Shown one piece after another: positions 1 to 64,000 of a stretch of DNA of 64,000 nt. Each line of letters begins with the position of its first letter. Position 1 is the stretch's first letter. The notes beneath the pieces were generated by a model. The model made no database searches. It was not told the origin of the DNA and saw only the letters and a list, made by a program, of their open reading frames with translations. The position numbers and the translations under genes are program-made. This DNA is from a virus. The stretch is from IMG/VR virus record IMGVR_UViG_3300036760_000150, positions 64,001 to 128,000 of that record. One strand, given 5' to 3'.

Positions 1-545
1 TCCATTACCGCATCGGTCATCTCGACGTCGTTGTTCGTGGAGATCAACGCCACCTTACGCATGAGGTCATCTTTGTTCTCGTTGGTTATCCTGACAGCGT
101 TACTTCGTATGAAGGGGACTATGAAGTTCTCAAACGACTTCTCAAGCTCGCGCATGATCTTCTGAGAAGACAGACGTGGATTCTTCTCCAAGTACTCAAA
201 ACCGTTTCGTATTAAGGAGTCCGCCAGGATCGTAGCTGTAGTGGTCCCATCCCCTGCCTCTACGTTAGTTTTCGAGCTACTGTCCCTGGCGGCCTCCAGC
301 ACTACCTGCGCAGTTGGATCTGCGAAGGCCATTGAATTGAACACCGTTATGCCATCTTTCGATAGGTAAGGTCCTAGGTTCTCCTGACGTTCGATGAGAA
401 CTACCTTGCCGTTGGGGCCTAGTGTACTTCCTACCATTGCACTGGCTTTAGCAAGCGTCTTTAAGACTATATCTTTCAACTTTTGATGGTTGTAGGTAAT
501 CGTCTTCGCTGCAGTTTTAGACTTAGCTACCTCTCGGTAGTACAT
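1..545 (-). CDS. groEL: Phage-encoded chaperonin GroEL (5' part; runs off the window's left edge)
   Basis: Manual minus-strand translation from ATG 545 (SD GGGAGG upstream) gives MYYREVAKSKTAAKTI...STLGPNGKVVLIER...SKDGITV...EAGDGTTTATILA, the chaperonin ATP-binding motifs. Absent from the ORF track. Confidence 0.93.
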   Translation of the reverse strand, partial: MYYREVAKSKTAAKTITYNHQKLKDIVLKTLAKASAMVGSTLGPNGKVVLIERQENLGPYLSKDGITVFNSMAFADPTAQVVLEAARDSSSKTNVEAGDGTTTATILADSLIRNGFEYLEKNPRLSSQKIMRELEKSFENFIVPFIRSNAVRITNENKDDLMRKVALISTNNDVEMTDAVM

Positions 546-654
546 CGAGCTTCCTCCCTGTGTAACTTCTTTACACCATATGCTCCTGTCAAGATAACAC
601 ACACAGCCTAAAGCTGACAAGGCCAGAACAACACAATAGAAATCTTATCTGGTG

Positions 655-683
655 TTGACAAAGTAGACAGGAGCAAATATCAT
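655..683 (+). promoter_or_regulatory. Sigma70-type promoter for the rightward operon
   Basis: TTGACA (655-660), 17 nt, TATCAT (678-683). Confidence 0.7.
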
Positions 684-781
684 CAACACTTACTACCTTA
701 ATTGCTCAAACAACCTAGATATCCAGGGAGAGATCTCTTTAACAATGATCTATTCTTTATATAAAGATAATAAGTAACACA

Positions 782-2146
782 ATGATCAATAAGATTCATC
801 TCAGTGTTACCTATGATATCTTCTTGTCGATTTGGAGAGAGAGACACCGTGAATTGTTTGGTTCTCAGTCTCGTGCTCCATACGGCGAGTCTTCTAGGCA
901 TGAGTACTCAGTGTTCTGTAAGATCTGCTGTCAAGTCATGTACGGCAAAAAAAACACTTCATGCTCATCTGGCAACTTGTGGAAGTTACCCTTTGTTGCT
1001 CTAGGTGAGCTTCAGAAGTCCACCTACTACCATGGCCACAACTCAAGTGCTTCCACAGTCTTCAACAGGCAGGAGTCGTCTTTGGATGTAGCCGACGAGA
1101 TGTTCTACTCCTTCATGTGTGTCACCCTGGAGTACATCAGGGATGGGTCGCCTGACTATGGACGAGGTCTAGGTTTACCCAAGTGGTTCAAGAAGTACGA
1201 CTTCATGTCGTTTATACGTAGTGTTTACGGCATAGTGTCTAACCCAGACCATGTAGCCTCGATCATGGATGTACCTAACTCTAAGAACAAAGCGTACACA
1301 GAGGAGGATGCATACAACATGGCTCGTTACCGCGACACAAAGTACTGCATCAGCTACTGTCGTGACAACTCGCCAGGCGTGTGGCTGCGTGGTTTCAAAG
1401 ACGAGGGTGCGTTCACAAGGTCTGTGTCTAGACTCTACGACGAGTGTGTGAGAACGTACGTGGAGCACACCAAGTACGGCATGATAGGTGAAGACGAGGC
1501 TAAGGTGCAACTTAAGGCGCATCGTCTTACGGAGAAGGTGTGTGAGAGGTGGGCTCGTGCGTTAGCGTACCTGTCCTGCATGTCGTCTAGACTTGGTAGA
1601 CCTGTCGACATGCACTCCTCACTTCAACGTGATGTGTTTGGTCGTCACTACAAGCTTCTACGTGAGGCATCCATGAACCTTGGTTGGCTTGTCTGTGTGG
1701 ATGACACCTACAGCCCAGGTTCTAGGTGTATGACGTTTCAACCTCGCGTGTGTTTCGACAAGACCGTCAAGGTTGATAGAACTCCTAGGTTGAACAAGGC
1801 CGAGGCACAGGTCGTGTCTGACTTAAGTCGTTACAGCCTCAAGGATGTTGGTAAGCAGCATGGTGACGAGGTTGTTCAATCTGTCAAAGATCGTGTGTCC
1901 TACCTTGAAGCATGTACGACCCTCAAGGATGTGGCTACTCGTGTGCAGTCAGCATACGGTAAGTACCTGTGGCGTTACGGTGACGACGGCACTGACATCG
2001 TCAACATGCAGTGGTACAAGTCTAATGAACTTCGTCAGTGGCAAATGACCAAAGATAAAGCTAAAGGTGTGTGTGATTGGTACCGTCTTAAGTACAGCAG
2101 ACCTCGACAGCAGTGGTGCGGTAGTGTAAGATTGAGAGTAGCATGA
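782..2146 (+). CDS. Hypothetical protein, possible replication initiator or DNA-binding protein
   Basis: 454-aa ORF, first in the operon after an AT-rich GATC-containing tract. Its YSPGSRCMTF segment resembles winged-helix wings of phage replication proteins (weak). Confidence 0.5.
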   Translation: MINKIHLSVTYDIFLSIWRERHRELFGSQSRAPYGESSRHEYSVFCKICCQVMYGKKNTSCSSGNLWKLPFVALGELQKSTYYHGHNSSASTVFNRQESSLDVADEMFYSFMCVTLEYIRDGSPDYGRGLGLPKWFKKYDFMSFIRSVYGIVSNPDHVASIMDVPNSKNKAYTEEDAYNMARYRDTKYCISYCRDNSPGVWLRGFKDEGAFTRSVSRLYDECVRTYVEHTKYGMIGEDEAKVQLKAHRLTEKVCERWARALAYLSCMSSRLGRPVDMHSSLQRDVFGRHYKLLREASMNLGWLVCVDDTYSPGSRCMTFQPRVCFDKTVKVDRTPRLNKAEAQVVSDLSRYSLKDVGKQHGDEVVQSVKDRVSYLEACTTLKDVATRVQSAYGKYLWRYGDDGTDIVNMQWYKSNELRQWQMTKDKAKGVCDWYRLKYSRPRQQWCGSVRLRVA

Positions 2147-2156
2147 AAGGTAACCA

Positions 2157-3596
2157 GTGAGATTTGTCCAAAGAGATCCTTTAAAACTTTACGTACACGA
2201 CTGCTCTGAGCAGGAGCGTGTAGACCTTGTTAAGTTCTTGTCTTACAAAGACAAGTCTGTCGAGTACCAGATAAAGAAGTTAAGGTCGAACGCACACTAC
2301 TACAACAGGATGGGTGAGTCTTGGTTCACTGAGCGTATCGAGACGTTGAAGTCTCAGGTCAACAAGTTCGTCATGTACCAAGACGAAGGTGGCATGTACA
2401 CCTTGGCTGGCTTGAAGACCAAGTTGGCAGGTCGTTTCATGAGTGCGACATTCGATGTTGATGTAAAAGTGCCAGAAGGATCATCTCTCCCCTGGTCTAA
2501 GGAGCCTGAGTTTCAACTGCGAGATTACCAGTTGGACGCTAAAGAGAAGTTGCTAAATGTTGTTCATGGTAACGTAGAATTGCCACAAGGATCAGGTAAA
2601 AGCAACATAATTTTGCACGTTGTCAGGGAGCTAGGCCTTAAGACGTTAGTCGTAGCCCCATCTACAAATATCGCAAAGCAGCTATATGAATTGTTTGTAT
2701 CTCACCTATCGAAGAAGTATGTTGGATTCTACGGTGGTGGTAAGAAAGAGACGAAGAAGTTGATAACGGTCTCCATAGCTCAGTCTGTCACTAAGATAAA
2801 TCCTGGATCTGAAGAATGGAAGAACTTGTCATCTTGTGATGTATTCGTGGCAGACGAGAATCATCTGTTTGCTGCCGATACTTTTGCCAAGATTGCAACC
2901 GGTATTGCAGCCGGTTCTGTATGGCGGATGTTTTTCTCAGCTACTCCTGAGAGGAACGATGGTAAAGATATACTTCTACAGGGCGTCATAGGTGATGCTG
3001 TGTGCAAGAAGACTCCAATAGAGTTGATGGAGAGTGGCCACCTTGCGAAGATCAGCACATTAGTCGTAGATGTTGAGTCTGAAGATACATACATGACAGA
3101 CAACGCATTGAAGATGAACCAGACGCATCTATACTCAAACAGGAAGATAGTGAAGTTCATATCTGACGTGTGCTACTCTTCGTTCATGGATGGCGTCCCA
3201 ACGTTAATCTTGGTCGACGAGCACTCACAAGAGGCTCTTCTTAAAGCTCACATGCGTAATACATACGAGTATGCCTCAGGTCAGTCTGACACATCTAAGA
3301 TCGTAAAAGATTTCAACGATGGTAAGATCCTTTGTGTAGTTGGTACCTCTGCGGTTAGCATGGGTACTGACTTCAAACCAGTCAGGTTGACGATCGCATG
3401 GCAAGGCAACAAGTCTGGTACCAAGGTTAAACAAGGGCCTATTGGCCGTAGCACTAGAATTGACGAGAAGAGTGGCAAGAAAGACTGTAAGATAATTGAT
3501 TTCAGGGTCACCAACGCTCCAATGCTTAAACGTCATGCTGATGTTAGGATCAAACACTACATGGAGGTTGGGCCGGTAAGGTACACAAAAATTTAA
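2157..3596 (+). CDS. Superfamily 2 DNA helicase (UvsW/XPB-like)
   Basis: Q motif LRDYQ, Walker A GSGKS, Walker B variant DENH, motif III SAT, motif VI QGPIGRSTR. Confidence 0.88.
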   Translation: MRFVQRDPLKLYVHDCSEQERVDLVKFLSYKDKSVEYQIKKLRSNAHYYNRMGESWFTERIETLKSQVNKFVMYQDEGGMYTLAGLKTKLAGRFMSATFDVDVKVPEGSSLPWSKEPEFQLRDYQLDAKEKLLNVVHGNVELPQGSGKSNIILHVVRELGLKTLVVAPSTNIAKQLYELFVSHLSKKYVGFYGGGKKETKKLITVSIAQSVTKINPGSEEWKNLSSCDVFVADENHLFAADTFAKIATGIAAGSVWRMFFSATPERNDGKDILLQGVIGDAVCKKTPIELMESGHLAKISTLVVDVESEDTYMTDNALKMNQTHLYSNRKIVKFISDVCYSSFMDGVPTLILVDEHSQEALLKAHMRNTYEYASGQSDTSKIVKDFNDGKILCVVGTSAVSMGTDFKPVRLTIAWQGNKSGTKVKQGPIGRSTRIDEKSGKKDCKIIDFRVTNAPMLKRHADVRIKHYMEVGPVRYTKI

Positions 3597-3597
3597 C

Positions 3598-4884
3598 ATG
3601 GACGAGAACAGTTTACTGTACACATACATAAAGGAGTTGAACGAAGAAGCCAAGTTGCTTGATCATGGCGTCATAGACTCGTTGTTTGCGAAGTTGATAT
3701 CTCTTGAGAAGTCATTTGAGGTTAAACTCCGCAAGACTGCGAAAGGTAGAAAGATCTATGCTGTGTTCATCAACATGATCTACAAGTCTAACCGAGGTAT
3801 GATCTCCCTAAGGCCTTACTTCCGTCAACGTGAGCACATGTTCTTGGGTACGATTAACAAAGCGGTGGAGAACAACAAGCCAGAGGAGCTGTATGGTTCC
3901 CCTGTCAACTACAGGTTCATGGCATTTGCGTTAGAATGTCTTAACAGCGCCAACGATGAGAAGAGAAATAGCACATCAGATGCTGGTGAAAATCATCAAA
4001 AAGAACTCGCAGACATACTTGAGAAAGTTAAGATAGTCAGAAATGAGATCGTCAACAGCAACCTGTTCCTCTCTCTAGGACGAGCTAAGATACACAGCCG
4101 ATCGTCTTACAGCTCCTCCATAGATACCTCTGACCTTGTTCAGATCGCCAACGAAGCTCTGATCACTGCTGTCGACAAGTACGTACCCGACTCAAGGTCT
4201 GTGTTCGCACATATGGCTATAGGTCGTATCATAGCTAACTTGATCGCAGAAGGGTCATCACCGTCCTCAGCAACTATAAACTCAAGTGGTAAGAAGAAGT
4301 TGTATAGGATACGGAAAGCACTTGAGAAAGCTCCATCTGCTAACAGAGCAGAGATCGCCAAGATCTTAGAGATCGCAGAGCAGGAAGTCAATGAGCTGTT
4401 AGAGTCAACACATTACTCTAGCCTTGACCAACCGTTGTATGAGGGTGATACTAGGACGTTGGGTGATACTGTAGAGGATGTGAAGACAGACCCGCATAAC
4501 GAAGTGGAACGTCGAGACATGTTCATGAAGCTGTTCAGGGCTTATGATTCATTGTCCGTGATCGAGATGAAAGTTTTAAGATTAAAAGGAGTTAACCCTA
4601 TGCGTACACTCAACAAGCATGTGGCTGTGACTGTTCCTACCTTGAAAAAAATAGAGGAAAGAACGGTGAAAGGGTTCCAGATGTCTGAGAATCTTACCAC
4701 TGCTCTGGTAGAGTCGCAGGTTATGTTTGACTCAGAGAAGTTCAAGGTTGGTGAAGTTGTCTACTTCAGGGCTGATATTAAGAATCACAGTTACATGAGT
4801 CAGAAGTACAACTTCGGTGGTAAGGAGTTCTTGCTCGTGCCAGAGGAAATGGTCGTGGCAGTTAAGAGTGCCGATGAAGCGTAA
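3598..4884 (+). CDS. Phage sigma70-family sigma factor (regions 2, 3, 4.1) fused in frame to a GroES domain
   Basis: Region 2 DLVQIANEALITAVDKY...FAHMAIGRI; region 3 EIAKILEI...SLDQPLYEGDTRTLGD; region 4.1 LSVIEMKVLRLKG; no region 4.2 HTH; last 94 aa are GroES-like. Confidence 0.8.
   Translation: MDENSLLYTYIKELNEEAKLLDHGVIDSLFAKLISLEKSFEVKLRKTAKGRKIYAVFINMIYKSNRGMISLRPYFRQREHMFLGTINKAVENNKPEELYGSPVNYRFMAFALECLNSANDEKRNSTSDAGENHQKELADILEKVKIVRNEIVNSNLFLSLGRAKIHSRSSYSSSIDTSDLVQIANEALITAVDKYVPDSRSVFAHMAIGRIIANLIAEGSSPSSATINSSGKKKLYRIRKALEKAPSANRAEIAKILEIAEQEVNELLESTHYSSLDQPLYEGDTRTLGDTVEDVKTDPHNEVERRDMFMKLFRAYDSLSVIEMKVLRLKGVNPMRTLNKHVAVTVPTLKKIEERTVKGFQMSENLTTALVESQVMFDSEKFKVGEVVYFRADIKNHSYMSQKYNFGGKEFLLVPEEMVVAVKSADEA
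4600..4884 (+). CDS. groES: Co-chaperonin GroES (nested in-frame start)
   Basis: SD AAAGGAG (4585-4591) then ATG 4600. MRTLNKHVAV...KVGEVVYF...YNFGGKEFLLVPEEMVVAV parallels GroES (RPLHDRVIV / KVGDIVIF / EEVLIMSESDILAIV). GroEL lies 4 kb away. Confidence 0.78.
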   Translation: MRTLNKHVAVTVPTLKKIEERTVKGFQMSENLTTALVESQVMFDSEKFKVGEVVYFRADIKNHSYMSQKYNFGGKEFLLVPEEMVVAVKSADEA

Positions 4885-5902
4885 GTACATTCTCGTAGGA
4901 GACTTGCATGCTCAAGTTGGTAACCTTGAGGATACCGAGGTGGTGTTTGATAAAGTAGCTATGCTTGTTCGTGAGCATGGTATCGAGTTTGTTGTTTACC
5001 TAGGAGACATGTACCACACACACTCTGTCTTAAGACAAGAAGTAGTTGAACTTCTCAGACGCAAGCTGCCTGAGACGCGAGGTACATGTCAAGGTAAGCC
5101 TGTGGTACTTGTTGGTAACCATGACTTGGTTGGCCCTACCAGCACGTCGATGAATGCTTGTGAGTTGACTCTGTCTGATGTGGCTGCTGTCGTATCTGAG
5201 CCAGTAGAGGCTGGACCTGTGTTGTACATGCCATTCACCCCTGATAACAGTAAGTTCGTAGAGGAATGTAAGAAGTACTACGGCACATCTCTTGTTGTAT
5301 GTCATCAGACATTTGATGGTTCGCAATACGAGAATGGTTTCTATGCTCCAGGTGGAGTAGATCAAACTTTGATACCACAGAAGGTTGTCATCTCGGGTCA
5401 TATACATAAATCGCAGAAAGTTGGTAAGGTTACATACGTGGGTACCCCACGAGCCCTCACTGCTGCAGAGTGTGATGAAGATAAAGGTCTTGTCATGATG
5501 ACCTACGATGATGTGACGTGTGGTGTTGAGCTTAAGATGTACTCGTTGAACGGATTGGTGAAGACTTACAAGAAAGTTGACGTACAAGAACCAGCTGAGT
5601 TTGATATGCCGCTTTTGAACGGTTGGGGAGCCAAAGACCACGTCATGCTGCATGTGCATGGATCTGAAGACTACTGTGAAACCTTCGTGAAAGATAAGTT
5701 ACCCGTACTAAAACAGCTTCGACCTAAGACGACTATAAAGGTGGCCTGTCATGTAGAGAAAGTTGTTGATGGTAAACCTATCATGGACGTATCCTCTGAG
5801 AGTGTTACGGATTCACTTCGTAAGTATGTAATGGAAGTTGCTGACATGAAGGCGACACTAAGAGAGAGGGTATGGGAGACGATATCAAGAGAACTGAAGT
5901 AG
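4874..5902 (+). CDS. SbcD/Mre11-like metallophosphoesterase nuclease
   Basis: GDLH, LGD, GNHD, CH and GHIH motifs; probable start ATG 4874 overlapping the previous stop. Confidence 0.88.
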   Translation: MKRKYILVGDLHAQVGNLEDTEVVFDKVAMLVREHGIEFVVYLGDMYHTHSVLRQEVVELLRRKLPETRGTCQGKPVVLVGNHDLVGPTSTSMNACELTLSDVAAVVSEPVEAGPVLYMPFTPDNSKFVEECKKYYGTSLVVCHQTFDGSQYENGFYAPGGVDQTLIPQKVVISGHIHKSQKVGKVTYVGTPRALTAAECDEDKGLVMMTYDDVTCGVELKMYSLNGLVKTYKKVDVQEPAEFDMPLLNGWGAKDHVMLHVHGSEDYCETFVKDKLPVLKQLRPKTTIKVACHVEKVVDGKPIMDVSSESVTDSLRKYVMEVADMKATLRERVWETISRELK

Positions 5903-6267
5903 AGAATAAAGATTGGATTCTCGCTCGGTTGTTGTTTGAGAAGTTCTCTATACTTCATGATTTTCATCAGATACAGATGAAGACGTATATAGTGGCATGT
6001 TGCAACATCTCTTTAGGTGGAGTTGCAAAACTATCTGTCGCTGACAAGACTATAACGTATGAGTTGGCAACAGAGAGGAAGTTCAAGAAGACTGACAATG
6101 AGCTTGTCGAGAAGAACAAGTTTATCGGACTATGGAGTGTCCCCCCTGTTCGTTACAAAGTAGAGAAGGCTCTTGCCTACGATAATCTGGTGAAATGGAC
6201 GCGACAACTTCTTTGGAACGACACGAATGTTATCTTGGTTGTAGATGGGAAGTCTTATGCTGGATGA
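5872..6267 (+). CDS. Hypothetical protein
   Basis: 131-aa ORF overlapping both neighbours. Confidence 0.6.
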   Translation: MGDDIKRTEVENKDWILARLLFEKFSILHDFHQIQMKTYIVACCNISLGGVAKLSVADKTITYELATERKFKKTDNELVEKNKFIGLWSVPPVRYKVEKALAYDNLVKWTRQLLWNDTNVILVVDGKSYAG

Positions 6268-6859
6268 TACAAAGAAACCTAACTTCACCGAGAGAGAGTG
6301 GACCCTGTTGAGCACAGTGGCTGACACTGGAGTGAAGCCCATATCTCCCTCTCTCTCTGCAGAGATGCTGAACTTGTACATGGAGAGCTACTCTTGCGAG
6401 CAGATCGCCCATATGAACAAGGGGTTTGCCGAGGTAGATGTCCTGTACTGTCGTTACAAGTACGATTGGGATGGTCAAAGAGATCGGTATGCTAAGCAAT
6501 TGCAAGAGCAGGTTGTCCAGAAACTTGCTAAGCTGAAGATGGAGTCTATGGAGTTCTTGAGCAACATGTTGTCCATCCTTCATAAAGACGAACGAGAGAA
6601 GATGATCGCCTATCTACAATCTGGAAGAGAAGAAGACAGGCCTAAGATCTGGGCGACTAACATCACAACATACAAGTCTGTCATTGAGACCATACAGAAG
6701 CTCACTGGAGAGGATAAAATTCAGAAGCATGAAGTTAAAGCTGAGCACAGGATGATCGCATCACCAGAGCTTAAGAAGGCTATAACCAAGGATATCCAGA
6801 CCAGCCTGCTGAGGCAGCTGGTGACCGGTCCTGGTAAGGTTAAAGGTAAAGGTGAATGA
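6245..6859 (+). CDS. Putative terminase small subunit
   Basis: Directly upstream of and overlapping terL; HTH-like N-terminal part ending KYDWDGQRD, then a coiled coil. Confidence 0.55.
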   Translation: MGSLMLDDTKKPNFTEREWTLLSTVADTGVKPISPSLSAEMLNLYMESYSCEQIAHMNKGFAEVDVLYCRYKYDWDGQRDRYAKQLQEQVVQKLAKLKMESMEFLSNMLSILHKDEREKMIAYLQSGREEDRPKIWATNITTYKSVIETIQKLTGEDKIQKHEVKAEHRMIASPELKKAITKDIQTSLLRQLVTGPGKVKGKGE

Positions 6860-8765
6860 ACAGAATTTCATAGATATAAATGCTCTATCGCCCGATCAGC
6901 GCGATGAGATACTAAGAGCACTTGTTACCAAGCGTCTTACCACTCGTGAAGACCTTAGCATGTGGCTTTTGTTCTTCTTAGGCGTTGACCTTGCTGACTG
7001 TACGGTGTCTAGGTTTGCCACTTCAAATCCTTTGGATATGGTGTGGTCGATTTATCAATTTTGGGCAGATAAAACAGTCGAACACCCACTCTCCACCTTC
7101 TACATCGCCGGTCGAGCTTCTCAGAAAACACTATCTTGCGCAGTGCTTCAGGTTTTGTTGCCATTGCATTTTGGTGTTGGGGTTGTTCATTTCGGTGGCA
7201 CTAAAGATCAAGCAGGTCGAGCCTACGAGTACTTCAAGAAGTTCGTCAGTCGACCATACATACGGGGCTACCTCAAAGATGAGCCCACTCAGACTAAGAC
7301 TTTGTTCAACATAGCTGGAATAGATGAGGAGGTTGAGCATGCAAACGCATCGTTCAACGTAGCCGACAGTGAAGTTAAGATCCAGATATTGCCAATATCC
7401 TCCATGTCAGTACAGGGGCCACATGAACCAGTCGTCTCTCTTGATGAACTGTCCAGCCTCACTCCTGACAAGATCAGGGCATATGAAGACGTATCTGGCG
7501 TTCCTATCTCTAACCCTGTAGATGGTCATCCATGGGTTAAATTTGGCATTAGCTCTCGTAAAGGTAAGTACACCGTCATCGAGACTGAGTACGACAGGCG
7601 TGATAAGTCGGGTGTTATTTTTAAGTTCTGGACTGTGTTGGAGAATACCAAGGCATGTCCTGAATCTATCAGGACTAACATACCCCTTGAGATGTACGTA
7701 AATGTCTATGAGAATGTAGCGATACTGCAAGATGCTTACGATCAACTGGAACCTCTCAAGAAGTCACAGTATGAGAAGATACAGGCCTACAAGGGGTGTT
7801 ACACATGTCCCTTGAAGGCACTTTGCGCTGGCGATGCTGCTAAGCAGACGTCAACATGTAAGACTTTGAGGCCCATCACATCGACGATTCAGGAGTTTAA
7901 AGAGGCACCATCTCTTGAGTGGTTCTTGAGTCAGAAGATGTCTCTGACACCAGCTTCAGAAGGTCTGGTGTTGCCCAAGTTCAATCGTGAGAACTTTGAG
8001 AAGACTCCTCGTGAGATCTACAATATCTGGACTGGTACTGATCCTGGTAGGGAGATCACAAAGGAAGAACTTGTCGTTGAGATGATCAAGGCTGGCGTCA
8101 AGAGACATATGGGGCTTGATCATGGTTACTCGCATCCTGCTTCGTTTGTCGTGGTATTTCAAGATCCAGCCGACAACATCTACGTCATGAAAGTTATCAA
8201 GAGGGTTGGTTTGGAGCCTAACGAGGTTGTTGAGCTTGTTGCGAAGTTGAAGAACATATACCATTTAACTCGATGTCACCCTGACACGGCAAGACCTGAT
8301 GTCAACAAGATGTTGAGGAAAGTTATAAAAGTAGGTGATGATTTTGACAAAGACGTTGATAGGGGTATAACGTTGATTCGTGGCAAGATCTCCCCAACCG
8401 TTGGAAGTACTAAGTTCTTCGGTATCAAAGGTGAAGTTGAAGATTTGAGTTTTGAGCTTGAGAGGTATCACTATGATACTGACTCGGCTGGTAAGATCAC
8501 TGAAGAGGTGGTAAAGGAGCTGGATGATGCTATCGACGCGCTCTCCTACGATGCTCAGAACCAGTGGGGCAATAGTGCTGTGAACATACCTCCTGCAGAT
8601 GAAGTCAAGGGCAAAGAAGAGACGCGAGAACAGTACGCTGAGCAAGTTAAGGCTCAGATGAACAACTGGCTGTCCAGTCAGATCAGAGAGCATGTGGTAG
8701 AGCAGAAAGGTAGCGCTGGCAGCACTGGTCAATCGAAGAATTCTGGTGTGGTATGGGATTTCTGA
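6852..8765 (+). CDS. terL: Terminase large subunit
   Basis: Walker A-like AGRASQKT, Walker B VSLDE, RNase H-like nuclease MGLDHGYSHP...DDAIDALSY; upstream of portal. Confidence 0.88.
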   Translation: MNEQNFIDINALSPDQRDEILRALVTKRLTTREDLSMWLLFFLGVDLADCTVSRFATSNPLDMVWSIYQFWADKTVEHPLSTFYIAGRASQKTLSCAVLQVLLPLHFGVGVVHFGGTKDQAGRAYEYFKKFVSRPYIRGYLKDEPTQTKTLFNIAGIDEEVEHANASFNVADSEVKIQILPISSMSVQGPHEPVVSLDELSSLTPDKIRAYEDVSGVPISNPVDGHPWVKFGISSRKGKYTVIETEYDRRDKSGVIFKFWTVLENTKACPESIRTNIPLEMYVNVYENVAILQDAYDQLEPLKKSQYEKIQAYKGCYTCPLKALCAGDAAKQTSTCKTLRPITSTIQEFKEAPSLEWFLSQKMSLTPASEGLVLPKFNRENFEKTPREIYNIWTGTDPGREITKEELVVEMIKAGVKRHMGLDHGYSHPASFVVVFQDPADNIYVMKVIKRVGLEPNEVVELVAKLKNIYHLTRCHPDTARPDVNKMLRKVIKVGDDFDKDVDRGITLIRGKISPTVGSTKFFGIKGEVEDLSFELERYHYDTDSAGKITEEVVKELDDAIDALSYDAQNQWGNSAVNIPPADEVKGKEETREQYAEQVKAQMNNWLSSQIREHVVEQKGSAGSTGQSKNSGVVWDF

Positions 8766-8769
8766 GCAA

Positions 8770-8801
8770 GATCAGGGATTTAGGTTAAAAGCTTAATTTT
8801 A
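8770..8801 (+). promoter_or_regulatory. Putative late promoter (TTA-N9-CTTAATYTTA)
   Basis: gatcagggatTTA-ggttaaaag-CTTAATTTTA; one of six exact copies upstream of virion genes. Confidence 0.72.
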
Positions 8802-8832
8802 TTAAGGACTTAGACATGAGGAGAAGTGTTAG

Positions 8833-9810
8833 ATGAGTACAAGTAACCTGAGGTTAGGCTGGACGGCGTACAATGATACAGCTCCCGGCAACAACCCATA
8901 CATCAAGATATTCGACCTCACATACAACCTATTGGGTGTTACATCTGCCAAACCTTTGGCTGAGAACCGTGTCATACCACCTGGCGCGACCGAGACCATA
9001 TTCGACGGCACGCGTATCACTTCCGTAGACGGTACCACTGCGTTTGATGTGACAAAACCTTACCTTGCGTTAAATACGTACAGGTTCATGCGAACTGCTG
9101 GCACACAACCTCAGTTCAGGACCAACAGAGCTATCGCTGTAGACAACACAACTGAGTTCACGGTCACAGTCAACGGTCCTATCGCAACTCTTACAAACTC
9201 AGCTGGTACTGCCCCAAACCTTGCCAGCGTCGTGGTTGGTGATGTACTACGCGTCGATCTATCTGCTGGGTTCTCGGCAAACAATCAAGGGACATTTGTA
9301 ATAATAGCCAAGACGTCTAACTCGTTGACTGTTAAGAATATATCGGCAGTTGGTGAGGTGGTTACATTGACCAACACAACAACCAACAGCTTCTTGGTGT
9401 ACAGCAACGGTGCTTTGGGTAACCAAGTGCAGGTCGGCGACAACGTCATCATATCGGCTGGTTTCAGTCAGGCTACATTCGGCACGTACACAGTGATCGA
9501 TGTCACCCCATTCTGGTTTGATGTAAATGTCGGTGCGCCGAACGGCCTTCCTCTTGAAGCAGGCATCATCACTGGATCGTCAGGTCTTGTGTTCTACAGC
9601 TCTGCCAAAAGATCTGTCATGGTGGCAGCTGAAGACCGCTGCTCTGTCAGGGTGAACGGCGATAACACAGACAACGCGTTGCTAGAGCCTAAGGAGATCG
9701 GTGATCCATCTAGGCCCGCTATATACTTCAAACATGGGACGGCCTACTCCCTTGTCATCCATAACTTGAGTTTGAGTCCACTCAACGTCGTAGTGGCTTC
9801 TGCAGAGTAA
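8833..9810 (+). CDS. Beta-rich virion structural protein
   Basis: T/S/G/V-rich; internal duplication VGD....SAGFS....GT(F/Y).(I/V)I; between terL and portal behind a late promoter. Confidence 0.6.
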   Translation: MSTSNLRLGWTAYNDTAPGNNPYIKIFDLTYNLLGVTSAKPLAENRVIPPGATETIFDGTRITSVDGTTAFDVTKPYLALNTYRFMRTAGTQPQFRTNRAIAVDNTTEFTVTVNGPIATLTNSAGTAPNLASVVVGDVLRVDLSAGFSANNQGTFVIIAKTSNSLTVKNISAVGEVVTLTNTTTNSFLVYSNGALGNQVQVGDNVIISAGFSQATFGTYTVIDVTPFWFDVNVGAPNGLPLEAGIITGSSGLVFYSSAKRSVMVAAEDRCSVRVNGDNTDNALLEPKEIGDPSRPAIYFKHGTAYSLVIHNLSLSPLNVVVASAE

Positions 9811-9816
9811 GGTGAT

Positions 9817-11793
9817 ATGAGCAACAAGAACGATACTTCTAAATCTGACAACATGTCACCCACCGACAAGAGATTCACCTCCATAGTCATGGAGAAGACT
9901 GACGTGTCGACTATGAAGGAAGATGTCTTATCACAGATCCTGCTCACCTTGAAGAAAACTCAGGACGAGGAAGTGGTCCGAGTTGCCTTTGAGGAAGATC
10001 CTACAAACAGAAGTAAGTACGCTGGGCTGTTCAAGAATCGTGGTAGTGGAATCCCCAACGAGATGCTTAAGAGAGTCAGAGACTCTGAGGAGCTGATCGG
10101 CGGAGTCATCATACCCACTCGTGCTAGACAGATCAGCCTGTTTGGTCATCCTCGTGCCAACAGATTTGATATAGGTACCACCATCAACCTGAAGCCTCAC
10201 GTCATGTCTCAGATGGATGTTCAGAAGGCAGAGGATTTAAAGAACAAAGAGATACCGAAGATCAGAGAGATGCTGATGAACTGTGGCATCAAGAAAGGTA
10301 TCACCGATCGTGAAAGACTCACGTTATCTGAGTGTATCTACGAGATCATAGAGGATGCATTGACGTTTGGTTACCTATCTATTGAGGTGCGACGCAACAC
10401 TGTTGATGAGTTCCACAGCTTCAGGCCCATAGACTCTGGCACAATCTACCAGTTTGCTACACCTGTAGGTAGCGAGTCTGAAGTTCAACGTATCAGAGCT
10501 GAAGCCAAAGAAGCGTTTAAGACTTTGACCGGGAAACCGTCTGAGCTTAACGTTAAGATCGACAAAGATGAGATCACTTGGGTTCAGGTGATAAACGGTC
10601 AAGCGAAGCAGGTGTTCACCGACAATGAACTGTTAGTTTACAACCTGTATCCTTCAACAGACATACGTCGTAACGGCTACGCATGCTCACCTATCGAGCG
10701 CATGTTGACCGCTGTCGTAACTCACATCAACATAACAAACCACAACAAATTGTTCTTCCTGAACGGTAGAGCTGCACGCAACGTCATGGTGTTTCAGTCT
10801 GAGAACTTAGACGTTGAAGACATCAAGAACATTCGTTCGCAGATGCAAGACCATATCAACTCTGCCAACGCCTCGTGGCGTATGCCAGTGTTTGGCGTCG
10901 GTCAGAACGACAAGATCGACGTGTTGCCACTTGATGGTGCTGGTCGAGACATGGAGTTTCAGTACCTGGCTGACCTTACCAAGCGTATGATCTTCGCTGC
11001 GTACCAGATGTCGCCTGATGAAGTTTCAGCTCTGTCGTACTTGTCGCGTGGCACAGGGTCACAGTCTCTTTCAGAGTCGAACAACGAGTATAAGCTTGAG
11101 GCTGCCAGAGATCTAGGTCTTCGTCCCATCTTGATGGCTATCGAGTCGTTCTTCAACGAACGTCTACTTCCTCAGATAAGCAAAGATTGGGCAGAGAACT
11201 TCTACATCAGCTTTGAAGGTCTCGACGCTGACAGCCCAGAGAAGGAAGCCACTCGCATCCAGCAGGACTCAGCCATCCACATGTCTATGAACGACATCAT
11301 GGACAGAGTCGAGAAGAAGAAAGTTCCACTTGGCGGCAGCTTCGTGCTCAACACGGCTTACATGACAGTGCTTGAGAAGTACTTCACCAAAGGTGAGATC
11401 TTAAGGGCGTTCGGTGGAGACAAGTTCAAAGACGCAGATGACGCCAAGAAGCACCCCGAGTGGGACTACTACATGGGCGACCCAGGTTCCCAGTGGTACA
11501 CGCAGGTGAAATACGGTCAGCAGCAGCAAACTCCTCCTGGAGGATCTGGAGGTGGACCACAGGACGGTGGACAACCAGGAGATCAGTCTGGCAGCACAGA
11601 GGATATGTCATCTATAGTTGATCAGCTTGGTCAGATGTTAAGCAAGGCCGAGAAAGATCTACCTAACGCTCGTAAGGAACTCTTGTCTAAGCACAAAGAC
11701 ATAAAGAACTCTATCTTGAAAGCTTGGGAACAAGAGTCTGACGCTATGTTCAAGCAGATCATCAACGCCATAGACGGCGGCGATGGACACTGA
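9817..11793 (+). CDS. Portal protein
   Basis: 658 aa; FRPIDSGTI, GYACSPIE, FFLNG, DMEFQYL, GLRPILMAIE are typical of HK97/Herelleviridae-type portals; synteny. Confidence 0.88.
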   Translation: MSNKNDTSKSDNMSPTDKRFTSIVMEKTDVSTMKEDVLSQILLTLKKTQDEEVVRVAFEEDPTNRSKYAGLFKNRGSGIPNEMLKRVRDSEELIGGVIIPTRARQISLFGHPRANRFDIGTTINLKPHVMSQMDVQKAEDLKNKEIPKIREMLMNCGIKKGITDRERLTLSECIYEIIEDALTFGYLSIEVRRNTVDEFHSFRPIDSGTIYQFATPVGSESEVQRIRAEAKEAFKTLTGKPSELNVKIDKDEITWVQVINGQAKQVFTDNELLVYNLYPSTDIRRNGYACSPIERMLTAVVTHINITNHNKLFFLNGRAARNVMVFQSENLDVEDIKNIRSQMQDHINSANASWRMPVFGVGQNDKIDVLPLDGAGRDMEFQYLADLTKRMIFAAYQMSPDEVSALSYLSRGTGSQSLSESNNEYKLEAARDLGLRPILMAIESFFNERLLPQISKDWAENFYISFEGLDADSPEKEATRIQQDSAIHMSMNDIMDRVEKKKVPLGGSFVLNTAYMTVLEKYFTKGEILRAFGGDKFKDADDAKKHPEWDYYMGDPGSQWYTQVKYGQQQQTPPGGSGGGPQDGGQPGDQSGSTEDMSSIVDQLGQMLSKAEKDLPNARKELLSKHKDIKNSILKAWEQESDAMFKQIINAIDGGDGH

Positions 11794-11798
11794 CGCTT

Positions 11799-12611
11799 AT
11801 GCTGAACAAGAGTACTCGAAAACTTCTCGCTGACATCATCGCAAAGTCGTTCGACAAGTTCAAGGGGTCATTCGTAGGCCCATCTGCATCTTCTACCGGC
11901 TACCTATTTGCGCTAAGTGCTCACCCTACAAACAAGCGTGTGTCAGATGCATACGTGCACGCAAACGCGTCCTCTTCTCTTAGAGATACGATCGACAGGT
12001 CTACGATAGAGCGGATCGAAGCCACTGCAGCCAACTACGTCGATGCCTTGAAGCAGAAGGCCGTGTCAGACATACTGCGAACTGTTGAGGAGAACCTGGC
12101 AGAGGCTAAGAATAAAGGCATGCTTAAGGGTGTGTCTCCTCAGATGTTCTTGAGGTCTGAGGATGGTCGAGAGATCATGGACAAGATCAGAGACCAGTTG
12201 ATGGACCAGAAGAAGAAGATAGATCGAGGCATCGAGCTGATCGCAAACGTGGAGCTTCATAACGCACAGAACCATGGGGTAGCTGACGCCATCTTGGGTA
12301 TGGCCAAGTCCATCGGTGATGCTGACCCTACTGTGGCGAAGTTCGGTGTTGTCGACGACAAACTATGCAAGGACTGCAAGAGGCTGTGGCACACAGAAGA
12401 GAACATCAAAGTTCCTAAGGTCTACAAGATGAGCGAGTTGGCTGGCGACTCTGGCGATTGGAAGAGTAGAGTGGCATCAGTGTCGAGCACCCACCCTGCA
12501 TGTCGCCACGTTCTTACGTACATCTCAAAGGGCTTTGGGTTTGACAAAGCTGGCCGTCTTCGCTATGTCGGCAAAGACCATGACGAACACAAATCTCAAG
12601 GTGGAGCCTAA
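11799..12611 (+). CDS. Head morphogenesis protein (Mu gpF/SPP1 gp7-like)
   Basis: After portal; DDKLCKDC...HPACRH motif. Confidence 0.72.
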   Translation: MLNKSTRKLLADIIAKSFDKFKGSFVGPSASSTGYLFALSAHPTNKRVSDAYVHANASSSLRDTIDRSTIERIEATAANYVDALKQKAVSDILRTVEENLAEAKNKGMLKGVSPQMFLRSEDGREIMDKIRDQLMDQKKKIDRGIELIANVELHNAQNHGVADAILGMAKSIGDADPTVAKFGVVDDKLCKDCKRLWHTEENIKVPKVYKMSELAGDSGDWKSRVASVSSTHPACRHVLTYISKGFGFDKAGRLRYVGKDHDEHKSQGGA

Positions 12612-12612
12612 A

Positions 12613-12729
12613 CTACCTGACAAGGTAGGCGAGTAAGGCGAACAAGATGCAGACATCTATGGCTCCAGCTATGTACCATGTGGCTTTGTAACTTCTTAAC
12701 TTCATTATAAAATATCTAAATCTGTTCAT
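12613..12729 (-). CDS. 38-aa antisense single-TM peptide
   Basis: SD GGAAGGA then MNRFRYFIMKLRSYKATWYIAGAIDVCILFALLAYLVR*; fills the intergenic gap; candidate promoter TTGTGT-N17-TATCAT at 12818-12790. Confidence 0.55.
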   Translation of the reverse strand: MNRFRYFIMKLRSYKATWYIAGAIDVCILFALLAYLVR

Positions 12730-12864
12730 ATTTCCTTCCATGTTCAGTATCTTTGAACATCGATTTATCGCTGATCATCGATAGTTGATATGATACAAAA
12801 CTATCACATGTGACACAAGAGTTTTGTGACATCATTTGTGTAATCATACTGAAAAGATAAGATA

Positions 12865-12896
12865 TTACAATAACTTATATCAGAACCTTAATCTTA
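12865..12896 (+). promoter_or_regulatory. Putative late promoter
   Basis: ttacaataacTTA-tatcagaac-CTTAATCTTA. Confidence 0.72.
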
Positions 12897-12902
12897 ATGT
12901 AT

Positions 12903-13841
12903 ATGGCAGCCTTAAAGAAGAACTTGATAGTTGAGGGAGTACTCACAGCCCAAGTACCTGACACGGCTGGTGAAGTCCTTGACATATCTGGCGCCGACAT
13001 AAGCGACCTTAAGACTGGTCGTAGCCCCGTCAACACTGAACATATCAACCCGGACGACATCAAGAAAGACAGTGACGACAACGGGTTCCAGTCTATCGTG
13101 GGCCGCGTGATTGACGCAAAAAAGATCTTCAGCGAAGAAGACTGTGACAGCCCTGATGAACTTAGGGCTTACAAGAACCTCAAAGTGCCTTTAATCTGGG
13201 GTAAGATCGAGATATTCGACAACGACAAGTCGCACGACAACGCTCGTGCTGCAGCCTCGATCATCAGGAACTACGCCGATGCAGGTGTCAAGCAGTTGCT
13301 TGGGTACTCTGTCGAAGGCAACACATTGAGAAGAGACGGAAATTTACTTAAAGAAACGGTGATCAAGAGGATCGCCTTGACAGCCAAGCCTGCTAACAAG
13401 GCAGCTGTCGTTCAGGTTGTGAAGGACCAGCCGCAATCTACCTCTGCTTCTATTACAAAGTCAACGAGTAGCATTGGCGGCTATGAGCCCCTCTTTAAAT
13501 CTGAGAACTTCATGAGCCACATGCGCGTGGTCAAGGATGACTACGGTCTGTCAGGCGCCATCTTCAAGTTGAAGAAAGCTCTGACGGCAGGTGGTTCAAA
13601 CGTACCCCCAGGCAACCTCACGAACGGGTCGGCGTTGCAGCCAGAGTCCCAGCTAGGAAAGCTAAAGAAACTGATCGGACGACAGAAGATCAGTAGGGAC
13701 CTTCTAAGACGCCATCTACCTAAGATCTCTGAGGAAGACCTGGACAAGGTCGAAGCTGTCCTGAAGGCAGAGCGTGAGGCTGTAGACCTCAAATCTGCGC
13801 AGGATACCTACGACCAGATAACTAAAGGTTTTAAACAATAA
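12903..13841 (+). CDS. Prohead (maturation) serine protease
   Basis: DTAGEVL, NTEH (His) and GYSVEG (Ser) motifs of HK97/Herelleviridae-type proteases; between portal and scaffold; start probably ATG 12903 (track gives 12897). Confidence 0.85.
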   Translation: MAALKKNLIVEGVLTAQVPDTAGEVLDISGADISDLKTGRSPVNTEHINPDDIKKDSDDNGFQSIVGRVIDAKKIFSEEDCDSPDELRAYKNLKVPLIWGKIEIFDNDKSHDNARAAASIIRNYADAGVKQLLGYSVEGNTLRRDGNLLKETVIKRIALTAKPANKAAVVQVVKDQPQSTSASITKSTSSIGGYEPLFKSENFMSHMRVVKDDYGLSGAIFKLKKALTAGGSNVPPGNLTNGSALQPESQLGKLKKLIGRQKISRDLLRRHLPKISEEDLDKVEAVLKAEREAVDLKSAQDTYDQITKGFKQ

Positions 13842-13861
13842 ATGATAATGTTTCTGCCTAT

Positions 13862-13883
13862 TTAACAAGATAACTTAACATTA
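13862..13883 (+). promoter_or_regulatory. Late promoter variant for the capsid operon
   Basis: TTA-acaagataa-CTTAACATTA, same 9-nt spacing with two mismatches. Confidence 0.55.
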
Positions 13884-13958
13884 TGTCTTGTACACACGGC
13901 GGATGGCATGTTTCATCGTGCCCGTTCCCCCGCAAGACAAAACGATAAGGAGATGTAG

Positions 13959-14414
13959 ATGTCAGCACAAATCGCTAAATCCAGCACACTGATGCTTAAG
14001 TTGAAGGAAGAGCTTCGTCAGAAGCTGCCCTCATTCGTGCAAACAGACAACGTGGACAGCAACGGCTACCCCACCTTGCTCTTGAGCGCAGACTCCACAC
14101 CCGCTGCTGGTGAACAGAACATGTTCATCCGCATCACCACGATGTCTAGCCCCTTTGTCGACTCCATCGGACAGTCACAGTCGGTCTACGGCCCTCATGT
14201 GATCCAGTCTGTTGAAGAAGCCAGTACAATCTCTGGAGTCTCACTTTTGACTCTTGCCAACCGGTCGAAGATCGATTGGTGTATCACCCGCGCTGGATGC
14301 CAAGAAGAGAAGTACCTCAGAGCCAATGGGGCAGCCCCCGGCCTCTCTGATATCACTTCTGGTAACCTTGTGTCTAAAGTTGCGGACGCGTACTTCGCGC
14401 TCTCTCACCAGTAA
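13959..14414 (+). CDS. Putative virion or head protein
   Basis: Strong SD TAAGGAG; 151 aa; in the capsid operon; N-terminal IAK|SS. Confidence 0.6.
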   Translation: MSAQIAKSSTLMLKLKEELRQKLPSFVQTDNVDSNGYPTLLLSADSTPAAGEQNMFIRITTMSSPFVDSIGQSQSVYGPHVIQSVEEASTISGVSLLTLANRSKIDWCITRAGCQEEKYLRANGAAPGLSDITSGNLVSKVADAYFALSHQ

Positions 14415-14461
14415 GCAACTGGAGAAAAAAACGGTTACTTGTTGGAAAGAGAGGAGATGTT

Positions 14462-15415
14462 ATGGACCAAGACCTTAGTAAGTTAGTAGCAGAAGCGACA
14501 GAAGCACTCGACAGTCTTATCAAGTCTGAGAGAGAACGCTTCGACATCCTCCTGAAATCAGAAACGTCTGATAAGAAAGATGGCACCAAGCCGCTAGCTA
14601 AGAAAGAAGAGTCGTCCAAGGAGGAGTCTTCAAAATCCAAAGAAGAGTCATCCATGGCGAAGAAAGAGGAGTCTTCTAAGAAGGAAGAGTCTTCAAGATC
14701 CAAAGAAGAGTCTATGAAGAAAGATGACCCAGAAGGTTCGGGCTTTCAAAGCCCTGCCCCTGAGGCATCTTCAAAGCCTGAAGAGTCTAGCTCGCCTGAA
14801 GGGTCAAAGACCCCTGAGGCCTCTAGTTCTCCCGAAGCGTCTGGTGATGCTGGCGTCGATCATATCTCAGAGATGCTCTCTGGACTTGACGACGAGCAGT
14901 TGCAACACCTCTACATGTCGTTGAAGTCTGAGCTGATGTCTCGCATGAAGCCTGAAGATCAACCAGCTAAGCCCGACATGTCAAGTGCTCCGGCCCCTTC
15001 ACCTGCCGCACCATCGCCGTCGCCTGAACAACCAGGAATGGAGAAGATGTACATGGCAGAGAAGAAAGAAGTCGAGGAGAAGTTGTCGAAGTCTGAGGGT
15101 ACCCTTAAGAAAGCACAAGAAGAGAACGGTGCTCTTAAGAAGGCTCTTGAGAACGCGACTGACATGCTCGACAAGATCCTCAGCCGTCCCGTCAAGAAAG
15201 CCATCACCGACATCCGATTCGTGGAGAAGGGTGAGGAGCTTGCCAAGACAGACGACAAGATCAGCGACTCTGATCTGAAGAAGAAAGCCAACACCGTGTC
15301 TAAAGACATGGGTAAACTCAGCCAGTTATCTAAATCTGAACGTGAAACCCTTGTTGACTTCACCACCGGACGCTCAAAGGCTCGTGAAGAAGTTATCAAG
15401 ATCGTTAACAAGTAA
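14462..15415 (+). CDS. Scaffold protein
   Basis: Charged, low-complexity, coiled-coil; many LxKS/KA sites; immediately upstream of MCP. Confidence 0.78.
   Translation: MDQDLSKLVAEATEALDSLIKSERERFDILLKSETSDKKDGTKPLAKKEESSKEESSKSKEESSMAKKEESSKKEESSRSKEESMKKDDPEGSGFQSPAPEASSKPEESSSPEGSKTPEASSSPEASGDAGVDHISEMLSGLDDEQLQHLYMSLKSELMSRMKPEDQPAKPDMSSAPAPSPAAPSPSPEQPGMEKMYMAEKKEVEEKLSKSEGTLKKAQEENGALKKALENATDMLDKILSRPVKKAITDIRFVEKGEELAKTDDKISDSDLKKKANTVSKDMGKLSQLSKSERETLVDFTTGRSKAREEVIKIVNK
14600..14722 (+). repeat. Coding tandem repeats (K)KEESS in the scaffold
   Basis: KKEESSKEESSKSKEESSMAKKEESSKKEESSRSKEESMKK. Confidence 0.85.
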
Positions 15416-15426
15416 AGGAGTGCAAA

Positions 15427-16830
15427 GTGCAAGAAGTCATTCAGAAAATCGAAGAACTTAGGAAGGCGCTGGAAGCGGGTGGGATGAACGCCGCTCCCGG
15501 AACACTGACTCAAGGGTCTGCGCTCCAACACGAAGACCTCAGTGCAGTGATGAACGTCACCACATTTGAAGACAAACACATCAAGCTGCAGAAGAAGTTC
15601 AAAGTCGTCCCCGCCAAAGGGACGATGGTCCAGTACAATCGTCAGCTTGACCGTGGTATCTTCGGCGGATCTGCCGTCATCGAGGGTGCTGTCGGAGACG
15701 AGAGCACATCGACGTATGTGCGTGAGATCGTCAACATGTGCTACTACGCTGAAGTGCGTAGGACCACAGAGCAAGCCAACCTCATCGAGTCTTTCGACGG
15801 TGTCAAAGCCGATGACAGGGTCGAGCAGGATGCAGCTCTCAAGATCGCTGGCGACGTCGAGTTCGACCTCTTCCGAGGTAAGTCGATGTTCTCCAACGGT
15901 GGGGTGTTCGACGGCCAAGGTTCTGCTATCCCTCAGAACATGCCTAACATCCTCGGTCTCGACCCTCTCATCAGACGGTCAGACATCCTTCAAACTACAC
16001 AAGACCTCATGTTCAACGAGTATGGATCTGACGGATCTATCCAGTTCAACCAAGCTGGTGTCCTGTCTCAGTCCACTATCGAAGACATGTACGCTCGCTC
16101 CAGCATGAACCTCGGTATGGCTGACTGGCTCGGACTTGATCCTTTGACCCACAGCGGGTACAACAAGATCAGTCACGCCAAAGAGCGTATCGTCCTCGCT
16201 GGATCGCCTCAACAAGCTACTGGTGCAAGCCTGAAGGAGCAGTGGGTCGCTGGTGGTGCTATCACCGTCGAGTCCAGTCGCTTTCTCTCAGCCAAGACCA
16301 GCCCTGCTCGTCCTAAGATCGGATCTCCTGCAGCCCCAACACATGCTGCCGCTGACGGGTCTCCATCGGGCACATCGTTCATCGCTGCTCAAGTCTACTA
16401 CTACCGTGTTACCTCTGTCAACGAACGTGGTGAAAGCTCTGCTTCAGCCGCTGCCTCGTTCACGGTTGCGACCTCTGGTAACAGTACCGCGCTCACGATC
16501 ACCCCTGCTGGCGGTGTCCAAGCACTGTACTTCAACGTCTACCGCTCGAATGCTGGTGAACCTGCATCGAAGGTTCGCTTCATCGGTCGCGTCGCTAACA
16601 GCGGTGCTGCTACCACGATCTTTACCGACCTCAACAACAGACTTCCAAACGGCGTCACGGGCTTCCTGCTCGATATGCGCGGTATGGAGATGCCTGAGTT
16701 GGCCAGCTACCGATCGAAAGAGCTTGCTAGAACAGACTTAAGCAATCCCAAAGTATTTTATCGCTTCACAACCCTTGCGGTAAAATTACCAAGGTTCAAC
16801 TGCCTTGTTGATAACTTGCTCCCAAGCTAA
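15427..16830 (+). CDS. Major capsid protein (Herelleviridae-like, with FN3-like insertion)
   Basis: N-terminal LRK|ALEAGG...GSALQHEDL; YYYRVTSVNERGES insertion; strong SD; followed by a terminator. Confidence 0.9.
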   Translation: MQEVIQKIEELRKALEAGGMNAAPGTLTQGSALQHEDLSAVMNVTTFEDKHIKLQKKFKVVPAKGTMVQYNRQLDRGIFGGSAVIEGAVGDESTSTYVREIVNMCYYAEVRRTTEQANLIESFDGVKADDRVEQDAALKIAGDVEFDLFRGKSMFSNGGVFDGQGSAIPQNMPNILGLDPLIRRSDILQTTQDLMFNEYGSDGSIQFNQAGVLSQSTIEDMYARSSMNLGMADWLGLDPLTHSGYNKISHAKERIVLAGSPQQATGASLKEQWVAGGAITVESSRFLSAKTSPARPKIGSPAAPTHAAADGSPSGTSFIAAQVYYYRVTSVNERGESSASAAASFTVATSGNSTALTITPAGGVQALYFNVYRSNAGEPASKVRFIGRVANSGAATTIFTDLNNRLPNGVTGFLLDMRGMEMPELASYRSKELARTDLSNPKVFYRFTTLAVKLPRFNCLVDNLLPS

Positions 16831-16855
16831 TTAAGCGTATAATCTAATAGATATC

Positions 16856-16887
16856 AAGACCCTGGCTAAACACCAGGGTCTTTTTTT
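16856..16887 (+). terminator. Rho-independent terminator after MCP
   Basis: AAGACCCTGG-ctaaaca-CCAGGGTCTT then a T run. Confidence 0.88.
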
Positions 16888-16908
16888 GTTTAAAATTTGA
16901 CTTCAGAC

Positions 16909-17020
16909 TTGCCTTTTAAGATCAGGTTGTGCTAGTATATTTAATAAGGGGTTATCACCCCTCAAGGCCCCAATGCCAAGGCTCCTTTCTCAGATCTGCC
17001 GAAGTGTTGGGGCCTTTTGT
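16909..17020 (+). promoter_or_regulatory. Sigma70-type promoter with structured, attenuator-like leader
   Basis: TTGCCT-N18-TAGTAT with TGn; hairpin AGGGG/CCCCT; long stem AAGGCCCCAA (16964)/TTGGGGCCTT (17016) followed by TTGTTT. Confidence 0.5.
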
Positions 17021-17040
17021 TTCTATAAGGAGTTTTACGT

Positions 17041-17229
17041 ATGGAAACACCGAATGATCTTCTCTCTTACGCCTTAATGTATGCCAGCAGAGGGTGGCCA
17101 GTGTTCCCTTTGCACTCATGGACAGGGCAACGATGTTCATGTGGGAGAGAGGACTGTCATAGTCCCGCCAAACATCCAAGAACACATGATGGCTTTAAGT
17201 CTGCCACCAAGGCACTCTCTTCGCCTTGA
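17041..17229 (+). pseudogene. Truncated bifunctional primase-polymerase (Prim-Pol) N-terminus
   Basis: Strong SD; YASRGWPVFPLH...CSCGREDCHSPAKHPRTHDGFKSAT then stop at 62 aa. Confidence 0.8.
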
Positions 17230-17466
17230 CCTGAATCTGCCTTAAGTACGTTTTTTTATCATCTGTTCTCGGCTGACCTCGACGAGCGCCATGTCACCTT
17301 GTAGAATAGGAAAAAGGAATGGCAAGGAGAGAAATGACGTTAGTGACGCATGTGACAGCTGCTCAGGGTTGTTACCCAATAGGCATGAAAGGGTAAGAAG
17401 TGAAGGGAGAAGGTATTTCTACTGTCATGCGCGTCATCTCACACACTGCCAATGACTTAGATCCCA

Positions 17467-18238
17467 GTGTTAACGAAGAATCCAATCACTGTGTTGTGTG
17501 AAAAAGGTCACAGACGAGATGTAGAGAAAGCAGTGAATATTTTTCTTGGTAAGTCCTGTCCATCATGTGCTAATGTTGGTACATCCAAGCCCGAAGAAGA
17601 TCTAAGAGGATGGTTGACTGCTTTAGGTGTTAAAACAGAAAAATTCTCGTTAAAAGATGAGAGTAATGCACATGTACGAGGAAGAAGGTCTCAGATAGAT
17701 ATTTATATTCCAGATCATAATCTTGGAATCGAATACTGCGGTCTCTATTGGCATAACGAAGATTCGCCCCATCCAAGGTGCTAGCTCACTGCATAAGATA
17801 GCTTTCGGGTTATATCACAAAGATCTTCTTATCGGAGTAATCACTGGCGGCAGGCACAGTAGAGTCAACTCGGGCGAGTTACTTGTCCTTGATAGGTTAT
17901 GTTTTGCCTACGACTATTCTGTTGTCGGCGGCTCATCTAAACTGTTCTCATATCTGTTAGAATGGGCTAAAAATAATAATTACAAGCAAATCGTCAGTTA
18001 CTCAGACAGTCGATGGTCGGAAGGCAACGTATACGACAAGCTGGGCTTTATGTGTACTAAGATTTATAAATCGGATTACAGTTATGTCAAAGGACAACAA
18101 CGATATCCTAAACAGCAACTCAAATTAACACAAGATGAGCGACAACTTGGAATCCCAGAAAATGAATTACGTAAAACTCAAGGATACCGTCGCATCTGGG
18201 ATTGCGGCAAGAAACGATGGGTTTACTATATCAATTAA
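17467..18238 (+). pseudogene. Internally deleted Hef-like homing endonuclease with GNAT-like C-terminus
   Basis: Frame 1 CPSC...IDIYIPDHNLGIEYCGLYWHNE; frame 2 IQG...LDRLCF...VGGSSKLF...SYSDSRWSEGNVY...RIWDCGKKRW; the usual middle segment is missing; AT-rich. Confidence 0.75.
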
Positions 18239-18630
18239 TCTTCCCTTACCAGTGTCTCAAAACCTCTAGAGATGTACCTGGCCTCCTCATTTTTCATGAC
18301 GGCTTCACATAGTATGATGCCGTTTGCTAACCCATGGTGGTAGTTGTCACATTGCGCGTTACCTACTTGGTTGTCACGCAGGCTACCTAAATCACTGATT
18401 CTATCTAGCAGTACCATCAGGTTGTATGCCAAATCCTTCGCATCTTCGTAAAGATCTGATCCTGGACCGCAAGGCCCTTCTTTAGTCTGCTCCAACTTGT
18501 TGACGACACATTCTAAGTGTCGACGCATGTCATCTGTTGTCATGGGGCCTCTATTGGTGGTAAATGGTTCAGGCCGTCGGCCTAACTGGCGGTTGTCCTG
18601 AGCCTCATTTGTGATTTTTGATCTGTACAC
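18235..18630 (-). CDS. Hypothetical protein
   Basis: 131-aa ORF in a tightly packed minus-strand cluster. Confidence 0.6.
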   Translation of the reverse strand: MYRSKITNEAQDNRQLGRRPEPFTTNRGPMTTDDMRRHLECVVNKLEQTKEGPCGPGSDLYEDAKDLAYNLMVLLDRISDLGSLRDNQVGNAQCDNYHHGLANGIILCEAVMKNEEARYISRGFETLVRED

Positions 18631-18632
18631 GT

Positions 18633-19076
18633 CTATCTCCTTAGCTGAAGACCCTTGGTCTTCGTGAAACGTGCCATGTCTGAGAGGATACTATGATCGA
18701 CCGGCAGCCGCAAGCACGTCGCCATGGTTATCGCAGCTGCGTTGGCATGGATCTCTTGCATCTTGTTTGTCACTGTCCCCTCAGGCATCCAGTAGAGCAT
18801 TATGGCATGACCTATCTCGTGGAGTATGACGAGCTGTTGTGCCGACTTGTTGTACGGCATCTCGTCTCTCAACCATATAACTCCGTTGCCGAAGTAGATC
18901 GCTATGTTGTTTTTCGGGTACCTTGCCGTTATACCAACGGACTCTGGGGTAGGACCAACCTTGATGTCAAGGCCAAGCTCCATAGATAATGTGTGTACTG
19001 CAGGTGAGATCTTGGTTTTGTACAGCTTACCTAGAGAACTTCTTGATGTACTCCGCTGCGTCTTCGTGCGGCTCAT
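18633..19076 (-). CDS. Zincin-like metallopeptidase (IrrE/ImmA-like)
   Basis: VILHEIGH plus downstream EIHANAAA; start probably ATG 19076. Confidence 0.65.
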   Translation of the reverse strand: MSRTKTQRSTSRSSLGKLYKTKISPAVHTLSMELGLDIKVGPTPESVGITARYPKNNIAIYFGNGVIWLRDEMPYNKSAQQLVILHEIGHAIMLYWMPEGTVTNKMQEIHANAAAITMATCLRLPVDHSILSDMARFTKTKGLQLRR

Positions 19077-19377
19077 CCTTACCCTCACCCTTTCGTACTA
19101 TATAGATCTCAACCCAGTTGTCTCCTATTGGCATTACCTGGATCTGGTACGAGACCGAGTTGCATGTACCGAGAAAAAATAATATGGCTGCCACTAACTG
19201 TTCTGTGAGAGTCTGATAGTCTACAGCAAGCGCCATAGATGTAAGTGCGCAGTCTATCGCGTTTTGTACGCCGCGTCTGTACTCCTCATCTCTCTCATCT
19301 GTGAAGTATAAACCAGACACATACTCAGGTGCACACTCCGAACACTCTGTTACGGGCCAGTCTTCGTCGTCAGCCAT
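19027..19377 (-). CDS. Hypothetical protein
   Basis: MADDEDWPVTECSEC...; SD AGAGG upstream. Confidence 0.5.
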   Translation of the reverse strand: MADDEDWPVTECSECAPEYVSGLYFTDERDEEYRRGVQNAIDCALTSMALAVDYQTLTEQLVAAILFFLGTCNSVSYQIQVMPIGDNWVEIYIVRKGEGKDEPHEDAAEYIKKFSR

Positions 19378-19542
19378 ACTTGTACCTCTTACCACATCGA
19401 CAGACGATCATCTTCACCGGCATGCCGACGCGGCCTCTCACCATCCTGAGCTTGTCCATGCCGTGGTCACATTTGGCCACATCGAAGATCGTAGACTTTT
19501 TGACCACGTCTTTCATCTTAAGGAAGTCGTTGTAGTGCATCA

Positions 19543-20550
19543 TTATCCCCTTTTGTTCTCGTCACTGCTATAGTCATTTGAACCTATGCCCATACGTCCT
19601 CTACCTGAGTCGTCCGACTTAGGTGAGTACTTCATCTTACCCAGCCTGTTGATCGTCTCTTGTGTCGGCATGCCGAGGCAGAAGATGCTCACGATCATGT
19701 CTCTGAGATGGGCGAACGTGAATCCTTTGGTGACAGTTGCTAGGTTGATATGCTCAACCTCACCGGTCTGCTGGTTAGTCTCCTTGTGGATATGGTTGCC
19801 TTCCCCTAGTTTATGCTCGATGTAGAACTGTCGAGCTTCCTCGCTTGGGTACCCGATCTCCACTATCTTGTCGAACCTAGACGGTCTGTTTACGAGTCTG
19901 GGAGGAAGCTTCTCTGGGTAGTTCGTGGTGGCGATGTACACCACGTTGTCGGCCTGAACTGATCCGTCCAACAAGTTCAACAGGTGGTGCTCGTTACCGT
20001 GCATCAAGATGTCGTCAACATCCTCTAATAGGACCAAGATCTTCCTGTTAGGCTCTACCTGTCTGATAACTCTCATGGCCTCTTCAAGAGTCTGAGGGTT
20101 CTGTGACAAGAACACAAGCCCATCCTGCTTGTTGATCATCTCCTGGGCAACCAACGACACGGTGCAGGACTTCCCGCCACCCGGAGGTCCCCACAGTAGA
20201 AATCCTCGTTTGTGGACGAACCCGTACTGCTCGAACTTAGGCTTAAGACTCCAGAACTTGTCTATCTCGCTCAAGATCATGGCACTCTTGCTGTCTGGGA
20301 ACTTCAGTAGGTTGTCTGTGACGATGTCTTCGCGAGAGAAGACTATCCCTGCATTGTCTATCATGAGTCGGTACAACGCAGACGGCATCTTGTCTACAGT
20401 CTTGGTGGCTGGTCTGTAGTACTTACCGTCTAGGGTTGTGTACTGGACGAACGAGGCGGCACGTTTGGCCTGTACGAAGTCTTTTGTGCTTGATATCTTG
20501 TCATTTTCGCCAACGATCGTGGGTATAGCGACATTTTTCAGTTCATCCAT
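19543..20550 (-). CDS. AAA+ ATPase
   Basis: Walker A GPPGGGKS, Walker B LLEDVD, sensor TTN, arginine finger NRPSRFD. Confidence 0.92.
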   Translation of the reverse strand: MDELKNVAIPTIVGENDKISSTKDFVQAKRAASFVQYTTLDGKYYRPATKTVDKMPSALYRLMIDNAGIVFSREDIVTDNLLKFPDSKSAMILSEIDKFWSLKPKFEQYGFVHKRGFLLWGPPGGGKSCTVSLVAQEMINKQDGLVFLSQNPQTLEEAMRVIRQVEPNRKILVLLEDVDDILMHGNEHHLLNLLDGSVQADNVVYIATTNYPEKLPPRLVNRPSRFDKIVEIGYPSEEARQFYIEHKLGEGNHIHKETNQQTGEVEHINLATVTKGFTFAHLRDMIVSIFCLGMPTQETINRLGKMKYSPKSDDSGRGRMGIGSNDYSSDENKRG

Positions 20551-20556
20551 CTCGTG

Positions 20557-20790
20557 TTACTCCTGTCGAATGTTGTTTAACACCAACGACATGGCGTCTG
20601 CCATGGCATCTATGTAGCCGTTGTGGTAGTCGAGCTTGCGATCCCACAGCTCATCTTCCGTCATCTGGTGCACGGGTAAGGTGTGTGCGAATATCTCAGC
20701 CGACGACCTGGCCATGTTAAGGATGTTATCACGCTCGTCGGCGTCGAGTCCAGCTTGTCTCAACTTTTCCTCAGACGTCATGTTAGTCAT
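20557..20790 (-). CDS. Hypothetical protein
   Basis: 77-aa ORF overlapping its upstream neighbour. Confidence 0.55.
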   Translation of the reverse strand: MTNMTSEEKLRQAGLDADERDNILNMARSSAEIFAHTLPVHQMTEDELWDRKLDYHNGYIDAMADAMSLVLNNIRQE

Positions 20791-21046
20791 AGCTCTCTTC
20801 GTCTTCCCAGAATTCTACATTTGATTGGTCGTCACCAAGCCGTCCTTCATCGATCTCAACCTCTTCGATGCCGTTGTTGCACTCGAAGCACAGCGATGGC
20901 GCACAACTTTGAGCCATGAGATACGCCTTTTTCTCAGAGTCGTTCATGGCCTCGAAAGATTTAAGTTCTTCTCCGGACAACTTTATATTGTTGTAGCCGG
21001 TGCCATACACAGGGAATGAGATCTTGAACGTCTTACCCTCGCCCAT
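20783..21046 (-). CDS. Hypothetical protein (CxxC, acidic)
   Basis: SD AAAGGAG; PSLCFEC. Confidence 0.6.
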   Translation of the reverse strand: MGEGKTFKISFPVYGTGYNNIKLSGEELKSFEAMNDSEKKAYLMAQSCAPSLCFECNNGIEEVEIDEGRLGDDQSNVEFWEDEESYD

Positions 21047-21275
21047 CTGTCTCTCCTTTTATTCTTTTAAAGATCTTAACACATCGCGGACAATTTATCG
21101 CATCTAATGTACAATCGTCACGAGATTTTATGTCGAACTTTCCTTTTCTACCGCACAGCAGTTGATACTGAGACCTTGTTATGCGGCCTACTGTTAGGTA
21201 GGAGTAGTTAACGTTTGGGTTGTTAGGCACGAATTGAGCGTGCACAACAGAATGTTTATTTGTTCCTGTCCCCAA
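21033..21275 (-). CDS. Small putative Zn-binding protein
   Basis: H...LLCG...CPRC; same pattern as ORF 63517-63696. Confidence 0.55.
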   Translation of the reverse strand: MGTGTNKHSVVHAQFVPNNPNVNYSYLTVGRITRSQYQLLCGRKGKFDIKSRDDCTLDAINCPRCVKIFKRIKGETDGRG

Positions 21276-21326
21276 AATCGTTTAACTTCTGGTCAATGAT
21301 CAATGTGTGTGCACTTCAGTTAGAGC

Positions 21327-21355
21327 TTGCTTTGTATCTACGTAGATGTTACGAT
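21327..21355 (+). promoter_or_regulatory. Sigma70-type promoter, probably leaderless transcript
   Basis: TTGCTT-N17-TACGAT with TGn; ATG 21362 follows after 6 nt with no SD. Confidence 0.6.
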
Positions 21356-21361
21356 GTTGTG

Positions 21362-21598
21362 ATGAGTAAGTATGTCAAGATCGTTCTTCTTTATCTAGTG
21401 CTTCCAGTTGTCGTAGTTCTGTCTGCTCGTGTCTACATACTTGACTGGGCCACTATGTCGTTTAAGTTCGGATGTGACACTGCGGCAGAGCGTGTCTACA
21501 GGTTCAACAGCAAAGCTCTAGGTCGAGAGCTTCAGCATTTCTGTGTCGTGTATACCGGCAACATAAAGAAGGAGTTCGGCGATGGCTTCGATCACTAA
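21362..21598 (+). CDS. Small membrane-anchored protein
   Basis: MSKYVKIVLLYLVLPVVVVL N-terminal TM segment. Confidence 0.6.
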   Translation: MSKYVKIVLLYLVLPVVVVLSARVYILDWATMSFKFGCDTAAERVYRFNSKALGRELQHFCVVYTGNIKKEFGDGFDH

Positions 21599-21836
21599 AA
21601 TGTACACATATTTACTGGTAGTCATCCTTTTTCTAGGAGTTGGGTTAGGATGGTACTGTGATCATGGTCAACAACAGAGGAAGATAAGGCAAGCTTACTT
21701 CGACGCATGTTATTCTTTCATGTCAACAGCGGCGACGCAGATGGTACAAGACAACGATAAAGAAACTCTTGATGTGCTACCCTTGGATATCATCTACGAA
21801 CAATGTAGCAAATTATCTAAAGAGTACATGCAGTAG
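21582..21836 (+). CDS. Small membrane-anchored protein
   Basis: SD AAGGAG; N-terminal TM segment. Confidence 0.6.
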   Translation: MASITKMYTYLLVVILFLGVGLGWYCDHGQQQRKIRQAYFDACYSFMSTAATQMVQDNDKETLDVLPLDIIYEQCSKLSKEYMQ

Positions 21837-21844
21837 TACGATAG

Positions 21845-22039
21845 ATGAAGTTAATCGAGTTATGTCAATTTGTTGTCAAACCATGTGAGACCGATCTTTG
21901 TCGTCATGTTGTGTACGGCGCGATCGCTTTGGCATTTTTAGTTGTTGTGGTATGTGGCATAGGCCTGTACTCTGGTGAGTACCAGAGACGCGAGCAGGAG
22001 AGGTTTAAGAGTGTGCTTAAGCTGAGAAGGAAGAGATGA
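21845..22039 (+). CDS. Small membrane protein
   Basis: Central TM segment; ATGA overlap with the next gene. Confidence 0.55.
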   Translation: MKLIELCQFVVKPCETDLCRHVVYGAIALAFLVVVVCGIGLYSGEYQRREQERFKSVLKLRRKR

Positions 22040-22260
22040 CTGAGGACGGTAAGAAACTAGTATACCTGCAAGCTTACAGTCTTGCTAAGCAGTACACAAA
22101 AGGATTCTTTGCGGCTTTGCCCACCAACCATCGTTTGATGTCTCCTAAGGTGTACGATGCCGTTCAGGGCGCCATATTCAACTCTTACGTCGATGCCTAC
22201 AACCAAGGTGCACGAGACATGGAAGTGGCAAGGGCTAGGGAGCTGTATGAAACGAAGTGA
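22036..22260 (+). CDS. Hypothetical protein
   Basis: Translationally coupled ORF. Confidence 0.55.
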   Translation: MTEDGKKLVYLQAYSLAKQYTKGFFAALPTNHRLMSPKVYDAVQGAIFNSYVDAYNQGARDMEVARARELYETK

Positions 22261-22495
22261 GCTAGTTAAACACATGACCGAACACTGGTGCGGACTCTCG
22301 TTCCAGTACATACCTGACGAAGATTCGTACGACGAGGTCATGGAGAACATGGATATCATGTTAACTTTGATCGAGTTCCATGGTATGCTTCCACCTCCTA
22401 CGTTTGGTCAGATCGGCTATGGTGCTTCACAGATAAAGCATGACACCATATTCTTCCAATGGGACCCTGAAGCAGAAGACAAGCAGGATGCGTGA
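22247..22495 (+). CDS. Hypothetical protein
   Basis: SD GGGAG then MKRSELVKHM...GMLPP. Confidence 0.6.
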   Translation: MKRSELVKHMTEHWCGLSFQYIPDEDSYDEVMENMDIMLTLIEFHGMLPPPTFGQIGYGASQIKHDTIFFQWDPEAEDKQDA

Positions 22496-22692
22496 TGTGT
22501 TGCATGATATGTCAACTTATAGATCGTGAACGTCTAACGTATGAGGAAGCCTGGAAGGCTGCGGGTGGCGGCGAGCATATCGTTGAGCCTGAACATGCAG
22601 ACGAGTTGATCGGTAAGATCGATCGATTGTACCGTGGTGAACAAGGAGCTGCTGTAGAGCATGGCACTGAAGAAGACGAAGAAGAGTCATAG
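22492..22692 (+). CDS. Hypothetical protein (CxxC)
   Basis: GTGA overlap; MCCMICQ. Confidence 0.55.
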   Translation: MMCCMICQLIDRERLTYEEAWKAAGGGEHIVEPEHADELIGKIDRLYRGEQGAAVEHGTEEDEEES

Positions 22693-22864
22693 GAAAGACA
22701 ACAAGGTAGACACGAAGCTAGACACGAAGCTAGACACGAAGCTAGAGTACTGCCATCACGATCCCAGCGTCAAGACCGAGGTGATCCACGAAGGCGACCC
22801 ATACATCTTCGTCTACTGCAAGAACTGCAACGAGTCGATCTACAAGTGGAGAGGGTGGGATTGA
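22661..22864 (+). CDS. Small Zn-ribbon-like protein with DTKL repeats
   Basis: CHH...CKNC. Confidence 0.5.
   Translation: MALKKTKKSHRKDNKVDTKLDTKLDTKLEYCHHDPSVKTEVIHEGDPYIFVYCKNCNESIYKWRGWD
22707..22746 (+). repeat. 12-bp tandem repeat (TAGACACGAAGC x3.3)
   Basis: Three perfect copies plus TAGA, encoding (DTKL)3. Confidence 0.92.
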
Positions 22865-22865
22865 T

Positions 22866-23111
22866 ATGTACAGAGATGGTAGACAGTACTTCTTCAAGAA
22901 CGTTCGGTTGATCAAGAGTAGGTGGATCAGCAGTTGCCTTGTCGTGGACGGTTACGAGTACAACCCGTTCTTGTTGCTTGAGATCAGTCCGAACCTGACT
23001 AAGTTCCCTAGAGGGAAGCGCCTGTGGGACAATGGCTACGTGTCGTTTGGCCTCTTTCGTCTCAAGCTCACGCTGTACGTGACCTTGACATTTCTAAGGT
23101 ATCTGAGGTAG
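22866..23111 (+). CDS. Hypothetical protein
   Basis: 81-aa ORF directly after the previous stop. Confidence 0.45.
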   Translation: MYRDGRQYFFKNVRLIKSRWISSCLVVDGYEYNPFLLLEISPNLTKFPRGKRLWDNGYVSFGLFRLKLTLYVTLTFLRYLR

Positions 23112-23148
23112 TTTACAGGTACATGTCTGTTACCATGAAGGAGTACAC

Positions 23149-23472
23149 ATGAACAACGTATTATCTATATCTCCAAGGAAGATCACGAAGAACGGGCAGA
23201 TCGTCCTGCCCAAGGCAGTGCGCGACACACTAGGCGTGAAGAACGGTGACTTCGTGTCGTTCAACATCATAGACGGCCTAGTCACCGTCACCCGAGAGCC
23301 CATCAACGAGGCTGTCCAGAGTGGTCGGTCTTTGTCTACCAAGGAGTTAGACGAGGCGTTTGACGAGGTCGAGGCGACCATCCAGAAGTCTGTGGCGATC
23401 AGCCCAGAGACCCTGACTGGTGGTCCTACAACCGCAACTGAGGTTGCGGACGACGGGTTGGCGCCGTTCTGA
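23149..23472 (+). CDS. AbrB/MazE/SpoVT-family DNA-binding protein
   Basis: RKITKNGQIVLPKAVRDTLGVKNGDFVSF; SD AAGGAG; possible TTGACA-N18-TAGTTT upstream. Confidence 0.85.
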   Translation: MNNVLSISPRKITKNGQIVLPKAVRDTLGVKNGDFVSFNIIDGLVTVTREPINEAVQSGRSLSTKELDEAFDEVEATIQKSVAISPETLTGGPTTATEVADDGLAPF

Positions 23473-23636
23473 TGACATCAGATCATTTTAAAGTGGCACT
23501 GACCACTGCGGCGATCTTCGCCGTCTTCATTGTAGGGTATGCGTACTTCATCGGTGCCCCATTGGCACAGGCCTCGAAAGGTATGGCAGCGGCCATATGT
23601 CAATCCTGGCACCTTAACTGCTACTTTGGTCCGTGA
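23472..23636 (+). CDS. Small membrane protein
   Basis: TGATG overlap; MTSDHFKVALTTAAIFAVFIVGYAYFIG...; below the ORF-track cutoff. Confidence 0.5.
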   Translation: MTSDHFKVALTTAAIFAVFIVGYAYFIGAPLAQASKGMAAAICQSWHLNCYFGP

Positions 23637-23650
23637 CGGTTCCTGAATAA

Positions 23651-23682
23651 GATCAACAAGTTAGGGTAAAGTCTTAATCTTA
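23651..23682 (+). promoter_or_regulatory. Putative late promoter
   Basis: gatcaacaagTTA-gggtaaagt-CTTAATCTTA. Confidence 0.75.
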
Positions 23683-23712
23683 TTGAAGAATCTATAAAAG
23701 AGGAGCCTCACC

Positions 23713-24123
23713 ATGAGACTAGGCCTAGTCATACTCAGCCCCTTCTCAACTCTCAACAACCTGCAGCACCTCAACCAGGCCTCTGTGTCTCAGGGCGACA
23801 CTGCTGACGTGTACTTCCAGCTCGTTGACATGGACACCATATCTGAGAGATTCCAGAGAGGTATCAGGTACATGCCAGCTTCTGGTGCCACGATGCAGGT
23901 GACCATGAAATCTATCAACGATGCGAACACGGTCGCGAAGGCAGCCACGATGGCGTTCCCTTCGGACGACAGGTCTATCTGGAAGTTCAGCCTGTCTGCT
24001 GCGGAGACGCAAAAAGTGGCCGGTGTGAACCTCAGAATCGTCTTGACAGAGGGGTCCAACATCAAGTCGGCCAACGCAACCAACGTCATATCTGTGACGC
24101 CTGCGAACCAGTTTCAGTGTTAG
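23713..24123 (+). CDS. Virion structural protein (Ig/BppU-like beta fold possible)
   Basis: Behind a late promoter; SD GAGGAG; QGDT..VYFQL pattern. Confidence 0.6.
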   Translation: MRLGLVILSPFSTLNNLQHLNQASVSQGDTADVYFQLVDMDTISERFQRGIRYMPASGATMQVTMKSINDANTVAKAATMAFPSDDRSIWKFSLSAAETQKVAGVNLRIVLTEGSNIKSANATNVISVTPANQFQC

Positions 24124-24124
24124 T

Positions 24125-24262
24125 ATGAGTTGTCTAAACTGTGGCAAAAAGTTAAGGCTACAAAATACTATTGGATATTGTCGTAAACATAGAGGCCATG
24201 CACCTAAGGTTGTTGAATATCATAAACAATATCAACGAGATAATAAAGAAATTAAAGGGTAA
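24125..24262 (+). pseudogene. AT-rich remnant of a homing endonuclease N-terminus
   Basis: MSCLNCGKKL...GYCRKH...YHKQYQRDNKE then an early stop; composition differs from flanks. Confidence 0.5.
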
Positions 24263-24280
24263 TAAGACAGGGGCAATTTA

Positions 24281-25165
24281 ATGTCTGAATATAGTCGTAC
24301 AAAACCTATCCCAAATCGTAACTATCCATCAAAAAGTGTAGTTGGTGGTGTTGCTGGTTTTTCACGTGTAGAAGCCATGTTAACAGTAGATAGATTACGT
24401 CAAGAATTTTTGTTCGGTATACCATTAGTTTCTTTCATCACGAAGGAGACCCTTAAGGACGAAACTATCAGGAACATCTTGAATCGTGCTGCTGCTCGCG
24501 TAGAGCTTGAGTGTAAGATCGACGTCACTCCTGTGCAAAGAGAGGGTCATTTTCCATTTGATAGAGTTAAATTCCTGCAAGGATTCAACCAGATCGACCT
24601 CAGCAACGTGCCACTCAGGAGTCTTGAGGAGTTCTCAATTCGAGCAGTCAACAGTGCGAACACGCCAGACAACGTGAGTGGTGGAGGTCCTGACGGTAAA
24701 GGGACGGTTATATACACCCTGCCACTTGATTGGATTGACCTATCACAATCACATAAAGGTATCTTGCATGTGTTCCCATTGATCAGCACGTTCACCGGTA
24801 CTGGTCAGGTTGCCGCTGCAGTCATGGGGCCGTCAGCATCTCTGTTCATGAACTTGATACATCAGACATATATGCCTGCTTATTGGTATGTCCGTTGGAC
24901 GTCAGGGTTTGACGAGAATGCCGTTCCTGCAACGCTGAATGAACTTATAGGTTGTTTTGCTGCCTTAGAGATCTTGAGTTTGATCGGTCCTCTTCGTCTA
25001 TGGAACTCACAGAGTATCAACATCGACGGATCTGGACAATCTGTAGCAGGACCAGGTTCGCAACTGTTCAAACAACGTATAGATGAGTTGACCAGTCGTA
25101 TCGCTGAGCTTAAAGATCTGATCAAAGCACGCTTTAGCCAGAAGATCGTGATGGTTCATATCTAA
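24281..25165 (+). CDS. Head-tail adaptor / neck protein
   Basis: LFGIPL...WTSGF...SQSINIDGSGQS; Herelleviridae-like neck gene pattern and position. Confidence 0.68.
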   Translation: MSEYSRTKPIPNRNYPSKSVVGGVAGFSRVEAMLTVDRLRQEFLFGIPLVSFITKETLKDETIRNILNRAAARVELECKIDVTPVQREGHFPFDRVKFLQGFNQIDLSNVPLRSLEEFSIRAVNSANTPDNVSGGGPDGKGTVIYTLPLDWIDLSQSHKGILHVFPLISTFTGTGQVAAAVMGPSASLFMNLIHQTYMPAYWYVRWTSGFDENAVPATLNELIGCFAALEILSLIGPLRLWNSQSINIDGSGQSVAGPGSQLFKQRIDELTSRIAELKDLIKARFSQKIVMVHI

Positions 25166-25169
25166 AGTT

Positions 25170-28100
25170 ATGGAAGATAGTAATCGCAAAGACATCTTGA
25201 CATCAAAAGATATCAACGAATCGTTGACGTCAGATGATACCAACTTAGAGAAGTCGGTGAATACCAAGCTTGTTCATCTAGCTACTATAGCCTCACTTCT
25301 CGGTGTCCCGTACTCTTCAAACATGCAGCCACCTAAAGCTGTGGCGGCAGCTCCAGCAGTTGTCCCCAGCGCCACCCCTCATCCCGGTCTTGAGCCCATA
25401 GCGTACATGGAGTCCAGGAATGGTAGGAACCAGAGGCACAAGCTTGTGACATGGGGCCTCAACTCTGGAACCAAGGCTGTAGGCAAGTACGGCCTCATGC
25501 CACTGACTGTCCACGAGACTGCCAAGCATGACAGCACCATCGGCAGGATGTACCCTGAGTTTAAGACTCTAGACCCTATCAAGGATCACGACAAGTACGA
25601 GAAGATCTTGCTTGCCAACCCGCAGGTGCAGGACCACATCGCCAACTCACACTGGGGTAGGTTGACTCGCACCTTCGGTAAAGACAAGAACAGGGCAGTC
25701 TACGCCTGGAAGTACGGCATCACAGGTGCCAAGACTGCATCACATAGCGATGTTTCGTCTGCTCCTTACGTGAGGGAGTACAACAAGCATCACAACATGC
25801 TGAATGTTCAGACCAAGAAGAGTCTTCGCAAGTCAGAGTTTCAGCTGCCGCAGCACTTCAGTTTCATATCAGCTCAACGCGGTGGTGATCACAACCATGA
25901 CGTACATCAACGTCTGTACCAAGACCTGAGAGACTCAGGGTTCGACCCCGTTGAGGTGACGGGCCACTACGGCTACCAGGAGAGGTCTTTCCTAGTACCA
26001 CACACAGGCTCTGCTGTCGATCGCAACAAGGTCGAAGATCTAGGCAGGAAGTACAATCAGGAGAGTGTGTTACACTCGTCCGACTTGAACAACGAGCTGG
26101 TCAACCTAGAAGATCCAACGAAGAGTATGAGGGGTTCTGGCATCAGCAACGATTACAGTGATGCCATGTACACCGAGCTGCCTGGTGGTAGTAGATTTAA
26201 GTTGAACCTAAGGAAAACAGAGGTCCTTGAGAAGGCTGACGGACAACCTAACCCACAAGCTCGTCAGGTGGCAGAGGGTTACGCCAACTCAAAAGGTATC
26301 AAGCTGCGGCGTCTGACTCCGGTTAAGGTAAACCCACAGTTCGCGACGCATGTCGCTGGCGCCTACGAGAAGATGCCTCACTCTCCTAGCAGTCCAGACA
26401 CCAAACGTTCATACGACGCCTTGATCAGCGAGACGCTGGATCAGTTCCAACACATGAAGAACGCAGGCCTTAAGATATCAAAGATCAAGCCTGGCATGGA
26501 GAACCCCTACAAGTCTTCAAAAGACTTGTTCCATGACGTTCAGCACAACAACCACATGTGGTACTTTCCAACTGAGAGTGGGTTTGGATCATCTGAAACT
26601 CGTAGCGACCATCCTATGCTTGCTCCAACAGAAGAGATGCATGAGGGCAAGCCGATGCTTGCGAATGATGTGTTCAGGGTAGTTCATGATTACTTCGGAC
26701 ATGCAAAAGAAGGTCATGCCTTTGGCCCCAACGGGGAAGAGAACGCCTGGCAGACTCACGCTCAGATGTACTCGCCGGAGGCTAGACGGGCAATGACCGC
26801 CGAGACTCGTGGACAGAACAGTTGGGTTAACTTCGGGCCGCATGCTGCACACAACAGGTCAAACCCACACCAAACTGTATACGCTGATCAGAAGGCTGGG
26901 CTGTTGCCTGACTGGGCTCATGCAGTAGATCCTACACAGGCGTTTAGTAAATCAGAAGATGATGATAAAGTTCTCTACCACTACTCACAGCATCCTGAGC
27001 CGTTGAAGATCATAGACCCTGTCTTCCACGGTACTGGTTACCCTGGTGCTGAAGGCAAACGTGACGACAGAGTGGCTCGTGCGTACTACTACGACACACC
27101 GACGGGTCATGAACCTGATGTTATCTCTGGTGCTACGCATATGTACACTGTGAAGCATCCAGGCAACATACTTGACGTCGCCAGCGAAGAGGCCGAACCG
27201 TTCAAAGAGAAGGCTCGCAACCAATATGGTATCATAGACTACTCAGACCTTGAGCGTCACATGAAAGATGCTGGGTACAACGGTTACAAGAACACAGCGA
27301 GCGCCATCCCTAACGCAGTCGCTTTGTTTCATCCTCAGCAGGTTGATGAGTCGAGAGATCTACGTAAGTCGGAAGAGCTTGAGAAAGCATCTCATAACGT
27401 GCGAGAACAAAAGGCTAAGGTATTCGGCACAAAAGCTAATCCTCCTGCTGGATCGCAGATGCGTGAGAAACACATCGAACACATCAACAACTTCGCCAAG
27501 AAATTCCTTAACCTAGAGATCCGTCCTTCAGGCGGTAAGATCAACGAGGCAACAGGACAGAGACGATCTGAGAGTCCTAAGATAGGTACCGACAAACCGG
27601 ACTGGAGAAGTGGTCAACTTGAAGCTCAATGGAACCCGGAAGCTATCATGCATGAGCTTGCACACCTTATGTTGCTACCTTCAGGTGTTGGCTTAAAAGA
27701 AGGCCAAAGGCTGATGGACAAGCAGTACGGAGAGGTTCAAAGTAAATACGGATATATGCAGCAGAAAAGATCTCAGGGTGAGGTACAACCTATGGCTGCG
27801 GAGCAGATCATACGTAGACACCTAGGTCTTCCAGCCAGTCGAGTGAGCATTCCTGTTGAGTCGAAAGATGCCCCACCTAGAGTGTCAGTTGAAGCTCCAG
27901 ATGTGGTTATAGGTACACGAGTTCCACAACCCACTAAGAGTGGTGCAGTTAAATGGGTCGATCTGATCAGACAGTCCCGCCTTTTGAACACAGAGAATCG
28001 AAAGAGGTTGGAAGATATCTTTAGTGGTAACATCAAATTTCATCCAGAGTTGGGTTGGATACCGAAGAAGACATCTATATCCACACAGAAGCCCAAAGAT

Positions 28101-29771
28101 GAACTGCCTACTGGATTGGTCAACGATGATGTCGAACCTTCTAAACTTGCGTCTAGCGAGAAAGTATATACATCAGACGTCTTAGAAAAAGGCGTTAAAC
28201 AAAGGCTGTTCTACTTTAGTCCTGCAGAGGTGCCAGAAGAACATAAGCAGAAGGTGGCACAGTGGACAGATCCATTAGAGACAAATATATCTGGTGACAG
28301 AGAAGTGATACCTAGATTAGAAGGAAATGCTAGGATGAGGGCTCTGCATACTTTATCCAGCAAAACAAAGACTAGATGGAATCCTGATAAAAAAGAGAGA
28401 GAATTTTTATTACACCGAGGAGTGTCTGGAAGTGAACACAATCGTGTAATAAATAACGGACATGTAGAACATCCTGGTAAATCTTCGTGGTCTCCCAAAC
28501 ATACAACTGCCGTTAATTGGATGGATCAATATGGCGGTCTTGCTGATGAAGACCCCAGTGTACTATCTGCGTGGATACCAGAATCTAAGATACATCATGT
28601 TCCTATGCAGATTGGTGCCACAGAAAGAGTAGAGACCGTTAAGCCGGGTAATAAAAGATTTTCGCCAACAGGAAAGTTACAAGGTCCTATGGAGTGGCGC
28701 AACGAACACGAAGTGATCGTTGATCCTGGTAGTCATAAGGTGGCAACTGAAAAGGAAGTTAAGTCAACCGACAAGACCTCTGAGCCTACCGACATCAACG
28801 AGCGAATCAACCGTAAGATGACCAAGTCTGAGTATGATCCTGCCAAAGACGTCACAGCCTTCACATCTTTCTCTACAGAGCCTGGCGACATAGAGCTTGT
28901 GCGAGAGATCAACGAGATGATCGAGGCTGGTCACACCAGGCCGCTAGGTGAGAAAGGCTTGTTCACCGAGGATAGCTTCGTCGTCGGAGAGAAACCAGAT
29001 AACTCTTGGCTTATCAAGGTTGAGGTAGGAAACACGCCCGGCATTAAAGCTGTTCAGTACACCGGCCCTCAGTCTGTTAAAGAGGCCGCCTTCTACAAGG
29101 CCTCAGAACAAGTGTTCGGTCTGTCTCGCTTCGTGCCCAAGTCTGTGCTCGGTGAGGTGCAGACCAAGGACGTACCCAAACTGGCGGTGGCCATCAAGAT
29201 GCTGCCTCCTGAGTTCAAGAACGCCGCCGAGACAGAGGGTGACATCAAAGGTATGATGAAAGGTCTCCTTGAGAAGTACAAGGAGGCAGGTCTCTCTCAC
29301 ATGCTTGCGTTCATGCTCTACGTGTTGGGCGACCTCGATGCCCACGGCAACAACTTGATGACAGACGGGTACAACGTCGTGTTGATAGATCATGGCAGCT
29401 CGTTTGCCGACCTGTCTTCTGAGGACAAGTCTGACAAGAAGCAGTTCGTACCTTACATCTTGAGGCATGAGGGTTTCAAAGGTAAGTTGTCTGACAACGA
29501 CAAGCAGTCTCACATGCCGTTGATCGATAGCCCCGAGATAAGGGCTAACTTGAAAGAGTACATCATGTCTGTAGATCCTAAGAAGTTACATGACGTCGTA
29601 GTCAGCTACGGTCTAAATCCGGTACCATCAGTCACACGTCTTAAGGTCGCGCAGAAGATGCTTGAGCACTCAGACCACCCTGACGTATTAGTGAACTACG
29701 TTTGGATAAAAGGTGCACCTGCGGACCTAGTTGAAGAGCAAGAAGGAGTCGCACATGAAGTTGGAGCCTGA
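25170..29771 (+). CDS. Multi-enzyme polyvalent polyprotein, probably packaged in the head
   Basis: Transglycosylase (MES, GKYGLMP, AWKYG); DUF3293-like (FISAQ...GHYGYQERSFLV); HDYFGH domain; ART-like (LYHYS...YYY...GYNG); zincin HELAH; R-S-E ART (LHRG, SSWS, EHEVIV); kinase (IK, KEAAFY, DAHGNN, IDHG). Confidence 0.8.
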   Translation: MEDSNRKDILTSKDINESLTSDDTNLEKSVNTKLVHLATIASLLGVPYSSNMQPPKAVAAAPAVVPSATPHPGLEPIAYMESRNGRNQRHKLVTWGLNSGTKAVGKYGLMPLTVHETAKHDSTIGRMYPEFKTLDPIKDHDKYEKILLANPQVQDHIANSHWGRLTRTFGKDKNRAVYAWKYGITGAKTASHSDVSSAPYVREYNKHHNMLNVQTKKSLRKSEFQLPQHFSFISAQRGGDHNHDVHQRLYQDLRDSGFDPVEVTGHYGYQERSFLVPHTGSAVDRNKVEDLGRKYNQESVLHSSDLNNELVNLEDPTKSMRGSGISNDYSDAMYTELPGGSRFKLNLRKTEVLEKADGQPNPQARQVAEGYANSKGIKLRRLTPVKVNPQFATHVAGAYEKMPHSPSSPDTKRSYDALISETLDQFQHMKNAGLKISKIKPGMENPYKSSKDLFHDVQHNNHMWYFPTESGFGSSETRSDHPMLAPTEEMHEGKPMLANDVFRVVHDYFGHAKEGHAFGPNGEENAWQTHAQMYSPEARRAMTAETRGQNSWVNFGPHAAHNRSNPHQTVYADQKAGLLPDWAHAVDPTQAFSKSEDDDKVLYHYSQHPEPLKIIDPVFHGTGYPGAEGKRDDRVARAYYYDTPTGHEPDVISGATHMYTVKHPGNILDVASEEAEPFKEKARNQYGIIDYSDLERHMKDAGYNGYKNTASAIPNAVALFHPQQVDESRDLRKSEELEKASHNVREQKAKVFGTKANPPAGSQMREKHIEHINNFAKKFLNLEIRPSGGKINEATGQRRSESPKIGTDKPDWRSGQLEAQWNPEAIMHELAHLMLLPSGVGLKEGQRLMDKQYGEVQSKYGYMQQKRSQGEVQPMAAEQIIRRHLGLPASRVSIPVESKDAPPRVSVEAPDVVIGTRVPQPTKSGAVKWVDLIRQSRLLNTENRKRLEDIFSGNIKFHPELGWIPKKTSISTQKPKDELPTGLVNDDVEPSKLASSEKVYTSDVLEKGVKQRLFYFSPAEVPEEHKQKVAQWTDPLETNISGDREVIPRLEGNARMRALHTLSSKTKTRWNPDKKEREFLLHRGVSGSEHNRVINNGHVEHPGKSSWSPKHTTAVNWMDQYGGLADEDPSVLSAWIPESKIHHVPMQIGATERVETVKPGNKRFSPTGKLQGPMEWRNEHEVIVDPGSHKVATEKEVKSTDKTSEPTDINERINRKMTKSEYDPAKDVTAFTSFSTEPGDIELVREINEMIEAGHTRPLGEKGLFTEDSFVVGEKPDNSWLIKVEVGNTPGIKAVQYTGPQSVKEAAFYKASEQVFGLSRFVPKSVLGEVQTKDVPKLAVAIKMLPPEFKNAAETEGDIKGMMKGLLEKYKEAGLSHMLAFMLYVLGDLDAHGNNLMTDGYNVVLIDHGSSFADLSSEDKSDKKQFVPYILRHEGFKGKLSDNDKQSHMPLIDSPEIRANLKEYIMSVDPKKLHDVVVSYGLNPVPSVTRLKVAQKMLEHSDHPDVLVNYVWIKGAPADLVEEQEGVAHEVGA

Positions 29772-30402
29772 GATGATATTGCACAAAAGTATCGTAGGTA
29801 TCTATAAAGACGGACCCGTATGTCATTTAGTTACTAAGGGTGGATATCATATGATGTATTCCGCACGTCCTAATTGTGCATATGAACTACTGTCTGTTGG
29901 CAGCCATCGGGCAGTCGCAAAGCATATGGCAGATATGAAATATAATGGTGAGATAAAATGGGACAACGAGAAACTCTACAAGGCAGACCGCTTGGAAGTT
30001 CTACCTGAGTCCAACCCTTCAAACCATATGGCATTGGCCGATCATCATGCGGTGTTACACAACAAGTACGTCGAGATGGGAAAGAATCCGTCTAAGCATG
30101 CAGACGAGGTCAACTCATACTACAGGGCTTTCATACCGGACCACAAAGACATGGATGACTTCCAACTGAAGCATGACATACACATGCATGCACTGGGACA
30201 TGAAGATACTGCCATCAAAAATTACCAGATGGCAGGTTTGGATAGAAAAGCTGCTTACGAACGGTTGAAGTCGCAGGTCAACCACGCTACACCTCTCAAC
30301 GCCAAAGCTCCGTTCAGTGATGATCAACTTCACAGGGCGTGGAACCATAAACACGCAGACCAGCGTGCGCCAGGCGGCATTGGGTATGATCAAACTAAGT
30401 AA
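29755..30402 (+). CDS. Putative internal head protein
   Basis: SD AAGGAG then ATG 29755; N-terminal domain ends at LYK|AD, then a His-rich helical part. Confidence 0.55.
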   Translation: MKLEPEMILHKSIVGIYKDGPVCHLVTKGGYHMMYSARPNCAYELLSVGSHRAVAKHMADMKYNGEIKWDNEKLYKADRLEVLPESNPSNHMALADHHAVLHNKYVEMGKNPSKHADEVNSYYRAFIPDHKDMDDFQLKHDIHMHALGHEDTAIKNYQMAGLDRKAAYERLKSQVNHATPLNAKAPFSDDQLHRAWNHKHADQRAPGGIGYDQTK

Positions 30403-30410
30403 GGTAGGTT

Positions 30411-31289
30411 ATGTCAGACTCATCAGATAGAAAACCAGAAGATAGGGTAGATATACCAATACAGTACCATGATCCCTTTGAGGCCGTAAGAACTTCTCTT
30501 GACGCCGAAGGCTCTTTCATCTCAAACAACGGAGTGTTGTTCGCTCACTGGAAAGCCATGCCGTGTGTAATCGGTCAAAAAGATCTGGATGGCATAAGGA
30601 AAAGTTTTGACCATGCTTACGAGAATGCTGGATGTCCGATGAAGTGTGAGAACGGTTTTTCATACGAGTTCTCTGGCTACGTCTATGGAATCTTTGTTAG
30701 TAACTCGAAGAACTCGGCCAAGATGCCAGGTGGATTCGTGCCTAACGGCCAAGCATACGTCACCCTTAATAGGTACTACAAGAACACCGAGACATCAGCC
30801 TACTTCAGCGAGTACGACAAGCTCATACCTCACGAGTGTCCTGAAGACTTCAAGGCTGAGAATTTCCAGAAGTTCCAACATAACCCTAGCGGCGTAGACC
30901 GTCTTCAGTTCCCTGCTCACAAAGTTCAGTTCCTACACGACTCTGACGGCAAGAGGTACACCCAAGACGTCGACTTCACCGTGGTAGACGGTCAGATAAA
31001 GTGGGGAGACAACCGTCCTGGATTCGACAACCAAGGTAAGCCTAAGATCTGCTCTGTCAGGTACACGTACCAACCGTACTACTACGTGAAGTACGTGCTG
31101 CACGAGCAGAGGCTTAAGGTGCAGGTTGATCCTTACACCCAGGAAGGAAAGGTCAAGACAGGTCCTACACAGTGCCTAGTCGAGCAGGACTTCGTGTTCC
31201 TAGACAGCAGGTTCAAGGACAACCAGAAGGACAGCCAGCTCGAGTCGGGCAAAGGCGGCAACAGCGGGCCTGAGTACGGGCCTCGTTAA
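30411..31289 (+). CDS. Neck / head-closure protein
   Basis: WKAMPC...CENGF...SVRY...YYV pattern of Herelleviridae-like neck proteins. Confidence 0.62.
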   Translation: MSDSSDRKPEDRVDIPIQYHDPFEAVRTSLDAEGSFISNNGVLFAHWKAMPCVIGQKDLDGIRKSFDHAYENAGCPMKCENGFSYEFSGYVYGIFVSNSKNSAKMPGGFVPNGQAYVTLNRYYKNTETSAYFSEYDKLIPHECPEDFKAENFQKFQHNPSGVDRLQFPAHKVQFLHDSDGKRYTQDVDFTVVDGQIKWGDNRPGFDNQGKPKICSVRYTYQPYYYVKYVLHEQRLKVQVDPYTQEGKVKTGPTQCLVEQDFVFLDSRFKDNQKDSQLESGKGGNSGPEYGPR

Positions 31290-31296
31290 CTAGTGA

Positions 31297-31328
31297 AAAC
31301 ACATACTTAGCTTAAAGTCTTAATTTTA
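31297..31328 (+). promoter_or_regulatory. Putative late promoter
   Basis: aaacacatacTTA-gcttaaagt-CTTAATTTTA. Confidence 0.72.
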
Positions 31329-31358
31329 CTGAAGAATCTTAATCCTAGGAGAAGTGAG

Positions 31359-31742
31359 ATGGGCAAGAGAACAAGACAGTCTGGAAGTAACTATGACCCG
31401 CAGTCGGCTGCGGCGAACACGTACAGTGAGTACTCCGGTGCTCAGAAGAACGTGCCGTCCGGTTGGGCTCGGTCTAGGTTCATCGGTGACGCCACCACGG
31501 CAAAAGCCATCCTCCCTGGACAGAACTTCGCCATCTACAACAACGCCGGAGCCGTTGCCTTCGTCTCATTCTACCCGACAGGATCTGCTGTTGCAGCAGA
31601 CTCCACCAACGGCGTTCCCATCCCCCCCAACGATTACCTGTACCTCAACAGCTCCGACAACGACTTCGTGATCGCCAGCGCAGCCACAGTTCTGATCTAC
31701 GAGATCAGAGACGAGACCTCATACCAAAGACCTCCAGCGTAA
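31359..31742 (+). CDS. Small virion structural protein
   Basis: SD AGGAG; beta-rich; behind a late promoter. Confidence 0.6.
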   Translation: MGKRTRQSGSNYDPQSAAANTYSEYSGAQKNVPSGWARSRFIGDATTAKAILPGQNFAIYNNAGAVAFVSFYPTGSAVAADSTNGVPIPPNDYLYLNSSDNDFVIASAATVLIYEIRDETSYQRPPA

Positions 31743-31754
31743 GAGAGAACCTAG

Positions 31755-32702
31755 ATGCGATACGACAAGCTACTTAAGTCTGTGATGGGTGAGGACCTCT
31801 ACGAGAGTCTTCACAAAGCCCTGCAGAAGCTGACGACAAGCTCTGTCGTCGACATAGGCGAGTTGTACCACAGCCTCAAGGTTGCCCCCAAGGCGGTGGT
31901 AGCCTTCCTGGTTCGCGAGCTTAAAGACATGAAGGACGCCAAGGAAGTCAAGCTACCTTGGGCTGAGAACGCATCGATGCTGGTCAACAAACTAGACAGT
32001 GATGTGTACCAAGGTCACATCGTCGAAGATGGTCACATCAAACATGAGTTTCGACTGTCATCTCTACCTGCCCTGGCGGCTCACCTAACCTCTCATTTTG
32101 AACTATACGACGAGGACCAGGAAGAGGAGGCTAAACCTGATCAGTTAGATGACGGTAAAGTCAAAGCTCTTGAGTCTAAACTCAACCAGCTGCAGATACA
32201 GGCCCTTGAGGCTAAGATAAACAGCCTGATGGCACTTGTCTCTGCTAAGGTGACACAGCCAGTGGTGAAGGTAGACGACCTCAGCAAAGCTGGTCTCATG
32301 CCTAAGATGCCCTCACCTCCCAAGCCTGGGATCAAGGTAGGCGGCAACCAGGGCATAATGACGGGTGGTGTGAAGGGCGACAAGACCGCAGCCACCGACA
32401 GGATGAGTAAACCCGTCAAGTCTCTCATCGGTAAACCGATGCTGAACACACCTCCTGTTAAGTCTAAATTGTTGACGTTCAACAAGTCCGACATGATGAA
32501 GAACTGCATGGAGTGCAGAAAAAATGAGTTTGATAAATCTGGCAACTACACTGGATGTGATTGTTGGAAAGGGATGAGTAAGCCTAAGGTAAAGAAGAGT
32601 GATTCTGACACTGTAACTATTGAGCTACCTCAAGATTGGGACTCCGACGCCGTCGTCGCATTGATAAGGTCTGTGAAGAAGTATGGAAGAGAGTCAAACT
32701 GA
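31755..32702 (+). CDS. Putative internal head protein with C-terminal Zn finger
   Basis: LLK|S, LHK|A, LSK|A, FNK|S and VKK|S sites; CMEC...CDC. Confidence 0.55.
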   Translation: MRYDKLLKSVMGEDLYESLHKALQKLTTSSVVDIGELYHSLKVAPKAVVAFLVRELKDMKDAKEVKLPWAENASMLVNKLDSDVYQGHIVEDGHIKHEFRLSSLPALAAHLTSHFELYDEDQEEEAKPDQLDDGKVKALESKLNQLQIQALEAKINSLMALVSAKVTQPVVKVDDLSKAGLMPKMPSPPKPGIKVGGNQGIMTGGVKGDKTAATDRMSKPVKSLIGKPMLNTPPVKSKLLTFNKSDMMKNCMECRKNEFDKSGNYTGCDCWKGMSKPKVKKSDSDTVTIELPQDWDSDAVVALIRSVKKYGRESN

Positions 32703-33555
32703 CAAGGTAGTTGCCATAGTCAGCGTCTACCTGTCAAATCAGATAAAAGACGACGACGATCTACGTGACCAGAACATGTATGTCAGTCGTCTTGAGAAGT
32801 TATGTCATGCCGTCGTGGTAAGCAAAGGTGGACAGGTCACACCTGTGCCTGCTGCCATGGGTATGGGCGACGCGTTCAAACTAGACATCCCCGTCGATGA
32901 GATCACATGCGTGAAACAGCTTGTCTGTCAGGCCAAGGAAGACGAGAGTCTACGTCTGTGTGTTGGTCTAGGACATGACATAGTAGAGGCTAAGTACGCA
33001 CTAGAGCATGCTATGCTTGAAGGACCATGCTCCATAGTCGTCTACCACCCTGACATGGAACCTAAAGAAGAGGTCAAGAAGTCAGAGCCTGAGCGTGAGA
33101 AGGCTCTACAGATACTGCAGACCATCAAGCAGAACATGCAGGTGTTTGAGAAGATGAAGCAAGAGAACCCTCAGATGTACTCGCATGTGTTAGAGACGCT
33201 TAAAGGTCTTGTGCAGGCTGTTGGCTCCAAGAAAGGTCACGCCGACAAGATCAACAACACTGGTGATAACATACAAGATCTGATAGACAACGTTCAGTCA
33301 GGCTACGAAGACGACGATCAAGATGCAGCCCAAGAAGCTGTGGATGCCCTACCTAAGCCTGACGCTGTTCCTCAACAACCGCAACCTGCAGAAGAGCAGC
33401 AACCTCAAGTTGGCCTCAACAAACAGCTGCTTGCTGCTGCCCTTAGACAGGGTGGCAAGACAGATGATTCTCGTCCAGACTTCAGCGATAGTGAAGATCC
33501 TGAGTTCATGGAGGCGCTGTACGACGTCATAATGAGTGGAGACACAAGTGCCTAA
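32683..33555 (+). CDS. Degenerate mCpol/GGDEF-like domain protein with acidic tail
   Basis: GG....GMGDAF (GGDE position) and LCVGLGHDIVEAKYALEHAMLEGPCSIVVY (S.G.G....A..AL..AK..G pattern). Confidence 0.5.
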   Translation: MEESQTDKVVAIVSVYLSNQIKDDDDLRDQNMYVSRLEKLCHAVVVSKGGQVTPVPAAMGMGDAFKLDIPVDEITCVKQLVCQAKEDESLRLCVGLGHDIVEAKYALEHAMLEGPCSIVVYHPDMEPKEEVKKSEPEREKALQILQTIKQNMQVFEKMKQENPQMYSHVLETLKGLVQAVGSKKGHADKINNTGDNIQDLIDNVQSGYEDDDQDAAQEAVDALPKPDAVPQQPQPAEEQQPQVGLNKQLLAAALRQGGKTDDSRPDFSDSEDPEFMEALYDVIMSGDTSA

Positions 33556-36500
33556 GATCCAGAAGATGCCAGCTGCAGAGGCTGAGCAACATGTAAACAA
33601 CCTGAGCTTGCCCGCCAGCAAGTTGGCCGAGATAGCTGGTCAGCACACAGACAACCCTGAGATCATGCAGGCTATCGCTAAGCATCCTAATGCCGGACCT
33701 CAGGCCCTAGACATAGCCTACAGGTCAGATATGGCTGACAGTGCCCTTGAGCACCCTAACGTGTCGCAGAAGACTGTCGAGCATGCGTTCAACAGGTTCG
33801 TTGAACCAAACGAGCCTAAAGATCTTGAGTACGAACATAAAGACATAGCACTTCATCCCAAGTTGCCTCAAGAAAAGAAAGACACTTTGGTCATGAAGAT
33901 CATGAACTCTAAAGACAAAGGTACTTGGAGTGACATGATAGCTAACAATTACTTTGACAAAGGTCATGCTTCAGAGGCTATGGTACAGCATGCACTTCAA
34001 CACCCGGATGTTGACTACACAGCTCATGCCTTACAGTCTCCCACGGTGTCAGATGAGCATGTTAAGACTGCAGCGGCCAGGAAAGACTTTGACTACGAGC
34101 AAGCCAAAAAGGCGATTGAGAACAAAGCCCTGTCACCTGAGTCTATAGCTTTCTTGTACAACAAGTTCAGGGGCAAAGAGGGTGAGAACACCTACTGGCG
34201 AGATAAGATCGAAGGTAACCTGACAGAGAACCCCAACACCCCACCTGAGATAATCAGCAAGCTTGCGAGTAAGCGTAGTCCTCACCGTCGCGATGCCATG
34301 CAACACCCAGCTTTTCCCGAGAAAGAGTTGCACAACATGGTCAAAGAAGGTGACGAGGATGCCATAGATGCAGCGTTGCCTCGCAGCGACACACCTGAGG
34401 AAGTACTTCGTCACATACACGCACACCTGCCAGATGACGCAAACTACAAGTGGGGTAAAGGAAGATCTTTGGTCAGGCATCCTAACTACCCAGAGGATCT
34501 TCAACTTAAGAGTGCTAAAGGTAGCACAGATGAGGCCAGAGCCTTACTTAAGAGGGAGCAGCTGTCTAAGCCCGTCTTAGATCAACTTGTGAGCCACAAG
34601 AACACCAACCTGGCTGTCGATGCTTTGAAGCATAAGGCAATCACTCCAGAGACAGTGTTGCTGGCGTACAACAGGAAAGCTAAAGATGTCGCTGGTGCTG
34701 CTGGCCTACATCGTCTGTTGCCCAAAGAGTTGAAGATCAACCGAGCTGTCGAGAACGAAGACACAGCTGTAAAATTAGCCGACATATCAAACGACAAAGA
34801 TGTCCTTAGGTCTATCGCTGAGAGGTGGGGTAACAAAGATTCAGTTCGTGGAAGACTGTTACGTAACCATAACTTAGACGGTGACACCCTGCACAATCTG
34901 GTGAGTCACCAGATCCAGGCCACAGGTAGTCGAGCGACTTATTTTCCCAACAACTTAGATGAACATCCCAACATGAAGCCTGAGACTCGCATGATGATGA
35001 TCAAACATCCAAGTGCTTCATACAAGGCTTTCTCTCACATCAACTTGACCCCAGATGAGGCTAGAGAAGGCCTTCGTCACTGGGCAACTGAGGATCGCGA
35101 CCTAGCTGGCGACTATGCTACTGGACTTCTCACTCATCCTAACACAGATCCTGAACTTGCCAAAGAGATCGTCTCTGGTACATACGGGAAGCTTAACAAC
35201 CGACAGCTGCGTTCAGATGAGCTTGAGGAGTTCGTCAAGTCGCATCCTTTGGTGTACACCAAAGGTGTTGTCAAGGCTGCCCTTGAGACTCCTCACGAGT
35301 TGACTGACAAGAACGCCGTTGGACAGATCGCCAAGGGTGCTGATAGCTTGTCTGCCAAAGACATAGCTGAGTATGTAGATGGCGTCAAGAAGATGAAGTT
35401 CGGCGGTGATCGTGACAAAGAAGATTTCTACCATTCAGTAGCTGTGGACATGGTTAGAAATCCTAATGCAGATCCTCATTTTTTAGTTGGACTTGTAGAT
35501 AGGTCACTCAATAACAGTCAACAGACACAGCATGATATCAAACTTGCCAATGCTGCCATACACAACCCAAGCTACCCTAAAAAACATCTAGAAGAGATCA
35601 TAAGACACCCCAAGTTCCCTGAAGACAACGGTAACTTACGTGGTGACCTAACAGGTTTCATAAAAGATAAGATCTACGAACCTGAGATGAAAGAACTCAG
35701 AGACAAAGCGTTGGTCGAGTCTAATCATCCTCAGTTCGTTACAGATCTACTAACTACTAGGTTTAAAGACCAAGAGGACCCCAAGCTAGTCGAGAAGGCT
35801 CTCTCTAACCCACACCCTGAAGTTGTAAAAGACGTATTGGGCTACCTGTCTAACAAGTCAACGCAGATGTCAGGCGCTAATGACTCACGCAGCAGGCAGA
35901 TAAGAGACTACGTAGATCAACTTGCAGACCACGCAGATCCGTCAGTGCGAGCTGCTGCGTTTGAGATGATGTCTCCAGAGGCACAAGCTAAGATGACCCA
36001 AGGTCAAGACTTGATGTCAAACCCAGAACTCATACAAGGCTTATCAAGAGAGAACGCCGAGAAGTTGAAGATAGAGTCACATCATAGTTTGGACGCTATC
36101 CAGCAGCTCCTAAAACATAAGTACGCTCATTGGCAGCATTTTGAGCAGGCAGTTAACCACTCCCAAGAAGGAGCTGAGCTAGCACATAAGATATTATCTG
36201 CTAAGATCGAAGGTGAGGATCGTCCATCAAAGAAAGACGTAGAAGGTCTAGGTTACATACAAGAGAAACTACTTGATAAGTACTCAGACTCCTCTGCCTC
36301 AAGGTTCATAGCTAGAACCACACCCAACACACTTGTGCTGGACAAGATAGTCAACGACCCTCGTCTGTTCAACAAGTTTGGTGGTAACATAACAGAAAAC
36401 GACCATGCCTTGTCTCGTCACCTTGACAGCTTCACTAAGTTGAAAGGTGAGAGTCACGCCAGCCTGATGAGCGACCTGGCCGCTCATCCTAAGGCTAGCA

Positions 36501-39352
36501 CGAAGCTGCTGGAGCACATCGCTGCAAACTACCCAGAGGAGATGGTCAAGGTTGCAGGACATCCAAAGGCTTACTCAAGCAAGGTGCTTCGTACCATACT
36601 TACATCAGGCAACAAAGAGGCTATAAAACAGGTAGCCAACAACGACAAGGTACCTGACGAGGTCAGAGAGCAGCTAAAACGTGACCCTGAGATCATGTTG
36701 AATTTAGATGGTAAGTATGTAACTCCCGACGATCTTACCAGAGCTGTCCCTGAGGCTGACGCGCATAGGCTAGAACAGATCGTAGACCATCGATCAGCAA
36801 ACGATGAAGTGTATAATAAAGTCCTTGATGCGGTTGATAGTGGTAGGTTCTCAGACGAAGAGAAACAGATCACACTGAACAATGTGGCGGATAAGCGAAA
36901 CTTGAGTAAGACAACCATAGATAGGATCATAAGTCATACTAACGCCACTTCACGCAGCATATCTCATGTGTTGTCTAAAAACAATGTGGATAACGAGCAG
37001 TTCAACAAGATCGTGGATAGGTTCGACTCTGATCAACCAGTTATGGCTTACCTTGCCGATAACTTGTCATCATGGCGCGACGGAGATGTTGGCCAAGCAG
37101 CAGATAGACTTATTGACCACATCGATGTTGGAGCAGAACCAAATCTGGTCTCTCAACTTATAAGTAACCAGCATGGTAAACTGCACCCTCAGTTCTTCGA
37201 TAAAACTCTTAGCAAACTTGAGGCCGCACGAGGACCTCAGTACCAGTACACAGACAAGCCTAAGAGTATGTTAGAGTCTGACGGTGAGCTACTGAGTCAT
37301 ATCGCAGAGTTCGCACCTACGTCGTTGCATGGTAAGTTGGTGCAGTACCCAGAGTTACAGCCGATGTTGTTGAGGTCTGGCAATATTAACAAGACCTCGT
37401 ATGACAAGATGGTAGAAGATCTTCCAAGATTGCATGAGATAGCTGCTAAGTCTGACAGCGATTACTTGAAGAAACGTTTTGTCGAAGAACATATTAAACG
37501 TCTGGTAGATAGCCCACACTCTGATGAGTCTGCCATCAACTTGATCTACAAGACTATGGTTGACAAACAGACGCCTGAGGAAAACGGTGTGATGGTATCA
37601 GCCATACTATCATCTCCTAAAGCACCATCTAAGCTGATAGATGACATGTTTAAGGCTGGCAACATCAGGGCTCTGCGTAGTCCTAAGTTATCTAGGCATA
37701 TAGTTGATGAACAACTCTCTAACCTGACAATGACCAACTCTGAAGATCTGGCTCAGAACCCCAACGTGTCTATGGGTGATCTTAACAAAGCCGTAAAAGA
37801 TAAACGAAATTCTCCAGTTGCTTACAGAGATGCATACGGCACGATGTTGTCTCGACCCTCCTTGAGGTCAGAAGACCTTGAGCAATTATATGATATGTTC
37901 TCAAAGAACAAAGGTGCACTTCCCACCGAAGATCAAAATTACCTCACCAAGAGGATCATCCAACGTCCTGAGGTGACTGAGTCTATATTCAACGATGCCT
38001 ATGGTAAAGGCCTCATAACTAATGATCAAGCGTACTCCAACCCTAAATGGGGTGGTCGTCTGTTCAGGGCTATGGATCACAGAGTTCCAAGTGGTGTTCC
38101 CAACTTGACGACTAAAACTCCTGTGACTAACCAGCAGGTGTTGAAGCCAAGAATGGAGAAGCTGCAGTCAGTCGCCTCCATGGTACCACCTGAAGGGTAC
38201 ATAGACTGGGCCACCTTCAAGAAAGATAACCCCTCTATGGCTGGTGACCCTCTTGTGCAACGCATGTTCACGTCTGCCCCTAAGCAGCGACTTACGCAGG
38301 AGCATGCGCAGAAGTACCTGTCTGAGGTTCCTGGCAAAGAGTTTCACATGTCTTACACAAAATGGACAGGCATGCAGCGTCATAGGTCTGTGCCACAGTT
38401 GGTTGTCCAGGTGAACAACGGCTCTTTCATGGACGACGTGCTTGCCAAAGACCCTGAAGCTTACAGGCTGTACTCCTTCATGCAGCAGGCGTCTAAGAAC
38501 TCCGGTCATCCTACCACTCCTCAGTCTATAGGTTGGTCTCGCGTCGACACTGGTGATAAGGATCACTGGTTCATCGATGAGGTACAATCAGATTTTGGTG
38601 CTGGCGTTGCTAGGGAGCTGAGCAAGATACAGGAGAACCCAGAGCACGCAACTGCGTTTGCTAGCAAAGTTGGTATACCTGTCGAGAAGGCTCAGAAGGT
38701 TTTGCATAGGTTGGTCGACGTCATGCAAGGGTGGGATCGTGCGTTGGTGGAGCACGTGATCGATCTCGCTAAGCGTAACGGTGTCAAGCAGGTTTCTATG
38801 CACTCTGGTAAGTCTAAGACTGTCACCAACAAAGGTGGAGAGTCCGAGATCACGAACAAGTACGACAAGCTGTACAACAAGATGCCTCAGGAGATGGGAT
38901 TCCACGGTGACTTCTACAAGAACTTACCTGTGGCTACCGATAAATCATTGATGGAACAACCTGTATGGACGTTGAACATCCCTCAGGAGATTAAGAAATC
39001 TGAGTACGACGAGAGGTCTGTGTTGGTCAAAGCTGGCCAAGTCATATCGAAGCTCAAGAATGAGGAAGTTCAGAACTACTCACCGGAGGCGTTCCAAGCT
39101 GCTCTTGAGGCTGTCCAGGCTCTGGTGCAGGTCTTGAAAGAAAGTGGCTACACATCTCCAGGGCATGCCGACGTAAACAACCATCCGTCGGTTCCAGGAG
39201 AGACTTCGCCTAGACCTAAGGAAGATAAGCCGCTGACACATCAGCATAAGATGTACTCACCAGGTGCCGTTCGCATGTACGACAGCCACGAAGAGCGTCA
39301 GAAAACTCCAGAAGGCAAGTGGGTCAACGTCAGCAGGCAGGGTGATACATGA
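33548..39352 (+). CDS. Very large HEAT/LRV-repeat protein with C-terminal polyvalent-type domain
   Basis: Dozens of degenerate A..HPN.P helical repeats; C-terminal GWSR...WFIDEVQSDF domain; IKK|SE site; start probably GTG 33548 (SD GGAG). Confidence 0.72.
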   Translation: MPKIQKMPAAEAEQHVNNLSLPASKLAEIAGQHTDNPEIMQAIAKHPNAGPQALDIAYRSDMADSALEHPNVSQKTVEHAFNRFVEPNEPKDLEYEHKDIALHPKLPQEKKDTLVMKIMNSKDKGTWSDMIANNYFDKGHASEAMVQHALQHPDVDYTAHALQSPTVSDEHVKTAAARKDFDYEQAKKAIENKALSPESIAFLYNKFRGKEGENTYWRDKIEGNLTENPNTPPEIISKLASKRSPHRRDAMQHPAFPEKELHNMVKEGDEDAIDAALPRSDTPEEVLRHIHAHLPDDANYKWGKGRSLVRHPNYPEDLQLKSAKGSTDEARALLKREQLSKPVLDQLVSHKNTNLAVDALKHKAITPETVLLAYNRKAKDVAGAAGLHRLLPKELKINRAVENEDTAVKLADISNDKDVLRSIAERWGNKDSVRGRLLRNHNLDGDTLHNLVSHQIQATGSRATYFPNNLDEHPNMKPETRMMMIKHPSASYKAFSHINLTPDEAREGLRHWATEDRDLAGDYATGLLTHPNTDPELAKEIVSGTYGKLNNRQLRSDELEEFVKSHPLVYTKGVVKAALETPHELTDKNAVGQIAKGADSLSAKDIAEYVDGVKKMKFGGDRDKEDFYHSVAVDMVRNPNADPHFLVGLVDRSLNNSQQTQHDIKLANAAIHNPSYPKKHLEEIIRHPKFPEDNGNLRGDLTGFIKDKIYEPEMKELRDKALVESNHPQFVTDLLTTRFKDQEDPKLVEKALSNPHPEVVKDVLGYLSNKSTQMSGANDSRSRQIRDYVDQLADHADPSVRAAAFEMMSPEAQAKMTQGQDLMSNPELIQGLSRENAEKLKIESHHSLDAIQQLLKHKYAHWQHFEQAVNHSQEGAELAHKILSAKIEGEDRPSKKDVEGLGYIQEKLLDKYSDSSASRFIARTTPNTLVLDKIVNDPRLFNKFGGNITENDHALSRHLDSFTKLKGESHASLMSDLAAHPKASTKLLEHIAANYPEEMVKVAGHPKAYSSKVLRTILTSGNKEAIKQVANNDKVPDEVREQLKRDPEIMLNLDGKYVTPDDLTRAVPEADAHRLEQIVDHRSANDEVYNKVLDAVDSGRFSDEEKQITLNNVADKRNLSKTTIDRIISHTNATSRSISHVLSKNNVDNEQFNKIVDRFDSDQPVMAYLADNLSSWRDGDVGQAADRLIDHIDVGAEPNLVSQLISNQHGKLHPQFFDKTLSKLEAARGPQYQYTDKPKSMLESDGELLSHIAEFAPTSLHGKLVQYPELQPMLLRSGNINKTSYDKMVEDLPRLHEIAAKSDSDYLKKRFVEEHIKRLVDSPHSDESAINLIYKTMVDKQTPEENGVMVSAILSSPKAPSKLIDDMFKAGNIRALRSPKLSRHIVDEQLSNLTMTNSEDLAQNPNVSMGDLNKAVKDKRNSPVAYRDAYGTMLSRPSLRSEDLEQLYDMFSKNKGALPTEDQNYLTKRIIQRPEVTESIFNDAYGKGLITNDQAYSNPKWGGRLFRAMDHRVPSGVPNLTTKTPVTNQQVLKPRMEKLQSVASMVPPEGYIDWATFKKDNPSMAGDPLVQRMFTSAPKQRLTQEHAQKYLSEVPGKEFHMSYTKWTGMQRHRSVPQLVVQVNNGSFMDDVLAKDPEAYRLYSFMQQASKNSGHPTTPQSIGWSRVDTGDKDHWFIDEVQSDFGAGVARELSKIQENPEHATAFASKVGIPVEKAQKVLHRLVDVMQGWDRALVEHVIDLAKRNGVKQVSMHSGKSKTVTNKGGESEITNKYDKLYNKMPQEMGFHGDFYKNLPVATDKSLMEQPVWTLNIPQEIKKSEYDERSVLVKAGQVISKLKNEEVQNYSPEAFQAALEAVQALVQVLKESGYTSPGHADVNNHPSVPGETSPRPKEDKPLTHQHKMYSPGAVRMYDSHEERQKTPEGKWVNVSRQGDT

Positions 39353-40824
39353 GTATCAGGGTTTATATAGCTGAGGAGTCTTTGAAAGAGCTGGGCAAAG
39401 ACCTTGAGAATCTTAGTGCTGCTACGCAAGAAAAAGTAAAGGCATCTCTGCAGATCTTGGCTGCGCAAGTTCATGGATATGTGATACAAGAAGTTAACGC
39501 TACTATGAAAAGTACGAGAAGCGTGTACATCAAGAGCATAGTTGGACCAACTGAAGTTGGTGAGAATATGTGGATGGTAGGGCTCAAGAAAGATGCCGAG
39601 TGGATCGAACAGGGGTATCCTGCATATGATATGATCCCCAAACTCACAAGTGGTCCAAAATCTAAAGTCTCTAAAGATGGATGTGTTTTAAATCCTCGTA
39701 ATAAAATTTTAACCATTCGTGGATGGGTAAAAATAAAAGATATTAAAGTGGGAGATTTTGTTTTAACACATTCTGGTAAATTTCGCGAAGTTAAAGAAGT
39801 TAAAATTCAAAAAGCTGGTATAAATACTGAATATATAACAATATATCCTAAAACAATCGATAGCTCCCGTCCTGTAACTAAAAAATATAATGATTTAACT
39901 TGTCCATCTTTATCCTTAACTTTAGATCATTTAGTATTAACGCCATTGGGGTGGATTCCAGCTGAGAAACTTAAAAAAGGTGATTTAATTGCTACTCCAG
40001 GTGATTTAAAGAAATTATGTAAAAAATGTGGTTCTCCAGTACCAATTAATGTATTAGATTACTCGTTCTGTCTAAATAATAGATGCAATAGATCGTACTT
40101 AGCACAAGAACGTGATAAATATAAAGAAAAGGCATGCGTTCGTGATGGCATAAAATTACTTAGGATATCTAGTCATAAAATTTATAAAATTGGCTCAAAT
40201 ATATCAAGACATCTTTCTTTATGGATAAAAAACCACTCTGGCGAATTAGGTGTTGCTTGGGTAAAAATTTCAAAAATTAAAAAAGGAAAAGTAAATAGAC
40301 CTGCTCATGTATTTGCTAAAAAATATGATTTATGTTTGGATGCAGAAGAGCATTCTTTTTGTTGTGAAACTGTATATATACATAATTCTAGATACACAGT
40401 GATTCCATTCAAACATAACAAGCGACCTTCTGATATGTCTCGTGCCGAGATGAACCTGGCGAACTACGCCAAAGCTGAGCTGAAAGCTCGTGGTCTAGAC
40501 AAGGTGATAAAAGATAGTCAAGGGCGGGCTCTCTCTGGTAAAGTTGCAACAGTTAACCTCACCGGACCTGGTGCACCGATGTCTAGACACAACACACCAT
40601 TGCTTGCCGGTTTGACTGTGTACCAAACTATCATGAAGAACCAACAGACAGGCAAAGAGACTGTTCGTAGAGATGTGATGACGTTCAGAACCGTCAGCGA
40701 GAAACAGAAAGGTACTGGCAAGTGGTACAACAAAGGTATGGCTGGTTTTAGGATCTTTGACAAAGTTCAAGGGCAGGTAGATGCCGCGTGGGGCAAGATG
40801 GTCGCGGAGCTTCTAAATGAGTAG
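39349..40824 (+). CDS. Neck / tail-completion protein interrupted by an intein
   Basis: Exteins join as ...WIEQG...KVSKDG|SRYTVIPF...TFRTVS...W, a phage neck/tail-completion pattern. Confidence 0.7.
   Translation: MSIRVYIAEESLKELGKDLENLSAATQEKVKASLQILAAQVHGYVIQEVNATMKSTRSVYIKSIVGPTEVGENMWMVGLKKDAEWIEQGYPAYDMIPKLTSGPKSKVSKDGCVLNPRNKILTIRGWVKIKDIKVGDFVLTHSGKFREVKEVKIQKAGINTEYITIYPKTIDSSRPVTKKYNDLTCPSLSLTLDHLVLTPLGWIPAEKLKKGDLIATPGDLKKLCKKCGSPVPINVLDYSFCLNNRCNRSYLAQERDKYKEKACVRDGIKLLRISSHKIYKIGSNISRHLSLWIKNHSGELGVAWVKISKIKKGKVNRPAHVFAKKYDLCLDAEEHSFCCETVYIHNSRYTVIPFKHNKRPSDMSRAEMNLANYAKAELKARGLDKVIKDSQGRALSGKVATVNLTGPGAPMSRHNTPLLAGLTVYQTIMKNQQTGKETVRRDVMTFRTVSEKQKGTGKWYNKGMAGFRIFDKVQGQVDAAWGKMVAELLNE
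39682..40386 (+). mobile_element. Intein (235 aa) with degenerate endonuclease
   Basis: Block A CVLNPRNKILT..G...IKDIKVGDFVLTH, block B TLDH, block F KYDLCL, terminal IHN then Ser+1; strongly AT-rich. Confidence 0.92.
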
Positions 40825-40974
40825 GTTTACCAGATCTCTTATGACCACCACTCCACCTATGATCACGCTGGCGTACAATATCGTGAACATGATAGCTATG
40901 CTAGCCACAACAGTCATACCTACAACTGCAGCGATCAGCATCTCCCTTGCCAAATGTCTGAGCACACCTCTCAT
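40813..40974 (-). CDS. 53-aa antisense hydrophobic membrane protein
   Basis: MRGVLRHLAREMLIAAVVGMTVVASIAIMFTILYASVIIGGVVVIRDLVNLLI*; own promoter. Confidence 0.62.
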   Translation of the reverse strand: MRGVLRHLAREMLIAAVVGMTVVASIAIMFTILYASVIIGGVVVIRDLVNLLI

Positions 40975-40981
40975 AACTTAC

Positions 40982-41010
40982 ATGGTAGATCAACCCGTCA
41001 AGGTTGTCAA
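40982..41010 (-). promoter_or_regulatory. Sigma70-type promoter, leaderless
   Basis: TTGACA (41010-41005), 17 nt, TACCAT (40987-40982); ATG follows after 7 nt. Confidence 0.68.
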
Positions 41011-41029
41011 CCTCAGCGGGTACTGACGT

Positions 41030-42022
41030 ATGGCTGGTTTCTTCAACGCAGACCTGATCATCTTCACATCTCTCAAAGAGGGTATAAGACGCATCAAGGA
41101 TAGTCTGTACCTTGTGGACAGCATCAACGGTCTACTTGTGGAGGACCAACTCCTTGCTGACTTGTATGGTAAGCAAGAGGTGGACCGTTTCCGTAAGTTC
41201 GTCGACAAGACGTACATAAACGTCGTGCTAGACCACAGACCTCCTGAGCAGGCTAAGTACCCGTGCATCTCTGTTGGCATAGGCCAAGGAGCCGAGGAAC
41301 CTCAGCAGAAGCTTGCTTTGGGCGACGGACACGACACCATAACAGTGGACCCCAACAGCCTGCAAGGCCTGAAGGTTACTCCTAAGACCTTGGTAGGTCC
41401 TGTTACCCCAGAGAGCTACGACAAGATGACTGGCACCTTGGTTCTACCTGACAGTGTGTCCTTGAAAGACGTGTACCAGGGGATGGTGGTGCTAGATGAG
41501 GTCAACAACACCTCCTACGACATAGAGATGGTCATAGACAACCAGACCCTCATGATAACCCCAGACTCAACCCCCAACCTGAACGGCATGACGATACGTC
41601 CTAGATCGAAGCTTGTAGGTAACACGAGAAAATCAGTGTACTGTCGCGAGAACTACGATCTCACTGTAGTGGCCACAGACCCCACCGAGCTTCTCTATGT
41701 GTTCAACCTTACCATGCTGATACTGCTCAGGTTCAAGAAGGAACTGTTCGAGCTTAGAGGGTTCGACGTCCAGACGTTCAACTACGGGCCTATCATGAAT
41801 GGTGACGACGGCAGCCCAAACAAGATCTGGTTTAGGACGATCAGCCTGTCGGGTCGTGTTGAGTACCAGTGGAGCAATGAAATCTCTGAACAAATCGAAG
41901 GACTTAAGGTTGATCTTCGTGTGACAAACACAGATGGTGATGATTTGAAGTCACCAGACGGTGTGCTAGCTCAAGTTCAAGCGCAAGGTTGGTCCGAACC
42001 AGGCGACCCAGATGCTGAGTAA
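41030..42022 (+). CDS. Tail terminator / tail completion protein
   Basis: YPCISV motif, FELRGF, FRTISLSG; between neck and sheath genes. Confidence 0.62.
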   Translation: MAGFFNADLIIFTSLKEGIRRIKDSLYLVDSINGLLVEDQLLADLYGKQEVDRFRKFVDKTYINVVLDHRPPEQAKYPCISVGIGQGAEEPQQKLALGDGHDTITVDPNSLQGLKVTPKTLVGPVTPESYDKMTGTLVLPDSVSLKDVYQGMVVLDEVNNTSYDIEMVIDNQTLMITPDSTPNLNGMTIRPRSKLVGNTRKSVYCRENYDLTVVATDPTELLYVFNLTMLILLRFKKELFELRGFDVQTFNYGPIMNGDDGSPNKIWFRTISLSGRVEYQWSNEISEQIEGLKVDLRVTNTDGDDLKSPDGVLAQVQAQGWSEPGDPDAE

Positions 42023-42042
42023 GTACTTGGAAATCTTAATCT

Positions 42043-42074
42043 ATCCGATAGTTTATGCTTCAGTCTTAATTTTA
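42043..42074 (+). promoter_or_regulatory. Putative late promoter
   Basis: atccgatagtTTA-tgcttcagt-CTTAATTTTA. Confidence 0.68.
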
Positions 42075-42084
42075 AGTGGTAGCT

Positions 42085-42555
42085 ATGAATATAAGTAAGT
42101 CTCTTCTTGAGAAGATCATACAGTTACGAGACCTTAGGCAGGCTATCAGTGCCGTCAGGAAGAACTCAGCAATAAAGAAAGCTGATGATCCTCCGTCAAC
42201 CAAGTGGCCTAAACCAGATCTGTCAGACAAAGCTAAGGCCAGACAGCCTGGCCATCCTGCTCGCTCTGTTTCTATAGAAGCTCCTGAGGTGGGTGATAAA
42301 AAAGCATACGGTCTGAAACATCTCGGTGTAAAACGTACATACGGCGGCGTCGTTCACATGGTCGGCGTCCCCGGTAGCAACAGGCACTACGAGATTCATG
42401 TGAACAGGTCCTCACCCAAGATCGAGCACACTATACGTCTTGTGACATCAGATGGGTCCACGTTGAACAGGTCGCCAAACGTCCACGGCGATATCAAATC
42501 GGCTGTTGAGGACGTCGCTCATCATTTCAACAAAAGAGAGTGGTTGAGGCGATGA
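42085..42555 (+). CDS. Putative internal head protein
   Basis: Basic; ISK|S and IKK|AD sites; behind a late promoter. Confidence 0.55.
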   Translation: MNISKSLLEKIIQLRDLRQAISAVRKNSAIKKADDPPSTKWPKPDLSDKAKARQPGHPARSVSIEAPEVGDKKAYGLKHLGVKRTYGGVVHMVGVPGSNRHYEIHVNRSSPKIEHTIRLVTSDGSTLNRSPNVHGDIKSAVEDVAHHFNKREWLRR

Positions 42556-43076
42556 ACGACATCTACAAGAAGCTGCAAGATTTCTTGACGTTGGCTAAAT
42601 CTAACCCAGACCCATCTGGTGCACACAAAGAACTTGCCATAAAGGTCCATCAAGCCCTTAGTAAGAGGGCGGCTAGTGTGTCATCAGCCACCGTGTCTTC
42701 TCCTGGGATAGTGAACACACCTGGTACAGTTTCTCTACCATTTGAAGTTGCTGGTCCTACCATGCTGAACGTCCGTGGTGGTGCAGTCAAGAAAGGACAG
42801 CCGATGTCTAAAGATCTTTTCAAGTCCTTGCATGAGAAGTTATCCAGCGCATTGAACAAGAAGTGGGGACAGAAACAATCTCAACCTGCTGTACAAGACA
42901 TCGGGAACCAGATGTACCACATACATGATGTAAGTGGTGATAAACCTCTAAGGATAACGACCAAACCGATGAAACTCAACGATATACACAATCGATGGGG
43001 CAAGAACATAGAGAGTAAAGGGTTCAAGTTGATCCCACACAACCTAGATAAACCCCAAGGTCCTGCAGGTCAGTGA
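42552..43076 (+). CDS. Putative internal head protein
   Basis: ATGA overlap; LAK|S, VKK|G and LFK|S sites. Confidence 0.55.
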   Translation: MNDIYKKLQDFLTLAKSNPDPSGAHKELAIKVHQALSKRAASVSSATVSSPGIVNTPGTVSLPFEVAGPTMLNVRGGAVKKGQPMSKDLFKSLHEKLSSALNKKWGQKQSQPAVQDIGNQMYHIHDVSGDKPLRITTKPMKLNDIHNRWGKNIESKGFKLIPHNLDKPQGPAGQ

Positions 43077-43711
43077 GGAGTGATATGAAACGAGAAGATC
43101 TCATCAAGATGTGTCATGAAGTGGAAGAACTGGCCAAGCAAGAGTTGGCCAAGTTAGACCCTAAAACCAAACTTCCTGGAGTCATGATCGACAAGAAGGA
43201 GTCTAGCACAAAGAAGACCTTGTCTGCTTCTGAACATCTGAGTAAACCTGTGCCTAAAGGTGTGGACCCGGAGAAGTACGACAGCTGTGTTGATCAGGTG
43301 AAAGACAAAGGTGGAGCTAAGAACGCCTATGCTGTATGTGCAGCTAGCTTGAAGAAAGACCAGTACCATGATCTTCACAGTAAGATGAAAGAGTCATTTA
43401 GCAAGAGTGGCTACCTTAAGAAAGACGACAAGCCTCATCCAGCTGGTAGCCCAGAAGAGAGATCACACGCAGTCGCTGAAGGTAAAGAGAAACTTCCAGA
43501 TGCTATAAAAGATCTAAAGTCCCCCGGCGACCAGAAGAAGATGCTCGATCATCTTCGTACCCTTAAAGATCCTTCTCAGCACAGGAGTCCAGAGAACATC
43601 ATCAAGGAAGAGATGAAGAAGGATGGCCCTGCTCCTACCCCTAGTCCTGGTCCTACCCTTAACCCACAAGCAGTTCAGGGATTTCTGTCTGGGTTCAGAG
43701 GAGTCAAATGA
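43073..43711 (+). CDS. Putative internal head protein
   Basis: KYDSCVDQVK...NAYAVC motif; FSK|S plus LKKD/MKKD sites. Confidence 0.55.
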   Translation: MRSDMKREDLIKMCHEVEELAKQELAKLDPKTKLPGVMIDKKESSTKKTLSASEHLSKPVPKGVDPEKYDSCVDQVKDKGGAKNAYAVCAASLKKDQYHDLHSKMKESFSKSGYLKKDDKPHPAGSPEERSHAVAEGKEKLPDAIKDLKSPGDQKKMLDHLRTLKDPSQHRSPENIIKEEMKKDGPAPTPSPGPTLNPQAVQGFLSGFRGVK

Positions 43712-43962
43712 GCAAGAAGAGACGGCAGCAAGAGCAGCCTAAGGAGATTGAGTCTGAGTCGAGGCCTGGACACCAAGATGTCCAGAATGAACCACCTATG
43801 TTATGGGATAGCTGGGAAGCTTTCTGGAACTCATGTGTCAAGGGTGGTACACCGTCGCTCATGGTTGCATGCAAAGAGCATGTCAGATGTCTCGGTTGGT
43901 TAGGCGATCAATCTCGTTGGATAAAAGGTGCAATTCATTTCGGTATAACAATTGAGAAATAG
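43708..43962 (+). CDS. Hypothetical protein preceding the sheath gene
   Basis: 84 aa; ATGA overlap. Confidence 0.6.
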   Translation: MSKKRRQQEQPKEIESESRPGHQDVQNEPPMLWDSWEAFWNSCVKGGTPSLMVACKEHVRCLGWLGDQSRWIKGAIHFGITIEK

Positions 43963-43968
43963 TATAGA

Positions 43969-44000
43969 TATCAGCAACTTAGAACTAAATCTTAATCTTA
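43969..44000 (+). promoter_or_regulatory. Putative late promoter for the tail operon
   Basis: tatcagcaacTTA-gaactaaat-CTTAATCTTA. Confidence 0.78.
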
Positions 44001-44024
44001 TGCTAGCACAATAGGAGAAGTAAG

Positions 44025-46856
44025 ATGGCGCTACAACAAGTCAATTCTGATGGCTCGGTACTTATTGTCCCGTCGTCATCTGTAAACATAACGGTTGCCA
44101 CACAACCCACTGGTATCGCCACAAGTGGCATCTTAGCATTACTTGGTGAGGCGGACGAAGGTCCTGCTTGGAACGACTCAGGAGAGAGTCTGTCAAGCCT
44201 CAGCTTTAGTCCTGTTGACAGCGATCGTGTCGCTGCCAAGTTCGGCTCAGGCCGTCTCGTCGACGCATTCAGGAACATCGGTCAACCCTCAGCTTCTCCT
44301 AAGGTCGGTGGTGGTCCTAACAGGATCATCCTCATCAAGACGAACTCGTCCACAAAAGCCTCCAGCACAACTGCTGATAGTTCTGGTACGTTCAGCGCCA
44401 AGCGTGCTGGACAGCCTGGGAACCTCATAAAATACAGCATCTCAGACAACGTCTCTGAGTCTGCTCCTACCACAGACTCTTTCTCCTATGTGCCCTCGTC
44501 ATCTTCGTCAGCTCTGGCTGCCAGGGTGAACGGTGGGTCTAGGCAGACCTTGTCTATCTCTGCCAACACTACTCCTACAGCGTTGGCCGCCTCTATAACG
44601 GCGCTCTCTAACTTGAACGCCGTAGGCGGCATCAACCGGAGTGTTCTCTCTGGTTTGTCTGGTCAGAACATCAGCCTGACAGTTGTGTCAGGTCAAGTCG
44701 TCGATATAGCGCTTGCTCTAGGTCAAGTTTTCGCAACCGCACCTCAAGTAGGTGACACTGCTCGCATACCTGCTGGATCAGTTATAGAAGGTGGTTCTGC
44801 TGAGAACGTAGGTTGGTACCTCGTGACGGCAGTCGTCAACACGACCTCGACGGCCAAGATCACTGCGACCAAGATCACCTCTGGTGCTCCTGCCAACGTG
44901 GCAGCGACCCCTATCTCCGGCACCCCAGACAACGACCTTATCGACTACAGCTACATGAGAGTCGACGACATGAGTGGTGAGAACCGTAACATACTCACCG
45001 GTCTGGTTGGTCAGACAGCAACTGTGACTGTGGCAAGCTCTAGCTTGACGTTCACCCTGGCCTCTGGTCAGGTGTTCCCTTCGTCTCCTAAGATCGGTGA
45101 CATAGTCTACATCCCATCAGGCTCTGCGTACCAAGGTGCAGGTAACGCCAACGTAGGTTGGTACTCTGTCACCTCGGTCAGCAACACGACCTCGTCAGCA
45201 TTCCTGACCGCATCTCGGTTGTCAAATGGCAACCCTGTCGCTGTCGGCTCCACAGCCATCGTAGCTACGTCTGATGTCCAAGACTACAGACGTGACATCG
45301 ACGGTGTAGGTAAATCCCTTGAGATCCGTGACAACAGTGGCACCGTGAGTATCACGACCATATTAAAGCAGCTGGGTGTCAACTCATCTGTCACGTGGAT
45401 CAGCTCCTCGTCATCGCCTCAACTCCTCGTCTCAGGCGCTGAGATGCAGAAGTCCGTCAGGTTGGTGAGAAGCTCCACGAACAGCTCTGAGACGTTCAAC
45501 ATCGGTGGTAACATATCGCTTCAGGTGAGCTACCAACCTAGCTCTACGTCTGGTACAGCTACCTTGACCATCTTGACGTCGTCTGGCACACGTAGACTTC
45601 AGACCTCTGTGTCTGGTGGTCCTGGTGTCAACCTAGACATCGACCTCAGCACGGTGCCTACGATCAACGACCTAGTCAACATAATCAACTCCAACACTGG
45701 CTACAGTGCCCAGGCGTTCACCGCCACTGAAGGACAGAGAAGCACCATGGTCCTTGACCAAGTGACAGCTATGGGTATCTGCACAGAGCTTGGAACCAAA
45801 CCTGGCCGCATCAAGTCTGACCTCTACGACTTGACGCTGGGTCAGTCAGGGTTCAGGAACTCTGTACTCATCACGTACTCGTCAGCGTCGCTCGCTGGCC
45901 TGCCCGAGTCTCAGTCTGACACATTCCTCTCTGGTGGAGCTAAAGGTGCATCTACCGGTCTTCAGTTCTCAAACGCCATCGATGCGTTGAAATCTGTCAG
46001 ATGCAACTTCGTCATCCCGTTGGTCAGTCAAGACGCGTCTGACGATGCTGCTGATGGTCTCACAGATGGATCTTCCACCTACCAGGTGGACGCTGTCAAC
46101 CAACTCGTGAAGTCTCACGTGTTGGCTATGTCGACGCCTAAGATCAAACGTCACCGCATCGCTGTGGTGTCCAAGAAGGATACCTTCGACAACGCGAAGC
46201 AATCTGCTCAGAACATGTCTAGCTTCAGGGTCGCCCACACGTTCGAGGATGTGCTAGGGGTAGGGTCTGACGGTAACACCAAGCAGTTTCAGCCTTGGTT
46301 AGCAGCAGCTACAGCTGCCTCGTTCCAAGCTGCCGCGTTCTCTCGCACTATCTTCAACAAGGCCATCAACATCAGCGGTGCCCTTCAGGACGCTGGCGAT
46401 TGGCACGACGAGAACGTCACAGACGTAGAGAATGCCCTACTCGCAGGTTTGCTGCCAATCGTTCGACAGTCTAACGGTCAGTTGGTGTTCGCAAGTGACC
46501 AGATGACGTACGGTGTCGACAACAACTTCGTCTACAACAGCATGCAGGCTGTGTACACCTCAGACCTCATGGCTCTGAGTCTCGCTGACAGTCTCCAGAC
46601 AGCTTTCGTCGGTGAGGTCACAGCTGATGTCACACCTGCTGCAGTCATCGCCTTCATCAAGTCTAAGATGATCGAGTTTTTGAACCTCAAGTTCACGGCC
46701 TCGACAGACAAGTTCCCCGCTGGATGGAAAGATATAACCGTCAACATCAGTGTACCTTCAATGTTCGTTAAAGTAGTTGCCATTCTATCAAGTGGGATTT
46801 ACTTCATTCCTATCGATCTTGTCATTGAAGGTGTAAGTTCCAGTGCGGCTGCTTAA
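44025..46856 (+). CDS. Contractile tail sheath protein with duplicated inserted domain
   Basis: ILALLGEADEGP, FGSGRL, FLSGGAKG and C-terminal sheath domain; precedes tube. Confidence 0.9.
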   Translation: MALQQVNSDGSVLIVPSSSVNITVATQPTGIATSGILALLGEADEGPAWNDSGESLSSLSFSPVDSDRVAAKFGSGRLVDAFRNIGQPSASPKVGGGPNRIILIKTNSSTKASSTTADSSGTFSAKRAGQPGNLIKYSISDNVSESAPTTDSFSYVPSSSSSALAARVNGGSRQTLSISANTTPTALAASITALSNLNAVGGINRSVLSGLSGQNISLTVVSGQVVDIALALGQVFATAPQVGDTARIPAGSVIEGGSAENVGWYLVTAVVNTTSTAKITATKITSGAPANVAATPISGTPDNDLIDYSYMRVDDMSGENRNILTGLVGQTATVTVASSSLTFTLASGQVFPSSPKIGDIVYIPSGSAYQGAGNANVGWYSVTSVSNTTSSAFLTASRLSNGNPVAVGSTAIVATSDVQDYRRDIDGVGKSLEIRDNSGTVSITTILKQLGVNSSVTWISSSSSPQLLVSGAEMQKSVRLVRSSTNSSETFNIGGNISLQVSYQPSSTSGTATLTILTSSGTRRLQTSVSGGPGVNLDIDLSTVPTINDLVNIINSNTGYSAQAFTATEGQRSTMVLDQVTAMGICTELGTKPGRIKSDLYDLTLGQSGFRNSVLITYSSASLAGLPESQSDTFLSGGAKGASTGLQFSNAIDALKSVRCNFVIPLVSQDASDDAADGLTDGSSTYQVDAVNQLVKSHVLAMSTPKIKRHRIAVVSKKDTFDNAKQSAQNMSSFRVAHTFEDVLGVGSDGNTKQFQPWLAAATAASFQAAAFSRTIFNKAINISGALQDAGDWHDENVTDVENALLAGLLPIVRQSNGQLVFASDQMTYGVDNNFVYNSMQAVYTSDLMALSLADSLQTAFVGEVTADVTPAAVIAFIKSKMIEFLNLKFTASTDKFPAGWKDITVNISVPSMFVKVVAILSSGIYFIPIDLVIEGVSSSAAA

Positions 46857-46875
46857 AAGTTAAGGAGATCATAAG

Positions 46876-47349
46876 ATGTCAGACATCATCCACGGTAGTA
46901 GAGCTTTAGTTAAGATCCAAGGGCAGCCTGTGGGTTTGTTCACACAGTGCTCATGGGGTCAGGCTATGGGCTTGGTACCTATCCACATCCTAGGTGCTTT
47001 CGCACCAGTTGACACAGTATGGACTCACCAAGACGCCATCGCGGTCGACCTGACTGGGTTCCACATGATCGAGAAAGATGTGTACGTGAAAGCTGGCATG
47101 CCTAAGCTGCAAGAGATGCTCACGAAAGGTGACATCACCATCACTGTCGAGGACAGGCAGACTGGCAAGGAGATCATGAGCGTGTCCAACGTGAAGATGT
47201 ACCGTTGGGGCACTGCCACCAACGCCCGCGACATCTCGACGTTCACGGTAAGCGGTCTCGGACTCAAGATCACGACGTCTGGTAACCTCAGTGACGGTGA
47301 AGCGCCGAACGCGGCCCATCTGCCTTCTGACACCAGTCGTATAGTTTAA
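46876..47349 (+). CDS. Tail tube protein
   Basis: 157 aa directly after sheath; strong SD; PIHILG...ITVEDRQTG. Confidence 0.8.
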   Translation: MSDIIHGSRALVKIQGQPVGLFTQCSWGQAMGLVPIHILGAFAPVDTVWTHQDAIAVDLTGFHMIEKDVYVKAGMPKLQEMLTKGDITITVEDRQTGKEIMSVSNVKMYRWGTATNARDISTFTVSGLGLKITTSGNLSDGEAPNAAHLPSDTSRIV

Positions 47350-47376
47350 GAGTTTTTACTTGGGAGAATGTGAAGT

Positions 47377-48089
47377 ATGTTATCAAATGACCTAAAATTT
47401 AGGTTGACACATGCACTAACGAGTGAGCCTCTATCTGAGGAGTTATCTAGTACAATAGATGACATCAACAAGAGGTCAAGTGGCGAGAACGCGTACGACG
47501 GTGATAAGTCCTTTCAGCCGATCGCTCCAGATCTCAGCGTGTCTGATGACGTAGGCAGCGATGATGGGTCTAACCCTAAGTTCATCGCAGCTGTGATGGG
47601 CAACATCCTTGGAGCGTCTCTAACCAAAGCTGCCAACTACCTTGCCGGTGTGATAGGTGCCTTCAGCGTCACTGGAACTAAAACATCTACCTACCCAACT
47701 GGTGCAGTCCTTGCGCAGGTCTCCGACGGTGTCACACAAGCTGACGGTGCAGTTGTCGCGTACGTCGACGGAGACAGTGCAGTTACGAAGGCTAACGCAG
47801 CATTCAAGGCCATGTCTAACAACAGCAACGCTGGGTCTGGCTTTGACTACGGACTTGATCTTCGTTCACCTGGCCACGACGGCTACAACGCCCTCGCTAT
47901 ACTTAAGGCCAACAGTCGCTCCCCCAACGAGGTCTGTGACCTCGAAGGAAGTGGAGCACCAGTTGACGGTACAACCGGCTTGAACTTCGCAGGCAAAGGT
48001 TCCCGCTACACCGACTACGCAGCTGGTGAGATGTACATCAACACCGGCACTAAAGCAGCCCAGTCTGGAAACAAGTAACTCACGCTTAA
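47377..48089 (+). CDS. Virion decoration or fibre protein (apparent 1-nt frameshift near the end)
   Basis: GSGAPVDG...GSRYTD...YINTGTKAA continues in the -1 frame as PVWKQVTHA* (stop 48087-48089); track ORF stops at 48078. Confidence 0.6.
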
Positions 48090-48108
48090 CTAAGGAGAAG
48101 AATATTTT

Positions 48109-49146
48109 ATGAGCGCACTTTCTAAAGAAGCAGCCGACCGCCTCAAAGGTGCTTTGACATCAAACGAGATCGGTGATGAGATCGCAGAGATACTTCATAA
48201 AGTATCACATCTTGGTAGTTCTTTGTCTAGGTATGTAGACCCCAACAAGGGGAGTGATACCAAGGGAGACGGAACTGCAAGTAGCCCATTCAAGACGTTG
48301 AAGAGGGCTCAGTCTACGATCACAGATGCATCGATAGACAGGCAGTACGTCTTGTTCTGTTCTCCAGGTACTTACTTGGAAGCGTCAGACTACGAGTACA
48401 AACCAAACATCTCCATAGTGGGTGCTGGCATCGGGGTTACCATTATCGGTAGAGAAGATAACGGTCCTATGTACCTTCACTACGGTACAGATCCATCTTT
48501 CAACTTGTTCATGAACGCGTCCTTCAACAGCAGCGAGAACATCATCGAGCGTCGTCCTGGTGAGTTCAACGACGGTAACACCTGGTTCCTCGACTCTGAG
48601 GTCTTTGGACTGTCCGCTACTGGGTCTGGACTTGATGACCTGATCGGGTACGATGCCATAACAGTTCAAGGCTGTCTTATCAGAGGGTCTCCGTTCTTCG
48701 GTGCCGTCTCTGCTAACATAGTTAACTCACGTACCAACCCAGATGTGTACATCTACACGGAAGGGGTTGATGGAGTTAATACATCGCCAGTCAGAAGCAC
48801 CATCTACAACTGCAAACTTAGCCGTGTAAAGGTCTACGAGTTTGCCCAGGTGGTTGCACGTAACTCCCAGGTCAACAAGTGGTTCCTGAACGGTACAGAC
48901 TGTTTTGTGTCTAGAGATGTTGTCTCTATGACAACTACCCCAGACGGCTACATCGGTGGGGCAACTGTCGACCAGACTGAGATGGTCAGTCCAGTGTCAA
49001 TGTTGGATCAAGGTACAGTCAAGACGTCATCGATGACCACAGCTGAGCGAGATGCACTTACTGCAAAAGCAGGTATGATCATCTTCAACACAAGTACGTC
49101 AAAGCACCAAGGTTTTGATGGTACATCTTGGAACAACTTATACTGA
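48109..49146 (+). CDS. Virion fibre or spike with pectin-lyase-like (DUF1565-type) beta-helix
   Basis: YVDPNKGSDTKGDGTASSPFKTLKRA...PGTY; C-terminal MTTAERDAL...GMIIFNT...FDGTSW. Confidence 0.72.
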   Translation: MSALSKEAADRLKGALTSNEIGDEIAEILHKVSHLGSSLSRYVDPNKGSDTKGDGTASSPFKTLKRAQSTITDASIDRQYVLFCSPGTYLEASDYEYKPNISIVGAGIGVTIIGREDNGPMYLHYGTDPSFNLFMNASFNSSENIIERRPGEFNDGNTWFLDSEVFGLSATGSGLDDLIGYDAITVQGCLIRGSPFFGAVSANIVNSRTNPDVYIYTEGVDGVNTSPVRSTIYNCKLSRVKVYEFAQVVARNSQVNKWFLNGTDCFVSRDVVSMTTTPDGYIGGATVDQTEMVSPVSMLDQGTVKTSSMTTAERDALTAKAGMIIFNTSTSKHQGFDGTSWNNLY

Positions 49147-49164
49147 TAGGAATAAGGATAATAT

Positions 49165-49341
49165 ATGGCAAAACCAACTAAAACTACGAAAACAGTTGTG
49201 GTCTGCAACAGCAACGACCCCGATAAGCGTCCTCTGAAGGCTGCGACATGGGAGAAGGAAGATGAACCATGTTTGAAGATCGAGGATGTCAAGAGTGGCC
49301 CCAACGCAGGTAAATGCGTCGCCACAGTTCAAGACGGCTGA
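49165..49341 (+). CDS. Small hypothetical protein (58 aa)
   Basis: SD TAAGGA; MAKPTKTTKTVVVC...; ends before a terminator. Confidence 0.6.
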   Translation: MAKPTKTTKTVVVCNSNDPDKRPLKAATWEKEDEPCLKIEDVKSGPNAGKCVATVQDG

Positions 49342-49367
49342 TATCTTCCTAACATTCTTTTAAATTA

Positions 49368-49404
49368 ACCCCTGATGGTTACTCTGTCAGGGGTCTTTTT
49401 TTTT
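49368..49404 (+). terminator. Rho-independent terminator ending the tail operon
   Basis: ACCCCTGATGG/CTGTCAGGGGT stem plus T9, at a convergent gene junction. Confidence 0.85.
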
Positions 49405-49408
49405 GAAG

Positions 49409-49951
49409 TCACATTAAACTATGTGAATTGCATATGACGGCAATTATGACGTAGTGAGTTAGATGGTGAACCATCTGATCAAAGCCTAACGACCACCAGA
49501 ACAGCTTGTTGCTGCGAAGACGATCGTGCCACTCAAGCTTCTCCGTGTTCAGTCCAGCTCGCACCTCGGCAGCCATAGGAAGAGTTTCTTGTGATAAACT
49601 GAGATCTCTAATCTCTTGTGTGAACTGAGATACTACGTCGTTGTGTTCTTTAAAATCATCCTTAGTCAACGCGGTGTAACGACCAAGCATCTTGGGTGAG
49701 GCTTTTATACGATCCATGATGAAGTGTGCAGTGAAGTCGAACAATGCCAGACATGACGCTAACAGGCCAACCCCAGCATACATAGACGCGATAACTATGG
49801 TGAACAGGCTGTGAACTGCGCAGTGTGTAGCCAACGGTTGCACCCATCCTTTATCTTTGAACTTCCCCAGCATGTAAGGTGTCTGAAGCGGGTAGTCGGC
49901 CAGGAAGTGTTTGATCTGGTATATGACAATCAACAGCAACATTTCGTTCAT
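49409..49951 (-). CDS. DUF3307-family membrane protein
   Basis: KHFLADYPLQ, HCAVH, HFIMD..K, GFDQMVH. Confidence 0.8.
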   Translation of the reverse strand: MNEMLLLIVIYQIKHFLADYPLQTPYMLGKFKDKGWVQPLATHCAVHSLFTIVIASMYAGVGLLASCLALFDFTAHFIMDRIKASPKMLGRYTALTKDDFKEHNDVVSQFTQEIRDLSLSQETLPMAAEVRAGLNTEKLEWHDRLRSNKLFWWSLGFDQMVHHLTHYVIIAVICNSHSLM

Positions 49952-50130
49952 AGGACTTCTTTTAATACCTTCTGTAACTTCTTGATCCCAGCTTTCTTGA
50001 GTATTACTGTAGAGTTCATCATGTAGCTGCCACCCACATACTGGCTCAATACGATGTCGCCGTCAGAATAGACTTCGGCATGTATCGAGAACTTCCTGCC
50101 AACTCTTATCTTCGTCGTTTTAATCTTCAT
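49948..50130 (-). CDS. Hypothetical protein
   Basis: Coupled small ORF. Confidence 0.5.
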   Translation of the reverse strand: MKIKTTKIRVGRKFSIHAEVYSDGDIVLSQYVGGSYMMNSTVILKKAGIKKLQKVLKEVL

Positions 50131-50144
50131 GAGAGACATATTCT

Positions 50145-50576
50145 TTATCCCTCACCCTCTTTGGTTATCAGATCGTTAAAAGCTGTCACTTCTTCTGCAG
50201 AGAGCGCAGCGGATTTACCCTCGTCTAAGAAACATTCAGCCTCATCTTTGCTTAGAACTCTGACCGATACTTCACTTAGTTCACGAGAGGTGTCATACTC
50301 GGTTTGGTCGATCGGTGAGTTGCATTGGTAAGACTCAAGCTCCATCAAGCCGTAGATCTCATAAACATGATCGTCTTCGTCTGGATTGATGCCAGCTTCC
50401 TTGACGAACTCCTCAAGCTCGCTCCATTCCATCATAGATAGCTCTTCTCTGGCCCACCCACTAGCGTCGTTACCTAGTGTGAACGTGAAAGCTAATGGGA
50501 ACACGTCGTTGTGCAACACCTCGATGCCACGGTGACTGTCAACTCTCTCGCATATGACTCTGAAGTAAGCTTTCAT
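50145..50576 (-). CDS. Hypothetical acidic protein
   Basis: 143 aa; ATGA overlap. Confidence 0.6.
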   Translation of the reverse strand: MKAYFRVICERVDSHRGIEVLHNDVFPLAFTFTLGNDASGWAREELSMMEWSELEEFVKEAGINPDEDDHVYEIYGLMELESYQCNSPIDQTEYDTSRELSEVSVRVLSKDEAECFLDEGKSAALSAEEVTAFNDLITKEGEG

Positions 50577-50878
50577 GAGTTTTCCTTGGTTGTGATCTTC
50601 TTAACTTTCATCTCAGCCCATCTATCATGAGCGATATTATCGCATTCCTCGAATTTTTTCAAGTTCTTCTTTGTGCCCTCGATGACTATCTCTGTGCGCC
50701 CTTCATGATTATGTAGATCTATGAGATCTTTAACTTTAAGAAAGGTTGTAACTGTCTTGTGTTTGGTTATCCACGTGAAGCTACCAGTTCCATCACCAAA
50801 GATAATCCCTTCAGCCACCACGCCAACGCCGCTGTTTCCGTGCACATCGATATGTCTCATAAGATAGAACTTCTTCAT
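50573..50878 (-). CDS. Conserved phage hypothetical protein
   Basis: FYLMRHIDVHGNSGVGVVAEGIIFGDG...HNHEGRT, a recurrent phage motif. Confidence 0.7.
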   Translation of the reverse strand: MKKFYLMRHIDVHGNSGVGVVAEGIIFGDGTGSFTWITKHKTVTTFLKVKDLIDLHNHEGRTEIVIEGTKKNLKKFEECDNIAHDRWAEMKVKKITTKENS

Positions 50879-51063
50879 TTTCTTTCTTCTACCCAGCTAC
50901 AGCATCCTCTTCTACATCGACCCATCATGGTGTTAGGATGTACAAGTAGAACTGGCCCATACCACTTAAAGAGGTGTTTTTTACCCTTCCAGTTAGGCCT
51001 TCTCAAGTCTAACAGATCTACCTGCAGTAACCAGCCGGATCTAAGCTTCTTGAGAAATCTCAT
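50875..51063 (-). CDS. Small basic hypothetical protein
   Basis: Coupled on both sides. Confidence 0.5.
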   Translation of the reverse strand: MRFLKKLRSGWLLQVDLLDLRRPNWKGKKHLFKWYGPVLLVHPNTMMGRCRRGCCSWVEERK

Positions 51064-51329
51064 GTCTCTTCCTTATATGTGTCCAACAGTTTCATGCCAC
51101 GATCCTTTGTGTCTACAAGTAGACGCTTGGCAAGGATTGCAGATCTCTGCTCATCCAACGTGATCTGGTACAGTCTGTTGTCGATCACTATGTTGATGTT
51201 CAATAGGCCGTGCGTGTTGAAGTATGCATCTAGGTGATTCATACCGAGGTCTTCCGAGAGGTCATGGAGCTTCTTCCTGTAGATCTTCGATGTGATATTC
51301 CTGGACGTCACGGTGCTTTTGATGTTCAT
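51060..51329 (-). CDS. Hypothetical protein
   Basis: SD GGAGG then MNIKSTV. Confidence 0.55.
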   Translation of the reverse strand: MNIKSTVTSRNITSKIYRKKLHDLSEDLGMNHLDAYFNTHGLLNINIVIDNRLYQITLDEQRSAILAKRLLVDTKDRGMKLLDTYKEET

Positions 51330-51526
51330 ACTGCCTCCATAACATGAGTTATCTCTCCCATAGCTACCCTGACGCCCTCTTTGGTGAAGTACCACACGAA
51401 CCTCGTTCGATCATCTCTGCGGTCTATCGTCACAGTGCCGTTGTAGTAGATAGAACGCCAGTACCGCACCTTGGTGTCCTTTGGTAGATTTGTCTTGTCT
51501 ATGTGAGGTTGGTATGAACCTATCAT
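51326..51526 (-). CDS. Hypothetical protein
   Basis: SD GGAGG then MIGSYQPH; ATGA overlaps. Confidence 0.55.
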   Translation of the reverse strand: MIGSYQPHIDKTNLPKDTKVRYWRSIYYNGTVTIDRRDDRTRFVWYFTKEGVRVAMGEITHVMEAV

Positions 51527-52258
51527 GCGGCCTCCATCTTTGAGATCTTCTCTCTTATAGATGACTTGGGGAACCACGTGTTGACGTGTGTGGTTGTTTG
51601 CAGCGAAGTTCTCAGCTCGTCGAGAGATCCTTCGGTGAAGCTCACGCCGATGTTCTCAGCGCATTATAGGGCCAATGCCAGCAGTGACCGACCGAGGATC
51701 TGTCAAGGTGAGACCGCAGATGGCGCACCGCGACATCCTCTGCCCAGACAGGATGAAGGTGGCCTTGTAGGCGCGGTCTGTCTCGCACTCAACAGACGTA
51801 ACCTCAAGCGTGTAGTGCGGCCTCGTCAGCCCTGCCTTCTGTCCCACCTCTCTGGCCAGCCACCTTGACACATTGATGATGTCGCCAGGTTTGAGACTGA
51901 AGTTGGTGGTCTGTCGTGCAGAAGTAGGTTGTACAGTAGTTCTGGTGATCGCTTTCCTGACGCTGGCCACCTGCTTGGGTGAGAGGTGTCCTTTGAACGC
52001 CAGCTGCGACTTGAGGCTGATGTAGAAGTGGAAGTTGCCGGTGTACTGTTTCAACCACTCCACGACGTCGGCGTTCTCCACGTGGAACGGTTTGGTAGAG
52101 TGCACCTGGGATACGCCGTGGAAGTCGTCGCAGTTGAAGTTGTCTGGCACACACAAAATAGTAGGCTCGGCGGTCGCTGTTGCGCCGCTGCTCATGAGGA
52201 AGTCGCGGAACTGCGATATGTACTTAGGATCTGTCTCAGTGATCTTGACCAACATGAT
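51523..52258 (-). CDS. DUF6011-domain Zn-finger protein (apparent 1-nt insertion near 51665)
   Basis: CAICGLTLTDPRSVTAGIGPI; removing one base restores ...GPICAENIG...MEAA* with an ATGA overlap to the next gene. Confidence 0.7.
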
Positions 52259-52335
52259 ACCCCCTAGACACATAGGATACTACGATGTGGTGTTGAAAGT
52301 CAACTAGTATAAAATGTAATGATAATAAGTAGTTA

Positions 52336-52725
52336 TCAGCAATTATTCATCAAATAGGCGCTGTAAGCTCTAAAACACTTGGAAGAGCATACGGTATTGT
52401 CATTGTAATCTTTGCCTACGTAATACATCTCGCCGCAGTTGGCACATCTACCTCTAGGGTAATTTCTGACTGGGTGTGAGTTGTCCACCTCTTCGTAGGA
52501 TATAATAGCTGGGAACTGTGCTTTAGTTGGGTCAATTACCGCACCGTCTGGTGTCTTCAACCACCAATGCTCTCTCTTGCCCCAGAATGCATCTTCTACG
52601 AAGCCGTTGGTGATCTCTAGTTCGGGGTACTCAGCTTTCATGAGTTTTACAGCCTCTGCGCATAGACCGCAGGCTGTATCGCGGTTGTACTTAGATTTTA
52701 TCCATTCTTCGTATCTGTCCATCAA
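52336..52725 (-). CDS. Hypothetical protein (Cys/His motifs, C-terminal Zn finger)
   Basis: GLCAEA...EHWWL...IDPT (papain/transglutaminase-like C-H-D possible); CANC...CSSKC. Confidence 0.55.
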   Translation of the reverse strand: MMDRYEEWIKSKYNRDTACGLCAEAVKLMKAEYPELEITNGFVEDAFWGKREHWWLKTPDGAVIDPTKAQFPAIISYEEVDNSHPVRNYPRGRCANCGEMYYVGKDYNDNTVCSSKCFRAYSAYLMNNC

Positions 52726-53345
52726 TCTACACCAAAGAACCTAGGTGTACCATCAGGATAGAACCTCAAGGTATCTTCTTTTGGGTTGTTGTAGTCTATG
52801 GTTGCGCATGCTTTGGATATTTCAAGTAGTGTGCCGTTGCAGGCTGTGTAGCCTTTCTGGATGTACTTCTGCATGCGCTCAAGTGTTGATAGTGGAAATG
52901 TGATCTTGTTGACACGCAGATGTTTGGCCAACGTGTCTTGGAAGAATGTTTGGTTACAACGGAAGGCATCATCTACCAACATGGCACAGCATATAGTGTA
53001 GTCGAACGAGTCGATCACTGCTGTAGTGGTCATATCGTAGTACTTACTTTTGATTAACTGGAACCATCTGCCTTCCCATTTGATGTTCAACAAGGCGTCG
53101 TTCTCATTGATGATCTTAACTGCGTCGCCATTCTTAGCTAGCTTGTTCCAATATTTTATCAAGGTATCTTCTGCCTCTTTGTCGTTTGAGAATATGTCGA
53201 TGTCCTTGATCTCAACGTCAGATAGGTAGTCTCTTATGGCTCCACCAGCTATTGCATACTTCTTTGGATCAAGCTGATCAGCTGCGATCTTCTCAAAGAA
53301 GATCTTCTTGTAGTAGAACTTCATCTTGTCAAGGTTTTTCATCAT
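52722..53345 (-). CDS. Nucleotidyltransferase (CCA/poly(A) polymerase head-like)
   Basis: IAGGAIRD...KDIDIF, FDYTIC, RMQKYIQKGY. Confidence 0.82.
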   Translation of the reverse strand: MMKNLDKMKFYYKKIFFEKIAADQLDPKKYAIAGGAIRDYLSDVEIKDIDIFSNDKEAEDTLIKYWNKLAKNGDAVKIINENDALLNIKWEGRWFQLIKSKYYDMTTTAVIDSFDYTICCAMLVDDAFRCNQTFFQDTLAKHLRVNKITFPLSTLERMQKYIQKGYTACNGTLLEISKACATIDYNNPKEDTLRFYPDGTPRFFGVD

Positions 53346-53829
53346 CAGTCCCATAAGTCACCCATGTAGCTATAGGTTCATCGTTCCATCCAAGGATGTG
53401 TAACTTACTCTTCTTTCTGCGTGTGACACCATTGATGTACTCCGGGCAGTCTGCGCACTCTAGTATCTCAGCTCTCAGATGAGGGTGTTTCTTCATGGCC
53501 TTCCAGTACGCATGTGAGTACACTTTTCGTTGCCACCAGAAGAACACTTCATGTAAGAACGGAATCTTGTTTAGGAAAGGAGTGATGACCTTCTGATCTA
53601 AGGTGATGAGCCATCCAGGGAACCACCCGTAGTTGTACCATCCAGGGAGACATAAGCCGTGCAGTGATAAGTTACCGAACTGGGCATAGAATCTTAAAGT
53701 GCCGTATTTTTCTTTTGATTGTCCGCCAAGTCGTCCCCAACGTACACATGTACTCTTTACGATGTATACACAGTCGTTAAGTCCTTCCCAGTCGAAATCT
53801 TCCTCACCCCATTGATGATCAGCCATCAC
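53329..53829 (-). CDS. Conserved phage hypothetical protein
   Basis: QSKEKYGTLRFY motif. Confidence 0.62.
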   Translation of the reverse strand: MMADHQWGEEDFDWEGLNDCVYIVKSTCVRWGRLGGQSKEKYGTLRFYAQFGNLSLHGLCLPGWYNYGWFPGWLITLDQKVITPFLNKIPFLHEVFFWWQRKVYSHAYWKAMKKHPHLRAEILECADCPEYINGVTRRKKSKLHILGWNDEPIATWVTYGTDDEKP

Positions 53830-54401
53830 ATCCTCCTTCCAGATCTACCGTAACCCTTCCACTCAGCTGTGGTGCATAGATCGCGCTCAGCTTGTACCCT
53901 GGTGGCCCACTCGTATGGTACAATAAGTTTACCTTTGGTCAGCCATCCTTCCAGGGCGATCTTGACGTCAAGTAACACATCGGAACCTGTGTCTGGCACG
54001 ACAACCCATCTGTCTAGCATGTTTTTGTCCTGTAAGATCTCTGCCTGCTCTTTGGTGGGAGGAGTGTCCTCTATCATGAACCACTGGTCGTCAAGGCCAC
54101 CAGTGGTGTAGATAGCCTGCAGCTTCTCCGCTCTACCAGCAAGCGGGTGCCATCCTGGGTCTTTGTTGACCTTGAAACCCTTCTCGTCTGTCTCTGTGGG
54201 CCACCAGTTGTGTATCACTTCACCTTCGCCAGCTGCAATCATGACAACCATGTCTTTCCTTGAGTTGTAGCTGACCCAGTAGATGTCGAAGTGCTTTTTC
54301 GCCCAGTTGACCAAGGTCTTGATGTAAGGCCTTAGTTGCCACTCACCTCCGTAGTGGGCGTACAGGACTCCGTCGATGTCTAAGTACAGACGTCCTTTCA
54401 T
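53826..54401 (-). CDS. HAD-superfamily phosphatase
   Basis: LYLDIDGVL, WVS, IED motifs. Confidence 0.75.
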   Translation of the reverse strand: MKGRLYLDIDGVLYAHYGGEWQLRPYIKTLVNWAKKHFDIYWVSYNSRKDMVVMIAAGEGEVIHNWWPTETDEKGFKVNKDPGWHPLAGRAEKLQAIYTTGGLDDQWFMIEDTPPTKEQAEILQDKNMLDRWVVVPDTGSDVLLDVKIALEGWLTKGKLIVPYEWATRVQAERDLCTTAEWKGYGRSGRRM

Positions 54402-54432
54402 GAGTTTTTTAAGCTCCTCACATATTCTCCTA

Positions 54433-54633
54433 TCAATCCAATTTTGTTGGAAATTTAAGTGCCATATCTCGTAACTTCTTCTCTCCGTGAATCAGCCGTA
54501 TAAGGTGGTAGTTGACGAAGTTAAGTTTCCTGGTAGTGGTGATCTCCCGCCCTTTACGATACCAGTACATAGTTGAGTAGTAGAACAGACCTCTCCTGTG
54601 CCAGTACGTGACAGACACTGTCTTAGACGTCAT
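54433..54633 (-). CDS. Small basic hypothetical protein
   Basis: ATGA overlap; MTSKTVSV. Confidence 0.45.
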   Translation of the reverse strand: MTSKTVSVTYWHRRGLFYYSTMYWYRKGREITTTRKLNFVNYHLIRLIHGEKKLRDMALKFPTKLD

Positions 54634-55064
54634 CCGCTTAACCTCTCTGTTAGTTTGATCCAAGACTTCTTTGGGTCGTCCTTGTCGAAGTGGAAGAACT
54701 CACCTTTGAACTTCTTGCCCCACTGCTTGATGTCGTCATCTACCAGTATGTCTCCCAGCAGCAGTCCTTTGTCGCATGTAAGCATGATACGTTTTAACAG
54801 GTATGGGAAGTGCTCTTGTACCCACTTGTACTTCTCTATGGTGCTCCATAAGTTCTTGGTGGATGGTTTGGTGGCTATGTAGAGCTTGAAGTGGCTTTGT
54901 TTAAGTGCCCAGTCCACGAATTCTTTAGCACCCTTGTGAGGCTCAAGGTTCCTGAAGAAGCCCTTGACGAACATCTCTGGAGGATCTTTGACTATCTCCT
55001 TGAGAGATCCCTCGAAGTCAGCCAGCACACCGTCAAGGTCGAGGAAAACAGTGAGCTTCCTCAC
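54630..55064 (-). CDS. 5'(3')-deoxyribonucleotidase (NT5C, HAD)
   Basis: FLDLDGVLADF, GFFRNLEP, EKYKWVQEHFP, GDILVDD. Confidence 0.88.
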   Translation of the reverse strand: MRKLTVFLDLDGVLADFEGSLKEIVKDPPEMFVKGFFRNLEPHKGAKEFVDWALKQSHFKLYIATKPSTKNLWSTIEKYKWVQEHFPYLLKRIMLTCDKGLLLGDILVDDDIKQWGKKFKGEFFHFDKDDPKKSWIKLTERLSG

Positions 55065-55363
55065 GGATCTCCTCCTCCAGGGTCTAGTAGACGTAAGGCT
55101 GTTGCTTGTATGTCACTTAGCTTCTGAAGTGCATCGATATGGTTTATAAGCTTGCCCATGTCACGTTTAGCACATGCCACGAAGATGCCGTCGTCGTAGT
55201 GCCACATATCTGCACCTCGTTTGGTGCCCTCATGTTTGCTGAGGCTAGGGCGAGGTTTCTCAAGCACCACGTAGAAAGGGATGTTTGCCGTGCCGGTCCA
55301 TTTATCTTCTGGCGCAGCCTTCTCCCAACGTAGTTTTATGTCTCTGAACTCTTCCTCGGTCAT
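55061..55363 (-). CDS. Hypothetical protein
   Basis: Strong SD AAGGAGG. Confidence 0.6.
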   Translation of the reverse strand: MTEEEFRDIKLRWEKAAPEDKWTGTANIPFYVVLEKPRPSLSKHEGTKRGADMWHYDDGIFVACAKRDMGKLINHIDALQKLSDIQATALRLLDPGGGDP

Positions 55364-55372
55364 CCTGCCTCC

Positions 55373-55612
55373 TTAAATATCCTCTGCCTTCAGGCTGCTG
55401 GTTAACTTCATATTTATCCAGTCCTTCATGTAGGTCAGCTCTGCGTTGGCATACTTCATGGCTTTGGCTTTTGATAGCAGCCTGATCTTGACCTTATCGT
55501 CGACCATGGACTCGGCCATCAGGAACGCGCTCACGATGCTTTGCTCGTTCGCCGCTATGCGACGATCCAGTTTGTTCAGTACAGCGTTAACTTTTTTGCT
55601 CATAGTGTACAT
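55373..55612 (-). CDS. Hypothetical protein
   Basis: SD GAGGAGG; helical. Confidence 0.55.
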   Translation of the reverse strand: MYTMSKKVNAVLNKLDRRIAANEQSIVSAFLMAESMVDDKVKIRLLSKAKAMKYANAELTYMKDWINMKLTSSLKAEDI

Positions 55613-55613
55613 G

Positions 55614-56207
55614 TTAGTCCCTCCTCAGTAGCTTGTCAACAGCCCACTGTAGCTTCCATTGGATGGTTCGGTGGTACCGCCAGTAGAACCTAGATATGTT
55701 GTACCAGATCGCCCTCTTTATTCTAGTAAGTTTTTTTTGTAAAGAACTAGACTTGAGGTACCTCTCCACCTTGAACATGTCTCTGGCAGTGAAGCCGTTG
55801 TACGGGTCGGTCAAGAACAAGTTGCCCATGTATGGGTTCATGTCTCTGTCGTCGTCCAGTATGATGATATCTTCTGACTCAACAGGCACGTGGAACATCC
55901 TCAGGAAGGACCTGATCTCGTGTCCACGGTGCCCACCTCTCAAGGCTGGTGTAACACCGACAACTCGTGGGCCTATCTTGGGGCCTAGTATGTCTCTAAG
56001 CTCTGCCAGGGGATGGCCAAGGCGCCATGTAGAAGACACGACGACACTGATATCCTTGTTCTTCTCAAGCAGGTGTGCTAGAAGTGACATAGCCACTGGG
56101 TCAAGCTCATGCCTAGGGGCACGTTCAGCATCGGAGTTAACCTGATGGTGTATGCAGCCGCCAGCAGTGAACAAGACTCCGTCGATGTCAAGGAACAGAA
56201 GTTTCAT
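55614..56207 (-). CDS. HAD domain protein (Swiss Army Knife RNA-repair type)
   Basis: LFLDIDGVL, VVSSTWR, RGHEI, ILDDD. Confidence 0.85.
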   Translation of the reverse strand: MKLLFLDIDGVLFTAGGCIHHQVNSDAERAPRHELDPVAMSLLAHLLEKNKDISVVVSSTWRLGHPLAELRDILGPKIGPRVVGVTPALRGGHRGHEIRSFLRMFHVPVESEDIIILDDDRDMNPYMGNLFLTDPYNGFTARDMFKVERYLKSSSLQKKLTRIKRAIWYNISRFYWRYHRTIQWKLQWAVDKLLRRD

Positions 56208-56427
56208 CTGTATCTTTCTTTATGATGGACGATAACCTCATGATGTAACCATACTGCGAGAATTCGTAGTGGTTAAAGGTGAAACTGTGATTGATACATT
56301 CCAATTCGTTGCAGCTGATAAATTTGCTGATACTTCGGTACCATTTTTTTGTTGTCTCAACCTGCTCCAGAGTCCTACATGATCCTAGCACCTTAAGCAC
56401 GTACTTGAACTTGTCCTTGTTACTCAT
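56188..56427 (-). CDS. Hypothetical protein
   Basis: KVLGSCRTLEQVETTKKW. Confidence 0.55.
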   Translation of the reverse strand: MSNKDKFKYVLKVLGSCRTLEQVETTKKWYRSISKFISCNELECINHSFTFNHYEFSQYGYIMRLSSIIKKDTDETSVP

Positions 56428-56648
56428 TTTTTACATCTCGGTTTTATACGACCGTTCAGTAGGTATGCCAGTGCATCTTTCAGTTGTCGGAATGTTTCTA
56501 TGCCGAACAATATATGTTCGGCATCAAGCATGTCGTTGTCTCGTAGGTATATGTTGCCTAATTTGTTGTCGCACTCATCATCCTTCCAGTATACCTGGTA
56601 GTAGTCACCGTAGTCTTCAACTCGTATGGTTACTTTTACCTTAATCAT
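56424..56648 (-). CDS. Hypothetical protein
   Basis: Coupled ORF. Confidence 0.5.
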   Translation of the reverse strand: MIKVKVTIRVEDYGDYYQVYWKDDECDNKLGNIYLRDNDMLDAEHILFGIETFRQLKDALAYLLNGRIKPRCKK

Positions 56649-56938
56649 TCGACGTCTTTAGGAAACAGTATAGAGAATATCCCTATTCTGGGGCTAAACA
56701 TGCCACCGTTGCCATCTTTTTTTCTGGCTTCTTCTTCGGTGTTATGTACATGTTTACCGTATGGTATATAATATTCGCCATCGCCACCTTGTAGTACAGT
56801 CACATACCCCGTCTTACCAGACCATCGTTTGCATACATTGTCATCTATTTGGATGTAGAATTCGGTAGGTTGATCTTCCATCTTCGGGTACGTTTTTGGC
56901 AACGTTAATAGAAAGTTCATCTGTTTCTCCTTACTCAT
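56645..56938 (-). CDS. Hypothetical protein
   Basis: Coupled ORF. Confidence 0.55.
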   Translation of the reverse strand: MSKEKQMNFLLTLPKTYPKMEDQPTEFYIQIDDNVCKRWSGKTGYVTVLQGGDGEYYIPYGKHVHNTEEEARKKDGNGGMFSPRIGIFSILFPKDVE

Positions 56939-57452
56939 CGTCTTCCTCTCGATGATGATGCTCGTTAGTTATCTGTCCATCGCTTGTGATAGTGAACGTG
57001 CAATGGTCATCGTCGGTTGTGGAGTATGTTCCGGGTGACAGTACCGACAACCTAGTGTTGTTGCCGTTGAACTTGTCTGACAGAGAGGCCAGGATGATGC
57101 CGTTGTACAACCTCAACAGTACCTCATCGTTCACTCCTGATGCGTCACCACATGGGTTGATAAGCTCGGTGGTCATGTAAGGGCTAGATGCTACGCCAAG
57201 GCCGTCTTTACCATCTTGACCGTCAAGACCGTTGCATATCTCCTGCGACATGATGTTGCTGTCTGACCCTATGTCCAACCGCCCGTTGTCGTTCGTGTCG
57301 ACAGCTGTAAGTAGTGTTACCCCGCCGTTGGAGCAGCTGGCAGCCGTAGGTGCAGTTGACACAACTGCGTTGTGGCCGTTGCCACCAGTACCACCTACCT
57401 GAGGTGTACATGCCGTTAGCATGAGTGTTGTAAGTATCAACAATGACTTCAT
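56931..57452 (-). CDS. Lipoprotein with short collagen-like segment
   Basis: Signal peptide with lipobox LTAC; GLDGQDGKDG; CSNGG...DTNDNGRLD. Confidence 0.78.
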   Translation of the reverse strand: MKSLLILTTLMLTACTPQVGGTGGNGHNAVVSTAPTAASCSNGGVTLLTAVDTNDNGRLDIGSDSNIMSQEICNGLDGQDGKDGLGVASSPYMTTELINPCGDASGVNDEVLLRLYNGIILASLSDKFNGNNTRLSVLSPGTYSTTDDDHCTFTITSDGQITNEHHHREEDDE

Positions 57453-57671
57453 TTATCTACCCTTTCCTACGCTAAGCTTTTTGGCAAGTTTGGCGCGCTC
57501 TTTCTTGGACGCGAAACCGCCAGCGTCCAACCTTGCAAGCTGTTGTTGAGGTGTGCACCTGGAAGCCTCAGCTTGGCGAACCTTCGCCTCTTCATGCTTC
57601 TTCTGTTTCAATTGCGCAGCGATCCCTTTCTTACGACTGTTGTCTTTTGGGCCTTTATTGAGCAAGCTCAT
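57453..57671 (-). CDS. Small basic protein
   Basis: SD AGGAGG then MSLLNKGPK; TPQQQLARLD...KERAKL. Confidence 0.62.
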   Translation of the reverse strand: MSLLNKGPKDNSRKKGIAAQLKQKKHEEAKVRQAEASRCTPQQQLARLDAGGFASKKERAKLAKKLSVGKGR

Positions 57672-57924
57672 GTATCCTCCTAGTTTTTTATCCTCTTCCC
57701 GGTGTGTCTTCTCGCAAACCCAGATGGCAGCCTTGACAAGTGTCAACAACAACTCAGAGAGCATTGAGCTTTATCATCGTTGCGTTGAGCTGTCGACGAG
57801 CGAACTGTATCTTCTTGCGGTCTGACTGTCGACGTTCAGGAACGCCGTTGATGATATGGTCAAGGTTCGTCGTCATCTCGATGAACTGTTGGTAACCCTT
57901 GATAGCCTTCTTCAAGTTCTCTGT

Positions 57925-58307
57925 CTTAGACATTCGTTCCTCCTGTTTGTGGTACCCCGAGGTACTTGTGATCCTTAAAATTTCGTTGGTGCGACCCTTT
58001 CTTGTTGAGCCAAAGGGGTGCAGATAAGTCCAGTTGGGTTGATGACCATCACTAGGTCCAGCTTGTCTGAGTAATGAGTTCTGATCACCACGTTTCTCAT
58101 TATATTGTTCCTCACCTCAACTATCTCAACTCTAACTTGAGAGAAGTCCACGTGACTTGGCGGAGTTATCACCCCATGTCTGTCGAGAAGCTCTCCCCTG
58201 GCATGGTCGCTGAGCTTTAGTCTGACAGGCGCTGTTGGGAACTCACACCTCGGCAACCCCTTGAGCAGGTGGTACCTGCCATTCCTGTACGATCCAACAA
58301 GCTTCAT
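57925..58307 (-). CDS. Conserved phage hypothetical protein (apparent 1-nt insertion in the G run near 58015)
   Basis: HA....DRHG.I..P...DLVMV; removing one base gives ICTLWLNKKGSH...KY instead of the premature end at 57975. Confidence 0.55.
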
Positions 58308-58543
58308 CGTTCTAACTTGCAGGAGTAGATCGTATCCCCTGTCTGTTCGTTCATCTGAACGTAGTAGAATCCTAAACTGTCGTATCCTGCTGATCGTCCA
58401 GGACCTCTGCTCTTTTGGCAGTGACCTTCAAAACCAAGGCCGCTGCTTTTTACAAGTGTGACTCTGTTGCCACCAGAGGCTACCTTCAGTGCTGCCATGA
58501 TCTTTGGTTTGCGTGGATCTGTAGATTTCACATGTCTAGACAT
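58304..58543 (-). CDS. Hypothetical protein
   Basis: SD GAGGTG; ATGA overlap. Confidence 0.55.
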   Translation of the reverse strand: MSRHVKSTDPRKPKIMAALKVASGGNRVTLVKSSGLGFEGHCQKSRGPGRSAGYDSLGFYYVQMNEQTGDTIYSCKLER

Positions 58544-58706
58544 TTTTCACCTCTTCGTTCTCTATCATAAACGCGACGTCTGCACCGTCGTCCATGGTCA
58601 CGTCAGCGCTCATCATGGTACTTTTAAGCACCATCTCTGTCACCTGTTTGAGGGCATTCTTGAGTGACCCTCCCCTGGTCACGTCGATCTCTATCTTGAG
58701 CTTCAT
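58536..58706 (-). CDS. Hypothetical protein
   Basis: MKLKIEIDV. Confidence 0.5.
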   Translation of the reverse strand: MKLKIEIDVTRGGSLKNALKQVTEMVLKSTMMSADVTMDDGADVAFMIENEEVKNV

Positions 58707-58735
58707 ACACGCTTCCTTCAAGGGGAAGGCAGCCC

Positions 58736-59698
58736 TTAGGCTGCCACCGCCATCGCCACTGCAGTCTCAAGTGCACGTTTGTTGAGCTGAGCACTCTGTC
58801 CGAACCACATCTGGTCGAGTCGAATAGCGTTGTCTTCACCACGGACAAACTGGAGATACTCGTTCACCGAGTTGTATGCTCCCCAAAGTGTACCTTTGAC
58901 GCCGGGAAGGTCGTTGCCACGGCCCTTCTCGAAGATAGGTTGCACAGCGGCCAAGATCCGTTTGTTGTTGATGTCGGCGACATCGCCGCCAGCTTCGATG
59001 ATCTTCTTGTTGGAGTTGAACACCAGCTTCACGTACCTCTCGAAGTCTTTCTGGTTGATCTGACGTGACGCAAGCGCACGGTACTGGGCTGCTGTGGCCT
59101 CGAACTCAGCGTTGGCCAAGTTCATGATACCACGGATGTCTTCGAGGTTCTGGGTGACGTTCTTCGTGTGGCGGACTCGGATGAGCTTTGATCCTTCATG
59201 TCCGTGAGCCATGGCCAATGTGTTAGCGCACACGACCCTCACAGGAGTGAAACCGACTCGGACGGCGAGTGTGCCATCGTGGCTGTTCGACAGCAGGACG
59301 TACTTCTCGACGGCGTCACCTTTGACGATCTCGGTTGGGTCGAGGGCCAACTTAGCAAGGACGAACACACGTTGTCCACCACGAAGCGAACCTGCAGTCT
59401 CGATGGCAGCCTGCTTCTCGTCGATGAATGGACGGAAGAAGTTGAAGGCGTCGGTGTTCTGGAGTGGGACGTAGGCTGGACCGACCACGCCCAAGATCTT
59501 GTTGTCAGACGACCTGCGTGTGGCCAGGGCAGGAAGCTCTTCCTGGGTGCCAGAGAACACCTTCTCTGTGGTCACCTTCCAGTCGAGACCGGCAGCGATG
59601 ATGGCCTCGTCTAGGGTGGGAGGTTCTGTGAACCGTTGACCGAGATTGTGCCAAGGAACATTACCAACATACATGATCTGTTCTACTTCGTGTGCCAT
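58736..59698 (-). CDS. DUF932/DUF945 phage/plasmid-like protein
   Basis: MAHEVE, PWHNLG, YVPLQN, ETAGSLRGG, NSHDG, RVVCANTL, TLWGAYNSVNEY. Confidence 0.9.
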   Translation of the reverse strand: MAHEVEQIMYVGNVPWHNLGQRFTEPPTLDEAIIAAGLDWKVTTEKVFSGTQEELPALATRRSSDNKILGVVGPAYVPLQNTDAFNFFRPFIDEKQAAIETAGSLRGGQRVFVLAKLALDPTEIVKGDAVEKYVLLSNSHDGTLAVRVGFTPVRVVCANTLAMAHGHEGSKLIRVRHTKNVTQNLEDIRGIMNLANAEFEATAAQYRALASRQINQKDFERYVKLVFNSNKKIIEAGGDVADINNKRILAAVQPIFEKGRGNDLPGVKGTLWGAYNSVNEYLQFVRGEDNAIRLDQMWFGQSAQLNKRALETAVAMAVAA

Positions 59699-59728
59699 CT
59701 TGAACCTCCTAGAAATGGTTATAGGAAC

Positions 59729-59757
59729 ATTGTACAGTCAACCGGGTAAGATTGCAA
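59729..59757 (-). promoter_or_regulatory. Sigma70-type early promoter
   Basis: TTGCAA-N17-TACAAT upstream of SD AGGAGG. Confidence 0.72.
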
Positions 59758-59889
59758 CCATCATGCCAACCTGAAGTCGTTTTATACGCATAAAAACGAC
59801 CACAATGTAGACGTTGCCTACTTTATACGCATAAACATCGAATTTTAAGTTGAAACAATTACTTAGATTGGTTTGGCGACATGTTGTGC

Positions 59890-61971
59890 CTAAACGTTCG
59901 CCACCGTTGTGTCGACGACCACTACTGGGGTATCGTCCACCTTGAACGATGGTATACCGTTCCACGGAGCCATGAGCATGACAGCGCTAAGATCCGGCAT
60001 CTCCTCCACGTATCGCCTGACCTGTCTGTAGACGTCGGCCCTCTTCTGTGAGTTGACCTTGAGTTCTATGGCGATCTTCTCGCCGTGGCGGCTGACCATG
60101 AAATCAAGCCTACTCCTGCTGGTTATCTTGACCTCTCGTTCAACAACAGCGTCTGGCACCAAGCCGGGCAATACCTTAGACAAAGCCTCCTGCATCTCTT
60201 TCTCGTTGTTTGTAGGCAGCCTTACTCGTCTGAGAGCCTGTGCAACGTCTCCTATGAGACCGACCTCAGGGACTGGCTCTGGTATATCCTCCCCGATCTT
60301 CTTTAGGTACTCCTTGGCCATGTCACGCACCCTGTCCACGTTGAACCCAGCATCCCTGAGGATCTCTGCCTGACCATCTTTACCTTCAACCAGGCCGTCA
60401 TGCTGGCTGCGCTTGACGCCTAGGATCTTCATCATGAATGGGTCGGAGCCGTCTGGTATGGTGATATAGAATGCTTGAACTGGTTTTGTCTGACCGTCAC
60501 GGTCCAGCCTGGAGACAACTTGGTCCATCACGTGTGGACTCCAGTCAAGCTCTCCGAACACAACAGTCGAGCACGCTCTCTGGAGACCGTCTAGACCAGC
60601 ACCACTTCTTAGGCTGATGATGAACACCCTAGCCTCACCTTCCACGAACTCCTTAACTGCTTTGTCTTTCTGTGCGGCAGACTCGCTGCCTGTGTACATG
60701 ACAGGGTTGTAGGATGCAAGCTCTTTAAGCCAAACATCATAGCAATCCCTGTGCCATCCAGCCAAGACAACCTTGTCGCCTCCGTCTAGGACCATCTTCA
60801 TGAACTCCGCCACCGGTTTAGCCTTGGCTACCCCTGTGGCGTGACGTAGCTTCCAGTCGAACTCCCTCGCACTCTCGCTGCTGTCTGTGACGTTTCCACT
60901 GAGAACGCTGATAGCTAGTAATTTCGCCACATCCTCGACTTCTTTAAGCTTGTCTATGTCGGCGTCGACCGTGTATACGTGTTTGGCGCAGTCACCGAAC
61001 TTCAGTCCAGCCTCCTCTGGTGTCCTGCGGAGCATGAGTCCTTGACTCTTGAGGTAACTATGTAAGATGCTTGGTTCTGTCACTTTTCCCCATGTGCACC
61101 ACTCGTCCATGAAGTCGTACTCTTCCCCTAGACACCCTTCTTTTATCACGTCGAGCACGCTCCATATCTCAGAGCCGTAGTTGTAGATGGGAGTACCTGT
61201 GAGGCCAAGGCAGTACTTCATGTTGTTAGATATCATCTTGCACAAGTTACGCTTGGCAGTGCCTGTGTGTCTCAGCTCGTGAGCCTCGTCTAATATCAGT
61301 GTTTTAACCTGTTTTGACAATGGTACCAGGACGTCTTGCCACGGTGCTAGCCTGTTGTAGCTAGTGACCACTACGTCTACCTGTGGAAGCTCGTAGTTCT
61401 TGAACCCTTTTATGATATGCGTTGTGACTTCTGGAAGAAATCGTTTGATCTCCCTGTCCCACTGGGTGCATAGGTATGGAGGTACGACGATTATCGCCGG
61501 TCTACGCTCTGGCTCACATAGTGTAGATATCGCACTGGCCGTTTTACCTAACCCCATTCTATCAGCCAGAAGCATCCTGCCCATCTTGGCGAACATGTTG
61601 TTGAACTTGACCTGGTGATCTCTTAGTGGTAGAGCAAGCTTAAGAGCTTCTTCGCTTATCTTGTAGACTCCGTCTTTATGAGAGTTGATGACAGCGTCTA
61701 TTATCTTGTCGTACTCTTCACTCTTTGATGTGATCTGATGTAAGTCTGACTCGCTGATCTGCAGGTTGTACCTCTGCAGTATCCATGTGATATCTTTGGC
61801 TGCGTTCATGGTAAGCGGGAATGATATAGGCTTGTGGGTGAACTTACCTTGGTCGAAGTGAGGTTTGGCGTTGTCGAACAGTTTGCGAAGCCGCATCATT
61901 ATGTGAGGTTCGGCATCCACAACAAGTCTACAATCTTGGTTGTCTAAGTAGACAACACCTTGGTAGTTCAT
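59890..61971 (-). CDS. SNF2/SWI2-family helicase fused to a C-terminal PD-(D/E)XK nuclease
   Basis: LLADRMGLGKT, DEAH, LTGTP, SGAGLD, QVVSRLDRDGQ; C-terminal EREV...RLDF...IAIELK...QVRRY. Confidence 0.85.
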   Translation of the reverse strand: MNYQGVVYLDNQDCRLVVDAEPHIMMRLRKLFDNAKPHFDQGKFTHKPISFPLTMNAAKDITWILQRYNLQISESDLHQITSKSEEYDKIIDAVINSHKDGVYKISEEALKLALPLRDHQVKFNNMFAKMGRMLLADRMGLGKTASAISTLCEPERRPAIIVVPPYLCTQWDREIKRFLPEVTTHIIKGFKNYELPQVDVVVTSYNRLAPWQDVLVPLSKQVKTLILDEAHELRHTGTAKRNLCKMISNNMKYCLGLTGTPIYNYGSEIWSVLDVIKEGCLGEEYDFMDEWCTWGKVTEPSILHSYLKSQGLMLRRTPEEAGLKFGDCAKHVYTVDADIDKLKEVEDVAKLLAISVLSGNVTDSSESAREFDWKLRHATGVAKAKPVAEFMKMVLDGGDKVVLAGWHRDCYDVWLKELASYNPVMYTGSESAAQKDKAVKEFVEGEARVFIISLRSGAGLDGLQRACSTVVFGELDWSPHVMDQVVSRLDRDGQTKPVQAFYITIPDGSDPFMMKILGVKRSQHDGLVEGKDGQAEILRDAGFNVDRVRDMAKEYLKKIGEDIPEPVPEVGLIGDVAQALRRVRLPTNNEKEMQEALSKVLPGLVPDAVVEREVKITSRSRLDFMVSRHGEKIAIELKVNSQKRADVYRQVRRYVEEMPDLSAVMLMAPWNGIPSFKVDDTPVVVVDTTVANV

Positions 61972-62225
61972 CAGGTTAACCTGTTCGCCAACTCTATAGC
62001 TTCTTTGGCTAGCGGATGTCTTTCATCGAAGTCGACGCAAGGAGAGGTTTCATCTTCCTTAAGAAGTTCGAGTGCTCGTCCCATGATATACCAACTTTTT
62101 TCTAGGCCATCGTAAGACGCGTCGCTGAGGTAAGGTTTGCATGCTATGTAGTATGCGTACTTGGCAGCTAAGAGTTTAACCGTGGCGTCGTGGTACAACG
62201 ACTGGCAGAAATCCTTCTCTACCAT
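61971..62225 (-). CDS. Stand-alone NAD-dependent DNA ligase subdomain Ia
   Basis: KYAYYIACKPYLSDASYDGLEK matches the LigA YY...P.ISD.EYD motif; only 84 aa. Confidence 0.75.
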   Translation of the reverse strand: MVEKDFCQSLYHDATVKLLAAKYAYYIACKPYLSDASYDGLEKSWYIMGRALELLKEDETSPCVDFDERHPLAKEAIELANRLT

Positions 62226-62269
62226 GATCCTATTTTTGAACGATATCTCTCTCTCGACTTCTTGTTGAT

Positions 62270-62648
62270 TTATGATGGTATACCACCTTCCTTGTAACGT
62301 CTTATGCCTCGAAAACCCTTCATATCAGGACCGTCTACTGTGTGAAACTTACCGCTTCTCTGTATAAACCAACCTTTATACCATGTTTGACCAGTGGTGT
62401 CACATGTGAAATCGTTAAGTTTGACACAACTGACGATCTTCATCCATCCTCTTATCCTACCACGCCATACGATGAAGCACCTATCTCCTGCGTTGACGTT
62501 TGGTTTGAATGGTACTCTGTAGTTCATAACATAAGATCCATCGGATACATGATTCAATTCTTTCTGGTAATCTTCCCATTTCACGGTTTGCGGTATGGTT
62601 ATAACCCAATCAACTACAGGATTATCATTTGAATTTTTCTGTTTCAAG
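62270..62648 (-). CDS. Hypothetical protein (PUA/ASCH-like possible)
   Basis: AGDRCFIVWRGRIRGW...MKGFRGIRRY; AT-rich. Confidence 0.5.
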
Positions 62649-62649
62649 T

Positions 62650-62778
62650 TTACTGCTCGTCCTTGTCGTTGATGTCCCACACGTAGTTGCACAGGTTGCA
62701 TATGCATATGACGCCATACGGTAACACCTCTGTGGTGACCACTGAGTTCTTACATCTTGGACAGTACAAAAGTTTCAT
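62650..62778 (-). CDS. Small Zn-ribbon protein
   Basis: MKLLYCPRC...CNLCNYVW; ATGA overlap. Confidence 0.55.
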   Translation of the reverse strand: MKLLYCPRCKNSVVTTEVLPYGVICICNLCNYVWDINDKDEQ

Positions 62779-63002
62779 CTTCTCTTTCTTCCAGGACGAG
62801 TGTCCCACAACATACCGTTACGTATGTAGTTTCTCAGCTCCTCAAGCTCCTTCACCACAACTAGTTCTGACTCGCTCATCTTGGCGAGCCAACCTGGCCT
62901 GAAGACCGGATCGTACTTGCTTGTTATGAGCGATAGCCTATGATCTATAGTTGCCACGATCTTCCTCTTAGTATCGAAGAACACGTCAGAGCGTGCGCTC
63001 AT
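62775..63002 (-). CDS. Hypothetical protein
   Basis: MSARSDVFF. Confidence 0.5.
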   Translation of the reverse strand: MSARSDVFFDTKRKIVATIDHRLSLITSKYDPVFRPGWLAKMSESELVVVKELEELRNYIRNGMLWDTRPGRKRR

Positions 63003-63083
63003 TTCCCAAATTCTTCTTCGAGTTGTCTGCATCGTCTGTAGAGGCTCTTCACCTGCTTCTTTTTGTCGTTCAAGGTTAATTTA

Positions 63084-63524
63084 TCAGAGAGGAGTACGTC
63101 TCGTATCCTGTCTGGGATAATATTTAACTTCTTTGACATCTATATTTCCCTCAAGTGTGATTCGTTCGGCGGAGACGTCGCGCTGAAGAGCTGCCTCTTC
63201 AGTGAACTGTGTGCCATATCGTTTCATGAGTTTAGCCGCGTTTGCAGCCATAGCTTCTTCAAAAGATGATCCTAGTGTGTCAAGCGTTCTGGCTAGATAC
63301 CACAGTATATCACCCGATTCTTCTATGAGGTTTACTTTGTCAAGTTCTTTACCGTAGGCTATGTATTTCTTCAGTGCATCTTGTAGCTCGCCCAACTCTG
63401 TGCACATGCCAATTGAGTAATGAATTAGAGCTGCAACGTCTCCATTACAGAGACGCTCCTTCACCACTTGGTAGTCTGATCTATCAAGTTTCTTTGCAGC
63501 TTTCATGAACGAGTTGTTATCCAT
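63084..63524 (-). CDS. MazG-like nucleotide pyrophosphohydrolase
   Basis: GMCTELGELQDALKK...EESGDILWY...NAAKLMKRY. Confidence 0.88.
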   Translation of the reverse strand: MDNNSFMKAAKKLDRSDYQVVKERLCNGDVAALIHYSIGMCTELGELQDALKKYIAYGKELDKVNLIEESGDILWYLARTLDTLGSSFEEAMAANAAKLMKRYGTQFTEEAALQRDVSAERITLEGNIDVKEVKYYPRQDTRRTPL

Positions 63525-63696
63525 TCGCACCTCTCGCCTTGGTTCTTAGCCAAGATCCACCACGTTTAGTCATGATATGTATGCATTTTCTACAGGTTAT
63601 GTCGCTGCTGTCATGTGGGTTGATTGTCCCGTATTTTTGGCCACACAACAGAAGGTATGCTGGGCTACGCCACCGCCAATGGTGCAGTTTCTTCAC
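63517..63696 (-). CDS. Small putative Zn-binding protein
   Basis: GTG start; LHH...LLCGQK...ITCRKC. Confidence 0.5.
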   Translation of the reverse strand: MKKLHHWRWRSPAYLLLCGQKYGTINPHDSSDITCRKCIHIMTKRGGSWLRTKARGANG

Positions 63697-63908
63697 AATC
63701 TCTTCGTCTCCGTTATCTCGGGCATCTTGGCAGCCTCAGCAGCGTACACTGTTATGGTGACCTGGTTGGCTGACATGTCGTTGGTTTGAATCATCAGTCT
63801 GTTGCGATCGTCGAACTCAAGTCCGATCTGCACCGCGTAGACTTTGTTCTTCATGTACTCCAACGCCTTCTCAAGGTCTTTTACGTTGAACTTGGTCATC
63901 TTCGACAC
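63693..63908 (-). CDS. Hypothetical protein
   Basis: 71 aa; GTGA overlap with the next gene. Confidence 0.55.
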   Translation of the reverse strand: MSKMTKFNVKDLEKALEYMKNKVYAVQIGLEFDDRNRLMIQTNDMSANQVTITVYAAEAAKMPEITETKRL

Positions 63909-64000
63909 CTATGTTCCCATGTCATGTGTTTGGCACCGCATCTAGGACAAGTGAAAGGTAAAGGTACAATTTTAACCCAACTGTCTGTGGAGATCAGCAC

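Follow-up and report, generated by a model that had tools for sequence, protein, structure and literature searches.

In the window, by which we mean the whole 64,000-nucleotide stretch of viral DNA that was analysed, a single gene encodes a sigma-70-family factor (residues 1–334) that is joined in frame at its C-terminus to a domain of 94 residues, which, as judged from structural models, has a GroES-type fold. Comparison with the related genes indicates that this fusion is real and that a one-base deletion gave rise to it within a single clade of large Mx1-like phages. The start signals of the once-separate small gene are still present inside the fused gene, and their conservation suggests that two products, a free lid and a sigma–lid fusion, are probably made.

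Phage sigma factors, phage GroEL and GroES genes, and nested in-frame starts are all already known singly. In the literature searched, we found no fusion of a sigma factor with a co-chaperonin-fold domain that has been retained in a diversified clade. The present fusion provides a clean, datable case in which the loss of one base at an overlapping junction has yielded a two-in-one gene with the old start signals retained.

The fused gene and its genomic neighbourhood

It had been predicted originally that the sigma factor runs into a GroES-like domain with no intervening stop, and we observed that the reading frame is indeed uninterrupted for 428 codons (Table 1). The two homopolymer runs that had been pointed out near the junction, AAAA at 4584–4587 and CCC at 4596–4598, are both exactly placed. 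The phosphoesterase gene downstream is likely to start from ATG 4874, overlapping the fused reading frame by 11 nt. At the nucleotide level, a megablast search of positions 3000–5500 against the phage genome collection gave no match, and tblastn against this collection found Mx1 only, with 28% identity.

Table 1. Coordinates of the fused gene, its parts and the neighbouring genes in the window
Feature	Position	Strand	Evidence and remarks
Phage Cpn60/GroEL gene, 5′ part	1..545	−	Pfam PF00118; 615 aa from ATG 545; continues upstream of the window
DEAD/ResIII helicase gene, upstream	2157..3596	+	Abuts the sigma gene; gene order same in all relatives
Fused ORF, sigma module plus GroES-like module	3598..4884	+	Open for 428 codons; 428 aa
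Sigma module, residues 1–334	3598..4599	+	Pfam and PHROG matches; profile against PDB RpoD/SigA, E 1e-13; ends past the region 4.1-like helix
Sigma region 3, residues 243–300	4324..4497	+	Pfam Sigma70_r3 PF04539, 29.9 bits, above the cut-off of 25.3
Region 4.1-like helix with the invariant L-x-L-K-G motif at its end	4531..4593	+	Highest conservation within the family; the ancestral sigma ended here
Shine-Dalgarno AAAGGAG, from the Lys-Gly-Val codons AAA GGA G	4585..4591	+	Sequence and codon comparison
Asn-Pro two-codon linker, doubling as spacer between Shine-Dalgarno and ATG	4594..4599	+	Junction DNA of at least 20 loci
Nested in-frame ORF/C-terminal domain, 94 aa, predicted divergent Cpn10/GroES fold	4600..4884	+	BLASTP to relatives' genes, AF2, fold search, hhalign
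Predicted mobile loop, domain residues 12–34	4633..4701	+	Low pLDDT in both models
Calcineurin-like phosphoesterase gene, downstream	4874..5902	+	Pfam PF00149; same neighbour in all relatives

The phage GroEL that had been noted as encoded divergently 4 kb away is also present, as a Cpn60 gene on the minus strand. Its reading frame is open from TTG 620, and from the alignment with its relatives the start is probably ATG 545, which lies 3.0 kb from the start of the sigma gene and 4.0 kb from ATG 4600. Aligned along its full length with E. coli GroEL, the protein shows 26% identity (E 1e-48). A search of this genome with Pfam PF00166 yielded no second Cpn10.

Cpn60 was present in 13 of the 15 records of the relatives, the two records without it being 11% and 31% fragments, and every relative whose record is sufficiently complete has all three of the sigma factor, the small protein and Cpn60. 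With the three present throughout the group, their joint occurrence does not discriminate between GroEL and the sigma factor as the partner of the small protein. Some phage GroELs, those of EL (gp146) and AR9, function with no co-chaperonin (PMC7185714, PMC9598537).

A sigma factor that lacks region 4.2

The sigma part had been described as having regions 2, 3 and 4.1 with no −35 helix, and this description agrees with what we observed. In region 2, which serves core binding and −10 recognition and is located at about residues 165–215, Pfam gave a weak match (E 0.024), and the family profile aligned to region 2 of RpoD/SigA (DLIQEGN..AVDKF) with an E of 1e-13. PHROG 351, 'RNA polymerase sigma factor', matched the module at 1e-13, and region 3 was recognized by Pfam. 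The N-terminal ~130 residues are family-specific and gave no match.

The alignment of the family profile with RpoD/SigA runs from region 2 up to VLRMRFGI of RpoD and then stops. The region 4.1-like helix is aligned there to the RpoD string AKVLRMRFGI, and residues L319, K325, L327, L329, K330 and G331 are invariant in 18 aligned sequences. No counterpart of the ~44 C-terminal residues of RpoD, which make up the helix-turn-helix of region 4.2, was seen in the sigma family in this profile alignment, and Pfam region 4 did not match the sigma module. As region 4.2 is missing both from the alignment and from the Pfam results, we consider this protein a truncated member of the sigma-70 family and not a full group 1–4 sigma. 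The sigma factors of the unfused relatives are 325–342 aa long, and ~20 of them all end 2–13 residues past LKG[V/I/L]. A 70-aa ORF situated 8.8 kb upstream of the window was considered as a candidate free region 4.2; it had no Pfam match, and its matches in the PDB were repeat-driven noise, designer PPR proteins.

A phage sigma factor devoid of the −35-reading region 4.2 is also found in the T4 late system, composed of gp55 (a truncated sigma) and gp33 (a flap-binding co-activator). With no such region in gp55 or in the present sigma, promoter recognition must use the −10 side and/or other proteins. Unlike gp55, which is much smaller, the present sigma retains regions 2 and 3 together with the first helix of region 4. 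The domain attached to it also differs from gp33 in being a co-chaperonin-like β-barrel by prediction and not a helical flap-binder, and no gp33-like partner was identified.

Predicted GroES-type fold of the C-terminal domain

The AF2 model of the 94-residue domain has a pLDDT of 83. When this model was searched with Foldseek, each of the top 33 matches listed was either Cpn10/GroES or gp31, the best having an E of 3.8e-4 and a probability of 1.0. VIA-align placed Hsp10, GroES, gp31 and Cpn20 at the top, each aligned through 79–85 residues over the whole length with rmsd values of 5.2–6.1; their Z scores were 6.5, 6.5, 6.0 and 5.7, of which 6–6.5 is a range that the tool itself calls middling, and the next match had 4.3. 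Against the GroES profile, hhalign returned a full-length, colinear alignment with an E of 4e-4 and a probability of only 35%. In the Atlas, 25 of the 30 named neighbours were viral clusters with some members annotated as Cpn10.

Searches of other kinds were negative. Pfam gave no significant match for the domain, to Cpn10 (PF00166) or otherwise, and among 150 members of the small-protein family it found no consistent family, Cpn10 appearing weakly in two of them (E 0.036). In searches of the PDB with small-protein profiles, GroES came up only at E 0.8–0.9, beneath SH3/S1-type noise. A word-based homologue search with the domain retrieved nothing. Thus, the GroES-like assignment of the original prediction stood by structure and by the profile–profile match to Cpn10, and failed by Pfam. 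Since PF00166 did not match and the profile–profile evidence is merely suggestive, we refer to the domain as GroES-like and not as a PF00166 member.

Inside the predicted mobile loop, Gly25 is followed by Phe-Gln-Met (4672–4683). G25 is nearly invariant in the 150 family members, and in the hhalign alignment G25-F-Q-M falls on G24-I25-V26-L27 of GroES, with a polar residue in the middle of the tripeptide. Polar residues in the loop tripeptide are documented for viral GroES, the middle one being polar in 23% of them, and viral GroEL and GroES pairs are documented as well (PMC5649160).

The domain resembles T4 gp31, RB49 CocO and the virome GroES proteins (Marine et al. 2017, PMC5649160) in being a small (~95–110 aa) phage protein with, by prediction, a GroES fold and a flexible loop in which a conserved Gly precedes hydrophobic or partly polar residues, and in having a similarity to cellular GroES that is below standard detection. 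As in gp31, the roof hairpin is shortened or absent, and as in many of the virome contigs, a phage GroEL is encoded in the same genome. It differs from these co-chaperonins in that its gene is downstream of, and fused to, a sigma gene and is not located beside groEL. It also belongs to a separate large phage GroES-like family, for which an exhaustive profile search gave 1050 cluster representatives; this family is not recognized by Pfam Cpn10 and is brought to light here. Wherever we examined its context, the family was found alongside a region-4.2-less sigma and a phage GroEL.

Fused and unfused relatives

A scan of virus contigs using the single fused protein found no relatives, whereas these were found when the family alignment was the query. 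A metagenome scan gave two distant unfused relatives only. When the homologous sigma factors were checked for fusion, the nine closer ones turned out to be fused as well. These nine proteins (410–434 aa) are 47–65% identical to the query and cover 98–99% of it, and they come from different samples, in assemblies from ENA, JGI and Logan that are independent of one another. In the tree, the fused proteins are monophyletic with 100/100 support and are nested among the unfused ones.

In all the other relatives, among them Myxococcus phage Mx1, the two genes are separate, with an ATGA-type overlap in several lineages. In these distant homologues the sigma gene stops shortly past LKG[V/I/L] and a separate homologous gene comes next, an arrangement that reveals how the fusion originated and is no argument against it. 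The separate small gene codes for 93–118 aa (154 aa in Mx1), and its homology with the 94-residue domain was evident from BLASTP (7e-14 and 2e-10). Across the relatives it starts 4–29 nt past the LKG[V/I/L] codons; this distance is 4–8 nt in the close-start lineages as against 6 nt in the fused clade. Compared with the 'x-x-stop' ATGA-type overlap of several unfused relatives, the linker of the fused clade has one base fewer.

Start signals nested in the junction

The junction reads TTA AAA GGA GTT AAC CCT ATG, that is, L K G V N P M. A strong Shine-Dalgarno sequence before an in-frame ATG had been predicted here, and both elements are present and conserved, with 8 nt separating AAAGGAG from the ATG at 4600–4602. 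The arrangement AAAGGAG-N8-ATG occurs in frame in the window and in loci L003 and L004, the three fused loci readable as DNA; as these are mutually related, this codon-level evidence inside the fused clade is thin on its own. At the protein level, all nine fused homologues keep ...LKGVN-x-M-[RK]-T-L, the junction Met being invariant, while the second linker residue differs (P/F/L) among the fused proteins.

We also compared the codons in the wider group. All 12 close-start lineages use GGA or GGG for the Gly of the Lys-Gly pair, as against 3 of the 10 others (Fisher p 7e-4). In this phage AAA and GGA are minority codons, accounting for 32% of Lys and 13% of Gly, respectively. This pattern indicates that the start signals of the small gene are under selection and that the Shine-Dalgarno sequence is kept by codon bias. 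Since the nested Shine-Dalgarno sequence and ATG are conserved in a manner that suits their continued use, the formation of two products, as originally proposed, is the best reading, and one that we infer from sequence. The junction Met could also be conserved merely as an ordinary residue.

Proposed origin and products of the fused gene

We consider it reasonably probable that a two-gene ancestor, a one-base loss, a divergent co-chaperonin and a retained internal start giving both products together explain this gene. Among these Mx1-like phages of ~130–170 kb, the ancestral arrangement was the two-gene one that survives in most relatives. Its first gene encoded a sigma with only one helix of region 4, closing with ...L-x-L-K-G-V/I/L and 2–13 further residues, and the second a ~95-aa protein whose start overlapped or closely trailed the sigma stop, with its Shine-Dalgarno sequence written in the Lys-Gly codons of the sigma where the start is close. 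In the ancestor of the fused clade, a single base was lost between the Lys-Gly codons and the ATG, which brought the start into frame and removed the stop, and the resulting fusion has been retained through divergence down to 47% identity.

The small protein itself would be a very divergent co-chaperonin of Cpn10/GroES type, a β-barrel with its Gly-plus-hydrophobic loop at the position of the GroEL-binding loop of GroES. Most likely it serves the phage's own GroEL, encoded 3–4 kb upstream. As the Shine-Dalgarno sequence and ATG are intact in the fused genes that were read as DNA, ribosomes probably still start at 4600; this internal initiation would yield a free co-chaperonin of 94 aa (about 11 kDa), and read-through from 3598 would yield the sigma–GroES chain of 428 aa (about 48 kDa). 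As the C-terminus of the ancestral sigma was merely 2–13 residues beyond the fusion point, it is plausible that the fused sigma still works.

It is also conceivable that the fusion as such is functional, the GroES-fold module either linking sigma to GroEL through mixed lids, so that sigma availability follows chaperonin occupancy, or serving as the C-terminal domain of the sigma on RNA polymerase; we regard this as unlikely. In one version, the GroES-fold protein would not be a lid but an accessory module of the sigma that takes the place of region 4.2, for instance through contacts with RNA polymerase or with DNA, and the fusion would be its functional form. Such a role would suit the absence of region 4.2 across the whole sigma family, the conservation of the last helix of the sigma and the position of the small gene directly 3′ of the sigma gene in most relatives, and a long-kept fusion is a classic 'Rosetta stone' hint of physical interaction. 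However, the best structural matches are true co-chaperonins and not DNA- or RNA polymerase-binding domains, and a flexible loop with Gly and a hydrophobic residue is the signature of GroEL binding. Overlapping neighbours are general in these genomes, occurring also in the helicase/sigma and small gene/phosphoesterase pairs, and in two lineages other genes lie between the sigma gene and the small gene, which stays joined to the phosphoesterase gene. The persistence of the Shine-Dalgarno sequence and ATG would also be pointless if the fusion alone mattered. An accessory role of this kind is in our opinion doubtful.

In a second version, the coupling proposed originally for a putative late sigma and for capsid folding, sigma–GroES and free GroES would form mixed heptamers; the sigma would be oligomerized in them, and the phage GroEL would sequester or release it, tying transcription to folding capacity. 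Both products are plausible, and the diversified clade has retained the fusion. Rings are also known to accept such additions: in the plastid Cpn20/tandem Cpn10 fusions, a Cpn10 domain bearing an N-terminal polypeptide still fits the co-chaperonin ring, and Cpn20-type chains (7ekq) are among the top structural matches of the present domain. The fused partner in that case is a second Cpn10 domain, whereas here it is a 334-residue transcription factor. On the other side, a harmless fusion with an internal start supplying the free lid explains the retention equally well, and separate genes suffice for most relatives, and we think that this coupling is quite improbable.

Finally, an erroneous loss of 1 nt from the AAAA or the CCC run, which was raised as a caveat with the original prediction and would have fused two genes in this record alone, can be rejected as exceedingly improbable: short homopolymers do flank the junction and the separate-gene relatives do differ by one base in the spacer, but nine other fused proteins from independent assemblies have the same frame and the same junction Met and fall in one clade, so that the fusion is not a sequencing indel.

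We return to the origin by one-base loss with a retained internal start. The gene so formed would resemble T7 gene 4A/4B, lambda C/Nu3, phiX174 A/A*, infB and cheA, in which a long and a short product have a common C-terminal sequence and the internal ATG of the short product has its own Shine-Dalgarno sequence inside the coding sequence. It differs from them in that the nested start is a relic of a once-separate gene, captured when one base was lost where two genes overlapped, and hence its two products would combine unrelated functions. Should the fused protein have its own function, transcription initiation would be tied to protein folding in a manner not previously described; should it have none, the clade offers a natural test of how much extra mass is tolerated at the C-terminus of a sigma factor and at the N-terminus of a GroES subunit.

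The fused ORF encodes a truncated sigma factor

We observed that residues 1-334 of the fused ORF constitute a sigma-70-family protein. PHROG 351 ('RNA polymerase sigma factor') matched this module at 1e-13; the Pfam model of region 3 scored above threshold, and that of region 2 gave a weak match. A profile of the sigma family aligned with the RpoD/SigA chains (E 1e-13) across region 2 and region 3 up to the equivalent of RpoD AKVLRMRFGI. Because the alignment terminates there, the helix-turn-helix of region 4.2 is absent, as had been proposed, and this is a trait of the whole sigma family rather than of this gene alone. Judged by its sequence, the protein is a truncated member of the sigma-70 family. 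A 70-aa ORF 8.8 kb before the window (54981-55193 of the record; L034:482-694, minus strand), considered as a candidate free-standing region 4.2, gave no Pfam match, and its PDB matches were artefacts caused by designer repeat proteins. It resembles T4 gp55 in being without the -35-reading part, but differs from it in retaining regions 2, 3 and 4.1. The ORF, the Shine-Dalgarno sequence, the internal ATG and the GroEL gene all lie where the original prediction had placed them.

Features of the fused locus in bases 64001-128000 of the 146.7-kb IMG/VR virus record
Feature	Position	Strand	Basis or remark
Fused ORF	3598-4884	+	open across 428 codons
Shine-Dalgarno AAAGGAG	4585-4591	+	sequence; 8 nt before ATG
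Nested ATG	4600	+	in frame, then 94 residues
Cpn60/GroEL gene	likely start 545	-	Pfam; start by alignment with relatives

The fusion is shared by a single clade

Among 5.8 billion proteins searched, nine fused homologues were found in separate assemblies from ENA, JGI and Logan; they are 410-434 aa long, with 47-65% identity and 98-99% coverage. A further ~20 relatives of 325-342 aa (37-45% identity) matched the sigma part only. The junction L-K-G-V-N-x-M-[R/K]-T-L was common to 9/9 of the long homologues. In a maximum-likelihood tree built from the sigma part alone, the nine fused proteins formed a single clade (100/100 support) nested among the unfused relatives, and the stem of this clade, 0.74 substitutions per site, was the longest internal branch. 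As they form one nested, fully supported clade on a long stem, the sequences indicate that the fusion arose once and then diversified substantially. The 428-codon ORF and its nine homologues in one clade establish the fusion as a sequence feature. An assembly or sequencing artefact, including the 1-nt indel about which a caveat had been raised, is effectively ruled out by the recurrence of the same junction in separate assemblies within one clade. The combination of sigma factor, GroES-like module and nested start was not found in the literature searched, and the Mx1 genome announcement does not discuss the sigma and small-protein genes.

A possible reason for the long stem is that sigma changed faster once fused; a sampling gap alone could also account for it. 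In L004, the locus of another fused relative, an Endonuclease VII (PF02945) gene (L004:4498-5004) is inserted between the helicase and fused sigma genes; the window and L003, also a fused relative's locus, have no such gene at this position. The unfused sigma homologue P0029, assigned at NCBI to a Patescibacteria MAG, is encoded on a 7.8-kb contig, probably of phage origin and binned with this MAG.

Origin of the fusion

In the unfused relatives (Myxococcus phage Mx1, four long contigs from metagenomes and over a dozen from IMG/VR) the sigma gene stops 2-13 codons past L-K-G-V/I/L. A separate gene of 93-118 aa follows (154 aa in Mx1, which is the one relative in culture and shares 28% identity), and in several lineages the sigma stop overlaps its start as ...ATGA.... 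The question whether homologous sigmas end after LKG or are fused therefore has both answers, the former for these relatives and the latter for the nine fused proteins. The 94-aa domain is homologous to the separate small genes (BLASTP E 7e-14 and 2e-10). The distance from the Val/Ile codon to the downstream start is 4-8 nt in close-start relatives, 5 nt being the commonest value, and 6 nt in the fused clade. The simplest account of the fusion is that an 'x-x-stop' junction lost one base, so that the stop disappeared and the start came into frame. Adjoining genes in these genomes generally overlap in like manner, so that a similar accident would be possible at many junctions; of these, the sigma/small-gene fusion was kept.

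Signals for probable internal initiation at the junction

The junction TTA AAA GGA GTT AAC CCT ATG reads L K G V N P M, and the Shine-Dalgarno sequence is built from the Lys-Gly(-Val) codons of the invariant C-terminal motif of sigma. The Gly codon was GGA/GGG in 12/12 non-redundant lineages with a downstream start at <=8 nt, but in only 3/10 with a more distant start (Fisher p 7e-4 for GGA/GGG and 3e-4 for GGA alone, the lineages being not fully independent). GGA makes up 13% of the Gly codons and AAA 32% of the Lys codons of the window's phage. Most distant-start lineages have a GGAGG-type Shine-Dalgarno sequence of their own, and three have a sigma-70-type promoter straight after the sigma stop. 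The fused clade retains AAA GGA G, the ATG and a free-protein-type N-terminus, M-[K/R]-T-x-N-K. The predicted nested start signals hold in all three fused genes readable as DNA (the window, L003 and L004), each with an in-frame AAAGGAG-N8-ATG. From this retention we infer that ribosomes still initiate at 4600, which would make two products likely: the 428-aa fusion and a free protein of 94 aa. The arrangement resembles the nested starts of T7 gene 4A/4B and lambda C/Nu3.

Both alternative frames are stopped within 4582-4595 (TAA 4583-4585 and TAA 4593-4595), so that a stop within 3 codons would follow a -1 frameshift on the A run, leaving sigma at roughly its ancestral length; a canonical slippery heptamer was not seen in this segment. 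In unfused relatives' loci the sigma stop comes right after LKGV-x-x (L018:4009-4050, likewise L019 and L020; L035:958-1000; L036:2449-2490). Near-consensus sigma-70 promoters directly follow it in the three distant lineages L018 (TTGACT-N17-TATAAT), L035 and L036, whose downstream genes appear to be transcribed separately, without translational coupling.

The 94-aa module has a predicted GroES-type fold

Pfam Cpn10 matched neither the 94-aa module nor any part of the phage genome, and a PDB sequence search, profiles included, gave no significant match. An exhaustive profile search placed the module in a large family with 1050 cluster representatives at E <= 1e-3; almost all of these stand alone, at lengths of 85-130 aa. 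The AlphaFold2 model, computed from an alignment of 150 family members, had a mean pLDDT of 83 and a low-confidence loop at residues ~12-34. With this model, the first 33 Foldseek matches listed from the PDB were only Cpn10/GroES chains and T4 gp31 (best E 3.8e-4, probability 1.0), followed by GroES-like domains of medium-chain reductases. A second, Foldseek-independent aligner ranked human Hsp10, bacterial GroES, T4 gp31 and plastid Cpn20 highest (Z 6.5, 6.5, 6.0 and 5.7; 79-85 residues aligned), the next match having Z 4.3. The ranking was unchanged with an initial, shallower model.

Profile-profile comparison of the family with a GroES alignment was full-length and colinear (E 4e-4, probability 35%); it placed the nearly invariant Gly25 and Phe-Gln-Met on GroES Gly24-Ile-Val-Leu, and showed gaps at the roof hairpin. 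Ile-Val-Leu is the GroEL-binding tripeptide of the GroES mobile loop. Polar residues in the loop tripeptide and deletion of the roof hairpin have both been described for viral GroES proteins (PMC5649160). A language-model Atlas search returned viral clusters with some Cpn10-annotated members, a weak result by the tool's own criteria. We conclude from the modelled structure that the module has a GroES-type fold, the single Z scores and the probability being modest. The assignment to GroES stands by fold and profile-profile comparison, but not by Pfam Cpn10 or PDB sequence search, and the module is not a member of PF00166 by sequence. It is probably a co-chaperonin, and may act in the manner of T4 gp31 and viral GroES.

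The partner of the GroES-like module

The phage Cpn60 is full length (26% identity to E. coli GroEL along its entire length), and no other recognisable Cpn10 was found in this genome. Cpn60 was present in 13/15 relatives' records, the two without it being 11% and 31% fragments. Sigma, small protein and Cpn60 always co-occur among the relatives, and hence this pattern cannot tell whether the small protein serves GroEL or sigma. In two lineages other genes are inserted between sigma and the small gene, which remains coupled to the downstream phosphoesterase gene; this separation speaks mildly against an obligatory sigma-small pair. That the GroES-fold protein is an accessory module of sigma, making up for the missing region 4.2, is unlikely. 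Slightly less probable still are the mixed GroES rings, or tethering of sigma to GroEL, that had been suggested originally and with which the retention of the fusion is compatible. Functional coupling of the two modules is speculative, and a co-chaperonin remains the probable identity of the 94-aa module.

The open frame of Cpn60 extends to TTG 620 (minus strand), and alignment with relatives favours ATG 545 (MYYREVAKSK...) as the start. The Pfam Cpn60 model aligns at the equatorial parts only (model positions 3-156 and 302-487), and the apical domain is accordingly divergent. Between the sigma and GroES-like genes, L018 carries a ~92-aa ORF and a 183-aa protein (L018:4299-4850) whose G-x-W/Y-x-x-G repeats look MORN-like on visual inspection; L049, another unfused relative's locus, carries a 64-aa ORF (7810-8004). 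The phosphoesterase gene of the window, for which a mechanical ORF list gives GTG 4817, most likely starts at ATG 4874, overlapping the fused ORF by 11 nt (4874-4884).

Follow-up and report, generated by a model that had tools for sequence, protein, structure and literature searches.

In phage T4, gp21 cuts the internal proteins and Alt at a leader that targets them to the capsid; Alt, an ADP-ribosyltransferase, is among the packaged ejection proteins that share the prohead-protease motif. The prohead proteases of T4 and of phiKZ/SPN3US cut after Glu, and Listeria phage A511 reportedly provides a precedent for capsid maturation at Lys|Ser. Head proteins of phiKZ and SPN3US are cut by gp175/gp245 with removal of N-terminal leaders. 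In SPN3US, the best-studied case, the gp245 motif directs cutting after Glu and several motif copies can lie inside one substrate, but the cuts remove N-terminal propeptides only, which are discarded (PMC10052503).

Polyvalent proteins, described by Iyer, Burroughs, Anand, de Souza and Aravind (2017, J Bacteriol; PMC5512222), combine in one polypeptide numerous conflict-type domains that are unrelated to one another (lysozyme-like, ART, metallopeptidase, kinase, anti-restriction), are encoded among late virion genes and, as predicted, accompany the DNA into the host. Iyer et al. explicitly likened them to viral polyproteins with domains freed by peptidases; release was proposed to proceed via embedded MPTase or assemblin-like domains, and no junction motif was described (PMC5512222).

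A polyvalent protein in an Mx1-like phage

The window, that is, the whole stretch of 64,000 nucleotides analyzed, is part of the 147-kb (146.7-kb) genome of an Mx1-like myovirus (194 ORFs, 46,167 aa), the head genes of which are distantly Herelleviridae-like. All features given below lie on the plus strand. The frame at 25170–29771, previously described as encoding seven modules, is indeed open and its translation, P0001, comprises 1533 aa (approximately 170 kDa if intact); the gene is located in the late virion operon, flanked by homologs of gp36 and gp37 of Bacillus phage CP-51. P0001 resembles the polyvalent proteins in domain mixture and gene location; it has 541 homologs, among which effector domains are shuffled and which bear ART-PolyVal and LPD Pfam domains as polyvalent proteins do, and its structural matches in BFVD are phage proteins named LPD and ART-PolyVal (E 1e-15 to 1e-25). 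The analogy to eukaryotic viral polyproteins, made in the preliminary description, had thus already been drawn for this class by Iyer et al.

The closest cultured relative, Myxococcus phage Mx1 (OR576727.2), has syntenic polyvalent genes encoding a 1479-aa “NUDIX hydrolase” and a 619-aa “kinase”; it differs in its module set, in having the kinase encoded by a gene of its own, and in its prohead protease ORF of 1240 aa. CP-51 (Herelleviridae) shares the SPO1-like head module gp32–gp34, with a related protease, including the Ser motif, and a 25–27% identical major capsid protein (MCP), but has no polyvalent gene between the gp36 and gp37 homologs.

Modules of P0001

The first 28 residues (25170–25253; pLDDT <50 for residues 1–29) form a putative propeptide ending in LEK|S (aa26, 25245; the bar marks the proposed cut), possibly a capsid-targeting, cleaved leader; in the homologs P0002 and P0003 an internal junction takes its place (FHK|SEVLEK|GF and FGK|SEDLEK|GF, respectively). 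Module 1 (25254–25832) consists of a hydrophobic helix (aa33–45) and a predicted lytic transglycosylase fold (aa66–217) with a putative catalytic Glu in YMESRNG (aa80–85); a Pfam search with it matched nothing, and VIA-align relates it to MltC (4c5f; Z 12.5, rmsd 2.4, 124 aa), Slt70 (Z 10.6) and phiKZ gp144 (Z 9.7). Module 2 (25833–26234) belongs to the S-adenosylmethionine (SAM) lyase/DUF3293 family, as searching it alone against Pfam yielded PF23780 (30.9 bits, cut-off 28) and PF11697 (28.1 bits, cut-off 25), and structural comparison the SAM lyase of phage T3 (7ock_L, Z 10.9) and, by Foldseek, 8bb1_E (prob 1.0, TMt 0.62). Module 3 (26235–26951), which carries HDYFGH (aa506–511), is a widespread phage domain of unknown function (phrog_3170, E 3.9e-18) found in 112 of 119 homologs; its Atlas matches are unnamed viral clusters only (TM 0.77–0.78 by target). 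Module 4 (26952–27368), which also occurs separately within a 483-aa gene at locus L009, is a small alpha/beta module bearing LYHYS (aa602–606) and is ART-like at best, its structural match to MbcT (6fkg_B; Z 5.8, rmsd 5.2) being weak.

Module 5 (27387–28190) is zincin-like by its HELAH (aa828–832) and ends in a long linker (aa968–1007); HExxHxMLxPxGxGL is kept in the alignment A2, searches against Pfam and PDB matched nothing, and the language-model neighbors LPD23 and SprT-like are leads only, because their scores are below 0.9. Module 6 (28191–28826) has a predicted ADP-ribosyltransferase fold of the R-S-E type, with R in LLHRG (aa1080–1084), S-x-S in SSWSP (aa1105–1109) and E-x-E in NEHEV (aa1178–1182), all kept in the A2 consensus; its model, although of low confidence, matches more than 25 ART-fold chains at Z 4–6.7 over model residues 321–466 (aa1054–1199), including KptA (9ld3, Z 6.7), TreTu, PARP16, pertussis toxin S1 and DarT1. 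Module 7 (28827–29768), with DAHGNN (aa1390–1395) and IDHGS (aa1406–1410), is predicted to adopt a PI3/4-kinase/HipA-like fold: it matches PI4KII-alpha (4pla, Z 6.2) as well as PI3KC2a, CtkA and HipA (Z 4.5–5), reaches 16 bits with Pfam PI3_PI4_kinase, under the 27.1 cut-off, and PF00454 is precomputed on the homologs P0013, P0025 and P0061. The AF2 model of the C-terminal half of P0001 is poor (mean pLDDT 57). Among the domain labels first proposed, lytic transglycosylase and SAM lyase/DUF3293 are strongly backed, R-S-E ART and PI3K/HipA-like kinase weakly but consistently, and the H-Y ART-like and zincin labels by motif and weak matches only.

The motif at the module junctions

Eight motifs of the form h-x-K|(S/A/G), h being hydrophobic, had been reported at the module boundaries, and a motif scan of P0001 recovered every one in place: besides the leader site these are LRK|SE (aa219, 25824), LEK|AD (aa353, 26226), FSK|SE (aa592, 26943), LRK|SE and LEK|AS (aa731/737, 27360/27378), LEK|G (aa1005, 28182) and MTK|SE (aa1217, 28818). 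The fifth and sixth form a double junction, LRK|SEELEK|AS (27360–27389; pLDDT <50 at 735–741), and cutting at both sites would free the six-residue spacer SEELEK. Three further loose matches (aa1308, 1322 and 1362) all lie in the kinase part, within predicted secondary structure, and that at aa1308 is not conserved. The enrichment of h-x-K-[SAG] in P0001 (11 observed, 6.1 expected, approximately 1.8-fold) is weak, because 222 of 5000 shuffles equal it; the tighter forms are far above chance, with six L-[ER]-K-[SAG] against 0.23 expected and four h-x-K-S-E against 0.16, neither reached in any of 5000 shuffles. Genome-wide, nine of the 13 h-x-K-S-E sites fall in the head protease, the scaffold and P0001, which together hold 4.7% of the residues, in line with the predicted enrichment over non-virion ORFs.

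The motifs are at module boundaries by two independent definitions, homology breakpoints and AF2 linkers. Of 466 BLAST HSP endpoints (against 119 homologs), 67% lie within 15 aa of a motif, a zone that makes up 14.5% of the sequence. Each of the eight motifs falls in one of the low-pLDDT segments of P0001 (1–29, 215–223, 347–356, 593–597, 735–741, 968–1022 and 1199–1221), so that, as had been predicted, they occupy linkers rather than folds, the low pLDDT at junctions being partly built in because many alignment rows are fragments ending there. The codons at the motif sites differ synonymously and no nucleotide stretch is common to them, which points to selection on the peptide.

Homologs with exchanged modules

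Among the 119 homologs, h-x-K-S-E occurs 149 times (14 expected) and the double site, in the form K|SE-x-L-x-K|G, 54 times (5.1 expected), with spacers of 5–7 residues; at 142 h-x-K-S-E sites, 83% of the nearby HSPs end within 15 aa, compared with 24% at random sites. The motif marks the junctions across swaps, deletions and split genes, and modules are exchanged, lost or separated exactly there, as anticipated in the preliminary description. P0002 is without module 3 and joins modules 2 and 4 by LYK|SEDD; P0003 is without the zincin and joins modules 4 and 6 by LQK|TEELAK|G; P0004 has a GNAT in place of the SAM lyase, flanked by conserved motifs, and in P0005 the module order differs. The transglycosylase (SLT) is joined to the kinase via LNK|SE and LKK|SE in two relatives (G001/G004), and the polyvalent protein of Mx1 carries LKK|SE and LEK|SE. 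Separately encoded modules retain an N-terminal leader ending in the motif, such as PLEK|AG at L009 and ILEK|GF at L016, the latter at the end of a 17-aa leader at the start of a stand-alone SLT gene.

Departures from the pattern exist: the junction of modules 6 and 7 in the two closest relatives is a non-canonical L-x-K|Y, and P1′ is N or T at some junctions of relatives, so the motif rule was broadened post hoc. The ART module (G-x-x-Q-R-x-x-P-F-N-P) moreover has L-x-K-G as its conserved beginning, and these residues may belong to the domain itself. In homologs outside the Lys group, the domains are fused directly at the joint of modules 3 and 4, and a 4012-aa homolog from a T7-like podovirus without an annotated head protease contains no h-x-K-S-E site and eight loose matches against 9.1 expected, that is, no enrichment. 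Judged from this distribution, the motif is lineage-specific and not structural.

The motif in head proteins

The head maturation protease (12897–13841; phrog_1028, E 4e-8) is 28% identical over 125 aa to CP-51 gp32, the GFSVEG of which aligns with its GYSVEG; it bears LFK|SE at aa199 and repeats the MCP N-terminus at aa222–250 (KLKK|ALTAGG…), such a copy in the protease being common to CP-51 and this phage. The scaffold-like protein (14462–15415) carries the recurrent motif as described, with four L-x-K|SE sites (aa19, 30, 208 and 289) against 0.44 expected from its own composition (P about 0.001); a similar enrichment is seen in the homologous scaffolds from six relatives (8–10-fold after composition control), and scaffolds of this head type contain 4–13 copies along their whole length, including 13 h-x-K|[SG] sites in CP-51 and LAK|SE sites in Mx1. 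The MCP (15427–16830; phrog_752, E 7e-44) is 53% identical to that of Mx1 and 25–27% to those of Herelleviridae; the LRK|A noted near its N-terminus is present in the putative maturation site ELRK|ALEAGG (aa11–14; 15457–15468 of the window). L-x-K|A-[LM]-E-A-G is invariant in the MCPs of seven relatives and Mx1 (ELRK|AMEAG), and CP-51 has ALNK|ALSAG. From this conservation and the reported Herelleviridae precedent we infer that the MCP and scaffold sites are cleavage sites. At L015, the protease ORF is lengthened to 1639 aa and has at its end a GGDEF domain following LLK|AD; cargo is thus attached to a protein that is known to be taken into proheads.

Alternative explanations

The most serious competitor of cleavage, though an unlikely one, is that the motif is a conserved uncleaved linker or docking element, for instance a short stretch that attaches to the inside of the capsid, to the scaffold or to the protease and so recruits the intact 170-kDa protein; scaffold and MCP would then share it through the same contact. 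The placement of L-x-K-G within a conserved sequence at the N-terminus of the ART module and the non-canonical joint of modules 6 and 7 fit this idea, as do N4 vRNAP and phi24B gp47, polyvalent proteins reported to be packaged unprocessed or detected large (PMC5512222; bioRxiv 10.64898/2026.04.10.717836). However, 4–13 copies along a scaffold fit degradation and not one docking site, double sites with short spacers make no obvious sense for docking, the site in the MCP, 13 residues in from the N-terminus, is where maturation cuts are made, and the motif is missing from homologs in a phage without an annotated protease.

That the embedded HExxH module cuts at the motifs, in the head or after injection, is improbable: the module is conserved and the proposal is that of Iyer et al. 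for MPTase domains of polyvalent proteins (PMC5512222), but 51 of 61 motif-bearing homologs have no recognizable homolog of it, 23 of these have no HExxH at all, P0003 retains the junction motifs without a zincin, the identity of the zincin is itself motif-level, and the head protease is the enzyme implicated by the presence of the motif in scaffold, MCP and that protease itself. Still less probable is that a host protease does the cutting, either in the cytoplasm or once the protein has been injected, or that the motif is a DNA-level recombination linker for cassette exchange without a role in the protein. The precision of module exchange would suit either, yet the synonymous codon differences speak against a DNA linker, and co-occurrence with scaffold and MCP sites would be unexpected for a host protease across phages of apparently different hosts (the apparent hosts are Myxococcus for Mx1 and, for P0014, that of a Flavobacterium-labelled contig). 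An effect of chance or of Lys/Ser/Glu-rich linker composition, which the shuffles of the loose pattern and a motif definition picked after looking might suggest, is scarcely credible and was rejected, as the enrichment is independent in the 119 homologs, the composition-controlled scaffolds of six relatives and the whole genome, and random sites served as the control for the association with boundaries.

Proposed processing

The preferred reading is that P0001 is probably a packaged effector polyprotein processed by the prohead protease, because its joints carry the Lys motif of scaffold, capsid and head protease; that the known substrate classes of such proteases carry the motif favors it. 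P0001 is made late alongside the structural proteins and probably enters the prohead, perhaps by means of the 28-residue leader. Inside, the head maturation protease would cut after Lys in h-x-K|(S/A/G; T/N in relatives), the motif at which it presumably also trims the MCP N-terminus, fragments the scaffold and cuts itself. The products would be a lytic transglycosylase, a SAM lyase, the conserved domain of unknown function, the small ART-like module, a zincin-like module, an R-S-E ADP-ribosyltransferase, a PI3K/HipA-like kinase and short spacer peptides; leaving the head together with the DNA, the modules may act on the host wall, restriction or SAM-dependent defense and host proteins before phage gene expression begins. 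As for packaging, large polyvalent proteins were detected by mass spectrometry in virions of Lalka27a, the MCP of which is distantly homologous, and of phi24B (bioRxiv 10.64898/2026.04.10.717836). The interpretation first put forward for this gene is partly supported, each of its sequence-level predictions having been borne out.

A short motif common to capsid, scaffold and packaged ejection proteins is shared with T4, phiKZ and SPN3US, but for P0001 Lys is proposed as P1, and cutting would yield seven functional modules of one gene product, all of them retained; as the cuts in SPN3US are N-terminal only, cutting between domains that are retained has no direct precedent. Unlike in the scheme of Iyer et al., the junction code corresponds to putative maturation sites in MCP, scaffold and protease, and it persists in homologs without any metallopeptidase. 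The new element for polyvalent proteins would be a head protease acting in trans on a conserved junction code.

Genomic Setting of the Polyvalent Protein

The window (bases 64001–128000 of the 146.7-kb virus record) encodes terminase, portal, head protease, scaffold-like protein and MCP, followed by neck and tail genes, among which, beyond the MCP, is a sheath-sized ORF. The head maturation protease (12897–13841) gave zero Pfam matches, even at E ≤ 10, and aligns with gp32 of Bacillus phage CP-51 across the Ser motif (GYSVEG versus GFSVEG); the scaffold-like protein occupies 14462–15415 and the MCP 15427–16830, the latter being 53% identical to the MCP of Myxococcus phage Mx1 and 25–27% identical to Herelleviridae MCPs such as that of CP-51. 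P0001, the polyvalent protein considered here, is encoded by an open ORF of 1533 aa (25170–29771) in the late virion operon, after the genes for portal, protease, scaffold, and MCP, where it is flanked by homologs of CP-51 gp36 (phrog_772) and gp37 (phrog_1004).

A small upstream ORF (23149–23472) has an AbrB/MazE-like N-terminus (ITKNGQIVLPKAVRDTLG), and its counterparts at loci L019 and L020 have PF04014 MazE_antitoxin matches; it is thus a predicted antitoxin-like DNA-binding protein directly upstream of the virion block. ORF 11799–12611, which comes after the portal gene, encodes a 270-residue protein in which Cys/His motifs occur (CKDCKRLWH ... HPACRH); its counterpart comprises 612 aa in two relatives (L009, L014), that is, extra modules have been gained in relatives there, too.

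The Seven Modules of P0001

The preliminary description had divided P0001 into seven modules, and this reading is borne out: with the modules (M1–M7) delimited via homology breakpoints, two labels are firm, two others weak though consistent, two are motif-based and one module is of unknown function; a fold or family could be assigned for the SLT, SAM lyase, ART, and kinase modules. The protein begins with a disordered leader of 28 aa, its leader role being putative, which ends in LEK↓S (the arrow denotes the proposed cut point after Lys). M1 (aa66–217) has the goose-type lysozyme-like fold of family-1 lytic transglycosylases (MltC, Z 12.5; Slt70, Z 10.6; phiKZ gp144, Z 9.7) and a Glu-Ser pair in YMESRNG (aa80–85), the Glu of which is the putative catalytic residue; a Pfam search gave no SLT match. 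A hydrophobic helix, KLVHLATIASLLG (window 25266–25304, aa33–45), lies between the first motif and this fold and is conserved in relatives of P0001 (KLASLATAAAIVG, KMAGLAAAASILG); its counterpart in a stand-alone gene of locus L016 looks like a signal or anchor segment (MSSMLGAAAALSTPANA), and, once ejected, the wall-degrading module may be held at the membrane by this helix.

M2 (aa223–352) is a SAM lyase/DUF3293 module, which exceeds Pfam thresholds when scanned alone (30.9 bits with S-adenosylmethionine lyase PF23780, T3 SAMase/Svi3-3, the cut-off being 28) and matches the T3 SAM lyase structure 7ock_L (Z 10.9, rmsd 3.4, 126 aa) as well as 8bb1_E (Foldseek probability 1.0). Apart from SAM lyase rows, a Foldseek search of the PDB with the 741-residue model returned nothing below E 0.001, multi-domain models swamping the list. 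M3 (aa356–594; phrog_3170, a domain of unknown function) is the commonest module of the family; its neighbors are unnamed viral proteins only, and an Atlas feature search gave no usable match. Module-3 proteins are linked, by a BFVD match, to a protein named for a “phage head morphogenesis domain”.

M4 (aa599–740) is ART-like at best, with a single weak match to the NAD-using toxin MbcT (Z 5.8). M5 (aa740–1007) is zincin-like by virtue of a HELAH (HExxH) motif conserved in homologs; Pfam and PDB sequences gave no match, fold comparison gave none that convinces, and its language-model neighbors, LPD23, scored <0.9. M6 (aa1054–1199) resembles dozens of ADP-ribosyltransferase chains, at Z 4–6.7 only and with a low-confidence model, and its R-S-E motifs (R1083; S1105-x-S1108-like SSWSP; E1179-H-E1181) are conserved in the consensus of the homolog alignment. 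M7 (aa1231–1529) is a putative PI4K/PI3K/HipA-type kinase with fold matches of Z 4.5–6.2 and the DxHxxN and IDHG loops, present as DAHGNN and IDHGS; its match to PF00454 (16 bits) is below the cut-off of 27.1. Profile searches of PDB sequences with both halves of P0001 gave no match at E ≤ 1.

A Motif at the Module Junctions

Every one of the eight motifs that had been listed for P0001 was found in its place, and their location at domain boundaries is supported in two ways, by homology breakpoints and by structure prediction. P0001 has 541 homologs with highly shuffled architectures, and 67% of 466 BLAST HSP ends lie ≤15 residues from a motif, whereas such positions constitute 14.5% of the protein. 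Confidence dips in the AlphaFold2 models (residues 1–741, mean pLDDT 77.8; residues 734–1533, mean pLDDT 57.3) lie at 1–29, 215–223, 347–356, 593–597, 735–741, 968–1022, and 1199–1221, which together hold every cited motif, although the C-terminal model is poor and the many alignment rows that are fragments ending at junctions may deepen the dips.

As first formulated, the motif is not distinctive: the loose pattern h-x-K-[SAG] (h, hydrophobic) occurs 11 times in P0001 versus 6.1 expected, a number reached by 222 of 5000 shuffles and unimpressive alone; three of the 11 lie in the kinase part, within predicted helices or strands, one of them wholly unconserved, so the loose pattern is insufficient and context matters. 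Tighter forms lie well outside chance expectation, L-[ER]-K-[SAG] occurring six times (0.23 expected) and h-x-K-S-E four times (0.16 expected), numbers reached by none of 5000 shuffles in either case. Because these forms were picked after looking, they were tested on independent data, namely the ORFs of the genome and the scaffolds. Enrichment relative to other ORFs was indeed found: nine of the 13 h-x-K-S-E sites encoded genome-wide (194 ORFs, 46,167 aa) are in the protease, the scaffold, and P0001, which amount to 4.7% of the encoded residues.

Elsewhere in the virion region the strict motif occurs only in ORF 33536–39352 (1938 aa; IKK↓SE at aa1819; a faint LRV_2 match), whose size and position are kept in relatives (1961, 1943, and 1939 aa), and in the adjoining ORF 32683–33555 (VKK↓SE at aa131). 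As listed, ORF 29731–30402 begins at a TTG, so that its first 41 nt lie within the end of the P0001 gene; started from the in-frame ATG at 29755, it would read MKLEPEMILHK↓SIVG, another brief leader that closes with the motif. Homologs of this ORF (208–215 aa) come after the polyvalent gene at loci L004, L019, and L020.

A Family-Wide Junction Code

The strongest result, which reaches past the first observation, is that the junction code is family-wide. Among 119 homologs, h-x-K-S-E occurs 149 times versus 14 expected, and a double form, h-x-K↓S-E-(x)-L-x-K↓(G/A/S), of which LRK↓SEELEK↓AS in P0001 is one case, 54 times versus five expected. In an all-against-all comparison, 83% of the HSPs near 142 such sites end ≤15 residues away, the value for random positions being 24%.

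Module swaps at the motifs, which the preliminary description had suggested looking for, are evident in homologs (P0002–P0005), which retain motifs while the flanking modules differ. P0004 (42–47% identical) keeps every one of the six N-half motifs in register but has a GNAT in place of the SAM lyase; P0002, which is without M3, joins M2 to M4 via a single site, LYK↓SEDD; P0003, which is without the zincin, joins M4 to M6 via LQK↓TEELAK↓G; P0005 contains four P0001 modules in changed order. The site that ends the N-terminal leader of P0001 is an internal junction in P0002 and P0003. A peptide-pattern search of IMG/VR for close relatives of P0001 found none, and relatives there were collected via the MCP; among these, the transglycosylase is fused straight to the kinase via LNK↓SE, LKK↓SE, or LKK↓NE, and in others the modules are separate genes, whose brief leaders close with ILEK↓GF or PLEK↓AG.

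Relation to Head Maturation

The short motif of P0001 recurs in its own phage at the putative sites of MCP and scaffold maturation. In all eight MCPs compared (seven relatives plus Mx1), L-x-K↓A-[LM]-E-A-G stands about 11–14 residues from the N-terminus; the scaffolds of these phages have 3–5 h-x-K-[SA]-[ED] sites each, and the proteases have sites, too. Shuffling the scaffold within its own Lys/Ser/Glu-rich composition predicts 0.44 h-x-K-S-E sites, versus four observed, and the scaffolds of six related phages are likewise enriched after the same control. CP-51 follows the same pattern, with 13 scaffold sites and ALNK↓ALSAG in the MCP.

The head protease holds a copy of the segment found at the MCP N-terminus (window 13560–13649, aa222–250, versus 15448–15537, MCP aa8–37; KLKK↓ALTAGGSNVPPGNLTNGSALQPE versus ELRK↓ALEAGGMNAAPGTLTQGSALQHE, 63% identity). 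Relatives retain this copy at about 70% identity, and CP-51 gp32 retains it as VEK↓ALSAGYETNPEDMEGG; its role may be to direct the protease into the capsid or to mark where the protease cuts itself. In two relatives the protease ORF is giant, comprising 1639 aa in L015 (L015:2669–7588) and apparently 1240 aa in Mx1 (L003; record 13002–16721). At its end the L015 ORF has a GGDEF diguanylate cyclase domain (aa1442–1554, E 5e-14) preceded by LLK↓AD; this extension has the look of cargo joined to a protein known to enter proheads. In Mx1 a “nucleotide cyclase” is encoded separately, two genes downstream of the protease ORF.

Possible Roles of the Junction Motif

The motif is present at every boundary, matches the phage's own putative head-maturation sites, and is kept through shuffling, which implicates the head protease acting in trans. 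We consider it quite probable that the junction motif is a processing site of some protease and, with somewhat less assurance, favor cleavage of the junctions by the prohead protease inside the head. The protease would then act in trans within the prohead, releasing several functional enzymes from one precursor; a double site would shed a spacer of 5–7 residues when cut, and an effector module flanked by h-x-K↓(S/A/G) would be delivered as a free enzyme. From the functions of the predicted products we infer that they are injected. For the clade of about 120–170-kb Mx1-like myoviruses, the chances are even that a plug-and-play cargo system relies on the head-maturation protease for release, with modules that could be inserted, deleted, reordered, split into genes of their own, or fused to the protease (as the GGDEF domain of L015).

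The published idea that polyvalent proteins process themselves (PMC5512222), which in P0001 would make the zincin (M5) the responsible enzyme, fits poorly. Among 61 motif-bearing homologs, 51 are without this module, and P0003 retains its junctions although the zincin is missing; self-processing was downgraded because 23 of these 51, hence 23 of the 61, are without any HExxH. Synonymous codons differ between sites, and a DNA-level recombination signal or linker is therefore unlikely and was rejected. The serious alternative is that the motif remains uncleaved and acts as a docking or linker element: the M6–M7 joint reads L-x-K↓Y in the two nearest relatives, L-x-K-G doubles as the conserved start of the ART module, and the head-protease cuts in phage SPN3US strip N-terminal propeptides only (PMC10052503). 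The motif is not simply linker-like: M3 and M4 are fused directly in homologs outside the Lys group, and in a T7-like cyanopodovirus without an annotated head protease, the M3-bearing protein (4012 aa) has no motif enrichment. In a de novo hunt for another junction motif in homologs without the Lys motif, conserved module-3 motifs dominated.

Relation to Known Systems and Implications

The prohead proteases of T4 and phiKZ cut packaged ejection proteins at a motif common with capsid proteins; like T4 IP and Alt and the phiKZ/SPN3US substrates, P0001 carries the motif of its own phage's predicted MCP and scaffold sites. Cleavage of SPN3US head proteins by the prohead protease at a shared motif is already known (PMC10052503), as are polyvalent proteins as a class, the prediction that they enter the cell together with the DNA, and the analogy to eukaryotic viral polyproteins with release by peptidases (PMC5512222); large polyvalent proteins have also been detected in virions, those of phi24B (bioRxiv 10.64898/2026.04.10.717836) and Lalka27a. 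Like the proteins of this class (Iyer et al. 2017), which combine 2–15 unrelated effector-type domains, P0001 has seven modules and is phage-encoded, among late/virion genes. P0001 itself gave no match to the Pfam signature domains ART-PolyVal, MPTase-PolyVal, and LPD families; its homologs carry PF18760, PF18834, PF18838, PF18857, and PF18798, and its BFVD structural matches are named as LPD- or ART-PolyVal-containing. We did not find a description of a conserved junction motif that is present at each module boundary, matches the phage's own head-maturation sites, includes double sites with spacers, and is kept through shuffling.

The genes for polyvalent proteins rank with the largest and most widespread that phages use for counter-defence, and the published proposal for the deployment of the protein domains is self-processing via embedded peptidases. 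If the present reading is true, the junction code would give a concrete mechanism, in-trans cleavage by the head protease within the prohead, and a portable “cut here” code would explain polyvalent evolution via cassette shuffling; Myxococcus phage Mx1, a relative in culture, allows a direct test. For hundreds of uncultured phages, the sequence by itself would suffice to predict where modules begin and end and which termini the mature effectors have, and prohead-protease biology would be widened from propeptide trimming to multi-enzyme release.
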